From: Lishizhenia tianjinensis
GTDB taxonomy: Bacteria; Bacteroidota; Bacteroidia; Flavobacteriales_D; Crocinitomicaceae
Assembly: GCF_900116425.1 (NCBI RefSeq)
Contig: NZ_FPAS01000001.1
Span: forward strand, 978,767 to 1,042,766
Direction of reading: 5' to 3'
DNA length: 64,000 nucleotides
Made by a program: the position numbers and the translations under genes. Below are positions 1 to 64,000 of the stretch, piece after piece. Numbering within the stretch: the stretch's first letter is position 1; each line of letters begins with the position of its first letter. The notes under the pieces were generated by a model. The model was given only the letters and a program-made list of their open reading frames with translations. It ran no database searches and had not been told where the DNA came from.

Positions 1-1
1 A

Positions 2-1615
2 GAAATGGCGAGCAATGCAGAGCGCAAAGCTTTGTTCCCAAACAACAACCCTTACGGGGAAATCATGACAGAAGAAAGCTTGAAAAGCATCACAAGAAAT
101 GATGTTTTGGCTTACTTCAACATGAGCTTTACACCACAAGATGCTTACTTAGTTATTGTTGGTGATATCACTGTAGAAGAAGCAAAAGAAATGGCAGAAG
201 CTAAGTTTGGTTCTTGGAAAGGTGAAGCAGCACACAAAGCAGAATTCAACAAAGGTTACTTCCCTAAAGGAAACAGAGTAATTTTTGTAGAGAAGCCAGG
301 TGCGGTTCAATCTGTAATTACTATCGCTCACCCTATTGAAATGATGCCAGGTAACCCTGATCAGATCAAGTTAAGCGTGATGAACAAAATCTTAGGTGGT
401 GGTGGTTTCGGTACGCGTTTGATGCAAAACTTGCGTGAAGACAAAGCCTACACTTACGGAGCTTACTCTAACTTATCTGTTGACAGATACGGAAGCTACA
501 TTTCTGCTTCTGGTAACTTTAGAAATGATGTAACTGATTCTGCTATTGTTCAATTTTTACACGAATTCACAAACATTACTGAAGGTGAAGTAACGGATGA
601 AGAATTAGAGTTAAACAAAATGTCTATGTCTGGTAGCTTTGCACGTTCGTTAGAGTCGCCACAAACCATTGCGCGTTTTGCTTTAAACACGTACAGAAAT
701 AACTTACCGGCAGATTACTACCAAACTTACTTGAAAAACTTAATGGCAGTATCTAAGGCTGACGTTTTAGAAGTTGCTAAAAAATACATCACTCCAAACA
801 ACTTAAACATTATTGTTGTTGGTTCTCCTGACGTATTAGACAAGTTAAAGAAGTTTGATGCTGACGGTAAAATTGAAATGTTTGACGCATTTGGAAATGT
901 ATCTAAGAAAGTAGAATACACAGCTGTAAATATGACGGCTTCTGACATTTTAGGAAATGCATTAAAAGCTTTCACATCAACTGCCTCTGTAGAAGAAGCA
1001 CAAGCTAAAATTGCAGGTGTTAAAACTTACGCAATGACAGGTGAAGCTTCTATGTCGGGTGCTCCATTTGCATTAGCGATTAAAGAGTACATGGCTGAAG
1101 GTAAAAAATACTACTCTTCTTTATCTATCCCTGCTATGGGTATGGATGTACAGAAAGAAGTGTTTACAGCTGAAAAAGGTATGACATCAGGAATGGGACA
1201 AGCTGGACCTGTTACTACTGAAATGACTGCTGACGAATTAGCTGAAAAACACGCAAACTTTAACATCGTAGGTTTAGATTACTTAGACCTTTTAAATGGT
1301 GAAGGAGTGAAAGTTTTAGGAGCTTTAGAAGAAGACGGTAAGAAATTAATCGTTGTTCAATACACTTCTGAAGGAAACCAAAAAACAGCTTACTTCAACG
1401 CAGAGACTTTCTTAATTGAGAAATCAGTTGTAATGGTAGAATTGCCTGATGGTTCTCAAGCAGAAATGTTAAACACATTTAACGATTACACAGCAGTTGA
1501 TGGATTTATGTTCTCAACATCGCGTAAGCAGGTTATGGGACCACAAGCCGTAACTTTTTCTAACATCGTTATTACATTGAACGAAAAATTAGACGAAGGA
1601 TTATTCAAGTTCTAA
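2..1615 (+). CDS. M16 (pitrilysin/insulinase) family zinc peptidase, C-terminal portion. The 5' end is upstream of the window.
   Basis: The frame is open from the window edge. The segment 'LVIVGDITVEEAKEMAEAKFGSWKG' and the following inactive-half domain are typical of M16 C-terminal halves. A hairpin terminator follows directly. Confidence 0.55.
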   Translation, partial: EMASNAERKALFPNNNPYGEIMTEESLKSITRNDVLAYFNMSFTPQDAYLVIVGDITVEEAKEMAEAKFGSWKGEAAHKAEFNKGYFPKGNRVIFVEKPGAVQSVITIAHPIEMMPGNPDQIKLSVMNKILGGGGFGTRLMQNLREDKAYTYGAYSNLSVDRYGSYISASGNFRNDVTDSAIVQFLHEFTNITEGEVTDEELELNKMSMSGSFARSLESPQTIARFALNTYRNNLPADYYQTYLKNLMAVSKADVLEVAKKYITPNNLNIIVVGSPDVLDKLKKFDADGKIEMFDAFGNVSKKVEYTAVNMTASDILGNALKAFTSTASVEEAQAKIAGVKTYAMTGEASMSGAPFALAIKEYMAEGKKYYSSLSIPAMGMDVQKEVFTAEKGMTSGMGQAGPVTTEMTADELAEKHANFNIVGLDYLDLLNGEGVKVLGALEEDGKKLIVVQYTSEGNQKTAYFNAETFLIEKSVVMVELPDGSQAEMLNTFNDYTAVDGFMFSTSRKQVMGPQAVTFSNIVITLNEKLDEGLFKF

Positions 1616-1637
1616 GTCGAAATTATAGATCTAAGAA

Positions 1638-1668
1638 AAGAGGAGCAAAATTGCTCCTCTTTTTTTTT
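1638..1668 (+). terminator. Rho-independent terminator after the M16 peptidase gene
   Basis: The GC stem 'gaggagcaa..ttgctcctc' is followed by a T9 run. Confidence 0.7.
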
Positions 1669-1776
1669 GCCCCTAACTTCCTCTTTTTCAAACCAGAACT
1701 AAAAAGCCTCGAAATTTCTTCAAAAAAACTCCCAAAAAGCACTTGTCAATAGAAAAAAGATGAGTACTTTCGCCGC

Positions 1777-1864
1777 GGAGAAGTGGCAGAGCGGTTGAAT
1801 GCACCGGTCTTGAAAACCGGCATACTGAGAGGTATCGGGGGTTCGAATCCCTCCTTCTCCGCCA
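1777..1864 (+). tRNA. tRNA-Ser (anticodon UGA), type II with a long variable arm; CCA encoded
   Basis: The acceptor stem GGAGAAG/CTTCTCC pairs. Position 8 is T. The anticodon stem CCGGT/ACCGG carries the loop CTTGAAA. The T-arm GGGGG TTCGAAT CCCTC is present and the 3' end is GCCA. Total length 88 nt with the long extra arm typical of Ser. Confidence 0.9.
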
Positions 1865-1866
1865 GC

Positions 1867-1898
1867 AAAAACCGACTCAAATGAGTCGGTTTTTTTTT
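1867..1898 (+). terminator. Rho-independent terminator after tRNA-Ser
   Basis: The stem 'aaccgactca..tgagtcggtt' is followed by a T9 run. Confidence 0.7.
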
Positions 1899-2298
1899 GT
1901 TTAAGGTGTTTTGAAAATCTCTTTTTTCAAAACGCCCCAATTATCACCTTCCCTCACCCAAAACACAACATTTATCATACATTCCCACCTTTCATTTCGT
2001 GTTGAATAATTCAATCAACGATGGACATATTAAATGGAGTTTATTTACCAATAATTGCGGTATAAAAACAATACGCATAGACTCCCGAAGACACAGATAA
2101 AGCGCACTTTATAAATCAAAACCTCACACTTCTAACTAAGAAAAGCCAACTTTCCACCTACAGAAATTCAAAAAAATAACTAGCTTTAAACAGATAGACT
2201 TACAACCACCACTATTCTCAAGAATTCTGGCGGTTTTTAATTAATTAAAATTGAAAAAGGTGTGTTTATACACTTGTTGTAGCTAATTAAATCAGCAA

Positions 2299-2790
2299 AT
2301 GCGAATAATAATTATAATAATTCTGAACTCTTTGATTTTGGCTAGTTGCGGAAATAAAAACAAGGATAAAGAATCAAAAATTAAAATAGAACAAAACGAA
2401 TTGGATACGAAATCATTCTTGGACAATGTTAAGCTCGCTATAAATCCAAAATTTAAGGATTGGGTATTATTTGAGAATGGAACATACATAATATTTGACG
2501 ATATAAACCAAATTGACAACATTGAAAATGAATCGATAAGACTAATGAAAGAATTCGGACCAGTTCACGCAGGTGGACCTGCTGGAGATTTTAACGTTAT
2601 ATCACTAAATCAAACAGAAGGTTGGGTCGTTTCTGGACATGGTTATGGAATGTACACTTATGTCAATCCTTCAGAATTAGAAATGAATTCACCTGATGAC
2701 GTTACAATCGGACTTTACGGGCGTTCCAAACGAAATAGCGACGGAGAAAATCCGAATATAATTCACATTAATAGTTCTAAAAATAACTAG
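2299..2790 (+). CDS. Hypothetical lipoprotein
   Basis: ATG start. A hydrophobic N-terminus ends in 'LILASCG', a lipobox. No recognisable domain. Confidence 0.5.
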   Translation: MRIIIIIILNSLILASCGNKNKDKESKIKIEQNELDTKSFLDNVKLAINPKFKDWVLFENGTYIIFDDINQIDNIENESIRLMKEFGPVHAGGPAGDFNVISLNQTEGWVVSGHGYGMYTYVNPSELEMNSPDDVTIGLYGRSKRNSDGENPNIIHINSSKNN

Positions 2791-2932
2791 CTACAACAAT
2801 GTATATAAAAAATAGGCGAAATAGTATTAAAATAAAGGTTTCTGGCTCTTATCAATCTTTGTGCTTAACCTAAATTTCAGTGCTTCGTAATCGCCTACTT
2901 TTCATATACTAACCGTTGTGGTTCATTAGAAA

Positions 2933-3742
2933 ATGACAAGAGAAGAAGTTTTAAATATTATAACAACAAACGATTATTCTGAAATTGATAGGAATTTTAA
3001 TCAAATGATTTCTTTATCAGAAGATAACAATGAACTTTTCAATCAAATGTTTAAGAAGGTTTTATTTAAAGTAGCCTGTCTCAACAATGATAGAGAAGAC
3101 CTTTTTAAATCAATTAAATTTCTTGACTTAAGTTTCCATGGGCTTTCAAAATTACCTAAAGCAGTGTGGCATCTAACACATTTGACCAGACTTGATTATA
3201 TGAGAGGTAATTTGAAAGTTATCCCAAAGGAAATATCATTGTTGAAGAATTTAAAGACCTTATGCTCTAGTTATAATTTAATAAGTAAAGTACCAAAAGA
3301 GTTAGGTCTGCTAAGCGAACTTGAAAGCCTTTGGTTAAACGATAATTCGATTTCAAAACTACCTAAGGAATTAGGAAATCTAGAAAAGCTAAAAGAACTA
3401 AGTTTAGATAAGAATCAATTGAAAAAATTGCCAAAGGAATTAGTTCAACTCAATAACCTCAAATCTCTGAGAATTGTAGATAATCAACTTAGAGAAATAC
3501 CAGAGTTTATTTTTGAACTTGAAAATTTAGAGAGTTTAAGTTTAGGGAGAAATAGAATCAAAGAAATTCCAGCCAAGATTAGTTCTTTGAAGAAACTTTA
3601 TTATTTGGGATTACAAGGAAATCCATTGACAAAAATATCTGAGAACGTTAACGAACTTAATTTGATAACCTTCAATATTTCTCACACAGGAATTAAGGAT
3701 ACAAGATTTTTGAATGATAAACTACAAAAGGCAAAGATTTAA
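2933..3742 (+). CDS. Leucine-rich repeat (LRR) protein
   Basis: Eight or more tandem 23-aa repeats of the LxxLxxLxLxxNxLxxLPxE type, for example 'LSKLPKELGNLEKLKELSLDKNQLKKLPKEL'. Confidence 0.75.
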   Translation: MTREEVLNIITTNDYSEIDRNFNQMISLSEDNNELFNQMFKKVLFKVACLNNDREDLFKSIKFLDLSFHGLSKLPKAVWHLTHLTRLDYMRGNLKVIPKEISLLKNLKTLCSSYNLISKVPKELGLLSELESLWLNDNSISKLPKELGNLEKLKELSLDKNQLKKLPKELVQLNNLKSLRIVDNQLREIPEFIFELENLESLSLGRNRIKEIPAKISSLKKLYYLGLQGNPLTKISENVNELNLITFNISHTGIKDTRFLNDKLQKAKI

Positions 3743-3826
3743 AAAAAATTAAACCACAACAAGGTGTATAAAGCACGCCCTTCAGGATACGATTCATACA
3801 CAGAATGTTACATGCAATTGAGAAAA

Positions 3827-4351
3827 ATGAAGAAACTCCTTTACCTAACAATTGTTCTTGGATTGATCAGCTGTACATCTGAATCAAATGATAAAGATAA
3901 TGAAACCAAGAAAACCATAGAGGAAGTCGATGTTGTCGAAACAATGACCTGTGAGAAGTGCAATTTTAACGCTATCATGAACGCAAGTGACAACTGCGAC
4001 AAATTAACCAAGGAAGAATTAGAACAATTTCTTTGCTCCTATGATGCAAGTTGCGATTGGACATTTGAATTGATGGAAACGAGAGAAAATCAAAACTTTG
4101 GGGTTGCTTGGGATATGTTGTTTGTCCATTTCGACAAATACTTTGATTACTATATAGAGATTTTAGAAGAAAATAAATCTATTAGTCGGGACTACCTAAT
4201 CCAACTATTTTCTATGCCCGCAATATATGATTTACCACATCGTCAAATATTGAGCAAATTGAAAGAAATAGAAAAGAAAACGGAGTTTCAAACTCGACTT
4301 GAGAATGCTTTTGAACAATCCGTTTCTGAAGGAGACAAATTGTTAGAATAA
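3827..4351 (+). CDS. Cysteine-rich hypothetical lipoprotein
   Basis: The ORF-track start at 3764 is GTG. The first ATG yields 'MKKLLYLTIVLGLISCTSE', a lipoprotein signal. Several Cys pairs occur (CEKC, CDK, CSYDASCDW). Confidence 0.5.
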   Translation: MKKLLYLTIVLGLISCTSESNDKDNETKKTIEEVDVVETMTCEKCNFNAIMNASDNCDKLTKEELEQFLCSYDASCDWTFELMETRENQNFGVAWDMLFVHFDKYFDYYIEILEENKSISRDYLIQLFSMPAIYDLPHRQILSKLKEIEKKTEFQTRLENAFEQSVSEGDKLLE

Positions 4352-4858
4352 ATTAAAGAAAAAAGCCGGTAACAACGTACATGGTAAATAGAGCTTTCTA
4401 CTGCCCTACATGCCATTGACTAACTTTTACCCCCAACTAAAAAGCTTTACCAAAATCTACTCCTTCCCCCCCTAAAATGGAAAGGGCATTGTAAAAACAT
4501 ACCCGAGAAAAGACTCGAATAACTTCATTTCTCAAAAGTATACTTGTACTAATGTTCATAGAGGATATGGGGTTTAAACCCAGAGTTGGAACACTACTGG
4601 GACAAAGAATTCTACCAGCGATAGCAATGGCAACCCGCAAGAGTTTGCCACATTGAAACTTAGGATTTGAAGGTGGTAACCTGAAAAATACTTTAGTTGA
4701 AAGCGGCAAAGGAAGAGGATTATAATGGATAGCGCGCCCGGGTAGCCAAGTAAAGCCTTTAAAAAATGCAGCCTTGTTAATAAAAGGTATACAATCGCTT
4801 TACTTCCCTACTAAAATTATTATCTTCAACGCTTCTAAAACACGCATAAAATCAAGTT

Positions 4859-7837
4859 ATGAAATTCAACATTACTGAATTCTTTAAACGCAATTGGGTA
4901 CATTTCTTTGCCCTTGGTTTATTTTTCGTTATCACCTTGGCGTATTTCTCTCCACAATTTGGAGGCAATGGATTGAAGCAACACGACATCGAGCAATTCA
5001 TAGGAATGTCTCACGAAACGGTAGAATACAGGGCCGAAAACGGTGAAGAACCTTTGTGGACCAACTCTATGTTTGGAGGAATGCCTACCTATCAAATTTC
5101 AACGGCATACGAAGGAAATATGCTTACGCAAGTAAAACGTATATTAGGTCTCTGGTTAGGGTCGCCTGCGGGAATTTTCTTAACCTACCTTACAGGGTTT
5201 TACATTATGTTGTTGTGTTTTAGAACCAACAAATGGGTTGCTATTTTAGGCGCATTGGCTTTTGCTTTTTCGTCTTACTACATCATTATATTACAAGCGG
5301 GTCACAACTCCAAAGCCATGGCCATTGCTTTAGCACCTCCAGTAATTGGTGCCTTTTATATGGCCTTCAGGAACAATTTGAAATGGGGTATTTTACTTTC
5401 TGCCCTATTTATGGGAATGGAAATTTCTGCCAACCACTTACAAATCACTTACTACCTAGGAATAGTCTTGATATTCATGGGAATAGTAGAATTGGTGCGT
5501 GCTTTTGGAAAACAAAGCAATTTTAAACGTTTCGGTTTTGCTACGTTAGGTGTGCTTGTGGCCTACGGTTTTGCTTTAGGAATTAACTATGGTAACATTA
5601 GTTTTACCAACGACTATGCAAAATACACCATTCGTGGAGCGAACGATATAAAAATAAATCCAGACGGAACCACAGCGGCGAACAACCAATCGAAAGGATT
5701 AGACAAAGACTATATAACACAGTGGAGTTACGGAATAGGAGAATCGATGACCTTGATTTCGCCTTACATCAACGGTGGTGGAACTGCAGTAATAGGAAAT
5801 AGTCCGTTCAAGGATAAATTAAAAAGTAAAGAATACAGAAACGACGCTCCAGAACTTTCAAAACAAATGATGTACTGGGGAGATCAGCCCATAGTAACGG
5901 GTCCGGTTTACTTAGGTATTATCGTAGTTTTCTTGGCATTATTGGCCCTAGTTTTTGTGAAGGATAGAATCAAGTGGGCATTGTTGGCGGCTACGATACT
6001 TTGTTTAATGTTGTCGTGGGGTAAAAACTACATGGGACTCACAGAGTTCTTTATTGACAACATTCCAGGTTACAACAAATTTAGAGCGGTTACCATTATT
6101 TTAGCCATAGTTGAGATATGTGTACCTCTTTTAGGTGTATTGTTCTTACAAAAGTTGATACAAGAAAGAGAAGCCATTAAGGCTCAAATGAAAACTTTCT
6201 ACATCGTATCTGGAGCGAGTGCCTTGTTGCTTTTAATCTTTGCCTTTGCAGGTACTGGAGATGATTACCTAAGTGAAAGAGAAAGTGAATTTTTATACGG
6301 CATGGAGGCCAATGTACGTTCGCAAATAGAGAGCATACCCGTAGCCCAAGCCAAAGAGCAATATGGAGTTGATTTAAACAATCCACAACAAAAACAAGCT
6401 TTTATCCAAAACGTGGTAGAAAACCAGAGCAAGAGCTTTGATGCCGTGGTTGATTTTAGAGCCGATATAGCTAAAATGAGTTACTTAAGATCTTTTGGTT
6501 TCTTGTTGGTTGCTGCTTTCATCATCTTTGCTTTCCTAAAATGGGAAATTAAAACAGAATTGCTTATTGGAGCTTTGGCAATAGTTATTTTGGCTGACTT
6601 AGTACCCGTGGATAGAATTTACCTAAACAGTGAGAAAGAAAGAGGTGAAATGAAATTCTGGATGCCCGAGTTTGAAAAAGTGAACCCCTTCTACCCTAAC
6701 CGTGCTGATCAGCAAATCATGCAAAATGAAATTGCGCAGAACCCAGAATTACAGAAGGTTATAGACGAAGCTGCAAAAAAGGCAGAGGACAAAGACTTGC
6801 GCAGAGAGAAAGGTTATGCCAATTATATAGAAGGAAAGAAATTTGCAGCCTTGAATGCTCACACGAACTACAGAGTTTACGAGCCAAGTGGAGGAACAAA
6901 TTCATCGAGAGCTTCCTATTTCCACAAATCTATGGGAGGTTATCACGGAGCAAAATTGAGAAACATACAGAACATCTACAACTTCCAATTATCTCAAGGA
7001 AATTACAAGATTTTCGATATGTTTAACGTGAAGTATTTCATTCAACAAAACCAACAAACGGGAGAGTACCAAGCGCAGCCTAACCCTAATGCTTTGGGTA
7101 ATGCTTGGTTGGTATCTGAATTCCAAGTTGAAGAAACACCTGAAGAAGAAATTAGAGCTTTGGGGAAAGAAGTTAAAATCACCAACAAAGGAAATGGAAC
7201 CTTGGTGGTAAACAATGAAGTAGTTACAGATGCTTTGGTTTACGGTGCTGAAAAAATTCAATACGTAAACAAGGGCGATTCTATGAACATCAACATTCAA
7301 ACGACCTTACAAACTGGTCAAGCCTCTAGCTTTGTAGCAGATATAAATGGTAGAGGAAACTGGGTACCTAATTTCACTTTAGAGATGGATACAACCAACT
7401 CTTTTGAGGTATTGGTAACACAAGAAGTAGTAGATAACTTCATGCCGCGTACAGAAGCTATTATTACCCCTTCTACCTACGAAAAAGTTAAGGATAAAAA
7501 GATAACTGGAGAAGGAACAATTACAATGACCTCTTATGCTCCAAATGAATTACACTACGCCATCAACACGAGTGGAGATCAATTCGCGGTATTCTCTGAA
7601 ATATACTACCCAGATGGATGGAATGCCTACCTAGACGGAAAGCAGGTAGACATAGAGAAAACAAACTACTTGTTGCGCGGTGTATTTTTACCAGCAGGAG
7701 CGAAAGAATTAGTAATGAAGTTTGAGGTACCGAGTTTTGATACAGTAAATACGGTTTCTTTTGTGCTTTCCCTTTTCTTACTTCTTTTGATTGTATTTTT
7801 CTTTATCAAAGATCTTAAGGATAAAAAATGGGCATAG
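4859..7837 (+). CDS. YfhO-family large polytopic membrane protein; putative glycan/polymer transferase with a large C-terminal extracytoplasmic domain
   Basis: 992 aa. The N-terminal half has many hydrophobic helices. The motifs 'FSPQFGGNGLKQHD' and 'EEPLWTNSMFGGMPTYQ' resemble the YfhO N-terminus. A terminal TM ('LSLFLLLLIVFFFIK') follows. It overlaps the downstream flippase gene by 10 bp. Confidence 0.55.
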   Translation: MKFNITEFFKRNWVHFFALGLFFVITLAYFSPQFGGNGLKQHDIEQFIGMSHETVEYRAENGEEPLWTNSMFGGMPTYQISTAYEGNMLTQVKRILGLWLGSPAGIFLTYLTGFYIMLLCFRTNKWVAILGALAFAFSSYYIIILQAGHNSKAMAIALAPPVIGAFYMAFRNNLKWGILLSALFMGMEISANHLQITYYLGIVLIFMGIVELVRAFGKQSNFKRFGFATLGVLVAYGFALGINYGNISFTNDYAKYTIRGANDIKINPDGTTAANNQSKGLDKDYITQWSYGIGESMTLISPYINGGGTAVIGNSPFKDKLKSKEYRNDAPELSKQMMYWGDQPIVTGPVYLGIIVVFLALLALVFVKDRIKWALLAATILCLMLSWGKNYMGLTEFFIDNIPGYNKFRAVTIILAIVEICVPLLGVLFLQKLIQEREAIKAQMKTFYIVSGASALLLLIFAFAGTGDDYLSERESEFLYGMEANVRSQIESIPVAQAKEQYGVDLNNPQQKQAFIQNVVENQSKSFDAVVDFRADIAKMSYLRSFGFLLVAAFIIFAFLKWEIKTELLIGALAIVILADLVPVDRIYLNSEKERGEMKFWMPEFEKVNPFYPNRADQQIMQNEIAQNPELQKVIDEAAKKAEDKDLRREKGYANYIEGKKFAALNAHTNYRVYEPSGGTNSSRASYFHKSMGGYHGAKLRNIQNIYNFQLSQGNYKIFDMFNVKYFIQQNQQTGEYQAQPNPNALGNAWLVSEFQVEETPEEEIRALGKEVKITNKGNGTLVVNNEVVTDALVYGAEKIQYVNKGDSMNINIQTTLQTGQASSFVADINGRGNWVPNFTLEMDTTNSFEVLVTQEVVDNFMPRTEAIITPSTYEKVKDKKITGEGTITMTSYAPNELHYAINTSGDQFAVFSEIYYPDGWNAYLDGKQVDIEKTNYLLRGVFLPAGAKELVMKFEVPSFDTVNTVSFVLSLFLLLLIVFFFIKDLKDKKWA

Positions 7838-9276
7838 TTCTGAAACACACCCTGAAGGGAAGTATTTATCTTTATTTAGGTACACTAATAGGAGGTATAA
7901 ATGTTTCTCTTCTTTTTCCAAATCTTTTGGGAGAACAACAATGGGGTGTGCTTACAATCCTATTAACCTTGGTAGCCATGGGGAGTCAGTTCTCGCAACT
8001 AGGTCTCCCTTCCGTTATAACGAAATACTTCCCTCTTTACAACAACAGTGAAGTTGAAGGATTTCTCCGTTTTATTGCCTTAAGTTTTATACTCAGTACG
8101 GGAATAATAACATTACTGGTAATTATCTTCCAATCACAATTAATGCACTCTTATCGCATTGATGATGTTTCACCATTCTTTTTTGTATTTTTCGTCTGTG
8201 GTTTGATATTCTTCACTACTATGTTAAGAATAATCACATCATTGTTAGTTATTCAGTATAAAACGCCCGCATCTTTCTTCTTTGTAGAAGTTTTATTAAG
8301 AGTACTTCAAAGCCTTTTTCTAGTAATTTATCACTTCACAGACTTAAACTTCACAGGATTTCTAGGCTTATATTTGGCGAGCTACATTTTGGTTAATTTA
8401 GTCGCATTGATTTATTTTCAAGTCTCTAAAACCATGAAATTAAACCTTTTTTTAGAGCGTACTTCTGGTTTAAAAATTAGGGAATATATCCATTATGGCT
8501 TGTACACTTTTTTTAATGGTTTTGGTAATGAAATGATTAAAAATCTTGACTTATTAATGTTAGGTTACTTAGTCTTTAACGGTGATATATTAGCAGGAAA
8601 GTATAAATCAATTACATTTTTTGCATCTCTAATCCTTATTCCCCTTAGACCTCTCCATCAAATTTTAATAACGATAGTAAGCAACAATTGGACAGATACT
8701 AAAAACAATGAAATAGAAGGTATTTACAGAGATTCATCTTTTTTTGGAATATTTGTTTCCGGTTTAATTTACTTCCTGCTTCTTTTTAATTTCAATTGGA
8801 TATCAGAGCTATTTCCCATCATTGATGAGGGTCTTTTGGTTCTTACTTTTTTTGGATTAGGTACTTTTATCAATGCCGTAACTGGAATTAATGCTTCTTT
8901 AATAAGCTTCTCCAAGTTCTTCAAATTCAACACTTTTTCGTTACTCATAAGTTTAGTAGTAAACATTGTATTAAATTATCTGTTGATAAAAGAATTCAAC
9001 ATTATTGGTGCGGCAATATCAACCGGTTTTAGTACCCTATTCCTAAACCTTATTCGCTACTATTTTCTAAAGCGTAAGTTTGGGTATTCTCCATTCACTC
9101 GCCTAAACTTATTCCAATTGATCACCATTATAGGTCTATGTGTACTGGCTGTATTTCTTAATCATTTTAAACTTATAAATACTCAAAGCTCCATTATAGG
9201 CAGTGTTATAATTTCAGGTTTCTTCTTTTACTATATTTACAATTCTCAATCCTTTAAAAAAGCTTTAAGTAAATAA
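7828..9276 (+). CDS. Polysaccharide/oligosaccharide flippase (Wzx/PST family, MOP superfamily)
   Basis: 482 aa with about 12-14 predicted TM helices. The N-terminus is typical of lipopolysaccharide biosynthesis / polysaccharide transporters ('LYLGTLIGGINVSLLFPNLLGEQQWGVLTILLTLVAMGSQFSQLGLPSVITKYFP'). Confidence 0.65.
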   Translation: MGIVLKHTLKGSIYLYLGTLIGGINVSLLFPNLLGEQQWGVLTILLTLVAMGSQFSQLGLPSVITKYFPLYNNSEVEGFLRFIALSFILSTGIITLLVIIFQSQLMHSYRIDDVSPFFFVFFVCGLIFFTTMLRIITSLLVIQYKTPASFFFVEVLLRVLQSLFLVIYHFTDLNFTGFLGLYLASYILVNLVALIYFQVSKTMKLNLFLERTSGLKIREYIHYGLYTFFNGFGNEMIKNLDLLMLGYLVFNGDILAGKYKSITFFASLILIPLRPLHQILITIVSNNWTDTKNNEIEGIYRDSSFFGIFVSGLIYFLLLFNFNWISELFPIIDEGLLVLTFFGLGTFINAVTGINASLISFSKFFKFNTFSLLISLVVNIVLNYLLIKEFNIIGAAISTGFSTLFLNLIRYYFLKRKFGYSPFTRLNLFQLITIIGLCVLAVFLNHFKLINTQSSIIGSVIISGFFFYYIYNSQSFKKALSK

Positions 9277-10701
9277 TTATTTAAGACGATTTTCAATAAT
9301 CTTGTTGATTAACTTTAATTGAGAAGAACTATCTATCTGATAAAGTGTTTCATTCACATACATTTCTTGCGCTTTTCGGTCAACTTGAATTTCTTCCCAA
9401 CACTCCAAATTGTGTTTCAGCATATCCTTATTAAGAATTTGTATCCCTACCCCCTTTTCTATGTACTTCATAACATCCTGCATGTAGTAGTCCAGAATAA
9501 GCATTTTTTTATAGTATGGAACAAACTCAACACCTACAGTTGAGAAACTAGTTATAATCCCCTCACATAATTCAAAATGTTTTTTCAAGGGTGTTACTCT
9601 ATCAATCAGATAATTTCCGTCATAGATGTCTTTAAAAAAAGTATCATCTTTTTCATTTGGATGAGGACGAATTACGAGTTGATATTCATCAATAAAATCC
9701 TCAAAAGTACTCGCAACATCATAAAAGGTTTTCTTTCGCAGCTCCTCATCTCGTTGAGGTTGCGTTGCAAATACTATTATTTTCTTAGTCAAATCAAGCT
9801 CGGGATGTTGTATTTCAGGAGTTACCTCACCATCTATGCGTCCAACTATTTCTACGCTAGAGGAAACGTAACCACCTTTAGTAATCAAAAGAGTCTTATC
9901 CCTTTGCCCCCAAACAAAAGTCATATCAGGTAATATTGGTGGTGTATGGTACAAACCAAACATATAACTTGGATGCAACTCATGAATAGAGCCATGTTGC
10001 ACAGCAAACGACTTGATGCCATATTTTTTTATGGCATATTGAATTACTTTTAGGGAAGGACTATTTTCGTTAATCAAACAGACTGCTTTTAAAGACGATT
10101 TTTTGAAAAATTTACAATAAGCTCTGAAATAAAGAAAATGCAGTAATAAGGTAGATTTTGATTTACAGAAAATACTTGTTATCAACTGTTCATCAGCAGT
10201 GGTTGACAGGTTTTGGAGTTGTTTAGATAATTTCGTGAAGTGCCTATTAAAGTAGATCACGTCTTTAATAAATCCAAAGGAAATCAAATAACGTAAGAAA
10301 ATAGCATCTGTATTTTGATTTATACTACCTTCCTTTAGATTTACACTTTCTTGGAAAATACGACGCATACCAATCAAATCGAAACTATCTACCAAATCAC
10401 CGAAATATCTTCGCACAGAACTTGGATAAGCAAAAATGGCTATTTCACTGGTATGATGTTTTAAAGTAAAATTTTGAATGAGCGCTTTAAGTTCTGTTAA
10501 CAAACTTATTTTATTACCACTAGAACCGCTGGTTGAACTTGAATTCAATTTACTATTTCTATAGGCAAAATAAACTCTAAAATTCTCTAAAAACCATAAA
10601 TTAACACCTAGCTTATTTTCTACATCTAAAAATACCTGTTCCGTTTTATTGTAGAAATCTATTACCTCTTGAAAGGTTTGATAATTAATCTTTTCAGACA
10701 T
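9277..10701 (-). CDS. Uncharacterised 474-aa protein in the nonulosonate operon; candidate (K)DN/sialic-acid-type transferase (GT-B / KpsC-KpsS-like?)
   Basis: ATG start. It lies directly downstream of the phosphatase, synthase and cytidylyltransferase genes on the same strand. A Ser-rich linker is present. 'VIRPHPNEK' and 'KKIIVFATQPQRDEE' are reminiscent of capsule-type transferases. No firm family assignment is possible by eye. Confidence 0.3.
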   Translation of the reverse strand: MSEKINYQTFQEVIDFYNKTEQVFLDVENKLGVNLWFLENFRVYFAYRNSKLNSSSTSGSSGNKISLLTELKALIQNFTLKHHTSEIAIFAYPSSVRRYFGDLVDSFDLIGMRRIFQESVNLKEGSINQNTDAIFLRYLISFGFIKDVIYFNRHFTKLSKQLQNLSTTADEQLITSIFCKSKSTLLLHFLYFRAYCKFFKKSSLKAVCLINENSPSLKVIQYAIKKYGIKSFAVQHGSIHELHPSYMFGLYHTPPILPDMTFVWGQRDKTLLITKGGYVSSSVEIVGRIDGEVTPEIQHPELDLTKKIIVFATQPQRDEELRKKTFYDVASTFEDFIDEYQLVIRPHPNEKDDTFFKDIYDGNYLIDRVTPLKKHFELCEGIITSFSTVGVEFVPYYKKMLILDYYMQDVMKYIEKGVGIQILNKDMLKHNLECWEEIQVDRKAQEMYVNETLYQIDSSSQLKLINKIIENRLK

Positions 10702-10705
10702 TTTA

Positions 10706-11212
10706 TTAAGAAGCCAAATATTTCTCTATTACTAAATCTAAAGAATTCTCACGTTTTAAAAGATACTCTACAAAAGCCCGAAAAGCACCATCTCCACCCT
10801 TTACTGGCAAGGTTAAATCTGCATGTTTTTGAACATAGTCAGGAGCATTTGATGGAGTTGCCGAAAATCCCGCTTTTTGAAGTACTATTATATCATTAAT
10901 ATCGTCTCCGATGTACGCAACATCTTTCCACTCCAAATTCAACTTTTGAAGTAGATGCTCAATCACCTCAACTTTATTTTTCACTCCTAAGAATAAATGA
11001 TCGATCTTTAGTTTAACTGCTCTTCTTTTTACAATTTGAGTGTTTTCTCCTGTAACGATTCCAACTGGTATATTTGATAATTTCAAGAAAAGAACACCGG
11101 CGCTATCACCGGTATTAAACTTTTTCAATTCATTTTCTCCTTGATCGTAATACATTCCCCCATCGGTCCAGACTCCATCAATATCTGTAAGAACTAACTT
11201 TGGTAATGCCAT
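10706..11212 (-). CDS. HAD-IIIA family KdsC-type phosphatase (KDN-9-P / Kdo-8-P / NeuAc-9-P phosphatase type)
   Basis: The HAD motif I 'LVLTDIDGVWTDG' is present. 'VAYIGDDINDI' is motif IV. It is 168 aa, the size of the capless C0 KdsC subfamily. Confidence 0.8.
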   Translation of the reverse strand: MALPKLVLTDIDGVWTDGGMYYDQGENELKKFNTGDSAGVLFLKLSNIPVGIVTGENTQIVKRRAVKLKIDHLFLGVKNKVEVIEHLLQKLNLEWKDVAYIGDDINDIIVLQKAGFSATPSNAPDYVQKHADLTLPVKGGDGAFRAFVEYLLKRENSLDLVIEKYLAS

Positions 11213-11213
11213 T

Positions 11214-12260
11214 CTACTTTACTTTACTTAAATAGATAATTTCATTTTTAGGAACATCTTCTATGATTTCCTTACCTATTAACTTATCCATTTCACTCCA
11301 TTTCAAACCATCCCCTGGACTCAATAAATGAATATCAGCCTCAGTTATTACATCACCTTTTTTCAAATCCTTGTTCGAAGCAATAGACCTTTCTAACTTA
11401 TTCTTTGCGGCTTCAACGTTTGGTTCTATATGTATATCTTCAACCCCAAAAGATTTCTCTAAGTTTCTAATGTCCCGCATCATACGGTACATTCCGTCTA
11501 TTGCCAATGAACCAGCCTGATCAGTTCCCTTCAGCTTTCGGTCTAATGTAATATGTTTTTCAATAATTTCGGCTCCCATGGCTACTGCAGCAATAGGGGT
11601 AGATATCCCTATAGTATGGTCCGAATAACCAATTTTGAACTGACTGTATTCTTTTTGTAGGAATTTAATAGTATTTAAGTTTACATTTTGATATTGGGTC
11701 GGATATTCGGAAACACAGTGTAAAATAGAAATATCCTGATGATGTTTTGATATAACATCCAAAGCCTCATCCAACTCCTTTTTACCAGCCATCCCCGTAC
11801 TGATTATAATGGGGATTTTTGTTTCGGCTAAGGCATTTAAAAGGGGTAAATTTGTCAAATCTCTACTGGCTACTTTTAATCTATCTGGAGTGAAATATTT
11901 CAACATAGATAAACAGCTAATTGCGCATAGTGTTTCAACAAAGTCTAAGCCGTGCTGTTTAGCATGTTTATACACCTCAAAGTGTTGTTCATCATTTAAC
12001 TCTAAAAACTCTCTATGTTCACCATAGGTTGCGCCAAAGGAATTCGGTGTGTTATAAGGTCTTCTCATTTGAGAATCCGAAAGTTCATAATTCAAATCTC
12101 TCTTTGTTAGTTTCACCGCATCCATAGGTTTTAATTCTGTCCCAAACAAATTATCTACTACTGGTCGCGCAGCTATTTCTACAAGTAATTTGGCTAAATC
12201 AACTGAACCATTGTGATTTTGGCCAATTTCTCCGATTACATAGGTACCTTTATTTTTCAT
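11214..12260 (-). CDS. NeuB-family nonulosonic acid synthase (N-acylneuraminate / KDN-9-phosphate synthase type)
   Basis: 'IGEIGQNHNGS' is the NeuB TIM-barrel N-terminus. The C-terminal SAF/antifreeze-like domain ('DIHLLSPGDGLKWSEMDKLIGKEI') is present. Gaps of 1-2 bp to both neighbours. Confidence 0.8.
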   Translation of the reverse strand: MKNKGTYVIGEIGQNHNGSVDLAKLLVEIAARPVVDNLFGTELKPMDAVKLTKRDLNYELSDSQMRRPYNTPNSFGATYGEHREFLELNDEQHFEVYKHAKQHGLDFVETLCAISCLSMLKYFTPDRLKVASRDLTNLPLLNALAETKIPIIISTGMAGKKELDEALDVISKHHQDISILHCVSEYPTQYQNVNLNTIKFLQKEYSQFKIGYSDHTIGISTPIAAVAMGAEIIEKHITLDRKLKGTDQAGSLAIDGMYRMMRDIRNLEKSFGVEDIHIEPNVEAAKNKLERSIASNKDLKKGDVITEADIHLLSPGDGLKWSEMDKLIGKEIIEDVPKNEIIYLSKVK

Positions 12261-12262
12261 AA

Positions 12263-13012
12263 TTATTTCGTGTTTTTAACAATCTCATTTTTCATAACAG
12301 AGGTCCATTCCTCATTTTGATCAATAAACTGTAATAAGGATAATGCATCCTTAAACTCTTTGTCTTTTACCGCTTTAAAAATACGAGCTGCAAGGTTAAA
12401 ATCGTTTAAAGTATCAACAGTTAATCTAATGTGTTGATGAGCAATATAATCTTCTCCTAACTCATGTAAACACACCTTAAATATATCGAGATGCGTATAA
12501 ATAAAATTGGTCACATGCTCTAGATACAAAGTATCCTGGGTTAATCTATACGCTTTTTTTAAAGCCGATGTCTTCACCACTTCACAAAACAAACCGAGAT
12601 GATGAAGGATTACAGCTTTCCCTCCAATGGCAAACGAACAATAGTCTGCATCAAGGTTGGCATTCGACAAAGCTATAAGTTCTTTAAGCTTTGGAACACT
12701 TAAAAAAGGGTTATCGGCACAAACCCTTACTACTCTCTCCACATCAAATTGATCAGCAGCTTTAATAAACCTATCCAATACATCCTCTTCACTTCCTCGA
12801 AACACACCAACCCCGTAAGCGTTAGCTATTTCTTCTAATTCATCATTCTCTGATCGTTGAGAAGTTACTAAATAAATAGGTAAATCTTCAATTTGCACAA
12901 GTTTTTGAAGAAGAATTTCAAAGATTCCCGCTTCCTGATCAAAAGCTAATGTCATTTTCCCTGGCAATCGGGTTGAACCTAACCTTGCTTGAATAAGAAC
13001 CGCTGTTTTCAT
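12263..13012 (-). CDS. Acylneuraminate cytidylyltransferase family protein (CMP-nonulosonate synthetase, NeuA/PseF/SpsF-like)
   Basis: 'AVLIQARLGSTRLPGKM' is the signature N-terminus of CMP-sugar cytidylyltransferases of the SpsF/PseF/NeuA group. Confidence 0.7.
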   Translation of the reverse strand: MKTAVLIQARLGSTRLPGKMTLAFDQEAGIFEILLQKLVQIEDLPIYLVTSQRSENDELEEIANAYGVGVFRGSEEDVLDRFIKAADQFDVERVVRVCADNPFLSVPKLKELIALSNANLDADYCSFAIGGKAVILHHLGLFCEVVKTSALKKAYRLTQDTLYLEHVTNFIYTHLDIFKVCLHELGEDYIAHQHIRLTVDTLNDFNLAARIFKAVKDKEFKDALSLLQFIDQNEEWTSVMKNEIVKNTK

Positions 13013-13142
13013 TAAAGTTTATTAAAATTATTCTCTGGTTCTAAAATTAACATAATCTTTGTCTTCCCATTCATACATGAGAGGGAATATATGCAACGAA
13101 AGGACCTTCTTTTCACCATATAAGTTCCATAAACTTTCCATG

Positions 13143-13775
13143 CTACTTCCTCCCAAAATCTGCAGGTATCTCACCCCATACTTTGGTTTCCCATTTTCTA
13201 ATTTCTGTCGTGTACTGATTGCTTCTTAGCCAATGTTCAGCTCGTGCAATTAATTGATGTAATTGTTGGTTCATTTCTGTCTTGGCCAACTTGGTTTTAC
13301 ACGTTTTTTGCCTGATCCAAGAAATAGCAATTTTTGAGTCGGAATAAATGGGCATGGTACTCCCCTTTTGCTTCAATAAAGCCAAACCGTGCACCAATGC
13401 TAAAAATTCACCAACGTTGTTAGTACCGTCTAAATAAGGACCTTTGATAAAAAGCTGTTCGCCCGTTTTGGTATACACTCCTCTGTATTCCATTTTACCT
13501 GGATTACCTGCACAAGCTGCATCCACACACAATGAGTTTAATTCCACCCCGTGTTTGAGCATATCCTCCCTGCTGATAGTCGAACTCGCTTTTTTACCCT
13601 TTACCTCTTCGTAAGTTCCTGCAAATGCATGCTCTGCCTCATCTTTGGTTAAGAAGCTTTTATACTTGGCGTTCGGGTAGCCTTCAATTTGAAGTTTACA
13701 ATCTGCCCATGAAGTATATATCCCGGGTTCATGTCCTTCCCAAACCACATAGTATTTCTGCTTTTTCCTTGCCAT
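13143..13775 (-). CDS. rnhA: Ribonuclease HI with an N-terminal hybrid-binding (caulimovirus viroplasmin-like) domain
   Basis: 'KYYVVWEGHEPGIYTSWADCKLQIEGYPNAKYKSF..DEAEHAF' is the HBD. The RNase H core with D..E..D ('CVDAAC','GEFLALVHGL','YSDSK') follows. Confidence 0.8.
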   Translation of the reverse strand: MARKKQKYYVVWEGHEPGIYTSWADCKLQIEGYPNAKYKSFLTKDEAEHAFAGTYEEVKGKKASSTISREDMLKHGVELNSLCVDAACAGNPGKMEYRGVYTKTGEQLFIKGPYLDGTNNVGEFLALVHGLALLKQKGSTMPIYSDSKIAISWIRQKTCKTKLAKTEMNQQLHQLIARAEHWLRSNQYTTEIRKWETKVWGEIPADFGRK

Positions 13776-13818
13776 AGTTGAGGCTAAGATAAGAAGGAAA
13801 AGAATTTGAAAAAGAATT

Positions 13819-14826
13819 TTAGACTTTTACTTTCCACAACTTAATGTAGCTATCTTCTTTATGTTCTCGGGCGAGATAATAGAGGTAGCCATCCTTGATT
13901 TTCAATTGTTGGGGAAAGGTGTGCTTGTTCACGTTAGTTATCTTCCCTCCTTCTTGAAAGTTATGTCCCAGGTCTTGTATCATTAACAAACCGCCATCCA
14001 ATAACTTTGCATAAAATATATCTCCATTTTCGGCTTGTATGATATGATCTGCCCAACTTTCTTTGTGGTGATAAACGATGTCGAAAATCTCCTTGCTCTG
14101 AAAAAAATTCCCCTTAATACCTATATTCTGTCTGTGGTCTAAAATTACAAACCCTGTGTCTATATTAAAGAAAGGAACATAGCCTTCTTTCGACAACACC
14201 ATATGGTTGAAATTAATACTCATGGCAGAAAGGTTATTAATATTGGCTGCCCACTCCAACTCATGACGAATTTGATCCTCCAGCAGACTGAAGTAATTTT
14301 CCATGTCGTTGGAGATATAGAGTAAATTATTAACGTCGTTAATGGTATCAAACTCAATAAACATGTGGGTTTGATTTTTATTCATAAACGTTTCATAAAC
14401 CAACCCTTTTTCTGTAGTTCCCACACAATTAGAGAGTAAACTCAAGAACTTGTCTTTTAACATGGGATACAGAAAGTTTATCCCCTCATTACCAAAGTAA
14501 ATTTGATACGCTGAATCCGTGGTTAACAGGTGATGGTAGCCCATGCAATCGGTATAAAATCGCTCTGGCTTTTGCTTTAATTCTATACGTTCCAATTCTT
14601 TAAAATCAGCATCCACCCTTCGAATTATATAATTCAATTTCAATTTAGATAACAACACGATCTCCTGCTCATCAAAAAGGTAATCGAGTACATATTCATC
14701 CTCTAAAGTTGGCAATTTCACCTGCTGAAAGGCAGTAATATCAACGCCCTCTAATTCCTGAATGCTATCTTTTTGTGCCCAAAGAAATACAGGGATAAAC
14801 ATGCTTAAGAGTAGTAGTTTTTTCAT
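13819..14826 (-). CDS. Secreted hypothetical protein
   Basis: The ORF-track start at 14832 is GTG. The ATG two codons in gives 'MKKLLLLSMFIPVFLWAQ', a signal peptide. No recognisable domain. Confidence 0.5.
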   Translation of the reverse strand: MKKLLLLSMFIPVFLWAQKDSIQELEGVDITAFQQVKLPTLEDEYVLDYLFDEQEIVLLSKLKLNYIIRRVDADFKELERIELKQKPERFYTDCMGYHHLLTTDSAYQIYFGNEGINFLYPMLKDKFLSLLSNCVGTTEKGLVYETFMNKNQTHMFIEFDTINDVNNLLYISNDMENYFSLLEDQIRHELEWAANINNLSAMSINFNHMVLSKEGYVPFFNIDTGFVILDHRQNIGIKGNFFQSKEIFDIVYHHKESWADHIIQAENGDIFYAKLLDGGLLMIQDLGHNFQEGGKITNVNKHTFPQQLKIKDGYLYYLAREHKEDSYIKLWKVKV

Positions 14827-15057
14827 TATCACATAATTTACTACCCTAAGATACTCAGGTTCAAAATGAAAGCAAAAAGTTTTTCATCAGATTTGGAAAA
14901 GAATTTACAATTCTAAATACATCCTTCTGTCAGTTCTTTCACCCTTTCAATTTACAATTTGTCGCACTATAATGTAATTTTCAGTCATTCTGTCAGCCCT
15001 TATCCACTGGCATAAAGATTGACTTATAGCAGCCAAACAAAACGCAAATCAAAATAT

Positions 15058-16947
15058 ATGAAAACGGGTAATATTAATGTACAAACGGAAAACATCTTTC
15101 CCATCATTAAAAAATTCTTGTATTCGGATCACGAGATATTCTTAAGAGAGTTAGTATCGAACGCAGTTGATGCCTCTCAAAAATTAAAGTTCTTTGCTAG
15201 CAATGGTGAGTTCACGGGAGAAATGGGTGACTTACAAGTTGAAGTAATTTTAGACGAAGCTGCAAAAACCTTAACCATTAAAGACAATGGAATAGGTATG
15301 ACTGCTGAGGAGATTGATAAATACATCAATCAAATTGCTTTCTCTGGAGCAGAAGAATTTGTTCAGAAATACGAAGGAAAAGAAGGAGCTGAGAACATTA
15401 TTGGTCACTTCGGTTTAGGGTTCTACTCTGCCTTTATGGTTGCAGATAAAGTTCAAATCAAGACTTTGGCGCGCTACGAAGGAGCACAAGCTGTTCAATG
15501 GGAATCTAACGGAGATCCCTCTTATACGATTACAGAAATTGATAAAGCAGACAGAGGAACAGAAATCGTTCTTCACATTTCTGAAGAATCGAAAGAATTT
15601 TTAGAAAAGAACAGAATTCAGGGAATTTTAGACAAGTACTGTAAATTCTTACCTATCCCAGTAATCTTTGGAACAGAAACAAAGTACAAAGATGATCCAT
15701 CTGGAGAAAAAGACGAAAACGATAAAGTAAAACAAGTTAGTTACGAGGTTCCCAACCAAGTAAACAACCCTGTTCCTGCATGGACGAAAAAACCAGCAGA
15801 TTTAACAGATGAAGACTACGGAACCTTCTACCGTGAATTGTACCCAATGAGCTTTGACCAGCCTTTGTTCCACATTCACTTAAATGTAGATTACCCCTTC
15901 AACTTAACTGGTATTCTTTACTTCCCTAAGATTAAAGAAAACGTAGAAGTACAACGCAACAAAATTAACTTGTACTCTAACCAGGTATTTATTACAGATA
16001 GCGTTGAAGAAATCGTTCCTGAGTTCTTGACTTTATTACACGGAGTTATTGATTCTCCAGACATTCCATTAAACGTATCTCGTTCTTACTTACAAAGTGA
16101 TGGTAACGTGAAGAAAATCTCTACTCACATCACTAAAAAAGTAGCCGATAAGTTACGTGAGATGTTCAACAAGGATAGAGAAGATTTCGAAAGCAAATAC
16201 GAAGATTTACGCATCTTTATTGAGTACGGAACATTGTCTGACGAGAAGTTTGCCGACAAAGCAAAAGCTTTCTCTATGGTGAAATCTACAGACGATAAGT
16301 ACTACACTATTGAAGAGTTTAAAGAAAAAGTTAAAGACCTTCAAACAGATAAAGACGGTAAAACAGTTTTCTTATACACCAACAACAAAGACGAGCAATA
16401 CAGCTTTGTTCAGGCAGCGAAAGATAGAGGTTACGAAGTTTTAGAATTAGACGGACCACTTGTGTCTCACTGGGTTTCTAACATAGAAAGCAAATTCGAA
16501 AATGTAAGCTTTGCACGTGTAGATGCGGACACTTTAGACAAGTTAATTGCTAAAGGAGATGAAATGCCATCTAAACTTTCGAAGGAGGATGAAGAAGCAT
16601 TGAAGCCAGTTTTTGAAGGAGTTGTAGACAAAGACAAATTCAAAGTTCAATTCGAAAGTATGTCAGAAACTGACGCACCAGTAGTATTAACTCAACCAGA
16701 ATTCATCCGTAGAATGATGGAACAACAGAAATACGGTGGAGCTGGATTTATGGGTGCTTTCCCTGAAACCTACAACATGGTTATTAACAGCAACCACCCT
16801 AAGATTTCTGACATTTTGGGAGAGGCTGATAGTTCTGTAAAAGAAAACAAAGCTAAACAATTGGCAGATCTCGCTTTATTAGCACAAGGCTTATTAAAGG
16901 GAGAAAAATTAAACGATTTCGTTAAGCGAAGCGTAGAATTAATATAA
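15058..16947 (+). CDS. htpG: Molecular chaperone HtpG (Hsp90)
   Basis: The GHKL N-domain 'FLRELVSNAVDASQK' and 'GHFGLGFYSAFMVADKV' are present at full length. The ORF-track start at 15019 is TTG. The ATG at 15058 gives 'MKTGNINVQTE', typical of HtpG. Confidence 0.9.
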   Translation: MKTGNINVQTENIFPIIKKFLYSDHEIFLRELVSNAVDASQKLKFFASNGEFTGEMGDLQVEVILDEAAKTLTIKDNGIGMTAEEIDKYINQIAFSGAEEFVQKYEGKEGAENIIGHFGLGFYSAFMVADKVQIKTLARYEGAQAVQWESNGDPSYTITEIDKADRGTEIVLHISEESKEFLEKNRIQGILDKYCKFLPIPVIFGTETKYKDDPSGEKDENDKVKQVSYEVPNQVNNPVPAWTKKPADLTDEDYGTFYRELYPMSFDQPLFHIHLNVDYPFNLTGILYFPKIKENVEVQRNKINLYSNQVFITDSVEEIVPEFLTLLHGVIDSPDIPLNVSRSYLQSDGNVKKISTHITKKVADKLREMFNKDREDFESKYEDLRIFIEYGTLSDEKFADKAKAFSMVKSTDDKYYTIEEFKEKVKDLQTDKDGKTVFLYTNNKDEQYSFVQAAKDRGYEVLELDGPLVSHWVSNIESKFENVSFARVDADTLDKLIAKGDEMPSKLSKEDEEALKPVFEGVVDKDKFKVQFESMSETDAPVVLTQPEFIRRMMEQQKYGGAGFMGAFPETYNMVINSNHPKISDILGEADSSVKENKAKQLADLALLAQGLLKGEKLNDFVKRSVELI

Positions 16948-16952
16948 CACTC

Positions 16953-16979
16953 GAAGGGGCGTTTCGGCGCCCCTTTTTC
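16953..16979 (+). terminator. Rho-independent terminator after htpG
   Basis: The stem 'gaaggggcg tttc ggcgcccctt' is followed by a T-run. Confidence 0.7.
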
Positions 16980-16986
16980 ATACACT

Positions 16987-17814
16987 ATGGGAACAGGATA
17001 TTATAAATTCATTTTAGCAGCATTAGGTTTTTTATTTTTTGGTTACAGCATAGGCTGGGCGATTTTCGGATTCTTTGTGGGAGCCATCGCCGATGTTTAT
17101 CCTGTCATTAAAAAGCAACTCAGCGCTTTTCAAAACGGTGAATTCCAAGGTGCTTTTAACAGAGCGGGTGCCGGTGGAGGTACGTACGGAAACCCTCAAG
17201 ACATCTTTAATTATTACCAAAGGCAAAGTCAACAGTACGACTTCCCTACCATGTTAATTGCCCTCTCAGCGGCTGTTATGAAAGCAGATGGTAAAGTCTT
17301 GAAGGTAGAATTGAATTATGTAAAGAGTTTTTTCTCGCGTCAATTTGGAAACCAGTTTAACAAAACGCATTTACAAACCTTAAAGCAGTTTTTGGATACA
17401 CCTACCATACCCATAGATGAAATTTGTAGAGACATCAACATGCGTATGCAGCCCGCAATGCGTACTCAATTGATTCACTACCTTTTTGGAATTGCCAAAG
17501 CGGATGGAAATGTTGGTCAGGCTGAAAGTGATTTGATTAACCGCATTTCTCGTCTATTAGGCGTGGGAACCAGTGATTACACTTCAGTTAAAAACATGTT
17601 CCAAAAAGATACAGACAGCGATTATAAAATTTTAGGAATTACCAAGGCTGCAACGGACGATGAAGTAAAGAAGGCCTACCGTAAAATGGCCATCAAGTTC
17701 CACCCCGATAAAGTTGCCCAAATGGGAGATGAATATCAAAAAGGAGCCAAAGAAAAATTCCAACAAATAAACGATGCCTACGAAGCGATTAAAAAAGCAA
17801 GAGGTATTAAATAG
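16987..17814 (+). CDS. djlA: DjlA-like co-chaperone: N-terminal TM, TerB-like domain, C-terminal J domain
   Basis: Hydrophobic N-terminus. The C-terminal J domain 'DYKILGITKAATDDEVKKAYRKMAIKFHPDK' carries the HPD motif. A middle TerB-like region is present. The architecture equals E. coli DjlA. Confidence 0.7.
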   Translation: MGTGYYKFILAALGFLFFGYSIGWAIFGFFVGAIADVYPVIKKQLSAFQNGEFQGAFNRAGAGGGTYGNPQDIFNYYQRQSQQYDFPTMLIALSAAVMKADGKVLKVELNYVKSFFSRQFGNQFNKTHLQTLKQFLDTPTIPIDEICRDINMRMQPAMRTQLIHYLFGIAKADGNVGQAESDLINRISRLLGVGTSDYTSVKNMFQKDTDSDYKILGITKAATDDEVKKAYRKMAIKFHPDKVAQMGDEYQKGAKEKFQQINDAYEAIKKARGIK

Positions 17815-17839
17815 ATGATTTTAGTTTTAGCAGAAGAAG

Positions 17840-17867
17840 CACAACTCATGAGGGTTGTGTTTTTTTG
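17840..17867 (+). terminator. Palindromic terminator; first copy of the 'cacaactc..agggttgtgT7' repeat family
   Basis: 'gcacaactcatgagggttgtgttttttt' lies directly after djlA. Confidence 0.6.
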
Positions 17868-17939
17868 TTCATAAATATTTCTTTCCCTTTCATAACAAAG
17901 GATAAACACTATTTTCGCGGCCTTACTAAAAAATCACTC

Positions 17940-19379
17940 ATGAATAAATTATTATCGATTTTAGCGCTTAGCATCCTCATTAATGGTTCACTTTTGGCGC
18001 AAGCAAAATCTGGATTAGGAGCCACTTTTGAATTGGTGAATGATACAGACATAAGCATCCCTCAAAAAGGAAGCAACAGTTTAACCATAGGGAAAGCCAA
18101 TTTTTGGGCGCATCAAAATGGTAATATTCTAAAAATCTCGAAATACGTCAACAGCCAACGTGTACTTAAGGTAAAATTTCCCTTTAACGCTGGAGAATAT
18201 AAAAGAATCTCAACCAATGGACAAAAGTTCACAACATTAGGAGACCATATATTGGAAATCATCAAAAACCCCAACGGGAAAACGAGTGACTATTATGTTA
18301 CTGCTATTAATACAGATCTTGAAGTAGTCAAAACATTACAAATGGCTTCTGTTCCGAAAAATACAAAGGGATCAAAAGTGAAATACTTTGAAAAAGAAGG
18401 TCACCTAATATTTGTACAATACGCTAGAATTTCTTCAAGCCAGCAAGAACTTACAATTACTGCCTTAAATCAAGATTTAGAAAAAATTGAACTAGATAAA
18501 TACACCATAGATGTAGATGAAAACAGTTCAGCTTTTATCAGCAACATCGAAATTTATGAGAACTTCTTAACTGCAACTCACCAAATATTTAATGAGAAGA
18601 CAGGTAATAGTTCTGCTTGTAGTTTTAAACAATATAGTTTAGATGGAGATCACACAACTGTACTTGAATTAGGTCTTCCTAAAGATTTATCTACAATATA
18701 CACTACTCTACAAGGTGATCAACTTTATTTAACTGGTTTTACACATGACCAAATAGCTCATGGAACTGCAGGTAAGGTATTTCATGCTAAATATTCTATA
18801 GAGAATCAAAAATTAATCAACTATGATGAACAAGTATTAGGTAAGGAATTTATTGAAAATCTTTACAATGAGGAAGACCTAAACAAAGCAAAAAATGGAA
18901 GAAATTACGACCATTTAAATTATAAAATACTTGAATCTTACTTACTTGATGATGCTACTACCCTAACAGTAGCTGAACATTACTTAACCTATACTCAAAA
19001 TGTTGCTTCAACAGGTGTTGAAAGAAGATATATTAGAAAAGGAATCGTATTGATTAAAACAAATAAGGAAGGGAAAATCATTTGGACCAAGCATTTGGAT
19101 AGACACATGCATTCTACAGAAGATGGAAACGGTGCTATTTACCAGAGACTTAAAGATGGTCAGCTTCATTTAATTTATCAATTTGACTATTACATCATTG
19201 CTAGTCTTGTAGATATTAAAAATGAAGAGGTGGAAACATCGGTAGTATTTGACGATAAAGAAAGCAAACACGTTCTTCCTCACTATGATGAATTCATAGA
19301 ATTAGAAAAAAACAAAATTGCTATCTCGTGTAGAGGTTTTGTTAGTGCAAATGCACTTATCATTGATTTTGATAATTAA
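17940..19379 (+). CDS. Secreted hypothetical protein, paralogue 1 of a 5-member tandem family
   Basis: The ORF-track start at 17865 is TTG. The ATG at 17940 gives 'MNKLLSILALSILINGSLLAQA', a signal peptide. Shares 'DYYVTAINTDLEVVKT' and 'EHYLTYTQN..KEGKIIWTK' blocks with paralogues 2 and 3. Confidence 0.6.
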   Translation: MNKLLSILALSILINGSLLAQAKSGLGATFELVNDTDISIPQKGSNSLTIGKANFWAHQNGNILKISKYVNSQRVLKVKFPFNAGEYKRISTNGQKFTTLGDHILEIIKNPNGKTSDYYVTAINTDLEVVKTLQMASVPKNTKGSKVKYFEKEGHLIFVQYARISSSQQELTITALNQDLEKIELDKYTIDVDENSSAFISNIEIYENFLTATHQIFNEKTGNSSACSFKQYSLDGDHTTVLELGLPKDLSTIYTTLQGDQLYLTGFTHDQIAHGTAGKVFHAKYSIENQKLINYDEQVLGKEFIENLYNEEDLNKAKNGRNYDHLNYKILESYLLDDATTLTVAEHYLTYTQNVASTGVERRYIRKGIVLIKTNKEGKIIWTKHLDRHMHSTEDGNGAIYQRLKDGQLHLIYQFDYYIIASLVDIKNEEVETSVVFDDKESKHVLPHYDEFIELEKNKIAISCRGFVSANALIIDFDN

Positions 19380-19402
19380 TCGAAAACAAGAAAATTTGAA
19401 AA

Positions 19403-19430
19403 CACAACTCTCTAGGGTTGTGTTTTTTTG
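19403..19430 (+). repeat. Palindromic terminator repeat (copy 2 of the 'cacaactc..agggttgtgT7' family)
   Basis: 'acacaactctctagggttgtgttttttt' is near-identical to the copy at 17840. Confidence 0.6.
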
Positions 19431-19489
19431 TTTTAACGAATGTGTAAATTAAGAAACTCTTATATTCGTGGCGAACCTAAATTATAAAA

Positions 19490-20926
19490 ATGAAAAAAAT
19501 ACTAGTACTAGGATTAACCGCACTATTAACCACTGCAAGTCTCTTTGGACAAGAAAAAGGATCTGCATTAGGCATTGATGTAGAAGTCAACGAATACAAA
19601 ACTGGAAGAGGAACCAAAAATTTCGGGACAATAAACGGGAAACAATACGCACAAGGGAAATCTGGATTCGTATTTTACTTTTTCCCTATTGCCATGCATA
19701 CGCTTTTGAACAAAAAGGAAGATGGTCAAGTTTTAAAGACCGTTAAACTAGAGGATAAAAACAAATATTTCAAAAGAAAAAAGTTTGAGGTAACCAACTT
19801 TGTAACCGTAGGTGAAAATATTGTAGAGTTGGTTCCAAGATATGATGAAAAAAATTCTACATACACCATTTATGCAGAGGCTTTCAACCAAAATTTAAAC
19901 AGTGTAGAATTAGGTGAAATCTATACTACAAAATTTAAAGAAGGCGCACGCTTCCTTTTATCTTACGAAAAGTACGAGAGTAAATTACTACTTAAAATTT
20001 CCAAATATGAAAGCGGAGCCTTAAAATCGATAAGCTATTTATTTGTAGATCAAAACTTAGAAACAGAAGACATAATAGTAATCAACACAGATGAAGATGG
20101 TACTTTCACAGGAGCTACAACTTACGTTAGTTCTGATGAACCAGACATCACATACGCAATTTCAACAACAAAAGGGGATGAAGAATTAGAGGGAGTATGT
20201 TACCAACTCGATTTAGAAAAGGGTCGTGATACTGATTTCGACTTAGACTTTTCTGATTTAGATGAAAAAAAGAGTAATATCGTAGCCAAAGTTCACAACA
20301 ATAAACTTTACATTTTTGGATTTAGCAAAGTAGAAAAAGGTGATCAAATTTTAGATGAATACTTCACGCAGATATACGATATAAATACCAAGAAACTCAT
20401 TTCTCACACTACCAATGAACTCTCACCAGAATTTATTATAGAACCTGAAATAGATGCTTTTAAAAGCACTCATCAAAAAGCTATAGACAAAGGAGAGTAC
20501 AAAAGTCTCCGTACACATAGAATTATTCAAACTCACTTTTTAGAGAATGGAAACATCCTTCAATTGGCAACTAATTTCTCAATGAATACCATGCAAAATA
20601 TTTTTGTCTATTTGCTTGATGAAAAAGGTGAAATCATAAAAAAAACTTCGTTTCAAGTTAGACAATACACAGGGTATAGTGCTTTTGGAGTTCATAATAA
20701 CTTAGAGGGAGATATTTTAAAACTTTGTTACCTTGATAGAGAAGGTTTACAAGCGAGAACAATTGATATTACATCTCTAAAGACTGAAAGTGAATTGTTG
20801 TTGGAAACAAAAAAAATTATTGGATATGACTACTTTATGACAACTACTCATTACCCTAAGCATAATGAACGAGTAATTCAAGGAACCAAGTTGTCCAAAG
20901 AACAATCAATACACATTACTTTTTAA
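19490..20926 (+). CDS. Secreted hypothetical protein, paralogue 2
   Basis: Signal peptide 'MKKILVLGLTALLTTASLFGQ'. 'STYTIYAEAFNQNLNSVELGE' and 'LLNKKEDGQVLKTVKL' align with the other paralogues. Confidence 0.6.
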   Translation: MKKILVLGLTALLTTASLFGQEKGSALGIDVEVNEYKTGRGTKNFGTINGKQYAQGKSGFVFYFFPIAMHTLLNKKEDGQVLKTVKLEDKNKYFKRKKFEVTNFVTVGENIVELVPRYDEKNSTYTIYAEAFNQNLNSVELGEIYTTKFKEGARFLLSYEKYESKLLLKISKYESGALKSISYLFVDQNLETEDIIVINTDEDGTFTGATTYVSSDEPDITYAISTTKGDEELEGVCYQLDLEKGRDTDFDLDFSDLDEKKSNIVAKVHNNKLYIFGFSKVEKGDQILDEYFTQIYDINTKKLISHTTNELSPEFIIEPEIDAFKSTHQKAIDKGEYKSLRTHRIIQTHFLENGNILQLATNFSMNTMQNIFVYLLDEKGEIIKKTSFQVRQYTGYSAFGVHNNLEGDILKLCYLDREGLQARTIDITSLKTESELLLETKKIIGYDYFMTTTHYPKHNERVIQGTKLSKEQSIHITF

Positions 20927-20947
20927 GTAGATTAAATCCTTAAATGA

Positions 20948-20978
20948 AGCCAACTCTATCTCAAGGGTTGGCTTTTTT
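20948..20978 (+). repeat. Palindromic terminator repeat, variant copy ('agccaactc..agggttggcT6')
   Basis: 'agccaactctatctcaagggttggctttttt'. Confidence 0.55.
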
Positions 20979-21022
20979 GTTTGATAGAAACTATTAAATT
21001 AGTAGGAACTTAAAATTAAACA

Positions 21023-22450
21023 ATGAAAAAACTAATCACGCTATCTCTGTCATCCCTTTTGCTAGGAATGAGTAGTTTAAACGCTCAAACTAAGACAGTT
21101 TTAAATACTAATTTTGAAAAATCTGAAAAACAAGATGTTTTAAAAGGAGAATATTTTGCAGTTATCAATGGATATTCTTTTGAGCACATAGAAAATGGTT
21201 CTATCAATAAGTTGGTTAAAAAACAAAATGGGAAAAATGTTGAAAGCATAAAGCTGCCAGGTAAAACAGACCTCTACAAACGTTATGATGCCTGGTCTAC
21301 CTTTAAACAATTTGGAAAATATTTGGTTGAGGTTCTGGACTGGGAAAACAATAAAACTGATAAACAAGATTACATTCTCACCTTCTACGACGAAAACTTG
21401 ATTGAAAAAAAGGTTATTCCTGTAGCAAAACTTACCAGCGACTGGGAGAAAAGAGATTTTCACACAGAAGTTATAAACGAGTATCTTTTTATTAAAACCG
21501 TTGAACAAAAAGGAGGTGGTAACAATTCTATAGGTATTAAGGTCATTGGAAACGATTTAGAATTAAAGAAACTTGACCAATATACAGTCGCAGGAAAAGT
21601 TTCTATACAAAAGGTAAAAATTGAAAATGACATTTTGAGTTTTATTCAAATGGTTAAAAATACTAACGGTCAAATTCTCGAATTGAAGTACATAGGGTAT
21701 AACCTAAAAGACAACCAAAAAACAAGTGTAAATTTAGATTTCAGCGCATTAAAAGAAGGTGTTAGCGATTTTGATTATAGGCTTGACGATAATACGCTTA
21801 AGATTCATGGATATACCTTAGATGACTATGAAAGTTTTCAATTTGGAAAAGTTTTCTCTATTGCAATTGACATCAACACTGAAAATGTACTTCACACCAA
21901 TACAAGTGAAAAGATATCAGGTGATGCCAAGGAAATGTATACTGCTTTTGACTTACTCAAACAAGGTAAAGTAAACGAAGGAAGATACTTTTCTTACCGT
22001 CAATTAAACACATGGAAACTAGAGGACGGATCAACGATAACGCTAGGAGAACACTACAATTACTATGAAACAGTAGACAAATCAAGTTATGATTATTACA
22101 AACCCCATCACCTTCATGCTGATTTAATCATTTCTAAATTTAATGAAGCAGGAGAAGTAGAATGGATGAAAACTGTCCCTAGAAACACGCGTTCTACGCA
22201 ACTAAAAGATACAGAAATATTCTCGCACCTTAATAATGAAGAAGTCTCACTGGTTTATGAAAGTAACGGAGATTTTATGTTAACTAAACTAGATTTGAGT
22301 TCTGAAAACATTGAAACAGAACTCATCTTCAACAAAAAGGAACATAAGAGTAAAACAAACTTTGGTGTGTACACACAGCTATCTGAGGATGAATTTGCCT
22401 TATCTATATATGATTTGAAAAACCATAATGTATTGATGGTAGCGTTTTAA
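21023..22450 (+). CDS. Secreted hypothetical protein, paralogue 3
   Basis: Signal peptide 'MKKLITLSLSSLLLGMSSLNAQ'. 'INKLVKKQNGKNVESIKL', 'QDYILTFYDENLIEKKVIP' and 'EHYNYYETV..EAGEVEWMK' align with paralogues 1, 2 and 5. Confidence 0.6.
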   Translation: MKKLITLSLSSLLLGMSSLNAQTKTVLNTNFEKSEKQDVLKGEYFAVINGYSFEHIENGSINKLVKKQNGKNVESIKLPGKTDLYKRYDAWSTFKQFGKYLVEVLDWENNKTDKQDYILTFYDENLIEKKVIPVAKLTSDWEKRDFHTEVINEYLFIKTVEQKGGGNNSIGIKVIGNDLELKKLDQYTVAGKVSIQKVKIENDILSFIQMVKNTNGQILELKYIGYNLKDNQKTSVNLDFSALKEGVSDFDYRLDDNTLKIHGYTLDDYESFQFGKVFSIAIDINTENVLHTNTSEKISGDAKEMYTAFDLLKQGKVNEGRYFSYRQLNTWKLEDGSTITLGEHYNYYETVDKSSYDYYKPHHLHADLIISKFNEAGEVEWMKTVPRNTRSTQLKDTEIFSHLNNEEVSLVYESNGDFMLTKLDLSSENIETELIFNKKEHKSKTNFGVYTQLSEDEFALSIYDLKNHNVLMVAF

Positions 22451-22472
22451 GTGTTGATATAAAATTAAAAAC

Positions 22473-22498
22473 GGGCCGATTCAAAAATGAATCGGCCC
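22473..22498 (+). repeat. Palindromic terminator repeat of the 'acgggccgattca..tgaatcggccc' family (copy 1)
   Basis: 'gggccgattcaaaaatgaatcggccc'. A near-identical element occurs at 25913. Confidence 0.6.
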
Positions 22499-22530
22499 TA
22501 TTTAACTTTAATAATATTGAAGATATAAAC

Positions 22531-22557
22531 TCAACTCCTTAAGGGTTGTGTTTTTTT
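22531..22557 (+). repeat. Degenerate copy of the 'caactc..agggttgtgT7' repeat
   Basis: 'tcaactccttaagggttgtgttttttt'. Confidence 0.45.
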
Positions 22558-22620
22558 ATCCACCTATTTTAAATCTCACTTGAGAAAAGACTATTTTAGA
22601 CCTAACAATCCCCATAAATA

Positions 22621-24252
22621 ATGAAAAACATTGTTAAACTACTATTTCTTAATTTACTTTTTTATCTACCGGCAAACCTATCCGCTCAAGAATTAAAAGA
22701 CAGTTTAGCTTATGAATACAATGTTGCCCTTTATGATGTAGGTGATTTGCGAACGGGTAACTTTATTGGACAAATTGGTGATTATTACTATGTGTATACC
22801 AGTAAGGACAGTTATCACAATCAACAAATGCGCCTAGAAAAATACAACATTAAAGGTGGAATAGAACGTAGTGTCTATATTCAACTGGAGGTAGAAAACT
22901 GTTATAAAAGACTCGAATATCAAGGTTATCGAAAATTTAAAGAGCCTCTAAGAGATCAATACAAGATTATAAACAATGAACTTTATCATTTCATTCCAGA
23001 TGAAGATATTCAAACTCATACAAGACGTGTATGGGTAGAAAAAATTGATTTAGAAACTCTTGAATCATTTGAACCACAACTCCTTTTCGAACACACTGTT
23101 GCAGAGGATGAATTTATGAAATACCGCAAAAGTCCTTTCTCCCTAGCTGTAATTCAAAGGAAGGAATTAAACTTTCTATACATTAAAAGTCAATATTCAA
23201 ATGAAAAAATTGATCTTATAAAAGTGGAAGATGGAATTTTCGAAGCGTTGAATTTAAATATCGAGAGCAAAGAAAATTTTCTAATGCAATTAGACCCTAA
23301 CAACATTGCTATTACCTCAAACAAACTGCGTGTACCCATATTTTACCTTCATCGTCAAAACGACATTTCTCATGTAGAACTACATACTACCGATTTAAAC
23401 TCAAAAATAGGCTCAAAACAAATCACGTTTAACAGTCTAAACTTTGCCCCCATACATCATTTTGATTACAGAGTGATATTTGAAGGAAACCTTATGAAAT
23501 TCATTTTCTTCTACAGACCAACAAATGATTTAACCAGAAACTTATATTCCATTTATGCTTATGATTTGACCACACAGGATATTTTTCATCATCAAGGACA
23601 AATTCCTGGTTTAAACAAAAAGACTTTTATGCATGAGTATGACCGAGATGTGATGTCTAAAAAATGGACTTATTTCACAGAAAATATGGACACCTCTTTC
23701 TTTGATCTACACTTTCGTGAAATTTTCCAATCTTCAGAGGGTAAGACTTACATTGTAGCATCCTATCAAATAAATAAACGTTTAGGAACGATAAATGGAC
23801 CCAACGCTTATTTTAATGATTATCGTTTTAGCAAAGATTTACCCGGAGATTTATTTGTTTTTGAACTCAATACAGATTTAAGCATTTCTTATTTGAATAC
23901 TATAGATATCTATAATTATCCTAATCCGGACAATTATGATTATTACGTCACTCACGGAGGAAATTACCCAAAATTGGATTACCCTCTACTAACATTTAAA
24001 AACAACAAAATATATTTTGTTCACAGCAATTACGAAGATCCAAACCATAGAGATATGGGACCACGACATATAGAAATCACGGCTCTTGATCTAGTGAACA
24101 ATAAAATTTCCAACCTTGGAAAAATAAGAGGCCATGAATTTCTAACCCAAAGTATTTACGCTAGAATTCCTTTTGACAAGGCGCATAATACTGGGTATAG
24201 GAGTAAAAATGGAGATAGATATATTTTACAATTGAATCTCAAAATTAAATAA
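22621..24252 (+). CDS. Secreted hypothetical protein, paralogue 4 (most diverged, 543 aa)
   Basis: Signal peptide 'MKNIVKLLFLNLLFYLPANLSAQ'. Same size class and position in the array. Tyr-rich. Confidence 0.5.
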   Translation: MKNIVKLLFLNLLFYLPANLSAQELKDSLAYEYNVALYDVGDLRTGNFIGQIGDYYYVYTSKDSYHNQQMRLEKYNIKGGIERSVYIQLEVENCYKRLEYQGYRKFKEPLRDQYKIINNELYHFIPDEDIQTHTRRVWVEKIDLETLESFEPQLLFEHTVAEDEFMKYRKSPFSLAVIQRKELNFLYIKSQYSNEKIDLIKVEDGIFEALNLNIESKENFLMQLDPNNIAITSNKLRVPIFYLHRQNDISHVELHTTDLNSKIGSKQITFNSLNFAPIHHFDYRVIFEGNLMKFIFFYRPTNDLTRNLYSIYAYDLTTQDIFHHQGQIPGLNKKTFMHEYDRDVMSKKWTYFTENMDTSFFDLHFREIFQSSEGKTYIVASYQINKRLGTINGPNAYFNDYRFSKDLPGDLFVFELNTDLSISYLNTIDIYNYPNPDNYDYYVTHGGNYPKLDYPLLTFKNNKIYFVHSNYEDPNHRDMGPRHIEITALDLVNNKISNLGKIRGHEFLTQSIYARIPFDKAHNTGYRSKNGDRYILQLNLKIK

Positions 24253-24515
24253 AAGAGCATGTTAATCAATTAAAAACAAGCAAAACGAAGTACGAATCTC
24301 AAAGCTTCTTACCAAATATTGAGAAGTTGAATTCACTACATTCCTTAATTATCCAGAAGCCACAAATTATTGACGGTACAGAATTAAAGTAAATCCTATT
24401 CTCAAAACCGCAAGCTCTCTATACTACTTAAATGAAGAACCTATTTTTTTAATAATTCAAAGATGATTTCACTACTGTAATACGCTATATTCACTATTCT
24501 AACTAGCTTAATTTG

Positions 24516-25901
24516 ATGAAGTATTTTTCTTTTATTCTGTTTTCCATATTATTTCTTATACCATTTGAATCTAGCGGCCAAAGCTATGAAGTGCTTGGCA
24601 CAAACATTACTATCCTGGAAAATGTAACGGAAGAAAAACCCATTGCGGTAATCGGTAACTATGAGTTTTTTCTTCAATCAGAAAAAAACTACAAACTCAA
24701 TATTCCTGTTGGTGAAATAAACTACATTCAAAAAAGATTAAATGGGAAAACCATAAATCAAATAAAAATTACCTATGCAAAGAATTCATCATTGAAGTTT
24801 GTTCAATTCAAAGATAAATTCGTGATCATTGAAGAGGACTTAAATCAATCTGAACATTTAAAAAGTATTTTAATAAGGGTATACGACCCTTTTTTACGAT
24901 GTATAAAGGAAAAGCGTCTGTTTAACGTACAAACCATGGATGAGCAATGTTTTACAGAAATTCAGTACCTCTATGATGATGAAAACCTATTTATAGTTGG
25001 AACATCCATCATAAATGAATCCAATACCCAAGTTGAAATACACCGTTTTGATTATACAGGTTTAGTAACAAAAATAGACCAATATATTGTTCCATTGGGT
25101 ATAGCCGATTTTAAAATTTACAAAGCAATTGTATATAAAAATGCCCTTAACCTATTAGAGCGAAGAACCGAAAACAATACAATTAATTTCAACTTAAAAA
25201 ATTACAATTTAACGACCTCTGAGAAAGTTGACTTTCCTTTAGATATGTTGAAATCACAGTATCATCTAGCTGAATTTGAAATTGAATTTAACAACGACAA
25301 GATATTATTATTTGGATTTACCTCTTTCCTTGTAGATTCTGAAAAACTGTTTGGTTCCATCATTCTTGAATACGACCTTAGCACTGGAATTCGAACGCGT
25401 TATGAAATCGAAAGTATTCCTAAAGCTCAAGGAAAAACATACGAACTCTGCAGCCTTTTAACAGCCATAAAATGTGGAAACGGTTCCATAATTCTCATTG
25501 GAGAATACAAAAAATTCGATTTTGAATACGACTATACTAATCAGAAGTTTGTAATCTGTGATCATAGTAACTTTATCATTCTTAAATTAAATACAGATCG
25601 CCAAATAGAAAGTATAAACATATTTGACCGTTTTGTAAGTGATGTTAATATTCCTTATTCAAATGTTTTATGCCATTTCAACAATGGAATATTGAATATA
25701 TTGTATTACAACAACTATGCTTTGGTCTTAAAAAAGGTTGATTTAAATAAAAATGAGGAAAACACAATAGAAATTTTCAAACGCGACTATGGAGACTTAC
25801 CTTTTTTCAATCTATCCAATTACGAAAGGCTAAATGAAACAACTTATATAATTAACGCTGGTATAAATACAATGCCCAGGAAGCTCAAAGTGGAATTTTA
25901 A
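24516..25901 (+). CDS. Secreted hypothetical protein, paralogue 5
   Basis: The ORF-track start at 24513 is TTG. The ATG gives 'MKYFSFILFSILFLIPFESSGQ'. 'INYIQKRLNGKTINQIKI' matches 'INKLVKKQNGKNVESIKL' of paralogue 3. Confidence 0.6.
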   Translation: MKYFSFILFSILFLIPFESSGQSYEVLGTNITILENVTEEKPIAVIGNYEFFLQSEKNYKLNIPVGEINYIQKRLNGKTINQIKITYAKNSSLKFVQFKDKFVIIEEDLNQSEHLKSILIRVYDPFLRCIKEKRLFNVQTMDEQCFTEIQYLYDDENLFIVGTSIINESNTQVEIHRFDYTGLVTKIDQYIVPLGIADFKIYKAIVYKNALNLLERRTENNTINFNLKNYNLTTSEKVDFPLDMLKSQYHLAEFEIEFNNDKILLFGFTSFLVDSEKLFGSIILEYDLSTGIRTRYEIESIPKAQGKTYELCSLLTAIKCGNGSIILIGEYKKFDFEYDYTNQKFVICDHSNFIILKLNTDRQIESINIFDRFVSDVNIPYSNVLCHFNNGILNILYYNNYALVLKKVDLNKNEENTIEIFKRDYGDLPFFNLSNYERLNETTYIINAGINTMPRKLKVEF

Positions 25902-25912
25902 AACTTAAAGAT

Positions 25913-25950
25913 AAAACGGGCCGATTCAATGTTGAATCGGCCCGTTTGTT
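25913..25950. terminator. Perfect-palindrome bidirectional terminator between paralogue 5 (+) and the giant ATPase gene (-)
   Basis: 'aaaacgggccgattcaatgttgaatcggcccgtttt' has A/T runs on both sides and is the same element as at 22473. Confidence 0.7.
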
Positions 25951-25965
25951 TTAAAAAGATATTAT

Positions 25966-28900
25966 TTACTCTTTATCCATGTGCTCCCTCAAGTTCTGGG
26001 CTATTCTGTCCATACCTTGGTGGAGGGTGTAAATAAAGCCATCCAAAGCTTCTGTTTTATCGGGGGCCAATGCCTTGAGGTTCTCGGCAATTTCTTGCAG
26101 TTGTACCATCATTTGTGCCGATGAATCATCCCCGTAACCTTTGGTCTTTTGTCGTTTTTGAAATTCTCGTACGATTTCCTCCCAACGCTCAGCTTCTTGC
26201 TCGTTTAACCATCCAAAAGTGGACTTAAACTTTAATAAGTTCGCTTCAGCATCTGCCGTTAAGGTTTGCGACTCATTTTCGTAGTGAGATTGTAACAAGG
26301 TCAACAACTCTTCCTCGTTCATAAGTGTGTTCAACTTCTCCACGATCTTGTTCATGTTACGGTAAGAACCTTGCAATTTAAAAGCGGGCTCCCTCCTATA
26401 CACCTCATCTTGATTGGCGGATTGTATGTAGAGTTCGTTCACTTTCATGACCACATCTCTTACCTTGATCATCTTCTCGAAAAGACTCACATTTTCTTCC
26501 ACGACTTGAGCAGAATATTGTCCTTTAAACTCCACCAATTCTTTATCCTTCCCTTCTGCCAAACTCACAAACTGTTTTACATCTTCGTAAACATTGTTTT
26601 TGATTTGGTTTAACAAAGGATGTGAACTTAAACTGTTTTCTATGAAACTCGATGCAAAGGCATTTCCATGTCCACCCACGATATCTCCCAAATTGTAAAT
26701 ATCTGCACGGTTGGCTAACATGTCTGGAATTTGGAATTTCCCTCCACTCTCTGTATAGGGGTTCCCGGCCATAATTACGGCTACCTTTTTCCCTCTAAAA
26801 TCATAGGTTTTGGGCTGACCTTCAAATACACCTTCTATCTTACGTTGTCCATCTGCTAAAGAAATAAACTTTTGTAAAAACACAGGACTACAATGTTGAA
26901 TATCATCCAAATAAATCATTACGTTATCTCCCATTTCAAAGGCCAAATTCAACTTTCTTAGCTCTTGAGCCGCAGCTGTAGAATCGGCTTGTTTTGGGTC
27001 TAAGCTTGTAACTTCATGACCAATAGATGGACCGTTGATCTTCATAAAAATCAAACCTAATCTGTTGGCGATGTATTCCATCAAAGTTGTTTTACCATAT
27101 CCTGGAGGAGAAACCAATAAAAGCATACCCATCAAATCCGTACGCTTGTTTGCCCCTACTGCTCCAATTTGCTTGGCAAGATTATCACCCACGATAGGCA
27201 AATACACTTCGTTAATCAATTGGTTACGCACAAAAGAATTCATCACTTTAGGCTCCAACTCATTTAAACGCAATTCCTTGGAATAGGTATCTACCAACTC
27301 TTTTTTACGGTGTTGTAAACTTTCAAAATCACGTTGGTAAACCGCTATAAAGTTTTCAATTTGTGGAAATAAATCGGCCAAATTCACTTGAGCCTTTCCT
27401 CCAACTATAGTAGAATGATCTCCTTTTAAACCATCTATTTCAATCGTTGGTACAGGAATAACATTTTCTTCTCCTATGTTTTTAGAAAGCATCAAGGAAC
27501 TCAACTCCGCGGCATGGTTATACCCCAGGTTTTCTAGCGCGTTTTGAAGCATCTGATAATAATGAAAGAGTTTATCTTGCTCTACATTATCCAATATCAA
27601 CGACTTCCTTTTCTTCACTAAATGACCGTAATCCTCATAAGCCTTAGAACTAATTACAAAGTGATCATCGTAGAGTAATTCTTGTGTCAGGTAAGCTGCA
27701 ACGTCTTTTGTTAAAGACAAGTATTTCTTAGGAAGGATGTCTGAAAGTAGAGCAAATAACTCATCTTCTACCTGCGTAAAAGTATGTGTATCCAAAACTT
27801 CATTCACCAAGCGATTCACTTGAATAAGGGCTTCCAACTCACCTTTGAAGTCAGCCTTCATACTCATCCAAGCCACACGCGCCAGAGCTCTAACCTCTTG
27901 GTTCACGAAAATGTTCGGATTCAATTCACCCTGCTTAATAAAGGCTTGCAAATACAACAAAGCATCAGCATCATGCACACCTTTGATGTAGTTTTCTTTG
28001 TAGCGGGGCGACATAAAGGTTCTCACTTTTTCAAGCAATTCCTCCTCTGTTAATTTCACCAATTCGGCCGTTCCAAAGTTTTTGAACATGAGATAAGCCA
28101 AGTATGCACCCCTGTAGACTTTATCATTTTCAGAAATAAGGGATGAATTCCATATGGCTTTGTGTCCGTTTAGAACCTCATCTTCTACCTCCTTAAAGAA
28201 ATTTGTACCTGTTATATGATAGAACATGGCCTCGCCCCTTTGTATAAGGGTTAAACCTAATTTCTGCTTATTCGTTAAGAATTGATGATTTCCAAATTGG
28301 ATTACATCATCTCCATTGGCAAAAAGTTCTTTTTTATCCTTTAATGATCTTAAGGCATTTTCCTTCAAAGACTTTAATTGAGCCGCAACATCATCGGCTT
28401 TTACTGTATCTCCGAGTTCAATTAAATCATCTACTGTATTTCTCACCTTCTCCACCATCAAATCTGAGGCATAGTAAGCTTGAATTTCGGCTTCTTCTTT
28501 AAAGGTTTTGAGTTTGTTCTCTACTGTTTTAAGAAGTCGTTTTGCACCTTCTTCCAGTTTTGTAGTTCTTCTCCCTCGTTGTTCTTGAAGATAGATTTTA
28601 CGGTTTTCAAAAGCTTCATAAATAGACTCACGCTTTTCCCCCACCTGATCTACAAATTCATCAAAATCTACAAATTTGCTCTCTAGTTCTTCTAATTGAA
28701 CCATGAGTTTATTCATGTATTCATCTGCTTTTTCTTCTGTAGAACTTAGGTCTAAGAAATTCACCACAGATTGAGAAATCAAAGTCAATTGCGCTGCAAA
28801 CTCTGCCTTTCCTTCTACTAAAAGCAATTCCTTTTTCTTGTTCTTTAAACTTGCCGAACAAGTATTGAACTTGGCATAAACAGCTGAAATTTGATCTATG

Positions 28901-30846
28901 ATTTGAGTTGATTTAGTAACATCCTCTATGCGAAGATTACCTACTATCTCTATCAACATTTCTAATTTCTTCGCCGTAGAAATGATTTTATCTTCTAAGT
29001 TCTTAGCGTCGAAACTTTTGGTTAAACCAGAAATTTCACCGTTGATTTCCTCTACTTTCTCCTCATACACATCCAAGGCTTCTGGACGAATTAAGAAGGA
29101 AATACAATTCTTAGATAATTCTTCTGTTTGCTGGGTGATATCTGCTTCTAGAGCCTCTATCTCTGCTAAGTTAGCATAACGTAAATCTTTTAAGGCTACA
29201 ACTTGACCTTTGATTCCGCGTAATTCGGCCAAATTATCTACATAAGAAGTAATGGTTTTCCCTCTAAAGTATTTGGAATTTTTAAGAATCTCCTGCGCCT
29301 TATGGGAAGTCTCCGCTATACTTTGAGCCGTTTGTTGCTTAATGCTTCTTACTTTCTCAAACTCATCTATAGCCTTAGAGGCTGTTTGACGAATTTGATC
29401 GATAGGTTCACCAATCTTGTGGGCTTCCTCGTGCATCAACCAATGTTGCGTATCTAAGATATCTTGTGTTTTTTTGGTGATATCCACATATAAACCGCCA
29501 AAGCTATCTTCCTTGTTCAAGAGTTTGATTAGCTCCTTACATTCGGCCATGGTACGAACAATGGTTTTGTTCCCTAGCTTGGCCAAGTAACTATCATTCC
29601 CAGTATTTTGCTGTACGTTAACATCTAAAAAGGGCGTTTGCCACACTTGTACACTGTGGTGTTTCTGTTGCTCCTCCTCTGCTCTAAAGTAAACAAGTTC
29701 TCCGTTTTCGAAAAGAGAGAAACCGTTACAGATGATAGGCGTTAACACACTCTGCGCAATCAAATTGTAAGAAAGTAAAATGTAAATTCCACTTTGTTGG
29801 TTGTAGAACACATACATAAAATCTTCTCCATTTGGTGAGTTTATTTTACGCTCAAACAACATCCCATCCAAAGGATTATCAAACAACTTGAATTCTCCCG
29901 TTTGCAAGTAATAGCCTTTCGGGAAAATGATACCATGATCATCTGGGAGAAGTACACAAGCATCTTCTATGGCATCTATGCGCACTACCTCTTGTATCTT
30001 CACGTTGTAGACCAAATACCTGTATTTCTCCTCCTTATAGGGTTTTATTTTCATCACCACAAGGTTTCCGATGACAGCGTATTGTAAATCTACATCATCC
30101 AAGGTTTGATCAGCTTGATCTACAGGTTCGGCATATATACCTTTCCCCGTGTCTGTATTATCTTCTACCTTAACGGTTAAATCACCTCCTGTTGTTTCTA
30201 CAAAGACCAAATCCTCTAAAGAAATATGACCGTGCGTACCTTTGCGCTGCATATCTCTTTTGGCTTTCTTCCACTTAAACTCGTAGCGGTTTGGAAATTT
30301 GTATTCACTATCCGATCGGTTACCATAATAGACCAAACAGTCTGGCGTTATCTTCCACTTAAAAGTTTTGATATCGCTAATGTTCTTCCCGGTTTGAAAC
30401 ACGAAGTAGAGAAAACCATTGATTTCTGCAAATTGAACAAAAGTGGTTTCCTTGTAGTATTTATATAAATTGGCAAAATCTTCGAAGAATTTTTCATCTT
30501 CTAAAAGTGCCAAAGTATCTCTTCTAAAGTTATGTTTTTCATCATCGAAATGATAAAAGGCAAAGACGTCTTCTATCTTTACTTCCTCGCGTAGACCTAT
30601 GTGTACATTGAAGCCGAAAAGCATGCGGTTTCCACCCAAACTAACCATATCTCTGGCGATACAATTGTTGTCTGTAGAAATTTTATCTGCAGAAAGCAGT
30701 TTATTTTCTATAGCTCCGAAAACTGCTTTTCTATCTGTATTTAAATGCTCTAGTCGTTGCGCCAACTCCTCCCCTTGCTTGTTTAATCGCGAGCGGATGA
30801 TTTCGTAGGTTCCACCGTCTAGATTGGTTTGTTCTTCATTGTTCAT
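25966..30846 (-). CDS. Giant (1626 aa) coiled-coil protein with a single C-proximal AAA+ ATPase domain of the AAA_5 / MoxR-dynein-like type
   Basis: ATG start. Walker A 'SPPGYGKTT' sits near aa 1245. Walker B is 'VMIYLDDIQ'. 'VAVIMAGNPYTESGGKFQIPDMLANRADIY' matches the AAA_5 sensor/Arg region. Roughly aa 480-1200 are predicted coiled-coil/helical. The N-terminal ~450 aa form a globular domain of unknown family. Confidence 0.7.
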   Translation of the reverse strand: MNNEEQTNLDGGTYEIIRSRLNKQGEELAQRLEHLNTDRKAVFGAIENKLLSADKISTDNNCIARDMVSLGGNRMLFGFNVHIGLREEVKIEDVFAFYHFDDEKHNFRRDTLALLEDEKFFEDFANLYKYYKETTFVQFAEINGFLYFVFQTGKNISDIKTFKWKITPDCLVYYGNRSDSEYKFPNRYEFKWKKAKRDMQRKGTHGHISLEDLVFVETTGGDLTVKVEDNTDTGKGIYAEPVDQADQTLDDVDLQYAVIGNLVVMKIKPYKEEKYRYLVYNVKIQEVVRIDAIEDACVLLPDDHGIIFPKGYYLQTGEFKLFDNPLDGMLFERKINSPNGEDFMYVFYNQQSGIYILLSYNLIAQSVLTPIICNGFSLFENGELVYFRAEEEQQKHHSVQVWQTPFLDVNVQQNTGNDSYLAKLGNKTIVRTMAECKELIKLLNKEDSFGGLYVDITKKTQDILDTQHWLMHEEAHKIGEPIDQIRQTASKAIDEFEKVRSIKQQTAQSIAETSHKAQEILKNSKYFRGKTITSYVDNLAELRGIKGQVVALKDLRYANLAEIEALEADITQQTEELSKNCISFLIRPEALDVYEEKVEEINGEISGLTKSFDAKNLEDKIISTAKKLEMLIEIVGNLRIEDVTKSTQIIDQISAVYAKFNTCSASLKNKKKELLLVEGKAEFAAQLTLISQSVVNFLDLSSTEEKADEYMNKLMVQLEELESKFVDFDEFVDQVGEKRESIYEAFENRKIYLQEQRGRRTTKLEEGAKRLLKTVENKLKTFKEEAEIQAYYASDLMVEKVRNTVDDLIELGDTVKADDVAAQLKSLKENALRSLKDKKELFANGDDVIQFGNHQFLTNKQKLGLTLIQRGEAMFYHITGTNFFKEVEDEVLNGHKAIWNSSLISENDKVYRGAYLAYLMFKNFGTAELVKLTEEELLEKVRTFMSPRYKENYIKGVHDADALLYLQAFIKQGELNPNIFVNQEVRALARVAWMSMKADFKGELEALIQVNRLVNEVLDTHTFTQVEDELFALLSDILPKKYLSLTKDVAAYLTQELLYDDHFVISSKAYEDYGHLVKKRKSLILDNVEQDKLFHYYQMLQNALENLGYNHAAELSSLMLSKNIGEENVIPVPTIEIDGLKGDHSTIVGGKAQVNLADLFPQIENFIAVYQRDFESLQHRKKELVDTYSKELRLNELEPKVMNSFVRNQLINEVYLPIVGDNLAKQIGAVGANKRTDLMGMLLLVSPPGYGKTTLMEYIANRLGLIFMKINGPSIGHEVTSLDPKQADSTAAAQELRKLNLAFEMGDNVMIYLDDIQHCSPVFLQKFISLADGQRKIEGVFEGQPKTYDFRGKKVAVIMAGNPYTESGGKFQIPDMLANRADIYNLGDIVGGHGNAFASSFIENSLSSHPLLNQIKNNVYEDVKQFVSLAEGKDKELVEFKGQYSAQVVEENVSLFEKMIKVRDVVMKVNELYIQSANQDEVYRREPAFKLQGSYRNMNKIVEKLNTLMNEEELLTLLQSHYENESQTLTADAEANLLKFKSTFGWLNEQEAERWEEIVREFQKRQKTKGYGDDSSAQMMVQLQEIAENLKALAPDKTEALDGFIYTLHQGMDRIAQNLREHMDKE

Positions 30847-30868
30847 TCAAATGAAAATTTAGGGTTAA

Positions 30869-30897
30869 AAAAGGGGAACGTATTTGCTCCCCTTTCC
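30869..30897 (-). terminator. Hairpin plus T-run between flotillin and the giant ATPase gene (internal attenuator/terminator on the minus strand)
   Basis: The minus strand reads 'ggaaaggggagcaaatacgttccccttttttaacc'. Confidence 0.5.
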
Positions 30898-30910
30898 ACA
30901 TAAACTAGAA

Positions 30911-33091
30911 CTAGTTAGGATTGAGCCCTAGGTGCTCTAGGGTACTTTCTCCTAACCCTAAGTTCTGCACCTTAGACATTAAATCTCTAAGCGCGCTTTT
31001 CTTAGTATCTCCATTTGTTTCTACCATCATTTTTGTCAACAAGGCAGTAATGGTAAGGTTTTTCGCATCTTCAGTAGTTAACCCAGAAGAGCTAATTAAG
31101 TTGCGGATCTTGTCCATTATCGTATCTCCTTCGAAGTCGTGAAAGAAGTTATCTTTAATTCCTTCCAACACTTCAGAATTCTCTATCAATCTATCCACAC
31201 GTTTCCCTGTAGTAATAGAACTTGTAATCTTGTCAAAGAAACTTTGGTCACCCCCAACGATATCAATCTTAGCATTCTTAAGTGCTTCACTCAATACGCT
31301 AGCTTGTGCCATGGCAATGTCTTTTTGAACGTCAATTTGCGCCATTTCAACTTGCTTGTCTTTGTCCAATTTCAGTTTGAATTCTTCGTGTTCTTTACCA
31401 ACCGTATCTAATTCTTTCATGGCTTCCGCTTTCTTCAAGATACCTTCAGCGTCTGCTGTGTATCTTTCACGCTCTACGGTAACTGCAGCCAATCCGTCTT
31501 TCTCTTTGGCAGTAGCTTGTTCTAACATCACTTGCGCTTCTGTCATACCACGCTCTCTATCCACTTCAACTCTAGCTTTACCAACTTTCAATTCAGCTTC
31601 AGCCGTTGCCAATCCTTTCGCTTCTATACCTTTTGCTTCCGCTAAAGATTGAACTTCTGTAACGTGTGCTTCTGCATCCCCTTGTTTTTCTCTGGCATCT
31701 GCTTTAGCCGACATTACTTGCGCCTCAGCCAAACCAGTAGAAGCAAATTCAGAAGCTTTGGCATCTGCCATTATCTTAATTGCCTCGGCTTTTTGTGCCG
31801 CACTCTGTTGTTCTGCTTCCGCTTCAATCAACATGCGTTTTGCGTTGAATTCTGCAGCTTGTTTTGCAGCCTCAGCAGCTTTGATACGTTGCACTAAGTT
31901 TTCCTCTGCAGCTTGTTCAGCAGCCGTAACCGCCACACGTTTGTTTCTATCCGCTTCAGCAAGTGCTTGGGTATCTTTGATTTTTTCTTCTTCTTCAACA
32001 ACCGTTTTCTGAATGGCTACTCTATCACGTATAACCTCTTGGATGTTTTTCTTTTCTTCTTCGATAGATTTTTCTTTTTCTATCTGTGCCAAAGTAACCA
32101 CGCGTTCTCTTTCGTTCGCTTCTAAAGCTCTGTCTTTTTCTACACGCTCCGTTTCTATGGCTTCTGTACGTTCTTTGTTCTTCGCGGCAACAATTACCTG
32201 ACGTAACTTGTTTTCTTCTGCCACTTGAATTTCTTCTTCTGCGGCAATACGCGCAAATTCAGATTTCTTGTGTTCTTCAGAACGCACCTTATCAATTTCA
32301 GCTTGTTCACGGGCACGAATAGTAGACACCTCTTTACGCTGAGATTCTTCTTTCTCGGCTAATTGTCTTTCCAATTCTAAAATTGCTTCACGTGCCTCAA
32401 CATCTTGTTGTTTGATTACCTTTTGTTCTTCACGCATGATCTTGTTAGCCTTGATCTTTTGCGCTGCAGTTAAATCTGTAATCTTCTTGATACCTTCTGC
32501 ATCCAAAATGTTCTTTTCATCGAGGTGTGTTACCGGTGTTTGCTCCAGGTAATCAATCGCTGTATCTTCTAAGGTATATCCATTTAAGTCTTGCTTAATT
32601 GCTGCTGCAATCTCTAACCTGAATTCATCACGCTTCTCGTATAATTCAACGAAATCAAACTTCTTACCTACCGTTTTTAAGGCATCAGAGAATTTAGCAT
32701 CGAATAATTGAATTAACGTTTCTGGGTGAGAAGCTCTTTTACAACCTATAGACTGCGCTACTTCTCTTACTTTTTCTTCATCTCCGTTTACTTTAAGGAA
32801 GAAGGTTACTTTTATATCTGCACGTAAGTTATCCTTACATACCAAACCTTCTTTACCTTGTCGAGCAATTACGATACTTTTCACAGAGATGTCCATGATC
32901 TCCAAGCTGTGCAATACAGGGATAACAAACATACCGGTTTTAGAGACTCTTACACCTCCACCAGTTCTTACAAGTACTTGACCTTGTTGTGGTTTTTTAT
33001 ACCACTTTGCGAGCATAACGAGGATGCCCAGGAAGATAACAGCTGCAATAATGGCAACCACCATCCCTTGTTCTAGGATACTAATTAACAT
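30911..33091 (-). CDS. Flotillin-like SPFH/band-7 protein (YqiK type) with an extended C-terminal coiled-coil
   Basis: N-terminal TM 'MVVAIIAAVIFLGILVMLAKWY'. The SPFH core is 'GQVLVRTGGGVRVSKTGMFVIPVLHSLEIMDIS'. Long EA/AE-rich heptad repeats bring it to 726 aa. Confidence 0.8.
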   Translation of the reverse strand: MLISILEQGMVVAIIAAVIFLGILVMLAKWYKKPQQGQVLVRTGGGVRVSKTGMFVIPVLHSLEIMDISVKSIVIARQGKEGLVCKDNLRADIKVTFFLKVNGDEEKVREVAQSIGCKRASHPETLIQLFDAKFSDALKTVGKKFDFVELYEKRDEFRLEIAAAIKQDLNGYTLEDTAIDYLEQTPVTHLDEKNILDAEGIKKITDLTAAQKIKANKIMREEQKVIKQQDVEAREAILELERQLAEKEESQRKEVSTIRAREQAEIDKVRSEEHKKSEFARIAAEEEIQVAEENKLRQVIVAAKNKERTEAIETERVEKDRALEANERERVVTLAQIEKEKSIEEEKKNIQEVIRDRVAIQKTVVEEEEKIKDTQALAEADRNKRVAVTAAEQAAEENLVQRIKAAEAAKQAAEFNAKRMLIEAEAEQQSAAQKAEAIKIMADAKASEFASTGLAEAQVMSAKADAREKQGDAEAHVTEVQSLAEAKGIEAKGLATAEAELKVGKARVEVDRERGMTEAQVMLEQATAKEKDGLAAVTVERERYTADAEGILKKAEAMKELDTVGKEHEEFKLKLDKDKQVEMAQIDVQKDIAMAQASVLSEALKNAKIDIVGGDQSFFDKITSSITTGKRVDRLIENSEVLEGIKDNFFHDFEGDTIMDKIRNLISSSGLTTEDAKNLTITALLTKMMVETNGDTKKSALRDLMSKVQNLGLGESTLEHLGLNPN

Positions 33092-33113
33092 AAGTTTTTA
33101 ATTAAAGCTAATA

Positions 33114-33773
33114 TTAGGCATTAGCATAGGGTTCTACTAAATATGTGTTTTGATCTTTATTGAAGGAAATAACAAGGATGCTATCTCCTTTGATAAGCGA
33201 AGATCCACGCTTAGTTTCTATATAAATGGTATGTACATTCTGGTTGTTTTCTACTTTGGCCTGACCGTGTTTTCCTTCAGTATCTATCAAGGTTACTTTT
33301 CCTACAGAACCCGTTAAGTCTTTCGACATAGATTCTTTCTCCAAAGAGGCGAACATCTTTACAAAAGGAAAAGTTAGAAATTTGGCAAGGATGGCACAAC
33401 CAATAATACAAGGTATAAGGGTAAGCAATCCAAACAGAAAGCTTTCTATACCAAAAATCTCATTAACGCTTACTTGAACAAACCACAGACTTAAGGTAAA
33501 GAAACTAAACCATAACATGAGAGGTACTCTTCCTATATTTAGGAAACGAAGGATGAACATAAGCCAAGACAAATCTCCTGAAGAAGCCACACCTGTTTCG
33601 GCGTCTACCTCAATTTCAACATCTGCATCCATGTCTATTTCAACATCAACATCTAGGAAGTTTAAATCGAGTACACCCATGATAACGGTGATCCAATAGA
33701 GCACGACGAGTACGAGGAGGAAACTAGCAAAGAAGTTTGCTCCATTAAACGACATGTTTAATAATTCAAGCAT
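33114..33773 (-). CDS. NfeD-like membrane protein (YqiJ type; C-terminal OB-fold)
   Basis: Multi-TM N-terminus with an acidic loop 'DVDVEIDMDADVEIEVDAE'. C-terminus 'GKVTLIDTEGKHGQAKVENNQNVHTIYIETKRGSSLIKGDSILVISF' is a NfeD-type beta-barrel. A 22-bp gap separates it from flotillin. Confidence 0.7.
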   Translation of the reverse strand: MLELLNMSFNGANFFASFLLVLVVLYWITVIMGVLDLNFLDVDVEIDMDADVEIEVDAETGVASSGDLSWLMFILRFLNIGRVPLMLWFSFFTLSLWFVQVSVNEIFGIESFLFGLLTLIPCIIGCAILAKFLTFPFVKMFASLEKESMSKDLTGSVGKVTLIDTEGKHGQAKVENNQNVHTIYIETKRGSSLIKGDSILVISFNKDQNTYLVEPYANA

Positions 33774-33861
33774 TTTATGGTTTTACAGTTAGTAATTTAT
33801 CCAGTGGTTCAGTGAGTAATAGTAGAAAGGTAAGGGAGGATATTTCACCTCCCTTGAAGGA

Positions 33862-34566
33862 TTACATTCCCATTTTTTTCTTCAAAGCTTCTAAAGACTC
33901 AGAGGCTTTACTTTCATTTGCTCCTTCATCGATAGCTTTGTCTAATTCTTCATCGATAGATCTACTTTCGTTGGCAATATCAGCATAAGATTCAGCCAAA
34001 GCTTCTTCTTGCGCTACCTTTTCCTTCATTCTTTCTAACATAGAAACTGTAGAAGAAGAATCGATGTTTGCCAATTGTTTGTTGATGTTTTTCGTTGCGC
34101 TACTCACCTTCGCTCTCGCTTTCAAGGTTTTCAACTCGTTCTCGTATTTTGCAATACTAGATCTCAAACTCTTTACATTTCCATCTAACTTAGAAACGTG
34201 TGCTTCAAACTTCTCTCTATCTGTTTTTGACTGATTCGCCAACTTCATAGTTTCTTCCTTACGAACCAAAGCTTCACTTGCCAATCTATCTGCTTCTGCA
34301 GCATCCATAGAACCAGCTTTCGCTTTTTGAAGAATCAACATGGCTTTCTTTTCGTAGTCTTCCGCTTTTTGTACTTGCGTCTCAGCATCATTCTTTGCTC
34401 TAATAGAAAGTGCTTTCACTTCTGCTAAAGCTTGTAATGCTTTTTCCAAATCTTTTTTCAAGTCTCTAATCCCCTGCTCTGTCATTTTGATTGGGTCTTC
34501 TAAACTATCTATTGCTGAATGCGCCTCAGCTTTACCTATATTAAATAATCTCTTAAAAATGTTCAT
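33862..34566 (-). CDS. pspA: PspA/IM30 (Vipp1/LiaH) family protein
   Basis: 'MNIFKRLFNIGKAEAHSAIDSLEDPIKMTEQGIRDLKKDLEKALQALAEVKA' is the canonical PspA N-terminus. All-helical, 234 aa. Confidence 0.85.
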   Translation of the reverse strand: MNIFKRLFNIGKAEAHSAIDSLEDPIKMTEQGIRDLKKDLEKALQALAEVKALSIRAKNDAETQVQKAEDYEKKAMLILQKAKAGSMDAAEADRLASEALVRKEETMKLANQSKTDREKFEAHVSKLDGNVKSLRSSIAKYENELKTLKARAKVSSATKNINKQLANIDSSSTVSMLERMKEKVAQEEALAESYADIANESRSIDEELDKAIDEGANESKASESLEALKKKMGM

Positions 34567-34578
34567 TTTTTCTGTGTA

Positions 34579-34974
34579 TTAATGTTTTGAAAATTCTATA
34601 ATTTCATCTGAGTACTCACTCAGTAATAAGGAAAGTGCGTTGATTGATCCTTCTAATTCATTCAAATCTAAATTTTCTAATTGAAGGGTATCTCTAAACA
34701 AAACTCGCTTTCCATCTTCTGCTAAAACAAAAGCTCCATGTACAATATCTCTGTTCTTGATCAACAATTTCTTGAATACGTCCGTGTCTCCATTTGGTAT
34801 CTCGAAAATGTATTGTTCCATGATTAAAATTGGGTCGGCACAACCGATTACAAGATTCTTTATTCCGTCGATTTCGCTTTCTATGACGAAAACTTCATCT
34901 TCTTTATCTTCTTTTACAATCATGTAATCCAATTCTTGCAAATAGGCTCTCACCTTTTCATAGTCCTTTGCCAT
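34579..34974 (-). CDS. YbjN-like domain protein (T3SS-chaperone-like fold; putative sensory transduction regulator family)
   Basis: 131 aa. 'VRAYLQELDYMIVKEDKEDEVFVIESEIDGIKNLVIGCADPILIMEQYIFEIP' fits the YbjN pattern. First gene of the minus-strand operon, 12 bp from pspA. Confidence 0.5.
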   Translation of the reverse strand: MAKDYEKVRAYLQELDYMIVKEDKEDEVFVIESEIDGIKNLVIGCADPILIMEQYIFEIPNGDTDVFKKLLIKNRDIVHGAFVLAEDGKRVLFRDTLQLENLDLNELEGSINALSLLLSEYSDEIIEFSKH

Positions 34975-35172
34975 TGTATAGTGTTTAAGTTTATGTGTTA
35001 TAAAAATAGAAATTAATCCATGTTATCGCGTTTTTCTGAAAGAAACACTAAGGCCCAGGACCATTTTCTACCGTAATACTTTGTATATTCATGATAATAT
35101 TTTTAGATTCACGAAGTAAATATACTAATATTTTTTACAATTGCTAAAATTATTAGCTAATTTTTCAAGATT

Positions 35173-35814
35173 ATGATTTCAAAGATTGGAAAAAACATCA
35201 AAAAGATACGTAAGGTTAAAAACTTAAACCAGCAAGCAATGGCAGATTTACTGGGGCTTTCACGTCCTTCTATTGGTGCTTATGAAGAAATGCGTGCTGA
35301 ACCAAAAATTGAATCTCTAATAAAATTAGCAAATCACTTCAAATTAGATTTGGGTCGATTAATCAATGAAGACCTAACAGTAAATGAAATTCACGGATTT
35401 AAACAAGCCGAGGAACTTGTTTTGGACAACAAGCCTATAAAATCTCCGGCAAAACCAAAGACTTTTCCTTATTTGATCTTGAAGAACAACAAACTAAGTC
35501 TGCAAAAGGTAGAATTAACTTGGCCTTTAGCCACCAATAAAAAAGTTCTGGGTGTGCAAGAAACAGCCCAACTCTGCAGTATTTATAAGGAAGTAAACGC
35601 AGGGAATTTCAATCCTAAAGAAAGTTGCCTTGTTCAAAAAGGTAAAGAATTCCATTATAACGTAAAACTGGTAGAGAAGGAAAATGAACTTTACTTTAAA
35701 GAAGAATTAGTGGATGGAAACAAGGTGATCGCTTTTCAAATTTTAGAAACGCAACACAATGTGGATGAAAGATTGAAACGCTTGGAAAGTATACTTTCTA
35801 AATTAAGTCTATAA
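35173..35814 (+). CDS. XRE-family HTH transcriptional regulator with an uncharacterised C-terminal domain
   Basis: 'IKKIRKVKNLNQQAMADLLGLSRPSIGAYEEMRAEPKIESLIKLANHFKL' is a Cro/C1-type HTH. Divergent from the pspA operon. Confidence 0.7.
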   Translation: MISKIGKNIKKIRKVKNLNQQAMADLLGLSRPSIGAYEEMRAEPKIESLIKLANHFKLDLGRLINEDLTVNEIHGFKQAEELVLDNKPIKSPAKPKTFPYLILKNNKLSLQKVELTWPLATNKKVLGVQETAQLCSIYKEVNAGNFNPKESCLVQKGKEFHYNVKLVEKENELYFKEELVDGNKVIAFQILETQHNVDERLKRLESILSKLSL

Positions 35815-35816
35815 AA

Positions 35817-35845
35817 AAAGGGGAGCTAAACACTCCCCTCTTTAT
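35817..35845. terminator. Bidirectional hairpin terminator
   Basis: 'aaaggggagctaaacactcccctcttt' lies between the convergent genes. Confidence 0.6.
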
Positions 35846-35861
35846 ATCTCTCCGTAATTTC

Positions 35862-36110
35862 TTACATCAACTTTGTAGCTAAAGCTTCAACTTTATCAGA
35901 AATCTCAGCTCTGATTTGTTTGAACTCAGCTTTTGTTGAAGAAGCGTTGATTTTAGCGATCATTTCATTTCTGAAATCTACAGCTTCATCAATAATTTCG
36001 TTCGTCTTTTCAGTTTTAGACTCATCCCATAATTGTTGACTAAATCCTTCTTCTACTATATCAAAGATTGCGTAATTGAAATCTCTTTTTAGGTTCTTAA
36101 CACTTGCCAT
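35862..36110 (-). CDS. Small helical hypothetical protein (82 aa)
   Basis: The internal ATG 'MASVKNLKRDF' is preferred. The ORF-track N-terminal extension to 36224 translates AT-rich promoter-like sequence. Confidence 0.4.
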   Translation of the reverse strand: MASVKNLKRDFNYAIFDIVEEGFSQQLWDESKTEKTNEIIDEAVDFRNEMIAKINASSTKAEFKQIRAEISDKVEALATKLM

Positions 36111-36266
36111 AATTAAAATATTTTGCACAAAAGTAAGTATTCTAGTTGTGTCTATAGATATACTTGAAGAGAAAAACCCTTTCAAAAATGTCGTGTTCAA
36201 ATCTTTCCTTTTAAAAAACAGCATTACAGACTTCTAAATAAGGAGAGTTCATTAATTTTGCGCCAC

Positions 36267-37637
36267 ATGAAATTTGCCATTACAGATCTAGAAACAACTG
36301 GCGGTAGTCCGAAAAAATCGAAGATTACCGAAATTGCTATCTATAAATGTGATGGTGATAAAATCATTGATGAATACACCACTTTGGTTAACCCCGAAAT
36401 GCCCATTCCAAAGTTCATTACCCAATTAACGGGTATTAATGATGAAATGGTAGAAAACGCACCCAGGTTTTATGAAATAGCTAAGGACATTATCGAATTC
36501 TTAGAAGATTGTGTATTTGTAGCCCATAATGTTGGATTTGACTATGGTGTTTTACGGGGTGAATACAAATCTTTAGGCTATGATTTTCGTTACCCACACA
36601 TGTGTACAGTAAGAGCTTCTCGCATTTTATTGCCTGGACATGATTCTTACAGTTTGGGTAAACTTACCAATGATTTAGGCATAGAACTGGTGGGCAGACA
36701 CAGAGCTGCAGGGGATGCCATGGCTACAGTCGAATTGTTTAAAATTCTTTACGCCAAAGACAGCAATGAACTCAACACTTTCATTACCTCTGAGATAAAT
36801 CCTACTGTACTCCACCCAAATTTAGATTTGAGTCATTTGGAAGATATCCCTAACAAAACAGGGGTATATAGATTCTACGATGACACCAACCGTTTGATCT
36901 ATATAGGGAAAAGTAAACACATCCTTACCCGCATCAAGCAGCATTTGAAGAACAGTAAAACCAAACGTGCCATAGAAATGCGTGAAAATATTGCGCGCAT
37001 AGAATACGAATTGACGGGGTCTGAAATGATTTCCTTACTGTATGAATCTGCCTTAATAAAACAATACAAACCCATCTACAACCGAGCATTGAGAAGATCC
37101 AATTTTTCTCATGGCCTATTTTCGTATACAGACAATGCGGGTTACATCAACTTGTACGTCGATACTTTAAATAAAAATACAGATCCACCGATTACAACTT
37201 TTACTTCGAGAGCAGATAGTAAAAAGTTTTTGGAAGACATAGCTAGCAAGCATGTGTTATGTCAAAAACTACTCGGTATTTACCCTACCCAACACGCTTG
37301 TTTTAGCTACCACACCAAACAGTGTTTTGGCGCTTGTATACAAAAAGAACCCACTTTAACCTACAACGCCAGAGTGAATAGCTTTATAGACTCTATGGCC
37401 TTTGACAATGAAAACTTCTTCATCATAGAAAAGGGAAGAAAAAAGGGAGAAAACAGTATAGTACTGATAGAAAATGGCATTTACATAGGTTATGGATACC
37501 TACCTTTCTTTCACATGAGTAAAGGAATAGAAGTGTGGAAAGAGGCCATCGAACGCCAGCACGAAGACAGAGATGCTCGAACGATAATTCGTTATTATTT
37601 ACGCAAGAATAAGGATTTGAATATTAGACAGTTTTAA
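36267..37637 (+). CDS. DnaQ-like 3'-5' exonuclease (Pol III epsilon family) fused to a GIY-YIG nuclease domain
   Basis: Exo I 'FAITDLETTG', Exo II 'FVAHNVGFDYGVL' and Exo III 'HRAAGDAMAT' are present. 'GVYRFYDDTNRLIYIGKSKHILTRIKQH' is GIY-YIG. The ORF-track start at 36258 is TTG, so the ATG at 36267 is used. Confidence 0.8.
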   Translation: MKFAITDLETTGGSPKKSKITEIAIYKCDGDKIIDEYTTLVNPEMPIPKFITQLTGINDEMVENAPRFYEIAKDIIEFLEDCVFVAHNVGFDYGVLRGEYKSLGYDFRYPHMCTVRASRILLPGHDSYSLGKLTNDLGIELVGRHRAAGDAMATVELFKILYAKDSNELNTFITSEINPTVLHPNLDLSHLEDIPNKTGVYRFYDDTNRLIYIGKSKHILTRIKQHLKNSKTKRAIEMRENIARIEYELTGSEMISLLYESALIKQYKPIYNRALRRSNFSHGLFSYTDNAGYINLYVDTLNKNTDPPITTFTSRADSKKFLEDIASKHVLCQKLLGIYPTQHACFSYHTKQCFGACIQKEPTLTYNARVNSFIDSMAFDNENFFIIEKGRKKGENSIVLIENGIYIGYGYLPFFHMSKGIEVWKEAIERQHEDRDARTIIRYYLRKNKDLNIRQF

Positions 37638-37861
37638 GCTTGACTCTCCTTCGCTTCTTGTAGTTTCTCTACATATTTTACCACCCTCGAAATCACCATC
37701 ACCATCACTAAAAAAGCCAAGAAAATTATCATACAAAGTTGTTTTAAGCGTTCTACTACTGTTAACGTTAGACTACTTAAAATCTTGTGTTTTGCGCGTA
37801 TTTTTCTTTGATTTTGTTCGTTTTCCCTTTCAATGGAGTAAAAGTGACTTATTTTTTCCAT
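37634..37861 (-). CDS. Possible small membrane protein (75 aa)
   Basis: ATG start. One clear TM 'MIIFLAFLVMVMVISRVV'. It overlaps the end of the upstream convergent gene by 4 bp. No homology signal. Confidence 0.25.
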   Translation of the reverse strand: MEKISHFYSIERENEQNQRKIRAKHKILSSLTLTVVERLKQLCMIIFLAFLVMVMVISRVVKYVEKLQEAKESQA

Positions 37862-37959
37862 TTCAAATCCAGATTTACCCCTGCTCCACTCCTTATAATC
37901 TCTAGAAAAAACTATTTTTACCTATTGCAAAAATTACAGGGAATCGAAAGCAAAATATT

Positions 37960-39045
37960 ATGGCAAAAAAAGAGATCATTACAGAAAAATCACTTGATTT
38001 TCTTACGAAATACTTAAACAATACATCACCAACTGGCTTTGAAGCTGAAGGACAAAAACTTTGGTTAAACTACGTTAAGCCATACATAGACGAATACTTT
38101 ACAGATAACTACGGAACAGTGGTTGGGGTTATAAACCCTGAGGCTAAATACAAAGTGGTAATCGAAGCCCATGCCGATGAAATCTCATGGTTTGTGCACT
38201 ACATCACCAAAGAAGGATTTATCTATTTGAGAAGAAACGGTGGTTCTGATCATATGATAGCCCCTTCGAAACGCGTAAATATTCATACAGACAAAGGTAT
38301 AGTAAAGGCTGTTTTTGGATGGCCAGCTATTCATACTCGTCACGAAAAAGAAGAAACGCCTTCTATGAAAAACATTACACTAGATTGTGGATGTGAATCA
38401 GCAGAAGAAGTGGAAGCTTTGGGTGTACACGTTGGCTGTGTAGTTACTTTCGACGATGAATTCACAATTTTAAATGAAAAGAAATTTGTGGGAAGAGCTT
38501 TAGACAATAGAATCGGAGGATTTATGATTGCTGAAGTTGCACGTTTGTTGAAAGAAGAAAATCACCAATTAGACTTTGGTTTATACATCGTAAATGCCGT
38601 TCAGGAAGAAGTCGGCCTACGTGGAGCTCAAATGATTGCTCAAAAGATTAAACCAGATGTTGCCATCGTTACTGATGTTTGTCATGATACGCAAACTCCT
38701 ATGATAGACAAAAAGGTGCATGGAGACCAAGCAGGTGGTAAAGGTCCTGTTTTAACCTACGGTCCTGCCGTACAAAACAACTTATTAAAACACATCATTA
38801 GCGCTGCAAACGACAATAAGATTCCTTTCCAGCGTGCAGCAGCATCTCGAGCAACAGGGACTGATACAGACGCTTTTGCCTACAGCAATGAAGGTGTACC
38901 AAGTTCATTGATTTCTTTGCCTTTGCGCTACATGCACACTACGGTTGAAATGTGCCACAAAGATGACGTAGAAAATACCATACGTTTGATTTTAGAAGCG
39001 GTGAAAACTTTGCAAAACGGACAAGACTTTAGATACATTAAATAA
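37960..39045 (+). CDS. M42 family aminopeptidase (FrvX/CelM-like)
   Basis: The N-terminus 'LTKYLNNTSPTGFEAEGQ', 'IEAHADEI' and 'GRALDNRIG' are M42 metal-ligand contexts. Confidence 0.75.
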   Translation: MAKKEIITEKSLDFLTKYLNNTSPTGFEAEGQKLWLNYVKPYIDEYFTDNYGTVVGVINPEAKYKVVIEAHADEISWFVHYITKEGFIYLRRNGGSDHMIAPSKRVNIHTDKGIVKAVFGWPAIHTRHEKEETPSMKNITLDCGCESAEEVEALGVHVGCVVTFDDEFTILNEKKFVGRALDNRIGGFMIAEVARLLKEENHQLDFGLYIVNAVQEEVGLRGAQMIAQKIKPDVAIVTDVCHDTQTPMIDKKVHGDQAGGKGPVLTYGPAVQNNLLKHIISAANDNKIPFQRAAASRATGTDTDAFAYSNEGVPSSLISLPLRYMHTTVEMCHKDDVENTIRLILEAVKTLQNGQDFRYIK

Positions 39046-39050
39046 GCTCA

Positions 39051-40049
39051 ATGAGTGAAGTTGAAATCATAAAGAAGGTTAAGCAGAAAGACTTTGCCCC
39101 CGTGTACATTTTACATGGGGAAGAACCTTATTTTATCGACTTAATTACCCAAGCCATTATAGAGAATGCTTTGGATGAAAGTGAAAGAGATTTCAACCAA
39201 ACCATACTCTACGGTAAGGATTGTGATCCGGTAGCCTTGGTTTCTCAAGCCAAGACCTATCCCATGATGGCCGAACGTCAGCTGGTAGTGTTAAAAGAGG
39301 CGCAAGACATGAAAGATTGGGACATGGTAGATGCTTACCTGCAAAACCCTGTTCCTACTACTGTTTTTGTAATAGCCCACAAATACAAGAAAGTTGATGG
39401 AAGAAAGAAATTCTTAAAAGAAGCCAACAAAAAAGGAGTGGTATTCTTGAGTGAAAAAGTCAAAGACTGGAACCTGAATGCTTGGATACAAGATTTTGTG
39501 AAGCAACAAGGATTTAGTATTACAGACAAAGCACTCAACCTTTTGGCCAATGCCACCGGAAACGACTTGTCTAAAATCACCAAAGAGGTAGACAAACTTT
39601 CTATCGTTCTTGAAAAAGGGACGCAAATTTCTGACATACACATAGAGGAAAACATTGGTATTTCTAAAGACTACAATGTTTGGGAATTGAAAAGCGCTGT
39701 ACAAGAACGTCAGGTTAAAAAGGCCTTGGAAATCGTAAAATACTTTGATCAGAACCCTAAAGCAACAGCGGGTGTAGTGGTAGTAAGTACTTTATTTGAG
39801 TTGTTTAAACAACTCATGTACATGCATTTTTCAAAAAACAATACAGATCAAGAAATAGCCACAGGTTTAAAAATGAATCCTTTCATTGTGCGCAAAACAC
39901 GACAAGCCACCAAAATATTTCCTGTGAAAAAAACAGCCAAGAACATTGCCATACTTCAAGAATTTGATTTAAAATTTAAAGGTATCAATCGTGGACAGGC
40001 AACAGATGGAGAACTTTACAAAGAATTAATTTACAGACTCTTGCACTAA
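39051..40049 (+). CDS. holA: DNA polymerase III delta subunit
   Basis: The N-terminus 'FAPVYILHGEEPYFIDLI' is typical of HolA. 332 aa. Confidence 0.75.
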   Translation: MSEVEIIKKVKQKDFAPVYILHGEEPYFIDLITQAIIENALDESERDFNQTILYGKDCDPVALVSQAKTYPMMAERQLVVLKEAQDMKDWDMVDAYLQNPVPTTVFVIAHKYKKVDGRKKFLKEANKKGVVFLSEKVKDWNLNAWIQDFVKQQGFSITDKALNLLANATGNDLSKITKEVDKLSIVLEKGTQISDIHIEENIGISKDYNVWELKSAVQERQVKKALEIVKYFDQNPKATAGVVVVSTLFELFKQLMYMHFSKNNTDQEIATGLKMNPFIVRKTRQATKIFPVKKTAKNIAILQEFDLKFKGINRGQATDGELYKELIYRLLH

Positions 40050-40753
40050 TGAGACAGTTTTACCTTCCAGAATTAACGAAAGAGAATACGCGTTTTACCT
40101 TACCTATTGAGGAATCCAAACATATTTCTCGTGTCTTGCGCATGAAAAATGGAGATGAAATTCAGTTGCTCAATGGAAAAGGATTAGTGGCTGTAGCAGC
40201 GATTACAGATAATAACCCCAAAGCTACAGAGGTAGATATACTCCGTTTTGAAGAGTTCCCTCTTCCTGCCGAAGAAATACACATAGCTATCGCTCCAACC
40301 AAGAATAACGATAGAATAGAATATTTCTTGGAGAAGGCAACGGAAATTGGTGTTACAAAAGTAAGTTTACTCTTAACCGATAATGCTGAACGCAACAAGG
40401 TTAAACTCGATAGGTTTGAAAAGATATTCGTGAGTGCCATGAAACAATCGAAACGTGTGCACTTACCTATTTTAGAAGATTTGGTGAAGACAAAAGACTT
40501 CATAAATGCACATCCTAATGGATTAATTGCGCATTGCTATGAAGATACGAAAACCAATATTTTCACTTCCTTTAAAGCGCAGAGTTGTCCTATTATTATT
40601 GGTCCGGAAGGCGATTTTTCTGAGCAAGAATTGGCTTTAGCCAAAGAGAAGGGCTATACACCCATCACTTTAGGAGAAAACAGGTTAAGAACAGAAACTG
40701 CTGGACTTTACGCAGTTACCGTTGCTCGACTTTGGTTAGATATGAATTCTTAA
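40049..40753 (+). CDS. rsmE: 16S rRNA (uracil1498-N3)-methyltransferase RsmE
   Basis: 'MRQFYLPEL..' and 'IHIAIAPTKNNDRIEYFLEKATEIGVTKV' are present. 1-bp overlap with holA (taATG). Confidence 0.8.
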   Translation: MRQFYLPELTKENTRFTLPIEESKHISRVLRMKNGDEIQLLNGKGLVAVAAITDNNPKATEVDILRFEEFPLPAEEIHIAIAPTKNNDRIEYFLEKATEIGVTKVSLLLTDNAERNKVKLDRFEKIFVSAMKQSKRVHLPILEDLVKTKDFINAHPNGLIAHCYEDTKTNIFTSFKAQSCPIIIGPEGDFSEQELALAKEKGYTPITLGENRLRTETAGLYAVTVARLWLDMNS

Positions 40754-40786
40754 TTTATCTCCTTATTTTAGAAGAAAAGAAACGGC

Positions 40787-41458
40787 ATGAAAATCCTCAA
40801 ACCCTTATTATTGATTGTTGCACTTCTTGCACTTACCAGTGCATCCGAAACGGCGAGTTATCAATTAGCAGTTTTGAAATACAACGGAGGTGGAGATTAT
40901 TACGCCAACCCCACTGCACTTCCTAATTTAATTGAATTTTGTAATACAGAATTGGGGACCAATATCTCTACTGAAGTTCCTTATGTGGAGGTAGGGTCGA
41001 CAGATCTTTTTAACTACCCCTACGTTAACATGACCGGGCATGGAAACGTTGTGTTTTCTACAGCAGAGGCAGAAAACCTGCGCAATTACTTAATGGGTGG
41101 TGGTTTCTTACATATAGACGACAACTACGGAATGGATAAATTCATTCGTTTAGAGATACAAAAGGTTTTCCCCAATAATCCACTTGTAGAGCTGCCTAAT
41201 GACCATGCCATCTTTAAGCAGAAATACACTTTTGATGGTTTACCTAAAATTCACGAACACGACGGAAAGCGCGCACAAGCTTTTGCTATAATTATTGAGG
41301 GAAGAGTGGCTTGTTTATACACCTATGAAACCGATTTAGGTGATGGATGGGAAGATCAAAGTGTACACAACGACTCTGAAGAAAAACGAATTGAAGCCCT
41401 TAAAATGGGTGCTAACATACTGCAATACGCCTTTCTAAATGGCGGATTAGACGATTAA
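40787..41458 (+). CDS. DUF4159 domain protein (secreted)
   Basis: Signal peptide. 'LKYNGGGDYYANPTALPNL', 'MTGHGNVVFS', 'GGFLHIDDNYGMDKF' and 'DLGDGWED' are the conserved DUF4159 blocks as I recall them. Confidence 0.55.
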   Translation: MKILKPLLLIVALLALTSASETASYQLAVLKYNGGGDYYANPTALPNLIEFCNTELGTNISTEVPYVEVGSTDLFNYPYVNMTGHGNVVFSTAEAENLRNYLMGGGFLHIDDNYGMDKFIRLEIQKVFPNNPLVELPNDHAIFKQKYTFDGLPKIHEHDGKRAQAFAIIIEGRVACLYTYETDLGDGWEDQSVHNDSEEKRIEALKMGANILQYAFLNGGLDD

Positions 41459-41466
41459 GAAACAGA

Positions 41467-42456
41467 ATGAGCAAAATATTTACTACATCATTATTTCTAC
41501 TTCTTACCCTACCACTACTCGCTTTTGAAATTTCGAGGGAACAAAAAACACCCGATTTTAAATTTGAGCCCTTTGAGAGAAATATTCACATCTCCGAAGA
41601 TTTAGATGCCGAAATTAGAGCTTTAAAGGATAAGCCTCAATCAGAGTGGACGGGACAAGACAGCTTAACTTATGGAATACAACTCGTTTTACTTCATCAA
41701 TACGAATTATCGTTAAGTTTTATTCTACGTACGCATTACGATACGGTAAGCAACCCGGAAAAACTTCACCTATTTCAGGAGAGTTTTTTACGAAATGAGG
41801 CGTATGATGCACTTCATAAATCCATACTTTTTGAAAAAGGAGATGATTTTAACCGCGTGTTGAGCTATCGTTTAGATGTGGCCAGAGCCATGATGTTATT
41901 AAAACAAGGTGTTTGGGATAGCAACACCAGCAAAATGTTTCCAGAAATCATTCGTTTAAAAAGAGAAGAAAGAAGTAAGGAAGAAAACATTGCCATCGCT
42001 CATGATTTAGATGAAGCGTTACGACTCTTTGTAGTTCATTTAAACCGACAAAGCAATGAGATCGTCTCTGAGGCTTATGAGGAATTTGGTGATTTCCTAC
42101 TTGATAATTTCACAGAAAGCAACGCCTACATTGCCTATTCTTTGAGCAGGTACTACTACAACAGAAACAAGTCAGTTTCCTCTAAAATTAAAGAAGTTAA
42201 AAGTGTAATGGATGAAAAACACTACATCCTTCCTAGCTTCAGAAAGATCTTTGGAAAAATACAACCGGGGAGATTTAACTATGAATTACTCAAGGAGAAA
42301 CAAATAGAAAAAGACAGTGTAAAGGCACCCGTTGTTGAGCTTCCTAAAAAAGAAAAGAATGACCTCTTACCCAAATACAATGGACAATTGATCATTCTTA
42401 TCGGTATACTTATAATACTTCTTGGAGTTATCCTATTTGTACGTACGAAGCGTTAG
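41467..42456 (+). CDS. Hypothetical protein with signal peptide and C-terminal TM anchor
   Basis: 'MSKIFTTSLFLLLTLPLLA' at the N-terminus and 'LIILIGILIILLGVILFV' at the C-terminus. Confidence 0.45.
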   Translation: MSKIFTTSLFLLLTLPLLAFEISREQKTPDFKFEPFERNIHISEDLDAEIRALKDKPQSEWTGQDSLTYGIQLVLLHQYELSLSFILRTHYDTVSNPEKLHLFQESFLRNEAYDALHKSILFEKGDDFNRVLSYRLDVARAMMLLKQGVWDSNTSKMFPEIIRLKREERSKEENIAIAHDLDEALRLFVVHLNRQSNEIVSEAYEEFGDFLLDNFTESNAYIAYSLSRYYYNRNKSVSSKIKEVKSVMDEKHYILPSFRKIFGKIQPGRFNYELLKEKQIEKDSVKAPVVELPKKEKNDLLPKYNGQLIILIGILIILLGVILFVRTKR

Positions 42457-43703
42457 AGTTCTAGTCCTTTTATTTCCTGGACCGCACCTCCGGCAATTCC
42501 TCTTACTGAACCGTACATTTCTATAGTAGAGTTTACCACTTTATCTATCTGTTTTTCGCGTTCTTTCCAGATACGTTGCATGGCACGTTTTTCCCTGTCG
42601 AGTTCACTTTTCATAGAGCTAAAACCTTCCACAATTGCCTCTATCTGGTGTTTAAATTCTGGAGAAATCATGTAGTTGTAGAGCAAGTTCATTTTATCTC
42701 CTTGGTTTTCTTGAGAGGCTTTCACCAAAGAAGTCTTCAACAAACCATCTCTAATTACGGCCGCCAAGGCTTTAAATTCGTGGAATTGACATACCCATAT
42801 ACCATTATAGAAACCAAACTGTGTCATTTCTTTAGGCATCACTTGCGTAATTAAAATAGCCACATCTGCTCCTTCATTTCTTTGGTCTAACTTTAGTTTG
42901 TCCACCCAGTCATTGGCCCAGTTCTTTGTACGTTTACTTTCATAAACAATTTTACCTGCCGTTTTACCTTGGTTATCGCGCACTTCCTGAATACAATCTG
43001 CACCTTTGATACCTTTACTTACTTCGGTAATCACATCAAAGGGAAAGGTGGTAGCCAATTGCTCCTCAATTTCTAGTTCTTGTACCTCACCTTGCAACTG
43101 CATAGACCCCTGTTGTGCCTTACGCTTCATCTCTTCTATCAGCTTGGCTTGGTCTTCCATTTGCTTCTGGTACTCTTTTATTTTTAAGGCATTTTCTTCA
43201 TCCTTGCGCTGTGCAATTTCCTCTTCTATTTTCTTTCTAGAATCTAAAATCTTTTGTTGCACCTCTAAATCCAGACGTTTCTTTTGCTCTTCTATCTCTT
43301 GTTTTTGAATTTTCAGTTCGAGTTCTTTCTTTTGAGCCGCCAACAATTCCTCATCCTTCTTGTTGAGCTTTTCTTTGATCAACTCCAATTCTTTAGCGTT
43401 TTTAGAAGAAATCTCAGCACTCAAGGCAGCTTCAATTTTCTTCTTTTCTTGCTCTAACAATTCGGCAACACGTTTCTGCTGGTATTCCTTTTCTTTCTTC
43501 TTGAATTCTTCCAGCTTGAGTTCCTGTTCCTTTATTTCTTGTTGATGTTTTAAAAGTGCTTCTTCACGTGCCTTTATTTTCTGAGCAACCTCATTATTCT
43601 TCTCCTGGAGTTCTCTCCTTAATTTCTCCTCTATTTCTAGGGTTAATGCTTGTTCTGCATGGAAAGAAGTTCCACAATTTGGACAGGTAATTTGATCGTT
43701 CAT
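42453..43703 (-). CDS. Zinc-ribbon + long coiled-coil protein with a C-terminal globular domain (DUF2130-like)
   Basis: 'ITCPNCGTSFHAEQ' is a Zn-ribbon. A Lys/Glu-rich coiled coil spans aa 20-200. C-terminal domain 'GADCIQEV..ESKRTKNW'. Confidence 0.45.
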   Translation of the reverse strand: MNDQITCPNCGTSFHAEQALTLEIEEKLRRELQEKNNEVAQKIKAREEALLKHQQEIKEQELKLEEFKKKEKEYQQKRVAELLEQEKKKIEAALSAEISSKNAKELELIKEKLNKKDEELLAAQKKELELKIQKQEIEEQKKRLDLEVQQKILDSRKKIEEEIAQRKDEENALKIKEYQKQMEDQAKLIEEMKRKAQQGSMQLQGEVQELEIEEQLATTFPFDVITEVSKGIKGADCIQEVRDNQGKTAGKIVYESKRTKNWANDWVDKLKLDQRNEGADVAILITQVMPKEMTQFGFYNGIWVCQFHEFKALAAVIRDGLLKTSLVKASQENQGDKMNLLYNYMISPEFKHQIEAIVEGFSSMKSELDREKRAMQRIWKEREKQIDKVVNSTIEMYGSVRGIAGGAVQEIKGLEL

Positions 43704-43704
43704 C

Positions 43705-44160
43705 TTAAAATATCTTTTCTATGTTTTGTGTAATACCGTTAAATACAAAGCTATCTCCAGCTTTCAAACCCAACATGGCTTGAACAATAGGTGCAGTGGG
43801 TGAAACAGCGAAGTAAGTTTTTCCAGCAACTTCTAATTTACCCATGGCTAAAGAAATGTAGAATGCACCCTTTTGGGTCTCTACTACAGCCCCCAAACCA
43901 ACGGTTTCCATATTGTCTAAGGGTAAACCTTGAACTCTATTTTTGCTTTGCTTGATGGTTTGAATGATTTTACCCGCCTTTTCCTGTTCTAATTGCGCCA
44001 TGGCTCTACCCGTTTCGTGCTTGTCTCCAGCGGTGCTCTTGGTTTCACTTTGAACAGCCTCCAAAGCTTCATCCATTCTTTCCAAAGCACTTTTTAACTG
44101 TTGCTCAACGGTTTCCAACATTTTTTGCTGTAAACTTGCTTTCAATTCTTTCGTATCCAC
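43705..44160 (-). CDS. GreA/GreB-family (Rnk-like) protein
   Basis: Coiled-coil N-terminal half. C-terminal 'VSPTAPIVQAMLGLKAGDSFVF' resembles the GreA FKBP-like domain 'SPLGRALLGKKVGDEV'. GTG start per the ORF track, so the start is uncertain. Confidence 0.45.
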   Translation of the reverse strand: MDTKELKASLQQKMLETVEQQLKSALERMDEALEAVQSETKSTAGDKHETGRAMAQLEQEKAGKIIQTIKQSKNRVQGLPLDNMETVGLGAVVETQKGAFYISLAMGKLEVAGKTYFAVSPTAPIVQAMLGLKAGDSFVFNGITQNIEKIF

Positions 44161-44309
44161 CTTCGCCTTTATTTAAAAATACAAGTTTAAAAGAAATAAG
44201 CATTTAACATAGGAAATAAAAGTCCCTTCTTTGGCAAAGTCTTCTTTTTTCTCTCCTCTAAAATTGAACTGAAAATACAAGCCTATAAAATATGTACATT
44301 TGATGCGCT

Positions 44310-45197
44310 ATGGAAATAATTATCGGTACACATACAGTAACGGAAGAACTTGAAAACATTCGTGTATCCGACTATTTGGCCCTAAAATTCCCGCAATTAC
44401 AATCTCGCAAAGCAGTAAAAAAAGCCCTGAAGAAAAAGTTACTGCTTCACAATAAAAACATAGCCCTGTCTGGGACGTATGTGAAGCAAGGTGATTTATT
44501 TGAATTGTTAGAAGAACAGGTAACACCACCCAAAATTTTCCCATTGGGTTTGGAAGTTTTATTTGAAGATGAATACCTTGCTGTAGTCTTCAAACCCGCA
44601 GGTTTTCCTGTTTCGGGAAATCAGTACAAAACCATACACAATGCTTTGCCCCATAATTTAAGCAGCTCCCAAGAAACAGATGCACTAAATTGGCCCTTGC
44701 CTGTACACCGTTTAGATGCCCCTACTTCTGGTCTATTAATCATAGCAAAAACACATGGAGCTCGTATTGCTTTGGGAGAAATGCTGGCAAAAAAAGAAAT
44801 TCAGAAACACTACCATGCAGTAGTTCAGGGTTACTTCAATACGAAGGGTATACTAAACACACCTATAGAAGGTAAAAAAGCAGAAAGTCACCTTAAAACT
44901 TTGAGCATCTCACCTTCTAAGTTGAATGGACATTTGAGTTTATTAGAACTTTCTCCTTTAACGGGAAGAACCCATCAATTGCGTATACATTTATCTCGCC
45001 TAGGACATCCGATAGCCGGAGATAAAATCTATGGTAAACCTGGGAATACGATTGGACACAAAGGACTTTTTCTTTCGGCGATTGCCTTAGAATTTATACA
45101 TCCGAAAACCAATGAAAAAATAGAAATTAGGGTCAAACACCCCGCAAAATTTGACAGTTACTTAGCCCGAGAAGCCAGAAATGCTACTCTTGAGTAA
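44310..45197 (+). CDS. RluA-family pseudouridine synthase with an N-terminal S4-like domain
   Basis: 'LPVHRLDAPTSGLLIIAKTHGA' is the catalytic-Asp motif HRLD. Confidence 0.75.
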   Translation: MEIIIGTHTVTEELENIRVSDYLALKFPQLQSRKAVKKALKKKLLLHNKNIALSGTYVKQGDLFELLEEQVTPPKIFPLGLEVLFEDEYLAVVFKPAGFPVSGNQYKTIHNALPHNLSSSQETDALNWPLPVHRLDAPTSGLLIIAKTHGARIALGEMLAKKEIQKHYHAVVQGYFNTKGILNTPIEGKKAESHLKTLSISPSKLNGHLSLLELSPLTGRTHQLRIHLSRLGHPIAGDKIYGKPGNTIGHKGLFLSAIALEFIHPKTNEKIEIRVKHPAKFDSYLAREARNATLE

Positions 45198-45615
45198 AGG
45201 TGTATTTAACCTCTTCTTTGTATCCATCGAGAAGTAAAACAATTTCGCTCCCCGCTTCTTGTTTGTAGGCTAAATTTGAAATATCAAAGACTAAAGATTT
45301 AGACACTAATTCTCTACACGCATCACCTTTAGGGTCTCTTTGCAAACGTATACCACGTTTAGGAGGCAAAGATTTCATGATCATATTACTGCCTATCAAA
45401 GTAAAAGCTTGTTCTTCACATCCCCCAGAATAACTCACTTCTAGGAACATTAAATTCCCTTCTATTCTCACACTATTGATTTGAGCTGTAGGTGCATTTT
45501 GATCTATTTCACCTAAAATTGCTTTCGGTGTAGACATTTTTTCACTTGCAGATTTTTTGGCGTTGCCACAAGCCAATAAAGCTATACTCATCACTAAAAA
45601 CAGCAGTACTTTCAT
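45184..45615 (-). CDS. Hypothetical lipoprotein
   Basis: 'MKVLLFLVMSIALLACGN' is a lipobox. Confidence 0.5.
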   Translation of the reverse strand: MKVLLFLVMSIALLACGNAKKSASEKMSTPKAILGEIDQNAPTAQINSVRIEGNLMFLEVSYSGGCEEQAFTLIGSNMIMKSLPPKRGIRLQRDPKGDACRELVSKSLVFDISNLAYKQEAGSEIVLLLDGYKEEVKYTFTQE

Positions 45616-45618
45616 ATC

Positions 45619-46233
45619 TTAAAAATAAAGTGAATATCCAAAACCAATTGTGAATGCAGAGGAACCTCGTCTTAACTCTTCGGCTTTTCTACCTGCCAAT
45701 ACTTCCTCATTGAGCATGTGCGGTTTAAAAGCGAAACCATAATTTACGTAGGAAACCACTAACCTGTAGCTCGTTGTAGGAGAAGAGGTTAAGCTTAAAC
45801 CAAAAGTAGGTTCAAAGGCAATCGCATCAAAGGTGTAATTAGAGGCTGTACTGGCCAAACGGTTGATGTTGTAGGAAGTTTTTAAACCATAATCAACCCC
45901 TATTCTACCGTAGTATTTTTCGTAACCAACTTTAGCATAGGGTCCGGCAATGTGCAAGCCACCATCTAAATTATTGGGTGTTTTAAACTCGTTAATGGTA
46001 AAGAATTGATAGCGCAAACCACCACCTATGTAGACCTTATTTTTCAATGCATATTGATAGCCTGCATCCAAGCAGATTAACCCTTGCATGATTTCTTTAA
46101 AAGCAAAATTTGAGAGTGCGTTTGGAAAAGATATTCCTGCCTGAAATGAATGTGGACCTCCGTCAAATTCTTGGGCTTTTATGCCGCTGACAGACATCAT
46201 TAATACACTTAGGACGAGCAATAACTTTTTCAT
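45619..46233 (-). CDS. Outer-membrane beta-barrel protein (porin-family)
   Basis: Signal peptide. Alternating hydrophobic strands. The terminal '..GYSLYF' ends with an aromatic residue. Confidence 0.5.
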   Translation of the reverse strand: MKKLLLVLSVLMMSVSGIKAQEFDGGPHSFQAGISFPNALSNFAFKEIMQGLICLDAGYQYALKNKVYIGGGLRYQFFTINEFKTPNNLDGGLHIAGPYAKVGYEKYYGRIGVDYGLKTSYNINRLASTASNYTFDAIAFEPTFGLSLTSSPTTSYRLVVSYVNYGFAFKPHMLNEEVLAGRKAEELRRGSSAFTIGFGYSLYF

Positions 46234-46251
46234 CGGGTCTTTCTTCTAAAG

Positions 46252-46656
46252 TTAGAAATTATTTTGAATCTCAAAAAACTTCATGGTATGTTGCTTTTCG
46301 GTTTTCACATTGAAAGAATATTTTCCGTCTGATACTGTAGTGGTATCAAAAGCAATAATATGCGGACCCGCCTTTTTCATTTCATTAAAAAACTCTTTAA
46401 CTAAATTTCCTTCCTTATCAAAAACTGAGAAATTAACGCTTTGATCCTCTTCCATGGTGAAATAAAATTCCACAACTCCTTTAGCTGGATTAACTTCTAG
46501 GGGATGCAAAATGATGAACGAAGATAAATCAGCTATATCTTTTTTCATATAGCGTAATACCAAACGGTAAACAATGATAAAAACCAAAACTCCGAAGGTG
46601 ATCCACAAACCTTTCACCGCCATGTTTTGGAGGTCTACTTTCATTAAATACATCAT
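46252..46656 (-). CDS. Hypothetical single-TM protein
   Basis: TM 'GLWITFGVLVFIIVY'. 4-bp overlap with the upstream gene. Confidence 0.4.
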   Translation of the reverse strand: MMYLMKVDLQNMAVKGLWITFGVLVFIIVYRLVLRYMKKDIADLSSFIILHPLEVNPAKGVVEFYFTMEEDQSVNFSVFDKEGNLVKEFFNEMKKAGPHIIAFDTTTVSDGKYSFNVKTEKQHTMKFFEIQNNF

Positions 46657-46919
46657 AGTGCTATTACTCCTTTAATCGTTGCTACTTTTTGATAAATATC
46701 TATGATGGAATCTACATCCAACATTAATTCCTTCACGCTTACAGATACATATTTTCCTGTACGTGAATTGTGATATTCTATTTCTGATTCTTCATTGAAA
46801 TGAGCGACAACTTTCGCCACCGTTTCATTGTCGTTTGGACAAACAAATTTAAAAAAGTAAACCGCTGGCCATTCTTGATCTTGCAACTTCTCTTTTAAAC
46901 CTTCAAATACGTCTTTCAT
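46653..46919 (-). CDS. DUF493 (YbeD-like) family protein
   Basis: 88 aa. 'WPAVYFFKFVCPNDNETVAKVV' fits the FPC-F-FKVIG motif of YbeD/UPF0250. Confidence 0.4.
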   Translation of the reverse strand: MKDVFEGLKEKLQDQEWPAVYFFKFVCPNDNETVAKVVAHFNEESEIEYHNSRTGKYVSVSVKELMLDVDSIIDIYQKVATIKGVIAL

Positions 46920-47494
46920 CCATTTAATTTAAGGAGCAAAGATAACCTTTTCATCTCATCTTTCAAGGCTTTGGGCAGTACTTCGAAGTCCTTTTTTAGT
47001 AAGCTAAACGACTTCTGCTCATTCTCATCCCATTGGCGAAGCGCACCGAGTAAAATCATAGGATCTGGTTCCTTTGAAACGATGGGAGTATCTAAATCTT
47101 CGGGATATTCAAAAAACCATTTTTGGGCATGTTCAAGTTCAAGCTCCAACCACTTTTCTATGACCTTTGAAATATCCTTCACCTGTTGACAGCGCAAAAC
47201 ATCCTGTTTGAACTGTCCCCTGTAACGAAACATTTGTTGAAAGCATTCTTGCACTACATCCGAAAAGGGAAATTCACCATAGCTTATTTCCTGCGCTTTA
47301 AAACTATCCCCTGTTATAGACTCAAAAGCTTCATACTGTTGTTGAATTTTCTTGAGTTTACTTCTGAACACTTTAGGTATGGCTGGTCGCGTTAAAAAGA
47401 ACTGCTTGTGTTCAAATAATATTTCTTCCCACTTATCGTGAGCATCCTCCTCTTCTTTTAAAGGAAAATAAATTTGAGCTTCTTTAAGATCCAC
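46916..47494 (-). CDS. Hypothetical protein
   Basis: GTG start per the ORF track. 4-bp overlaps with both neighbours suggest it is real. Confidence 0.35.
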   Translation of the reverse strand: MDLKEAQIYFPLKEEEDAHDKWEEILFEHKQFFLTRPAIPKVFRSKLKKIQQQYEAFESITGDSFKAQEISYGEFPFSDVVQECFQQMFRYRGQFKQDVLRCQQVKDISKVIEKWLELELEHAQKWFFEYPEDLDTPIVSKEPDPMILLGALRQWDENEQKSFSLLKKDFEVLPKALKDEMKRLSLLLKLNG

Positions 47495-48276
47495 TACTTT
47501 GATTTGTTTTTACGCATTTTCATGTTCAGGAATTCTACTGCTAAGGCAAAGACGATAGCAAAGTACAAGTATCCCTTTGGAACGGCACCTATATGTTGGT
47601 GGAAGACGATAGCATTCGAAAGGTGAGCCGATTCTACGATCAACATAAACCCGATGAGAATTAAAAAGGCTAATCCTAAGATTTGAAGTGAAGGGTGTTT
47701 GCTTACAAAGTTCCCAACTGGAGCTGCAAATAGCATCATTACCCCTACAGATAAAACAACGGCGATAATCATTAATACTAAGGCACCTTCTAATCCATTG
47801 GTCATACCTACCGCAGTAAGAATAGAATCGAAACTAAACACTACGTTAATTAAGGTTATTTGAGTAATTGCTTTCCCTAAAGACGATGACTTCTTCTTTT
47901 TAAGTTCGTGCTCTTCTTCACCTTTATGGTCTACTTTTTCATGAATTTCTTTGGTTGATTTATACAACAAGAACAATCCTCCGCCTAGAAGAACTACGGC
48001 TTGACCAGTTACATCTACATGAAGAAAAGACCAGTCTATGGTAAACCAAGCATCATTCATCATGATGAGATATTGTATACCAAAAAGTAGGGCGATACGC
48101 ATCACCATGGCCAAGAGTAAACCTATATTCGTTGCTCTTTTCTTTTCTTTCCCTTCCAAACCATCTGCGGCAATGGAGATAAAAATGATATTATCTATCC
48201 CTAAAACAATTTCTAGAAAAGTTAAACTCACAAGAGCAACAATTCCATCTAAACTAAAAATAGCGGCTAAATCCAT
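47494..48276 (-). CDS. TerC-family integral membrane protein
   Basis: 'LEIVLGIDNIIFISIAADGL' and 'ITLINVVFSFDSILTAVGMT' are the two TerC repeats. Confidence 0.75.
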   Translation of the reverse strand: MDLAAIFSLDGIVALVSLTFLEIVLGIDNIIFISIAADGLEGKEKKRATNIGLLLAMVMRIALLFGIQYLIMMNDAWFTIDWSFLHVDVTGQAVVLLGGGLFLLYKSTKEIHEKVDHKGEEEHELKKKKSSSLGKAITQITLINVVFSFDSILTAVGMTNGLEGALVLMIIAVVLSVGVMMLFAAPVGNFVSKHPSLQILGLAFLILIGFMLIVESAHLSNAIVFHQHIGAVPKGYLYFAIVFALAVEFLNMKMRKNKSK

Positions 48277-48288
48277 GTGTTGAGGCTT

Positions 48289-49377
48289 TTAATATTGAAG
48301 ACATGAGGCAATACCCGAGGTGTAGGCACGCTCTAATAAACCTTCTTCATTTTGAAATAGTAAATAAACTTCTAGGTTCAATTCTGGGTGGTTGGCAACA
48401 AACTCCATGGTTGCATCTTTCCCCATAACCATAAAGGCAGTAGCATAGGCATCCGCGCTTGCGCAGTCATCAGCCATAACCGTTGCACTTAATAAATTGT
48501 GTTTTACAGAATACCCCGTTTTTGGGTCTATCGTATGTGAATATTTACGCCCATCCACCACATAATATTTCCTGTAATTACCAGAGGTAGCCAAAGCTTT
48601 ATTATCAACCGCTATGGCATTTTCCAAGCTGCGTTTATTTAATCCATCATTATTTTCTAGCGGAACATCTATACCTATAAACCAAGGTTTACCTTCGTTG
48701 TTTACTCCTTTTGTTTTAAGTTCTCCTCCTATTTCAATAAAGTAATTGGTTTGACCTTTGGCATCTAAGAAATCGGCCACCACATCTACTGAATAGCCTT
48801 GTGCAATTGCATTGAAGTCAAAACAAAAACGCGTATCTTTTTTCAACAAACTATCTCCCGTAAAACGATACAGTTTATTCGGTTCAAAAGAAATGAATTG
48901 TAAACAACTGTCCACTTCTTGTTGACTCAAAACTAAATTCGAATCCTTGAAAAACCCCCAAGCTTTTACCATTGGAAAAACCGAAGGGTCGAAAGCACCA
49001 TTCGTGGTTTTAAACACCTCCAGGCTCTTATTAAAACAATGTGTAAAGTAGGCATTTTCGGGTATCTTCATTCCCTTTGATGAAGCATTCACTTTAGATA
49101 TTAAAGATTCTTCCATGTAGCCTGAAAGCTCCGCATCAAAACCTGTAAAAAGACTTTCAATTTCATAGGTTGATAAAAGCAGACTATCATCACTGGTTTT
49201 AATTTGAAAGGTTGAACCTTGCGTATACCCTTGAATTTCTTGTATACTAACCTGCGTAGAAAAGGAATTGTCTTTCGTATTCAATATTGACTTCTCTTCC
49301 TTGGATGAGGAAGAACAAGATGATACTAGAACTAGCGCGAAAGCCAGTATACTAGAAGTGTTTAACCAGTTTACCAT
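48289..49377 (-). CDS. ApbE-family FAD:protein FMN transferase (lipoprotein)
   Basis: Lipobox 'LVSSCSS'. 'NGAFDPSV', 'AQGYSVDVVADFL', 'FIEIGGEL' and 'ATSGNYRKYYVVDGRKYSHTIDPKTG' are ApbE blocks. Confidence 0.75.
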   Translation of the reverse strand: MVNWLNTSSILAFALVLVSSCSSSSKEEKSILNTKDNSFSTQVSIQEIQGYTQGSTFQIKTSDDSLLLSTYEIESLFTGFDAELSGYMEESLISKVNASSKGMKIPENAYFTHCFNKSLEVFKTTNGAFDPSVFPMVKAWGFFKDSNLVLSQQEVDSCLQFISFEPNKLYRFTGDSLLKKDTRFCFDFNAIAQGYSVDVVADFLDAKGQTNYFIEIGGELKTKGVNNEGKPWFIGIDVPLENNDGLNKRSLENAIAVDNKALATSGNYRKYYVVDGRKYSHTIDPKTGYSVKHNLLSATVMADDCASADAYATAFMVMGKDATMEFVANHPELNLEVYLLFQNEEGLLERAYTSGIASCLQY

Positions 49378-52300
49378 TGTCTGTTTCTTTATCCCAAACT
49401 ATACTCGTGATTTGTGCACCATTTTTAGAATATGAAGTTCCATAGGTAGTTTGAATTCTCATGTAAACATCTCCTCTTCCGTTTTGCACAACTATTCTTC
49501 GAGTAACAATTTTAACTGGTAAACCTTCACTATCTCTACGAACGAATGATTGTTGTGTAACACCTTCAGGGAACTCCTCACCCAAGGCGTTGGCCACGGT
49601 TTCGTTAAACTTCGCTGAGTTGTTTTCTAAACCATCTAAATATGTCTGTGCCGATTGAGTACTTGACTTCGCGGCATCCGAACGTTCTTTAGATGCATTA
49701 GCTGTCATATCCACCGCCTGTGTTACTTCGTCATTTATTCTGTTTGCATTTTCATTTTGCTTGGCACTGTTTAATTCGCTTTGATTATTCTGAGCCTCTA
49801 ATTTCTGAGTAGTTTGAGCTTCAGCACGCTTATCCTCTTCCATTTTTAAAGCGTTAGCTCTTTCCACAGCATCTTCTTTATCCTCCACCAATTGTTGTTT
49901 TCCTTGGTGCAGCGCCTCTTGTTCTTTCGCCTTATCTACAACTGCATTTTTGGTACCTTCTATGAACCTTTCAGTATTCAACTCTTCTTGCTTTTCGTTT
50001 TTTACATCCACACCTTGTTTTTGTGCCAAAGCCTCTTTTTGTTGATCTACCTCACTGATAACTTCTTGACGCAAGAGCTCACCTTCTCTATCCTTTTCTG
50101 CCTTTTGTTCCTGAGCATTTTCTGCCAGAGTATTCGTTCTTTCCAGTACTTGATTTTGTGCAGCCGCTTCTTTTTCACTTTCCGCTTGTGCGATACGTGC
50201 TTGTTCCTCTGCAACTAAAGCTTTCGCGTCTAAAATAGCCTGTTGATCTACAGAGTTTTCGTATTGCGTAAGCTCTTGTTCATTTACCTTCTCTAACAAT
50301 TTCTGAGCAGCAATTACCTCTGCTTGCGCATCTCCATTCTCTGCCTGATCAGCCAATTCATCTTGGATAAAATCATACGTGATTTGCGTTCTATCCTCAT
50401 ATTGGGCTTGCTCCATGGCCGCTTGAGACTTCGCCAATTCTGCCTCTTTTTCGAATTGAAGCGTTAAATCCTGTAAGTCTTTTTCTTTTGCTTTAGCAGC
50501 TTCTGAGACTTCAGTTTTCGTAGCATCTATGTCTTCTTGTGTTCTTAAATTTTCTGCATCCGCAAATACCTTTTCTTGAGCCTGTTTATTTTGGATGTCC
50601 TCCTCGCGTTGCTTAACCAATTCTATTCCCTCTTGTCTTCGCTGCTCCGCTTGATCTGCATCCTCCTTTAAATCTTCTTGCAAGGCTTCTGCTTCCTCTA
50701 AAGTTTGTTGTCTTTCTTCAGCATCTTTTGTCGCAAGTTCATTTGGTAAAGCTTCTGTTTTCTCCACCTCAGCACTTAATTCATTCCTTCTGTTTTGCTC
50801 TCTTTGTCTTTCGGCTTCCAATAAAAGTCTAGCCCCTTCTTCTATGGAGATATCCTCTTCCTTTCCTAAACTTTCCAAGGAACCAGAATTTTCTACAACA
50901 GGGTTGAGTTTGGCTTCAATGGCTTCCAATTGTTTTTTAGGGTAACCATCTCTTGGATTCAATGAATTCGCTCGAGTGTATAATTCTCTTGCTTTCTCCC
51001 AATTCTCTTGTTTGAAATAGTTATCGGCTGTTGAAATCAATTTTCGGTAATTTGCCTCTTTCTCTTCAGCTACTTGATCTCTGAGTGTGTTCTCAATTTC
51101 ATCTACCCTTCCCTGCGCGTAACGGTCACCTTTTTTTACCGTCAACGCTTCTTGGTACTTTAATTTAGCATCAGATAAATTTCCTTCATTATACAAAGCA
51201 TCAGCCTTACCTATTGCCTTTTTGTATTTTTCAGTCAGCTCCTTATTTGCCAACTCTTTTGCCGCTTGATTGTCAATAATTTGCTGCGCTTCTGCGATTC
51301 TATCCTTTGCCTTTTGGTTTTCAGGATCAAGGTTTAAAACCTCCCTATAAAGATTAATTGCGCGCTCAAATTCCTTGTTCTTGAAAGCTACATCTGCATT
51401 ATTAATAGCACTGTTCAGGGCTTTTTGTTCTGCATCAGAAGCTTGGGCCAAGATTGCTGCTTTAGCCTTTTCTATTTGACTTTTAGCGTAAGCATCTTCC
51501 TTAATCGTTAACGCTTCTTGGTAGGCATCTACACTCGCCTCATACTCTTTGTTATCGAATAATGCGTTGGCTTTATCCATTGCATTTTGAAAGGCTTTCT
51601 GTGTTTCCGCAGCCGCTTGCTCGTTTTCTTTCGCTTTAATTAAAGCATTAACATTTTCTATTTGTTGCTTTGGATATTCTTGGGTAGCATCTAGGGCACT
51701 TGCCTCTTCGTACAAGGTTATCGCTTGCTGATAATTCTCGCTGTTTTTAGCATTATCAGCCTCCATAATTTTTGTCTGGTAAGCCACTTTTTGCTCCTCT
51801 AAAGATTCTGCATTTTTACGCGCCTTCAAGATATCATTAATGGCCTTTATCTCCGCTTTTGGCTCAGCAGCATTGGGTTTCAATTCTTGCGCTTCTCCGT
51901 AAAGCATGAGCGCCAAATCAAATTGTTCTTTGTCTCTGGCTTTATTTGCTGCTGTAAATTTCTCTTGGTATTTCTTTTCAATTTCTGCAGCCCCTTTTTC
52001 CGCCTCCAATGCAGCAATTTTAGCCTTTAATTTATTGATTTCCTCCTGAGGGTAATTATCCGATCCATTTAATTCTTTGGCAGTAGTATAAGCATCGATC
52101 GCTTTTTGAAAGCTTCCCTCATCTCTTAATTTATCGGCTTTTGCCAAAGCTTCTTGGTAAGCTTCCTGCGCCTCTTTTTCAGCATCATTCTGCTCGGTCA
52201 ACATCTTGTTGATGGCATCAATTTCCTTTTGAGCAGATTTATCTTCCGGTAAAATAGCTTGCGCTTCTTGGAATTTAGAAATGGCCATTTGATAATCTCC

Positions 52301-55258
52301 ACTCTCTTTGGCAGTTATCCCTTCCTGGAATTTTGCGTTGAACTTCTCTTGCTGAGCCGCATTCGCATTTTGAGCTTCGATAGCAGCAATTTCTTGTTGA
52401 CTCTTCTCTATTTGCTCTTTCGGATACTTTTCATCTGACTTTATTTCTTGCGCAGCACTATACAAAGTAATTGCCTCTTGGTATTCCTTTGCTTTAAAGG
52501 CTTCATCCGCCTGTTTAATTTTACTCGCATACGCCTCATCAGTTGCTGCTTGTTGCGCTGCCGCATCTTGGTTGGCCAACAATGCTGTAATCTCATTTAC
52601 CTGATTTTGGGGCTCTGTTTCATCTCCCTTTAAAGCAATAGCCTCCTTAAATAAATCTATGGCTGTTTGGTATTGTTCATTTTCTTTTGCGGCATAAGCC
52701 TCTTTCATTTTCGCCTCATAGTTTGCTTGCAACTCGACGGCTTCTTGGGCTCTGCTTGCTTCCTGCTCTAACTCAGTTATTTTTGTTAACTGTTCATCAG
52801 GATAGCTTTCATCTGACTTAATTGCTTTTGCCTCCTTGTACAAAGCCTTCGCTTTTTCGTAGTCTTTTTGTGCTAATACAGCATCTGCTTCTGTTATTTT
52901 TGCATCATAGGCCGCTTTAACAGCTGCTGCATCTTTATCTTTCTGCTGAGCTTCTAACAAAGCATTGATAGCCTCTATTTCCTGTTGAGGAAGCGTTTCA
53001 GTTGGTTTTAATTCTTGCGCTTCCTTAAACAAGATCAACGCTAAATCATACTGTTCTTTATCCTTGGCTGTGCTAGCCGCCGTAATTTTCTCTTGGTAAC
53101 TCGCATCAATTTTTGCCTGATCTGCAGCAGCGGCCAACTCTTTCTTTTTCGCTTCTATTTTAGCGATTTCGTCTATTGGATAAGTCTCTGACGGTTTCAT
53201 TGTCTTTGCCTCTGTGTACAAAGCAAGGGCTTCATCCAACTTTTCATTATCTCTTGCCTGATCTGCCGCTTGAATTTTATCCTGATAAGCTTTCTCTGCA
53301 GCCTCCTGCTCTTGTTGTGCTTTCAAAGCAGAACTTGCTTCTTCAACTTTCGATTTTGCTTCCTCGTCTGTTCCATCTATAGCCAGAACCTGGTTGTATT
53401 TATCTATAGCTACTTGGTATTTCTTATTCGTAAGAGCGGTTTGTCCTTCAGATTTCAACGCAGCGATTTGCTCCGCTTGAGCAGCAGCATTTTCCTGAGC
53501 TTTTAAAGCAGCTTGCGCTTCTTCTTTTTTTGTTTTCGCTTCTTCATTGGCTGCGTCTAAATTCAATACATTATCAAAATCAGCGATAGCTTCATTATAT
53601 TTTTTAGCACCTAATTTTTCATTACCCGACTTCAACAAACTTTGAATTTGCGCTTCTTTTTCCGCTTCGGCACTTGCTTGAGCTATTAAAGCATCCACAG
53701 CTGCAATTTTTTGATCAGCTAAAGGATCGGCCTTTACTTCTTTAGCAGCTACATATTTAGCCTTTGCTTCGGCCAATTTATTTTCGGATTGAAGATTTTC
53801 CCCTTCCGCTATGAGGGCAGCAAAGTTTTCATCAATTTCTTTCTGTTTTGCAGCTTCTTCCGCCGCTTTTTTCATTTCTTCGATCTCGACGATTTTAGCT
53901 TTGGCGTATTCATCCTCAGCCTTTATACCCAATGCTTCCTGGTATTTGGCCGTTGCCGCATCCAACTCCTTTTTCCCAAGGGCTGCATCTGCTTCTGCTA
54001 TTAGCTTTTTATACGCTTCTTCTTTCGCTTTTGCTTCTTCTAGTTCCTTAAGAATAGTGTCAATTTCCTTCAACCTAGAATTAGCATGGGTATCATTATC
54101 TATTAAAGTAAGGGCTTCCTGGTATTTTGCTTTAGCCTCCAACCAAGACTTATCAACAAACAACTTATCAGCAGCCGCAATAACCGTTTCGTATTTTTGC
54201 TTGTTTAATAGGGCTTGCTTTTGTGCTTCAACATCCGCCATTAAGGCTTTCATTTGATCTTTAGGATATTGTTGTGACGGATCTAATAAACTTGCTTCTT
54301 GGTATTTTTCGAGCGCGGCTTTGGAAGAGTTTTGCTTCAGGTACATGTCGGCTAATTTTATAGCTTCATCGTACAAGCGTTTGTTTTCCGCCTTCTTTTT
54401 GAGGTCGTAAATTTTATCGATTTGATTTTGCGCGTAATCATCTCCCGGTTTTAACTCAGAAGCTTCATAGTACTTGTCGATAGCATTATCATACTCTCCT
54501 TTATCTAATAAATTTTGAGCCGCAGTAATTAGATTATTGTAGGCTGCATTGGATTGCTCCTCTTCTAATTTCTTACGACGCATAGCTGCCAACAAATCTT
54601 CTATGGTTACTATTCTTTCGTTAGGATGAGCCTCTTCCGGTTTAATAGAAATAGCTTCTTCGTATTTCACCAAGGCCTCTTCATACCTTTCTTCATCGTA
54701 CAGTTTATCACCTTGTGCTATTAATGTAGAATATTTTGCCTCGTCGTCTTTTGCTTTTGCTTCCGCTTGATTTAAAAGGTCATCAATTTTCTTTTTAACT
54801 TGACTTGCTTTTTTCGTATTATACTTTAGTTGATATAATCCACGATCATAATGGAACTCTGCAACGGGTTGACTTTTTAGAAATGAAAAATCTACATTTG
54901 ACTTTTCTTTAAAAATTTCAATAGGAACTTTAGTATCTGGAATTCTATTACCCGCTTGTACATCTTCAGGATCGATACCTGTTAAATCTATTTGAATACT
55001 TTTGGAAACATATCCGGCTTTGGAATACTCAATTTTGTAAACTTTACCTGCTAAAATCTCACATTCATACTTTCCATTAGAAGCTGTTGTATATGAACCA
55101 ACCGAACTTCCTCCAACGTAAAGTGTGACTTTCGCACCTCCAAGGTTTTTACCTGTTTCAAAGTCAGAAACAGAACCAACAATAAACACAGAAATTTCCC
55201 CTTGCCCGAAAGCAAGAACACCCATGAATATGGTCAATAAGGCAAAAATTAATTTCAT
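49352..55258 (-). CDS. Giant (1968 aa) secreted protein: N-terminal CarboxypepD_reg-like beta-sandwich, about 35 TPR-like repeats, Ala/Gln/Glu-rich coiled-coil C-terminal region
   Basis: Signal peptide 'MKLIFALLTIFMGVLAFGQ'. 'VTLYVGGSSVGSYTTASNGKYECEIL' is CarboxypepD_reg-like. There are dozens of about 34-aa repeats ending '..YPxxQIxxI' (e.g. 'EAKAKYQEALTLIDNDTHANSRLKEI'). It overlaps apbE by 26 bp. Confidence 0.7.
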   Translation of the reverse strand: MKLIFALLTIFMGVLAFGQGEISVFIVGSVSDFETGKNLGGAKVTLYVGGSSVGSYTTASNGKYECEILAGKVYKIEYSKAGYVSKSIQIDLTGIDPEDVQAGNRIPDTKVPIEIFKEKSNVDFSFLKSQPVAEFHYDRGLYQLKYNTKKASQVKKKIDDLLNQAEAKAKDDEAKYSTLIAQGDKLYDEERYEEALVKYEEAISIKPEEAHPNERIVTIEDLLAAMRRKKLEEEQSNAAYNNLITAAQNLLDKGEYDNAIDKYYEASELKPGDDYAQNQIDKIYDLKKKAENKRLYDEAIKLADMYLKQNSSKAALEKYQEASLLDPSQQYPKDQMKALMADVEAQKQALLNKQKYETVIAAADKLFVDKSWLEAKAKYQEALTLIDNDTHANSRLKEIDTILKELEEAKAKEEAYKKLIAEADAALGKKELDAATAKYQEALGIKAEDEYAKAKIVEIEEMKKAAEEAAKQKEIDENFAALIAEGENLQSENKLAEAKAKYVAAKEVKADPLADQKIAAVDALIAQASAEAEKEAQIQSLLKSGNEKLGAKKYNEAIADFDNVLNLDAANEEAKTKKEEAQAALKAQENAAAQAEQIAALKSEGQTALTNKKYQVAIDKYNQVLAIDGTDEEAKSKVEEASSALKAQQEQEAAEKAYQDKIQAADQARDNEKLDEALALYTEAKTMKPSETYPIDEIAKIEAKKKELAAAADQAKIDASYQEKITAASTAKDKEQYDLALILFKEAQELKPTETLPQQEIEAINALLEAQQKDKDAAAVKAAYDAKITEADAVLAQKDYEKAKALYKEAKAIKSDESYPDEQLTKITELEQEASRAQEAVELQANYEAKMKEAYAAKENEQYQTAIDLFKEAIALKGDETEPQNQVNEITALLANQDAAAQQAATDEAYASKIKQADEAFKAKEYQEAITLYSAAQEIKSDEKYPKEQIEKSQQEIAAIEAQNANAAQQEKFNAKFQEGITAKESGDYQMAISKFQEAQAILPEDKSAQKEIDAINKMLTEQNDAEKEAQEAYQEALAKADKLRDEGSFQKAIDAYTTAKELNGSDNYPQEEINKLKAKIAALEAEKGAAEIEKKYQEKFTAANKARDKEQFDLALMLYGEAQELKPNAAEPKAEIKAINDILKARKNAESLEEQKVAYQTKIMEADNAKNSENYQQAITLYEEASALDATQEYPKQQIENVNALIKAKENEQAAAETQKAFQNAMDKANALFDNKEYEASVDAYQEALTIKEDAYAKSQIEKAKAAILAQASDAEQKALNSAINNADVAFKNKEFERAINLYREVLNLDPENQKAKDRIAEAQQIIDNQAAKELANKELTEKYKKAIGKADALYNEGNLSDAKLKYQEALTVKKGDRYAQGRVDEIENTLRDQVAEEKEANYRKLISTADNYFKQENWEKARELYTRANSLNPRDGYPKKQLEAIEAKLNPVVENSGSLESLGKEEDISIEEGARLLLEAERQREQNRRNELSAEVEKTEALPNELATKDAEERQQTLEEAEALQEDLKEDADQAEQRRQEGIELVKQREEDIQNKQAQEKVFADAENLRTQEDIDATKTEVSEAAKAKEKDLQDLTLQFEKEAELAKSQAAMEQAQYEDRTQITYDFIQDELADQAENGDAQAEVIAAQKLLEKVNEQELTQYENSVDQQAILDAKALVAEEQARIAQAESEKEAAAQNQVLERTNTLAENAQEQKAEKDREGELLRQEVISEVDQQKEALAQKQGVDVKNEKQEELNTERFIEGTKNAVVDKAKEQEALHQGKQQLVEDKEDAVERANALKMEEDKRAEAQTTQKLEAQNNQSELNSAKQNENANRINDEVTQAVDMTANASKERSDAAKSSTQSAQTYLDGLENNSAKFNETVANALGEEFPEGVTQQSFVRRDSEGLPVKIVTRRIVVQNGRGDVYMRIQTTYGTSYSKNGAQITSIVWDKETDNGKLVKHF

Positions 55259-55502
55259 ATATATACTGGTAGAACGAAAAAATGTACAGCCTGTTACACT
55301 AAACGTTCACTTTATTTTTCAAAACCAACAAATATCGTCAAAATAAGTATAAAATGCAGATGACATACAAAATAATACGCTTTTCTACACTTAATATATG
55401 AAATGACCAATTTCGATGATTAATCGTTGATAATTTTCCCTCCGAAAGTAAAAATTTAATCACAAAAATGAAGGAAGTCGCACAAAGAATTCAAAGTAAA
55501 TT

Positions 55503-55510
55503 TATATTTG
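55503..55510 (+). promoter_or_regulatory. Candidate Bacteroidetes -7 promoter element (TAnnTTTG) for the pyrR-like gene
   Basis: 'TATATTTG' ends 18 nt upstream of the ATG at 55529. Confidence 0.25.
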
Positions 55511-55528
55511 TAACCTAAAGCAAGATAT

Positions 55529-56026
55529 ATGGAAACACTGGTTTTATCTCACACTCAAATTGAACAAAAGATCAATAGAATTGCGCACCAAATATTGGAA
55601 AACCATTTCGAGGAAGAGACCATTTATCTTGCAGGTATTGAAGGTCAAGGTGCGCGTATAGCTGAAAAAATCCTTGCTGTACTTCAAAACAACAGCGATC
55701 AAAAGTTTGAATACTTCAAATTAAGCTTAAACAAAGATTACCCTTTCGATCACAAGGTAGAAAGTACACTTGCCATGGAAAACATCAATGATGCTTGCGT
55801 GATCTTGATTGATGATGTGGTAAACTCTGGTAAAACGATGCAATATGCCTTGGTTAAATTATTAGAACAACCTACCAAGACTATTAAAACCGTTGCATTA
55901 GTAGACAGAAGGCATAGACGTTACCCAATTAAATGTGATTTTGTGGGGTTGACACTTTCTACTACTTTACAAGAACGTGTGGAAGTAAGAGATGAGCAAG
56001 GTGAATTGAACGCTTACTTGGTTTAA
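55529..56026 (+). CDS. pyrR: PyrR-like phosphoribosyltransferase (pyrimidine operon regulator / UPRTase family)
   Basis: 'RIAHQILENH', 'VILIDDVVNSGKTM' and 'VALVDRRHRRYPIKCDFVG' align with B. subtilis PyrR blocks. Confidence 0.6.
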   Translation: METLVLSHTQIEQKINRIAHQILENHFEEETIYLAGIEGQGARIAEKILAVLQNNSDQKFEYFKLSLNKDYPFDHKVESTLAMENINDACVILIDDVVNSGKTMQYALVKLLEQPTKTIKTVALVDRRHRRYPIKCDFVGLTLSTTLQERVEVRDEQGELNAYLV

Positions 56027-56547
56027 GCCTCCTCTAGTATTTTAAGTATTGTATTTACCTCTTGTTGCGTTCTGTCTAGAACGAAATGCGCTTGCTTGTA
56101 AACAGGCTCTCTAATTTCTAAGGTATTTTCTATATAGGACAGTAATTCATCTTCCTTGAGTTTTTTCACCAAAGGTCTTTGCTCTTTTGCATTGACCAAA
56201 CGATTGAACAACTCCTTAGCTGGACGTTGTAGATATATGGTCACTCCTAAAGCATTGAGCTTATCAGAAAGTCCATTATAAATAGGCAACCCTCCTCCAA
56301 CAGAAATCACCTTTGACTCTGACTTGCCTTTTTCCTTCAAAAGCTCATCTATTAAATTCAACTCAAGATTTCTAAAGTACCCTTCTCCCTGCTGCTCGAA
56401 AATAACTGAGATGGTTTTGCCTTCTCTTTGTTCAATGATTTCATCCGTATCTACGAAATCAAGTTCTAATTTTCGCGCCAATTTCTTTCCCAGGGAAGTT
56501 TTACCTACCCCCATAAATCCGATAAGAATTACGTTTTGTTCTACCAT
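56023..56547 (-). CDS. aroK: Shikimate kinase
   Basis: 'ILIGFMGVGKTSLGKKLARKL..FVDTD' is the P-loop plus the shikimate-kinase N-terminus. 174 aa. Confidence 0.85.
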   Translation of the reverse strand: MVEQNVILIGFMGVGKTSLGKKLARKLELDFVDTDEIIEQREGKTISVIFEQQGEGYFRNLELNLIDELLKEKGKSESKVISVGGGLPIYNGLSDKLNALGVTIYLQRPAKELFNRLVNAKEQRPLVKKLKEDELLSYIENTLEIREPVYKQAHFVLDRTQQEVNTILKILEEA

Positions 56548-56741
56548 TGCGGCGTAAATTTAAAATTATTTCACTTTCCTAGCAGCTCATTTTCAAGGCA
56601 TTCAAAAATGATTTAAAAAAAGTTCCAAAAAAAGTTCAATTCGCCCTTGTTTAAAGGAAAAAACTCTCTATATTTGCACCCGCAATCACAACACAAAAAC
56701 ACTACACCAAACGCGGTTAGTGAGATTGCAAAAAGACTTAA

Positions 56742-56814
56742 GATTCCGTAGCTCAGCTGGTAGAGCAATACACTTTTAATGTATGGGTCCAGGGTTCGAA
56801 TCCCTGCGGGATCA
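56742..56814 (+). tRNA. tRNA-Lys (anticodon UUU); CCA not encoded
   Basis: Acceptor stem GATTCCG/CGGGATC with one G-U pair. D-arm GCTC AGCTGGTA GAGC. Anticodon stem ATACA/TGTAT with loop CTTTTAA. T-arm CAGGG TTCGAAT CCCTG. Discriminator A. Confidence 0.9.
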
Positions 56815-56819
56815 CAAAA

Positions 56820-56846
56820 GAAAGCCTTTCACGATAGTGAGAGGCT
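56820..56846 (+). terminator. Hairpin terminator after tRNA-Lys
   Basis: 'aagcctttcacgatagtgagaggcttttttatttt'. Confidence 0.55.
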
Positions 56847-56971
56847 TTTTTATTTTATGACGTTTTGAAACCTGTTCAAATAAATTGGAAAATAAAAAAG
56901 TCAATAGCAGTGACAACTGCTCAAAGGCTTTTATGCTTGGGTAATAAATCCTAATTAAGAATCATGACAAT

Positions 56972-56990
56972 AATCCCTGCGGGATCACAA
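56972..56990 (+). repeat. 19-bp direct repeat of the tRNA-Lys 3' end (att-like scar)
   Basis: 'aatccctgcgggatcacaa' is identical to 56796-56814 and lies 157 bp downstream. It is again followed by its own hairpin. Confidence 0.7.
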
Positions 56991-56991
56991 G

Positions 56992-57021
56992 AAGGCTTCC
57001 AATTTGGAAGCCTTTTTTTTT
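56992..57021 (+). terminator. Hairpin terminator following the duplicated tRNA 3' end
   Basis: 'aggcttccaatttggaagcct' is followed by a T9 run. Confidence 0.55.
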
Positions 57022-57487
57022 GGCCTAATAAATTAAGCGCAAAAAAAAGAGTTTGGAGTGTGAGTAGGGAGTATTGAGGATTTTCATTGAACATAAATTT
57101 AAACGACCCTACCACTTTCCTTTAGGAGAATTGAATTATCCTTAGCTTAAAAAGTACGGATTTGATCTTTTAAGTACACCATCACTATCAACGGCTACTA
57201 TAACCAAGAACAAAATCTGCTACTGATAGCAGCGGTTAGCTAGCCAATAGCTAAATTTAGTTGTTGCGCAAAGAAAGTACGACCAGCGGAAGTGCTTGAT
57301 GAGCTTGCTACAACTTTATTTAGATTTTGACTACTAGTAGCGGATAGCAGGACCATCCAAGTCGCTTGGAAGGGAGCAGCAAAAGAACAGTTTTGAGAAT
57401 GAGTATTGAGTAGTGAAAACACTTTTCTCTTCAGCTATCTTGTTATCTTAGTTCAAAGCTTTAATTTGGCCCTGAAATTTATATCTG

Positions 57488-58453
57488 ATGTTTAAAATTG
57501 ATCGTTTTGTTTTTGCCATATTGATCACCATTTCATTGGCTTACCTTTTTCCCTTTTGGGGAAGCAAATCTAGCCCCCTACCCTTGGATACAATTTCGAG
57601 CATAGGTATAGCACTCATTTTCTTCTTTTATGGTTTAAAATTGAGTCCGGAAAAATTAAAAAGTGATTTGACCAACTGGAAATTACACCTCCTCATTCAA
57701 TTGGTCACCTTCCTACTCTTCCCTTTGTTCGTTTTAGCATTTCACCCTTTTTCAGAAACCACAAGTGAAACTTCCTTTTGGCTACCTTTTTTCTTTTTGG
57801 CCGCTTTGCCTTCTACCGTTTCCTCTTCGGTGGTAATGGTATCCATGGCGAAGGGAAATGTGCCCGCAGCTATATTTAACGCAAGTATTTCAGGTTTGAT
57901 AGGAATTGTTATCACCCCCTTATGGATGGGATTTTTCCTTTCGAAAGGAAGCTCAGATTTTGAACTTGGAGATATCTACATCAAGCTCTTGAAGGAAATT
58001 TTACTTCCAGTAATATTGGGTGTATTCATGCACAGGTTTTGGGGACAATTCGCACTAAAACACACAAAAAAACTAGCTACTTTTGACAAATCCGTCATCC
58101 TACTTATCATTTACAAAAGTTATTCAGACTCCTTTCAAGAAAAGGTTTTCAGCACGGTAAAAATTCTTGATTTAATCTTTGTAGCTTTAGGAGTACTAGC
58201 CCTTTTTTATGGTGTATATTTTATATCCGGCTTTCTCTCCAAAAAACTTAACTTCTCACAAGAGGATAAAATTACCGCTCAGTTTTGTGCCTCTAAAAAA
58301 TCATTAGTACACGGTACTATTTTTTCAAAAATCCTATTTCCAAGTACTTACGCCATGGGCATAGTTTTACTTCCAATTATGCTTTACCACGCCTTTCAAC
58401 TTTTCATTATTAGCATAATCGCAACACGTTTAGGAAAAGAAAACAAAAGTTGA
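57488..58453 (+). CDS. Bile acid:sodium symporter (BASS/SBF) family transporter
   Basis: 321 aa, about 9-10 TM. 'FFFYGLKLSPEKLKSDL' and 'LPSTVSSSVVMVSMAKGNVPAAIF' are typical of BASS/YfeH-like proteins. Confidence 0.55.
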   Translation: MFKIDRFVFAILITISLAYLFPFWGSKSSPLPLDTISSIGIALIFFFYGLKLSPEKLKSDLTNWKLHLLIQLVTFLLFPLFVLAFHPFSETTSETSFWLPFFFLAALPSTVSSSVVMVSMAKGNVPAAIFNASISGLIGIVITPLWMGFFLSKGSSDFELGDIYIKLLKEILLPVILGVFMHRFWGQFALKHTKKLATFDKSVILLIIYKSYSDSFQEKVFSTVKILDLIFVALGVLALFYGVYFISGFLSKKLNFSQEDKITAQFCASKKSLVHGTIFSKILFPSTYAMGIVLLPIMLYHAFQLFIISIIATRLGKENKS

Positions 58454-58472
58454 TTTTTACTATCTTCACCCC

Positions 58473-59252
58473 ATGAATTCTTTAGATATAAGAACGGTTG
58501 ATGTGGTACAATACATCGCTCCTTTGCGCGAAGGAGGATCTATGCCAGGTTTGGTTAGAGCCGATGACGACTTTTTATACGTCTTAAAATTTACGGGAGC
58601 TGGTCAGGGTAAAAAAGCTTTGATTGCCGAATTAATTGGTGGTGAACTAGCCCGTTTATTAGGACTAAAAGTACCCGAACTTGTATTTATGAATTTGGAA
58701 GACACCTTTAGTCAAACCGAACCCGACGAAGAAATACAGGATTTACTAAAATTTAGTGTAGGACTGAACCTAGGTTTACATTTCTTATCCGGAGCCATCA
58801 CATACGACCCACTTGTTTCTGAGATAGATTCACCTACAGCCTCAAAAATTGTATTGCTAGACAGTTTGATGAGCAACATAGACAGAACTGCCAAAAACAC
58901 CAATTTATTGGAGTGGAAAAATGAATTGTGGGTGATAGATAATGGCGCGAGTTTTTACTTCCATCACAATTGGGATACCTGGGAGAATCATTTAACACGC
59001 ACCTTCCCATTAATAAAGGATCATGTTCTTTTGGCCAAAGCCAAGCACTTGGAGGATGCGGCGCAAATGATAGGTGAAAAATTCACCCCAGAAGCGTTAG
59101 AAAACATCATTGCATCCATTCCAGAATACTGGTTAGAAGACGATGCCGTTGCACTTTCACCCGACGAAATGAGAGCTGCCTATCTTAAGTATTTAAACGC
59201 GAAATTAGGAATGTTAGACCAACTCGTTAAAGAAGCAAAAGATGCAAAGTAA
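58473..59252 (+). CDS. HipA-like / PI3-4-kinase-like small kinase (partner of DUF3037)
   Basis: 'SNIDRTAKNTNLLEW' is an HxDR..N catalytic-loop analogue. 'WVIDNGASF' is a DFG-like motif. 11-bp overlap with the DUF3037 gene. Confidence 0.45.
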   Translation: MNSLDIRTVDVVQYIAPLREGGSMPGLVRADDDFLYVLKFTGAGQGKKALIAELIGGELARLLGLKVPELVFMNLEDTFSQTEPDEEIQDLLKFSVGLNLGLHFLSGAITYDPLVSEIDSPTASKIVLLDSLMSNIDRTAKNTNLLEWKNELWVIDNGASFYFHHNWDTWENHLTRTFPLIKDHVLLAKAKHLEDAAQMIGEKFTPEALENIIASIPEYWLEDDAVALSPDEMRAAYLKYLNAKLGMLDQLVKEAKDAK

Positions 59253-59625
59253 AGAGAAGTTTGAATACGCCATTATACGCTTAGTTCCTAGAGTAGAACG
59301 AGAAGAGTTTTTCAATATTGGAGTTCTCTTGTTTTGCAAACGCAAGAAATTCTTAAAAATGAAGGTTCATGTGGATGCTCGAAAAATAGCTTGTTTCAAC
59401 ACCCCAGTAGATTGCGAAAAAGTTAAAAGTTATTTGGAGGGCTGGCAAAAAGTATGTGAAGGTGGCAGATCAGGTGGAAGAATTGGAGAAATGGAACTGA
59501 CCGATAGATTTAGATGGTTGGCTGCTTCGAGAAGTTCTATCATTCAAACCTCTATGATGCACACGGGCCTCACCCAAGACCCTGAGAAAACATTGGATTT
59601 ACTTTTTGAAGAAACAGTACTATAA
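59242..59625 (+). CDS. DUF3037 domain protein
   Basis: 'FEYAIIRLVPRVEREEFFNIGVLLF' matches the DUF3037 N-terminal signature as I recall it. Confidence 0.5.
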   Translation: MQSKEKFEYAIIRLVPRVEREEFFNIGVLLFCKRKKFLKMKVHVDARKIACFNTPVDCEKVKSYLEGWQKVCEGGRSGGRIGEMELTDRFRWLAASRSSIIQTSMMHTGLTQDPEKTLDLLFEETVL

Positions 59626-59784
59626 TTAGACTAAAATTGATCATAAGCTGTTCATTTCCGAACAATCCATGTTCGATTATGCACGGTTCTTCGTCACCAC
59701 ATTTTACACTACCCCACAGCTACAAAGGGCTGTAGGATTTTGGCATAACTCTTATTGGATATTCAACAATCAAAAACAAGAGTT

Positions 59785-60141
59785 ATGAAAAATTTAGTCG
59801 TACTCCCACTGGTTTGTGTAATCATCAGTTTTAGCGCATTTAGCGCGGGAGATCCATCAGCAGAAACCTGTGTAAACACCACAGAAGTAATTAAGAATTG
59901 GGTAGAGGAAATATTGGAATACCCAACCCTGGCTATAGAAAGAAGACAGGAAGGGACCGTTCAAATTTCCTTTACCATAAAAGATGGAAAAATTAATGCT
60001 TGGGTAAGTGAAGGCGTATGTAAGCTGTTAGACAACGCCGCTTTGGAGGCAGTGAACAACACGCCACTCAACCAATTGATCTTGTGTTCGGATCAGGAAG
60101 GGGAACAATTTACTTTACCGGTGAAGTTTAGGTTAATTTAA
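59785..60141 (+). CDS. Small TonB C-terminal-domain protein
   Basis: The ATG at 59785 gives the signal/TM 'MKNLVVLPLVCVIISFSAFSA'. 'EGTVQISFTIKDGKINAWVSEGVCKLLDNAALEAV' is TonB_C. Confidence 0.55.
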   Translation: MKNLVVLPLVCVIISFSAFSAGDPSAETCVNTTEVIKNWVEEILEYPTLAIERRQEGTVQISFTIKDGKINAWVSEGVCKLLDNAALEAVNNTPLNQLILCSDQEGEQFTLPVKFRLI

Positions 60142-60238
60142 AGAGTTATGAGAGTTGAGTGATAAAGACAATTGACGGGAGGGTTGGTTGTCTTTTTTTT
60201 GTTGAAAATAATTTTGAAAAAATTGAAATTTCTAACAC

Positions 60239-61143
60239 CTCGCATGTTTGCCAAAATTTAGGTAAGTAGACACTCAAACAAGCGCCTAAACTTATCTTTA
60301 TTTCGATAATTATAATTAAAAGAAAACTCAAACATATACTTCTGGATATGCAGAAAACTCACACCATGATGCACTCCGTTGAGTATCCGATTTGAATTCA
60401 TGAGCAAAGTATCCATCCAGTTTTTAACACTGGATTTAACTGGACTCATTGGGTCTTTCAATTCAATCGCTTCCTGAACTCCTAATATCTTTAAACATCG
60501 GTAACCAGATTGCTTTAAATTATTTTCTTTCGCAAACACACTAACCTGTAATTCAACTGGAGCAATCAAACTTATCTCATCATTACCTTTTTTGACAGAT
60601 CTACAAATTGCGGATATAGATTGATTTTTCAAGCCTGTAATATTCTTTTCCGAATCTTTATTCGCAGCATAAATATATAAGTATTGAAAATAATCTTTAG
60701 CATTCAAATCCTTGCCCATCGCTGTTCTAATTTTCATCATTAAATACCAAACAGTTCTTTCCCTTTTAATACCCAAAACCCTTGATAATTCAGCGCAAGA
60801 ATAAGATTTATTAATATGTGTCATTAAAAAAATAGCCTTAAACCAAATTGAATATTTCAGCTTAGTTGATTCTAACATTGTTCCACTTTTTAAACTAATT
60901 TTCTTCCCACATTTACAGCGCCAATACATATGTTTACTTCTCCAATTTGTAACATTGGATTTGCAATTTGAACAGCAAATACCTCTGCGTTCTCTTTCCT
61001 TTTTTAGATATTGTACACACTTCTTTTCCGTACCGAAACGACGGATAAATTCTTCGAAATTCATGACTTATTAGATTAGGTTGAATCTTAAGTTACGAAA
61101 ACTCAGCGTCACCTAAAAATTTATTACTTGGCAAACATGCGAG
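60239..61143 (-). mobile_element. IS1595-family insertion sequence (about 905 bp) with imperfect terminal inverted repeats
   Basis: Left end 'ctcgcatgtttgccaa' (60239-60254) is the exact reverse complement of the right end 'ttggcaaacatgcgag' (61128-61143). The imperfect match extends another ~12-15 bp inward ('aatttaggt' vs 'aatttttaggt'). It encloses a single transposase ORF. No clean 8-bp target duplication was found by eye. Confidence 0.7.
60258..61064 (-). CDS. IS1595-family transposase (N-terminal zinc ribbon + ISXO2-like DDE domain)
   Basis: 'CVQYLKKERERRGICCSNCKS..YWRCKCGKKISLKSGTMLESTKLKYSIWFKAIFLM' is the Zn_Tnp_IS1595 ribbon. C-terminal 'FLHIQKYMFEFSFNYNYRN' is the ISXO2-like tail. 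Confidence 0.75.
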   Translation of the reverse strand: MNFEEFIRRFGTEKKCVQYLKKERERRGICCSNCKSNVTNWRSKHMYWRCKCGKKISLKSGTMLESTKLKYSIWFKAIFLMTHINKSYSCAELSRVLGIKRERTVWYLMMKIRTAMGKDLNAKDYFQYLYIYAANKDSEKNITGLKNQSISAICRSVKKGNDEISLIAPVELQVSVFAKENNLKQSGYRCLKILGVQEAIELKDPMSPVKSSVKNWMDTLLMNSNRILNGVHHGVSFLHIQKYMFEFSFNYNYRNKDKFRRLFECLLT

Positions 61144-61222
61144 CTATTAGGATATTATAAAGTTTTTTACGTTTTTTTTGCTTAATTTAATCCTCTCAAA
61201 ACCAATCACTAAATTCCACCTT

Positions 61223-62815
61223 ATGAAATCTTATGTATCCATCCTTTTTAGTTTTATTTCTCTTTTTGGCTTCAGCCAAGGATTAAACTATGAATACGGT
61301 CTCAACGACAATTACGATCAAAAAGCAACGGGTGTTGTAAACATTGGAAAGTATACTTATTCTACTCATCAAAATTATATTTCCAATAACTATTCCTCCC
61401 CCTCTTACCTTACCAAAACCGACACCTTAGGTCAAGTCCTTTGGACACATGAAATTGTTTACGACAACAATGAATATTTGATTATTCATGAAATAATCCC
61501 TAATGAAAATGATGGTGTCTATTTACTAATTGAAACTATGTACCATTGTGACATAGCCAATTACGCCTCTTGGGGTATTCAAAAATTTGATGCCTCCGGA
61601 AATCACCTTTGGACAAAACCGTGGATGGAAATAGATATTTTCAACGATAAATTTACTGGACTTACCCTAAATAATTCAAACAACATTTACTTGAACTTTT
61701 CTAATAATTCTAGTTCAAAAATCTATACGTTGAATACGAACGGAATTCTTATGGACAGCATAGAAGTTCCACATTTTAACTTAACTAAAATAACATCGAA
61801 TAGTAATAGTACTTTCCTAGCATCCGAACAAAACAAACTCCACAAATACTCCGCAACAGGCACACCTTTAAATGAAATGTCTTTTAACACAACGGTTACA
61901 GACTTCTTAACTGTGAATGACACAACTTACCTCATCACTACAGACAGTATTTTCTCTATTGATAATAACTTTCAGGTGATTTCCCAGAACGCTGTACAAA
62001 ACCTATCGAGTTACTCCCACCTGAAACATCATGACAACAAGCTATCTTTTATAAGTCATTCAAATACAGCTCAAAACATCATAACATTTGATCATGACCT
62101 GCAATTGCTTAACAACCTTCAAATCCCTACTGTGGTAAACATAGACGACCCTAAAGATTTTAATGAACACCATTTAAGTATTCATTCGAATTTTGAAATA
62201 ACCAACAGCAATAAAGTCATTAGGCAATTAGATTATTCCTTAAATTCTAATGTAAACAGTTCGGTGAATAGAACAGATATTGGTGTGAGCAACCTAAACA
62301 TCACGCAAATAGACATTTCGGACATACCAAACGTTGACGGCTTATACGCTGTTAAAATATACGCACAAGCATTATTAAAAAATTACGGGAATTTCCCCCT
62401 CAACTCATGCAGACTAAACCATCACCATGGACCCCACGTAGCCTGTGGAGAGATCTATTACACGCAAGAGTTTAGCAACCTAAATATATTACCCGGAGAT
62501 TCCGCATGGATAGATTTAGGATTAATTTTCAATCATCAAAGTTTTTATCAACCCAGCGTAGACTCTATCTTAAGAAACACATGTGTGTACTCAAGTCACC
62601 CAAACAACCTTACAGATTTAAACATTACCAATGATGAATATTGTAGAGAAATTACCCTAGGTTATGTCGGTATAGAGGAACCACAATTCCACAAGAAAAA
62701 AGAACTCGTTAAAGTAGTAGATATTGTAGGGCGAGAAACAAGCATCAAACCCAACATTCTCTTAATTTACATATACAGCGACGGCAGCACAGAGAAAATT
62801 TATCATACTGAATAG
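61223..62815 (+). CDS. Secreted protein with a T9SS C-terminal sorting domain
   Basis: The ORF-track start at 61178 is TTG. The ATG at 61223 gives 'MKSYVSILFSFISLFGFSQG'. C-terminal 'LVKVVDIVGRETSIKPNILLIYIYSDGSTEKIY' is a Por/T9SS type-A CTD. Confidence 0.6.
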   Translation: MKSYVSILFSFISLFGFSQGLNYEYGLNDNYDQKATGVVNIGKYTYSTHQNYISNNYSSPSYLTKTDTLGQVLWTHEIVYDNNEYLIIHEIIPNENDGVYLLIETMYHCDIANYASWGIQKFDASGNHLWTKPWMEIDIFNDKFTGLTLNNSNNIYLNFSNNSSSKIYTLNTNGILMDSIEVPHFNLTKITSNSNSTFLASEQNKLHKYSATGTPLNEMSFNTTVTDFLTVNDTTYLITTDSIFSIDNNFQVISQNAVQNLSSYSHLKHHDNKLSFISHSNTAQNIITFDHDLQLLNNLQIPTVVNIDDPKDFNEHHLSIHSNFEITNSNKVIRQLDYSLNSNVNSSVNRTDIGVSNLNITQIDISDIPNVDGLYAVKIYAQALLKNYGNFPLNSCRLNHHHGPHVACGEIYYTQEFSNLNILPGDSAWIDLGLIFNHQSFYQPSVDSILRNTCVYSSHPNNLTDLNITNDEYCREITLGYVGIEEPQFHKKKELVKVVDIVGRETSIKPNILLIYIYSDGSTEKIYHTE

Positions 62816-62917
62816 AAGTATTCTCTTCCCTACGAAGGAATTCAAAAATATCAGTTCAGCGATAAAATTTGGCGCATTCCCTACAAATCAATAACTTACT
62901 TACCAAAACAGTTCGTT

Positions 62918-63466
62918 ATGCGCCCGTATTTACCTTACGTTGTTCTTGGAGCATTGGTTGTTGGACTCTTCTTTTTGTTGAGTTCAGGTACCAACGCCAA
63001 AGTTAACCCTGATAAAGAGGGTAACTATACTTTAAAAATGAACAAGGTTTACCTCTTTGGTGGACTTATAGCGCTAATAACTTTTGTAGGAATTAATATT
63101 ATGCTCTTCCAAACAATGACGTTCAACAGTATCAATGAAGAGCATATTATTTTCTTAGTGGATTTACTCATTCTCCCCCTTGCTATCTATGCTGTAATGA
63201 GTTATTACAGACATAAAATCACCTTTAATTCTGACGAACTTACTGTATTTAAAACCAACGGACAAAGCTACACCATGGATTGGTCAGATTTAGAAGATGT
63301 TACTTACAACGCTTTTAGTGCAAAGATTTTTGTGAGCACCAAAAAACATGGGAAAATAGGCATCAACCAATACCTCATAGGGTTCAAAAGTTTTATTGAA
63401 ATGTTAGATAGTAGAACTGAAATTCAAAACGTTTCTCTTCTTAAATCTCGACTAAGAATGGATTAA
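62918..63466 (+). CDS. Hypothetical membrane protein (2-3 TM)
   Basis: ATG start. Hydrophobic segments 'VVLGALVVGLFFLL' and 'LFGGLIALITFVGINIMLF'. Confidence 0.4.
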   Translation: MRPYLPYVVLGALVVGLFFLLSSGTNAKVNPDKEGNYTLKMNKVYLFGGLIALITFVGINIMLFQTMTFNSINEEHIIFLVDLLILPLAIYAVMSYYRHKITFNSDELTVFKTNGQSYTMDWSDLEDVTYNAFSAKIFVSTKKHGKIGINQYLIGFKSFIEMLDSRTEIQNVSLLKSRLRMD

Positions 63467-64000
63467 TCACCCTCTACCCTTGGGTATACGCACACAGAAA
63501 GTCGTAAAAGGTTGCTCCTCCTTCACCCAGTGAATTTGTCCTTTATGTTTAGCTAATATCTGTTGCGCAACACTTAAACCTATTCCACTACCCTCCTCTT
63601 GAGTGGTATAAAAAGGTAAAAAGATATGCGGTAAATCTTCTTCAGAAATTCCGCCTCCATTATCCCTCATAAAAACAAGTACATCAGATTTTTGATCTTT
63701 GATTTCTATACTTAATTCTGGTTGAACAATCTCATTCCTCTCAAAAGCTTGCAAACTATTTAAAAGTAAATTCTCAAATACGTGCATGAGCTGCTTCTCA
63801 TCACCAAACAACATAATTTCATACTCAAAACCTATTTTATGCAAATCTATGTTTTCAAGGCTTTTGAGATTTAACCTTTCTAATTTCTCCAACAATACGT
63901 TCAATGAAAAATATGCTTTTTGCGGCGCTGTTATTCTCACCAACTTTCTGTATTTCTCCGTAAACTCAAGTAAATTATCGCACCTATTTTCAATAATGGT
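63467..64000 (-). CDS. Sensor histidine kinase, C-terminal (HATPase_c) part; the 5' portion is beyond the window end
   Basis: The N box 'HVFENLLLNSLQAF', G1 'RDNGGGI' and G2 'GSGIGLSVAQQI' are present. The frame stays open to position 64000. The listed M is a TTG. Confidence 0.7.
   Translation of the reverse strand, partial: TIIENRCDNLLEFTEKYRKLVRITAPQKAYFSLNVLLEKLERLNLKSLENIDLHKIGFEYEIMLFGDEKQLMHVFENLLLNSLQAFERNEIVQPELSIEIKDQKSDVLVFMRDNGGGISEEDLPHIFLPFYTTQEEGSGIGLSVAQQILAKHKGQIHWVKEEQPFTTFCVRIPKGRG

Follow-up and report, generated by a model that had tools for sequence, protein, structure and literature searches.

Lishizhenia tianjinensis carries a conserved six-gene unit that we consider, with a probability of roughly 55%, to be a repressor-controlled, ATP-driven flotillin/PspA module for membrane maintenance and remodelling. 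It lies in a window of 64,000 nucleotides (the whole stretch of DNA that was analysed) and comprises five tightly spaced minus-strand genes and a divergent HTH gene, laid out as follows (protein lengths from the list of open reading frames).

25914..25947, no strand assigned: inverted repeat, 15-bp stem with 8 G-C pairs (terminator scan)
25966-30846, minus strand: giant ATPase gene, 1626 aa
30868..30897, minus strand: stem-loop with U-run, terminator- or attenuator-like (folding against shuffles)
30911-33091, minus strand: flotillin gene, 726 aa
33114-33773, minus strand: YqiJ-like gene, 219 aa
33862-34566, minus strand: PspA/IM30 gene, 234 aa
34579-34974, minus strand: CesT-like gene, 131 aa
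35173-35814, plus strand: regulator gene, 213 aa

The gaps along the five minus-strand genes are 64, 22, 88, and 12 bp, and a 198-bp divergent intergenic region separates the CesT-like gene from the regulator gene; coordinates and gaps agree exactly with those of the preliminary description. The inverted repeat directly 3' of the giant gene stop, between convergent genes, is likely the operon terminator.

A conserved operon with a three-gene core

The gene order is beyond chance and recurs across dozens of genomes, where the operon genes form a conserved unit with their own divergent regulator, as had been proposed. In a synteny survey covering Bacteroidota, Planctomycetota, Verrucomicrobiota/Kiritimatiellota, Desulfobacterota, Clostridia, and Omnitrophota, the gene immediately upstream of the giant ATPase gene encodes a YqiK-type flotillin in 64 of 67 loci, and in 56 of these 64 a YqiJ-like gene for a protein with three transmembrane segments (3TM) lies upstream of flotillin. 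The CesT-like gene, pspA, and the divergent regulator gene come as a set in 22/31 Bacteroidota loci and 0/31 elsewhere, the CesT-like gene adjoining pspA in 22 loci. These counts answer the concern that homologues of the giant might never be syntenic with flotillin or PspA in other genomes. The invariant core is a YqiJ-flotillin-giant three-gene cassette present in at least six phyla, and the PspA/CesT pair is an accessory part of the operon, a Bacteroidota extension of this core.

The operon class has already been catalogued by comparative genomics, and the functional reading preferred here was proposed there in silico (PMC11237479; mSystems 2024, preprint 2020). Table S3 of that work gives the same six-gene layout in Dokdonia, with the same genes in the same order and a divergent '<-CHTH+Protease' gene (Dokdonia donghaensis IS97_2772, ANH61663.1), so that the earlier claims of an undescribed system and of a non-canonical operon do not stand. 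The CesT/Tir-like protein beside PspA, the 3TM YqiJ/YuaF-type protein, and the flotillin with an N-terminal TM segment are all present here, as is, according to models and fold searches, the AAA+ protein with an N-terminal beta-propeller and a coiled coil. The abbreviated flotillin-YqiJ(-AAA+) form noted for other lineages was reproduced by our synteny survey. That study is purely computational, leaves the regulator undiscussed in its main text, and draws no link to LexA-like proteins or to CTAA-N5-TTAG. In the literature consulted, we found neither experimental work on the operon or its members nor a connection of its regulator with the LexA-like family or this box.

In the 726-aa protein, a single N-terminal TM helix (hydrophobic segment 1-32) is combined with an SPFH-like domain and a long coiled coil rich in Ala, Glu, and Lys. 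It has no Band_7 or Flotillin match in Pfam even at E<=10, none in NCBIfam, and none among PDB sequences, and a PDB profile search returned QmcA alone (E 0.62). Its identity was settled only when a profile of its family was aligned with E. coli YqiK (hhalign probability 99.95, E 1.9e-37), over residues 10-421 with 395 aligned columns covering the TM, SPFH, and coiled-coil regions; homologues bear the database names 'flotillin family protein' or YqiK, and the original flotillin call holds. The 219-aa protein is a YqiJ/YuaF-like membrane protein, an NfeD-like partner of flotillin, in agreement with the YqiJ-type NfeD assignment made before: it matches E. coli YqiJ (BLASTP E 8e-6) and, under the Pfam cut-off, YqiJ_N (E 1.4e-3), and it has three hydrophobic segments and a beta-rich C-terminal domain.

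The 234-aa protein belongs to PspA/IM30 (ESCRT-III superfamily): it matches PspA_IM30 in full length (PF04012; E 5.5e-45, residues 2-230), scoring 154 bits where the cut-off is 33.9, and is 28% identical to E. coli YjfJ over the full length (E 4e-12). The 131-aa protein had been called a YbjN-like protein with a type III chaperone fold; the chaperone fold is borne out by a full-length match to CesT_Tir_1 (PF22550, E 4.7e-56), while YbjN is a weak secondary match (E 1.2e-3). This CesT/Tir-like chaperone-fold protein and PspA form a dyad, their genes being 12 bp apart.

Parts of the operon have counterparts in model bacteria. In E. coli, the flotillin and the 3TM protein have direct homologues in YqiK and YqiJ, and the PspA has one in YjfJ, which is paired with a protein of the CesT/Tir superfamily (PMC11237479). 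However, yqiJ-yqiK and yjfI-yjfJ are unlinked, neither pair has a giant ATPase listed next to it, and YjfI belongs to a different family from the CesT-like protein here, with no similarity to it. In B. subtilis, pspA-ydjGHI (samGHI) encodes PspA, as here, with an SPFH/flotillin-family protein, which links PspA to the membrane (bioRxiv 10.64898/2026.02.06.704340); PspA needs this protein, YdjI, for its membrane localisation (PMC8581546). That operon differs in having no AAA+ partner, other accessory proteins, and other regulation.

The hairpin between the flotillin and giant genes, noticed earlier, proved real: it folds with -17.2 kcal/mol (z -3.65), none of 200 shuffles was equally stable, and a U-run follows. 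Stable hairpins occur at this junction in many other loci, with no conservation of sequence. The hairpin probably reduces expression of the giant relative to the structural genes; it may even be a full terminator, in which case the giant gene would have its own promoter. Open reading frames inserted between the two genes in other loci were considered as an extra component and rejected, as they form no conserved family. Rfam gave no RNA element over 25800-36400 at E<=0.1, and the ~135-nt leader upstream of cesT has no unusual structure (z -1.56) and no meaningful small ORF.

The giant ATPase

A database protein of Lishizhenia tianjinensis is 100% identical to the giant, homologues number at least 3949 at E<=1e-10, and AlphaFold models (pLDDT 80-82) show an N-terminal helix, a beta-propeller, ~420 residues of long helices, helical and beta domains, and a C-terminal MoxR-like AAA+ domain. 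Three regions were delimited.

29443..30768, minus strand: DUF3686, residues 27-468 (Pfam E 5.5e-182)
28828..29082, minus strand: DUF7902, residues 589-673 (Pfam E 1.2e-23)
26677..27129, minus strand: AAA+ alpha/beta core, residues ~1240-1390 (12-sequence alignment and model)

The structure prediction of the N-terminus suggested in the preliminary description reveals that the DUF3686 region is a WD40-like beta-propeller (strands over residues 49-403), with Foldseek matches to the propellers of Sec12, Ski8, EED, and Ycf48, followed by long helices; DUF7902 lies inside this helical region (helices over residues 420-840). DUF3686 was found in 704 cluster representatives at E<=1e-3, and of the 150 listed, those of full length mostly have 1600-2000 aa.

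A single AAA domain is present (residues 1242-1365; PF00004 E 2e-7, AAA_5 E 2.5e-6), the AAA_5 match being over its cut-off and the modelled fold MoxR-like, in line with the single MoxR/dynein-type AAA_5 domain first described. Walker A (P1247-P1248-G-Y-G-K1252-T-T), N1362 (the sensor-1 Asn), and R1380 are invariant in 12 aligned giants. The Walker-B position, D1314-D1315, is likewise invariant in these 12 and is DD, not DE. Since Asp-Asp replaces Asp-Glu, ATP hydrolysis may be slow, or the AAA+ ring may act as a switch. The core carries a beta-hairpin between Walker B and sensor 1 (pre-sensor-1 hairpin), and structure comparison places its fold nearest CbbQ and NorQ, both MoxR ATPases, and not with the classical AAA clade. 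Compared with CbbQ, NorQ, and RavA, the giant adds ~1200 N-terminal residues, has DD in Walker B, and lacks a VWA partner gene. Characterised MoxR ATPases (NorQ-NorD, CbbQ-CbbO) pair with VWA-domain partners; no VWA domain was found in the operon proteins (Pfam) or in the annotated neighbourhoods.

The NCBI name of the giant, 'DNA repair ATPase', appears unfounded. No DNA-binding or nuclease domain was detectable by Pfam, Foldseek, or structure comparison, and literature searches for 'DUF3686', or for 'DNA repair ATPase' with flotillin, returned nothing.

The divergent regulator and its candidate operator

The regulator (WP_090246939.1) combines a CI-type HTH (HTH_3/HTH_19, E ~2e-11 in Pfam) with a C-terminal region that is S24-like but eroded, and a terminal helix. 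Of the 'cHTH+Protease' gene of the catalogued class, it has the HTH and the divergent orientation; Peptidase_S24 is found in 11/14 orthologues, whereas in the shortened window copy (213 aa) Pfam detects the HTH alone. Aligned C-termini are clearly homologous to those of true LexA sequences. However, the Gly of the scissile Ala-Gly is replaced by Asp/Glu in 152/161 orthologues, the catalytic Ser by Glu in 153/161, and the catalytic Lys by Arg in 155/161; each is thus replaced in at least 94%, and none of the 161 retains all three. Since the scissile site and the Ser-Lys dyad are replaced, we rejected the regulator as a genuine SOS LexA, and its sequence predicts a non-cleavable paralogue of the non-canonical Bacteroidetes LexA family. 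It shares with that family (PMC8565304) the CI-type HTH, the terminal helix, and CTAA-N5-TTAG in its own promoter, as well as, in most orthologues but not detectably in the window copy, the S24-like C-terminal domain, and differs in the replaced cleavage determinants and in standing beside a membrane operon, not SOS genes. One orthologue, WP_066317457.1, appears in the LexA homologue list of the same study (Table S9). Most of the S24-like core is missing from the window copy, which makes it less certain that this copy oligomerises. The label 'XRE regulator' given earlier was right about the HTH and the divergent orientation and undersells a degenerate LexA/CI-type repressor.

Three sequence elements bear on control of the operon.

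35117..35124, minus strand: candidate Bacteroidetes -7 box TATATTTA (consensus TAnnTTTG), pointing to the operon
35143..35157, no strand assigned: candidate operator GCTAA-AATTA-TTAGC, a perfect palindrome (GCTAAAATTATTAGC)
35317..35329, no strand assigned: second exact CTAA-N5-TTAG, within the regulator coding sequence (codons 49-53)

The palindrome is 16 nt upstream of the regulator ATG and over the -33 region of the predicted operon promoter, of which the -7 box is a putative element; at the equivalent position, 9/23 loci have an exact TAnnTTTG, where shuffles average 1.9. With up to one mismatch, GCTAA-N5-TTAGC occurs at 5.15/kb in 23 divergent intergenic regions and at 0.125/kb in the rest of the loci, and the exact motif at 2.99/kb against 0.015/kb, an overall enrichment of ~40- to 200-fold. 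In Hymenobacter, the half-sites are changed in matched fashion in both arms (CTCA-N5-TGAG). An EMSA has shown CTAA-N5-TTAG to be a binding site for a Bacteroidetes LexA (PMC8565304). Inside the regulator ORF, the motif reaches 0.87/kb in 23 loci against the background of 0.015/kb, and the codons and frame of the window site differ from those in Flavobacteriaceae.

Proposed mechanism and alternative readings

We propose that flotillin and the YqiJ-like protein would form a membrane-attached SPFH scaffold, and that PspA would polymerise on damaged membrane, its CesT-like partner either targeting it or keeping it competent for assembly. The giant would oligomerise through its AAA+ ring and use ATP to assemble, remodel, or dismantle scaffolds or clients, gripping them with the propeller and passing force through the helical region. 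It would then resemble Vps4 on ESCRT-III, or FtsH inside HflK/C, by analogy and not by homology; there, too, an ESCRT-III-type polymer or an SPFH cage is combined with an AAA+ machine. Unlike these, the giant shows neither a protease nor an MIT domain in Pfam, and it has a pre-sensor-1 hairpin and a fold nearer to CbbQ/NorQ. Precedents for this reading are the need of B. subtilis PspA for YdjI, FtsH with HflK/C (PMC13220708), and FloA-NfeD (PMC11222466). A regulator dimer is predicted to bind the operators, whose position suggests repression, rather than activation, of both the regulator gene and the operon; since the regulator seems unable to cleave itself, its release would follow a signal other than RecA-stimulated autoproteolysis. 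A more specific version, which we regard as unlikely, is that a pseudo-LexA on an SOS-type box gates the PspA/flotillin machine, placing it under co-control by DNA damage and a membrane signal, with the giant as the missing energy-consuming remodeller. Such co-control would apply to species whose true LexA reads the same CTAA-N5-TTAG box.

The same components could instead perform client-directed quality control, the scaffold corralling damaged or unfolded membrane proteins, the giant extracting, unfolding, or re-inserting these clients instead of remodelling the scaffolds, and PspA only sealing the leaky membrane. This would agree with FloA-NfeD, which holds and stabilises unfolded proteins in membrane microdomains of S. 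aureus (PMC11222466), and with FtsH, an AAA+ protease that works with HflK/C and is enclosed by it (PMC13220708). Clp, Lon, and RuvB-type ATPases are also among the Foldseek matches of the giant AAA+ domain (E ~1e-5). The missing protease domain argues against such a role, as does the segment after Walker A, in whose alignment consensus no aromatic pore-loop motif was seen by eye. The best structural matches are, moreover, MoxR-type rings, and MoxR rings act on specific partners instead of threading general substrates. We regard quality control as unlikely.

The operators match the SOS box, the regulator is in a LexA-like family with one orthologue in PMC8565304 Table S9, and the Pfam and NCBI names of the giant invoke DNA repair, all of which would fit an operon within the Bacteroidetes LexA regulon, with the giant acting in the damage response and the membrane proteins in, for example, division arrest or vesiculation. 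This seems doubtful indeed, given that all determinants of RecA-stimulated self-cleavage are missing from the linked regulator, that the giant lacks detectable DNA-binding or nuclease domains, that its repair name has no backing found in the literature, and that its invariant partners are membrane proteins, even in phyla without the regulator. A neighbouring DEDDh+GIY-YIG nuclease, whose family is predicted to be SOS-regulated, also pointed this way, but we excluded it from the operon because it recurs in a single close relative and has no CTAA-N5-TTAG upstream. A membrane-associated anti-phage defence or abortive-infection module, raised as a possibility in the preliminary description, is very improbable. 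A large ATPase beside a regulator resembling phage CI, and generic matches of its HTH to PADLOC regulator models, might suggest one, but the five operon proteins gave only noise in PADLOC-DB 2.0 (TRIP13 E 0.006, LmuB E 0.0014), and neither a nuclease nor any other effector domain is present in the operon. As a rule, defence islands are patchy and evolve fast, unlike this operon, which has fixed synteny, housekeeping genes of the chromosome as neighbours, and a giant that is ~50% identical across phyla.

Several practical points follow for the family. The 'DNA repair ATPase' label on several thousand homologues appears unfounded. Some of the counted Bacteroidetes 'LexA paralogues' are predicted repressors of a membrane operon, dead for self-cleavage, which affects reconstructions of SOS regulons, and the regulator and CTAA-N5-TTAG provide a defined candidate operator-repressor pair for experiments. 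If the pseudo-LexA version is true, SOS signalling would be coupled to ATP-driven membrane remodelling. To our knowledge, no Vps4-like partner is known that would disassemble or power the PspA/IM30 polymers and flotillin scaffolds of bacteria. Because of its conserved place beside flotillin in six phyla and beside PspA in Bacteroidota, the giant is the obvious candidate ATPase to test for this role.

Gene layout and encoded proteins

The ORF listing reproduces to the base the five-gene minus-strand layout with a divergent HTH gene that had been read from the sequence alone:

25966-30846, minus strand: giant ATPase gene, 1626 aa
30911-33091, minus strand: flotillin gene, 726 aa
33114-33773, minus strand: YqiJ-like gene, 219 aa
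33862-34566, minus strand: PspA gene, 234 aa
34579-34974, minus strand: CesT-like gene (cesT), 131 aa
35173-35814, plus strand: regulator gene, 213 aa
25914-25947: strong terminator-like repeat, 3' of the giant ATPase gene

The gaps among the five minus-strand genes are 64, 22, 88 and 12 bp, and 198 bp separate the regulator ORF from cesT, the first operon gene. A hairpin at 30868-30897 (-17.2 kcal/mol, z -3.65), followed by a U-run, lies between the flotillin and giant ATPase genes. Since many loci from several phyla also have a stable hairpin here, though an unrelated one, the 30868-30897 hairpin is more suggestive of attenuated giant-gene expression than of a hard end to the operon. A long antisense ORF (31139-32201, plus strand) overlaps the flotillin gene, as in L038, L047, L066 and L078 among the loci collected from other genomes around homologues of the giant ATPase; such ORFs reach 700-720 aa in other loci and probably arise artefactually from the Ala/Glu/Lys-rich sequence that encodes the coiled coil. 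Two large plus-strand ORFs convergent with the operon (22621-24252 and 24513-25901; 543 and 462 aa) have no match in Pfam, NCBIfam or PADLOC. Elsewhere in the window, a 1968-aa minus-strand ORF (49352-55258) lies in a stretch of very strong skew (AT -0.35, GC -0.2).

The 234-aa protein matches PspA_IM30 unambiguously (Pfam, E 5.5e-45) and shares 28% identity with E. coli YjfJ over its full length, which bears out its identification as PspA/IM30. The 131-aa protein, previously called YbjN-like, is instead a full-length member of CesT_Tir_1 (Pfam, E 4.7e-56), YbjN being a weak secondary match. The YqiJ_N match of the 219-aa protein falls under the Pfam cut-off; its YqiJ-type assignment is upheld by an alignment with E. 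coli YqiJ (E 8e-6) and by three hydrophobic segments, which are followed by a beta-rich tail. The 726-aa protein has no match in Pfam, NCBIfam or PDB sequences. Its identification as a flotillin is confirmed by comparison of E. coli YqiK with a 13-sequence flotillin profile (probability 99.95, E 1.9e-37), in which the alignment runs from the TM helix through the SPFH domain into the coiled coil. Homologues of the protein go under the name flotillin or YqiK in several sources.

The giant ATPase, 100% identical to a Lishizhenia tianjinensis (Crocinitomicaceae, Bacteroidota) protein, contains DUF3686 (E 5.5e-182), DUF7902 and a single AAA domain by Pfam. Two AlphaFold models (pLDDT 82 and 80) predict an N-terminal helix, a beta-propeller (residues 49-403), long helices of about 420 residues, more helical and beta domains, and a C-terminal AAA+ module in which a predicted hairpin separates Walker B from sensor 1. 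The propeller is matched by WD40-type propellers in a fold search. For the AAA+ module, CbbQ and NorQ gave the top target-normalised TM-scores in Foldseek, and Clp, Lon and RuvB had similar E-values; based on these matches, the earlier label "MoxR/dynein-type" is reasonable. Alignment of 12 giant ATPases shows no variation in Walker A (P1247-P1248-G-Y-G-K1252-T-T), in N1362 or in R1380, nor in the Asp-Asp at the Walker-B position. The N-terminal region retrieved 704 cluster representatives; of the 150 listed, those that are full length measure mostly 1600-2000 aa. The NCBI product name of the family, "DNA repair ATPase", echoes the Pfam description of DUF3686; no support for DNA repair was found in literature, domains or neighbourhoods.

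Conservation of the operon

We surveyed the neighbourhoods of 80 loci, obtained by a scan with one genome per species, and two loci found by exact look-up, using tblastn with the window proteins. The flotillin gene lies directly upstream of the giant ATPase gene on the same strand in 64 of the 67 loci whose upstream sequence extends over 3 kb or more, and a YqiJ-like gene lies upstream of the flotillin gene in 56 of these 64. The CesT-like gene, PspA and the divergent regulator occur all together in 22/31 Bacteroidota loci versus 0/31 loci of other phyla. Because of these counts, YqiJ-flotillin-giant ATPase is the core, and the PspA dyad and regulator are a Bacteroidota extension. The flotillin-giant adjacency, which would be incidental if the homologues were never syntenic with flotillin or PspA, is found in Bacteroidota, Planctomycetota, Verrucomicrobiota/Kiritimatiellota, Desulfobacterota, Clostridia and Omnitrophota. 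The locus is a real, well-conserved operon.

Exceptions to this adjacency are three loci (L045, L052 and L056), where the 7-10 kb upstream of the giant ATPase homologue contain no flotillin gene that could be detected. Extra genes inserted into the cassette vary between genomes without a conserved family, such as a gene for a PH_40-domain protein that separates flotillin from giant ATPase in Pontibacter (L002, 9147-9875) and one for a YbjQ_1 protein that follows PspA in Aquimarina (L086, 8219-8533). Variable small ORFs precede the giant ATPase gene in some loci, and no family was found among them.

The preliminary description had proposed an undescribed system. This claim fails, since the operon belongs to a class already described computationally (PMC11237479), whose six-gene layout is the same as that of the Lishizhenia locus. 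The class includes a YqiJ/YuaF 3TM protein, and abbreviated operons without PspA occur in other lineages (PMC11237479); band-7, FloT, NfeD and HTH genes adjoining pspA have also been reported (PMC9239133). No experimental study of the operon was found in the literature, and the system is thus already catalogued, in silico only.

The regulator and its operators

The regulator (WP_090246939.1) had been described as a divergent XRE protein. Its HTH and its divergent position hold, and its family is LexA-like: the orthologues (225-298 aa) combine HTH_3 with Peptidase_S24, the latter detected (E<=1) in 11 of 14, the best E-value being 5.3e-10. Shortened copies are found in the window (213 aa) and in Crocinitomix (117 aa). 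We aligned the operon-linked regulators with the sequences of Supplementary Data S5 of PMC8565304, which include the cleavable non-canonical Bacteroidetes LexA (hereafter true LexA). The C-terminal domains are homologous, with common LPxFxLP, RAFE and EIWEAK-type motifs and a terminal helix. True LexAs carry KASAGY, GDSM and FKR; the operon-linked regulators are without Ala-Gly and have Glu for Ser and Arg for Lys. Among 161 sequences, Gly is replaced by Asp/Glu in 152, Ser by Glu in 153 and Lys by Arg in 155, and none has all three cleavage determinants together. We refer to these regulators as pseudo-LexA. One orthologue (P0267; WP_066317457.1, Aquimarina sp. AD10), whose gene is divergent from CesT_Tir_1-PspA-...-DUF3686, appears in the LexA-homologue list of PMC8565304 (Table S9). 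The main text of that paper is silent on PspA, on flotillin, on a divergent operon and on family members that are non-cleavable by nature.

Palindromes of the GCTAA-N5-TTAGC type are common to the 23 intergenic regions between regulator and cesT. With at most one mismatch, these occur at 5.15/kb versus 0.125/kb in the rest of the loci (31 sites observed; 0.5±0.7 in total in shuffled intergenic regions), and exact CTAA-N5-TTAG occurs at 2.99/kb versus 0.015/kb. The sites are mostly paired, with start-to-start distances of ~18 nt in Cytophagales-type loci and ~42 nt in Flavobacteriaceae, and they flank or overlap an operon-directed box of the form TAnnTTTG, the Bacteroidetes -7 consensus. Of the 23 loci, 9 have an exact box, compared with a mean of 1.9 after shuffling. 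The candidate operator of the window is perfect:

35143-35157: GCTAAAATTATTAGC, 16 nt 5' of the regulator ATG

CTAA-N5-TTAG is bound in EMSA by a non-canonical (CI-type HTH plus S24) Bacteroidetes LexA (PMC8565304), and our Tenacibaculum locus matches the sites given there for a Tenacibaculum HTH gene, e.g. CTAATTTTATTTG. Both half-sites are changed in step in the Hymenobacter loci (CTCA-N5-TGAG; L020 and L021). L009 (Sphingobacteriales) has CCAA-N5-TTGG, and the true LexA of both lineages is reported to use CTAA-N5-TTAG. The deviant half-sites may insulate these operons from SOS cross-talk.

An exact CTAA-N5-TTAG also lies inside the window regulator coding sequence (35317-35329), with equally exact sites in the regulator ORFs of L012, L023, L032, L037, L042, L046, L049, L068, L070, L072 and L075. 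These sites, ~145-176 nt from the regulator start, occur at 0.87/kb against a background of 0.015/kb; they encode IAN(Y/H/F)FSI in Flavobacteriaceae and, in another frame, SLIKLAN in the window. They could be auxiliary operators for looping or a coding by-product.

The plus-strand gene at 36258-37637, two genes from pseudo-LexA, encodes a fusion of a DEDDh exonuclease with a GIY-YIG nuclease domain (RNase_T E 2.9e-35, GIY-YIG E 3.9e-10; PADLOC PDC-S48, E 6.9e-43). This nuclease family is predicted in the Bacteroidetes SOS regulon (PMC8565304). Only Crocinitomix (L065) has the same adjacency, and CTAA-N5-TTAG is absent upstream of the window gene.

Proposed mechanism and alternatives

The analysis establishes which genes make up the operon and that they are conserved, as well as the folds, the operator with its family relationship, and the loss of cleavage determinants. 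In the mechanism that we propose, the flotillin and the YqiJ-like protein would build a membrane scaffold, and PspA with its CesT-like partner would act on the stressed membrane. The giant ATPase would oligomerise via a MoxR-like ring and, via its propeller and helical region, may remodel flotillin/PspA assemblies or their clients. SPFH-PspA and SPFH-AAA+ cooperation have precedents (PMC8581546, PMC13220708, PMC11222466). Pseudo-LexA would repress both promoters, and the repression would be relieved not by RecA-stimulated cleavage but by another signal. Rival explanations have the operon serve in quality control directed at clients, in the SOS response proper or in anti-phage defence.

Many Flavobacteriaceae have a CTAA-group homologue, and a GGA-N5-TCC regulator runs their SOS regulon (PMC8565304). 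The link of the regulator and its operators to the LexA-like family is apparently unreported in the literature covered, and we infer that the extra CTAA-group homologue of Flavobacteriaceae is, at least partly, the repressor of this operon.
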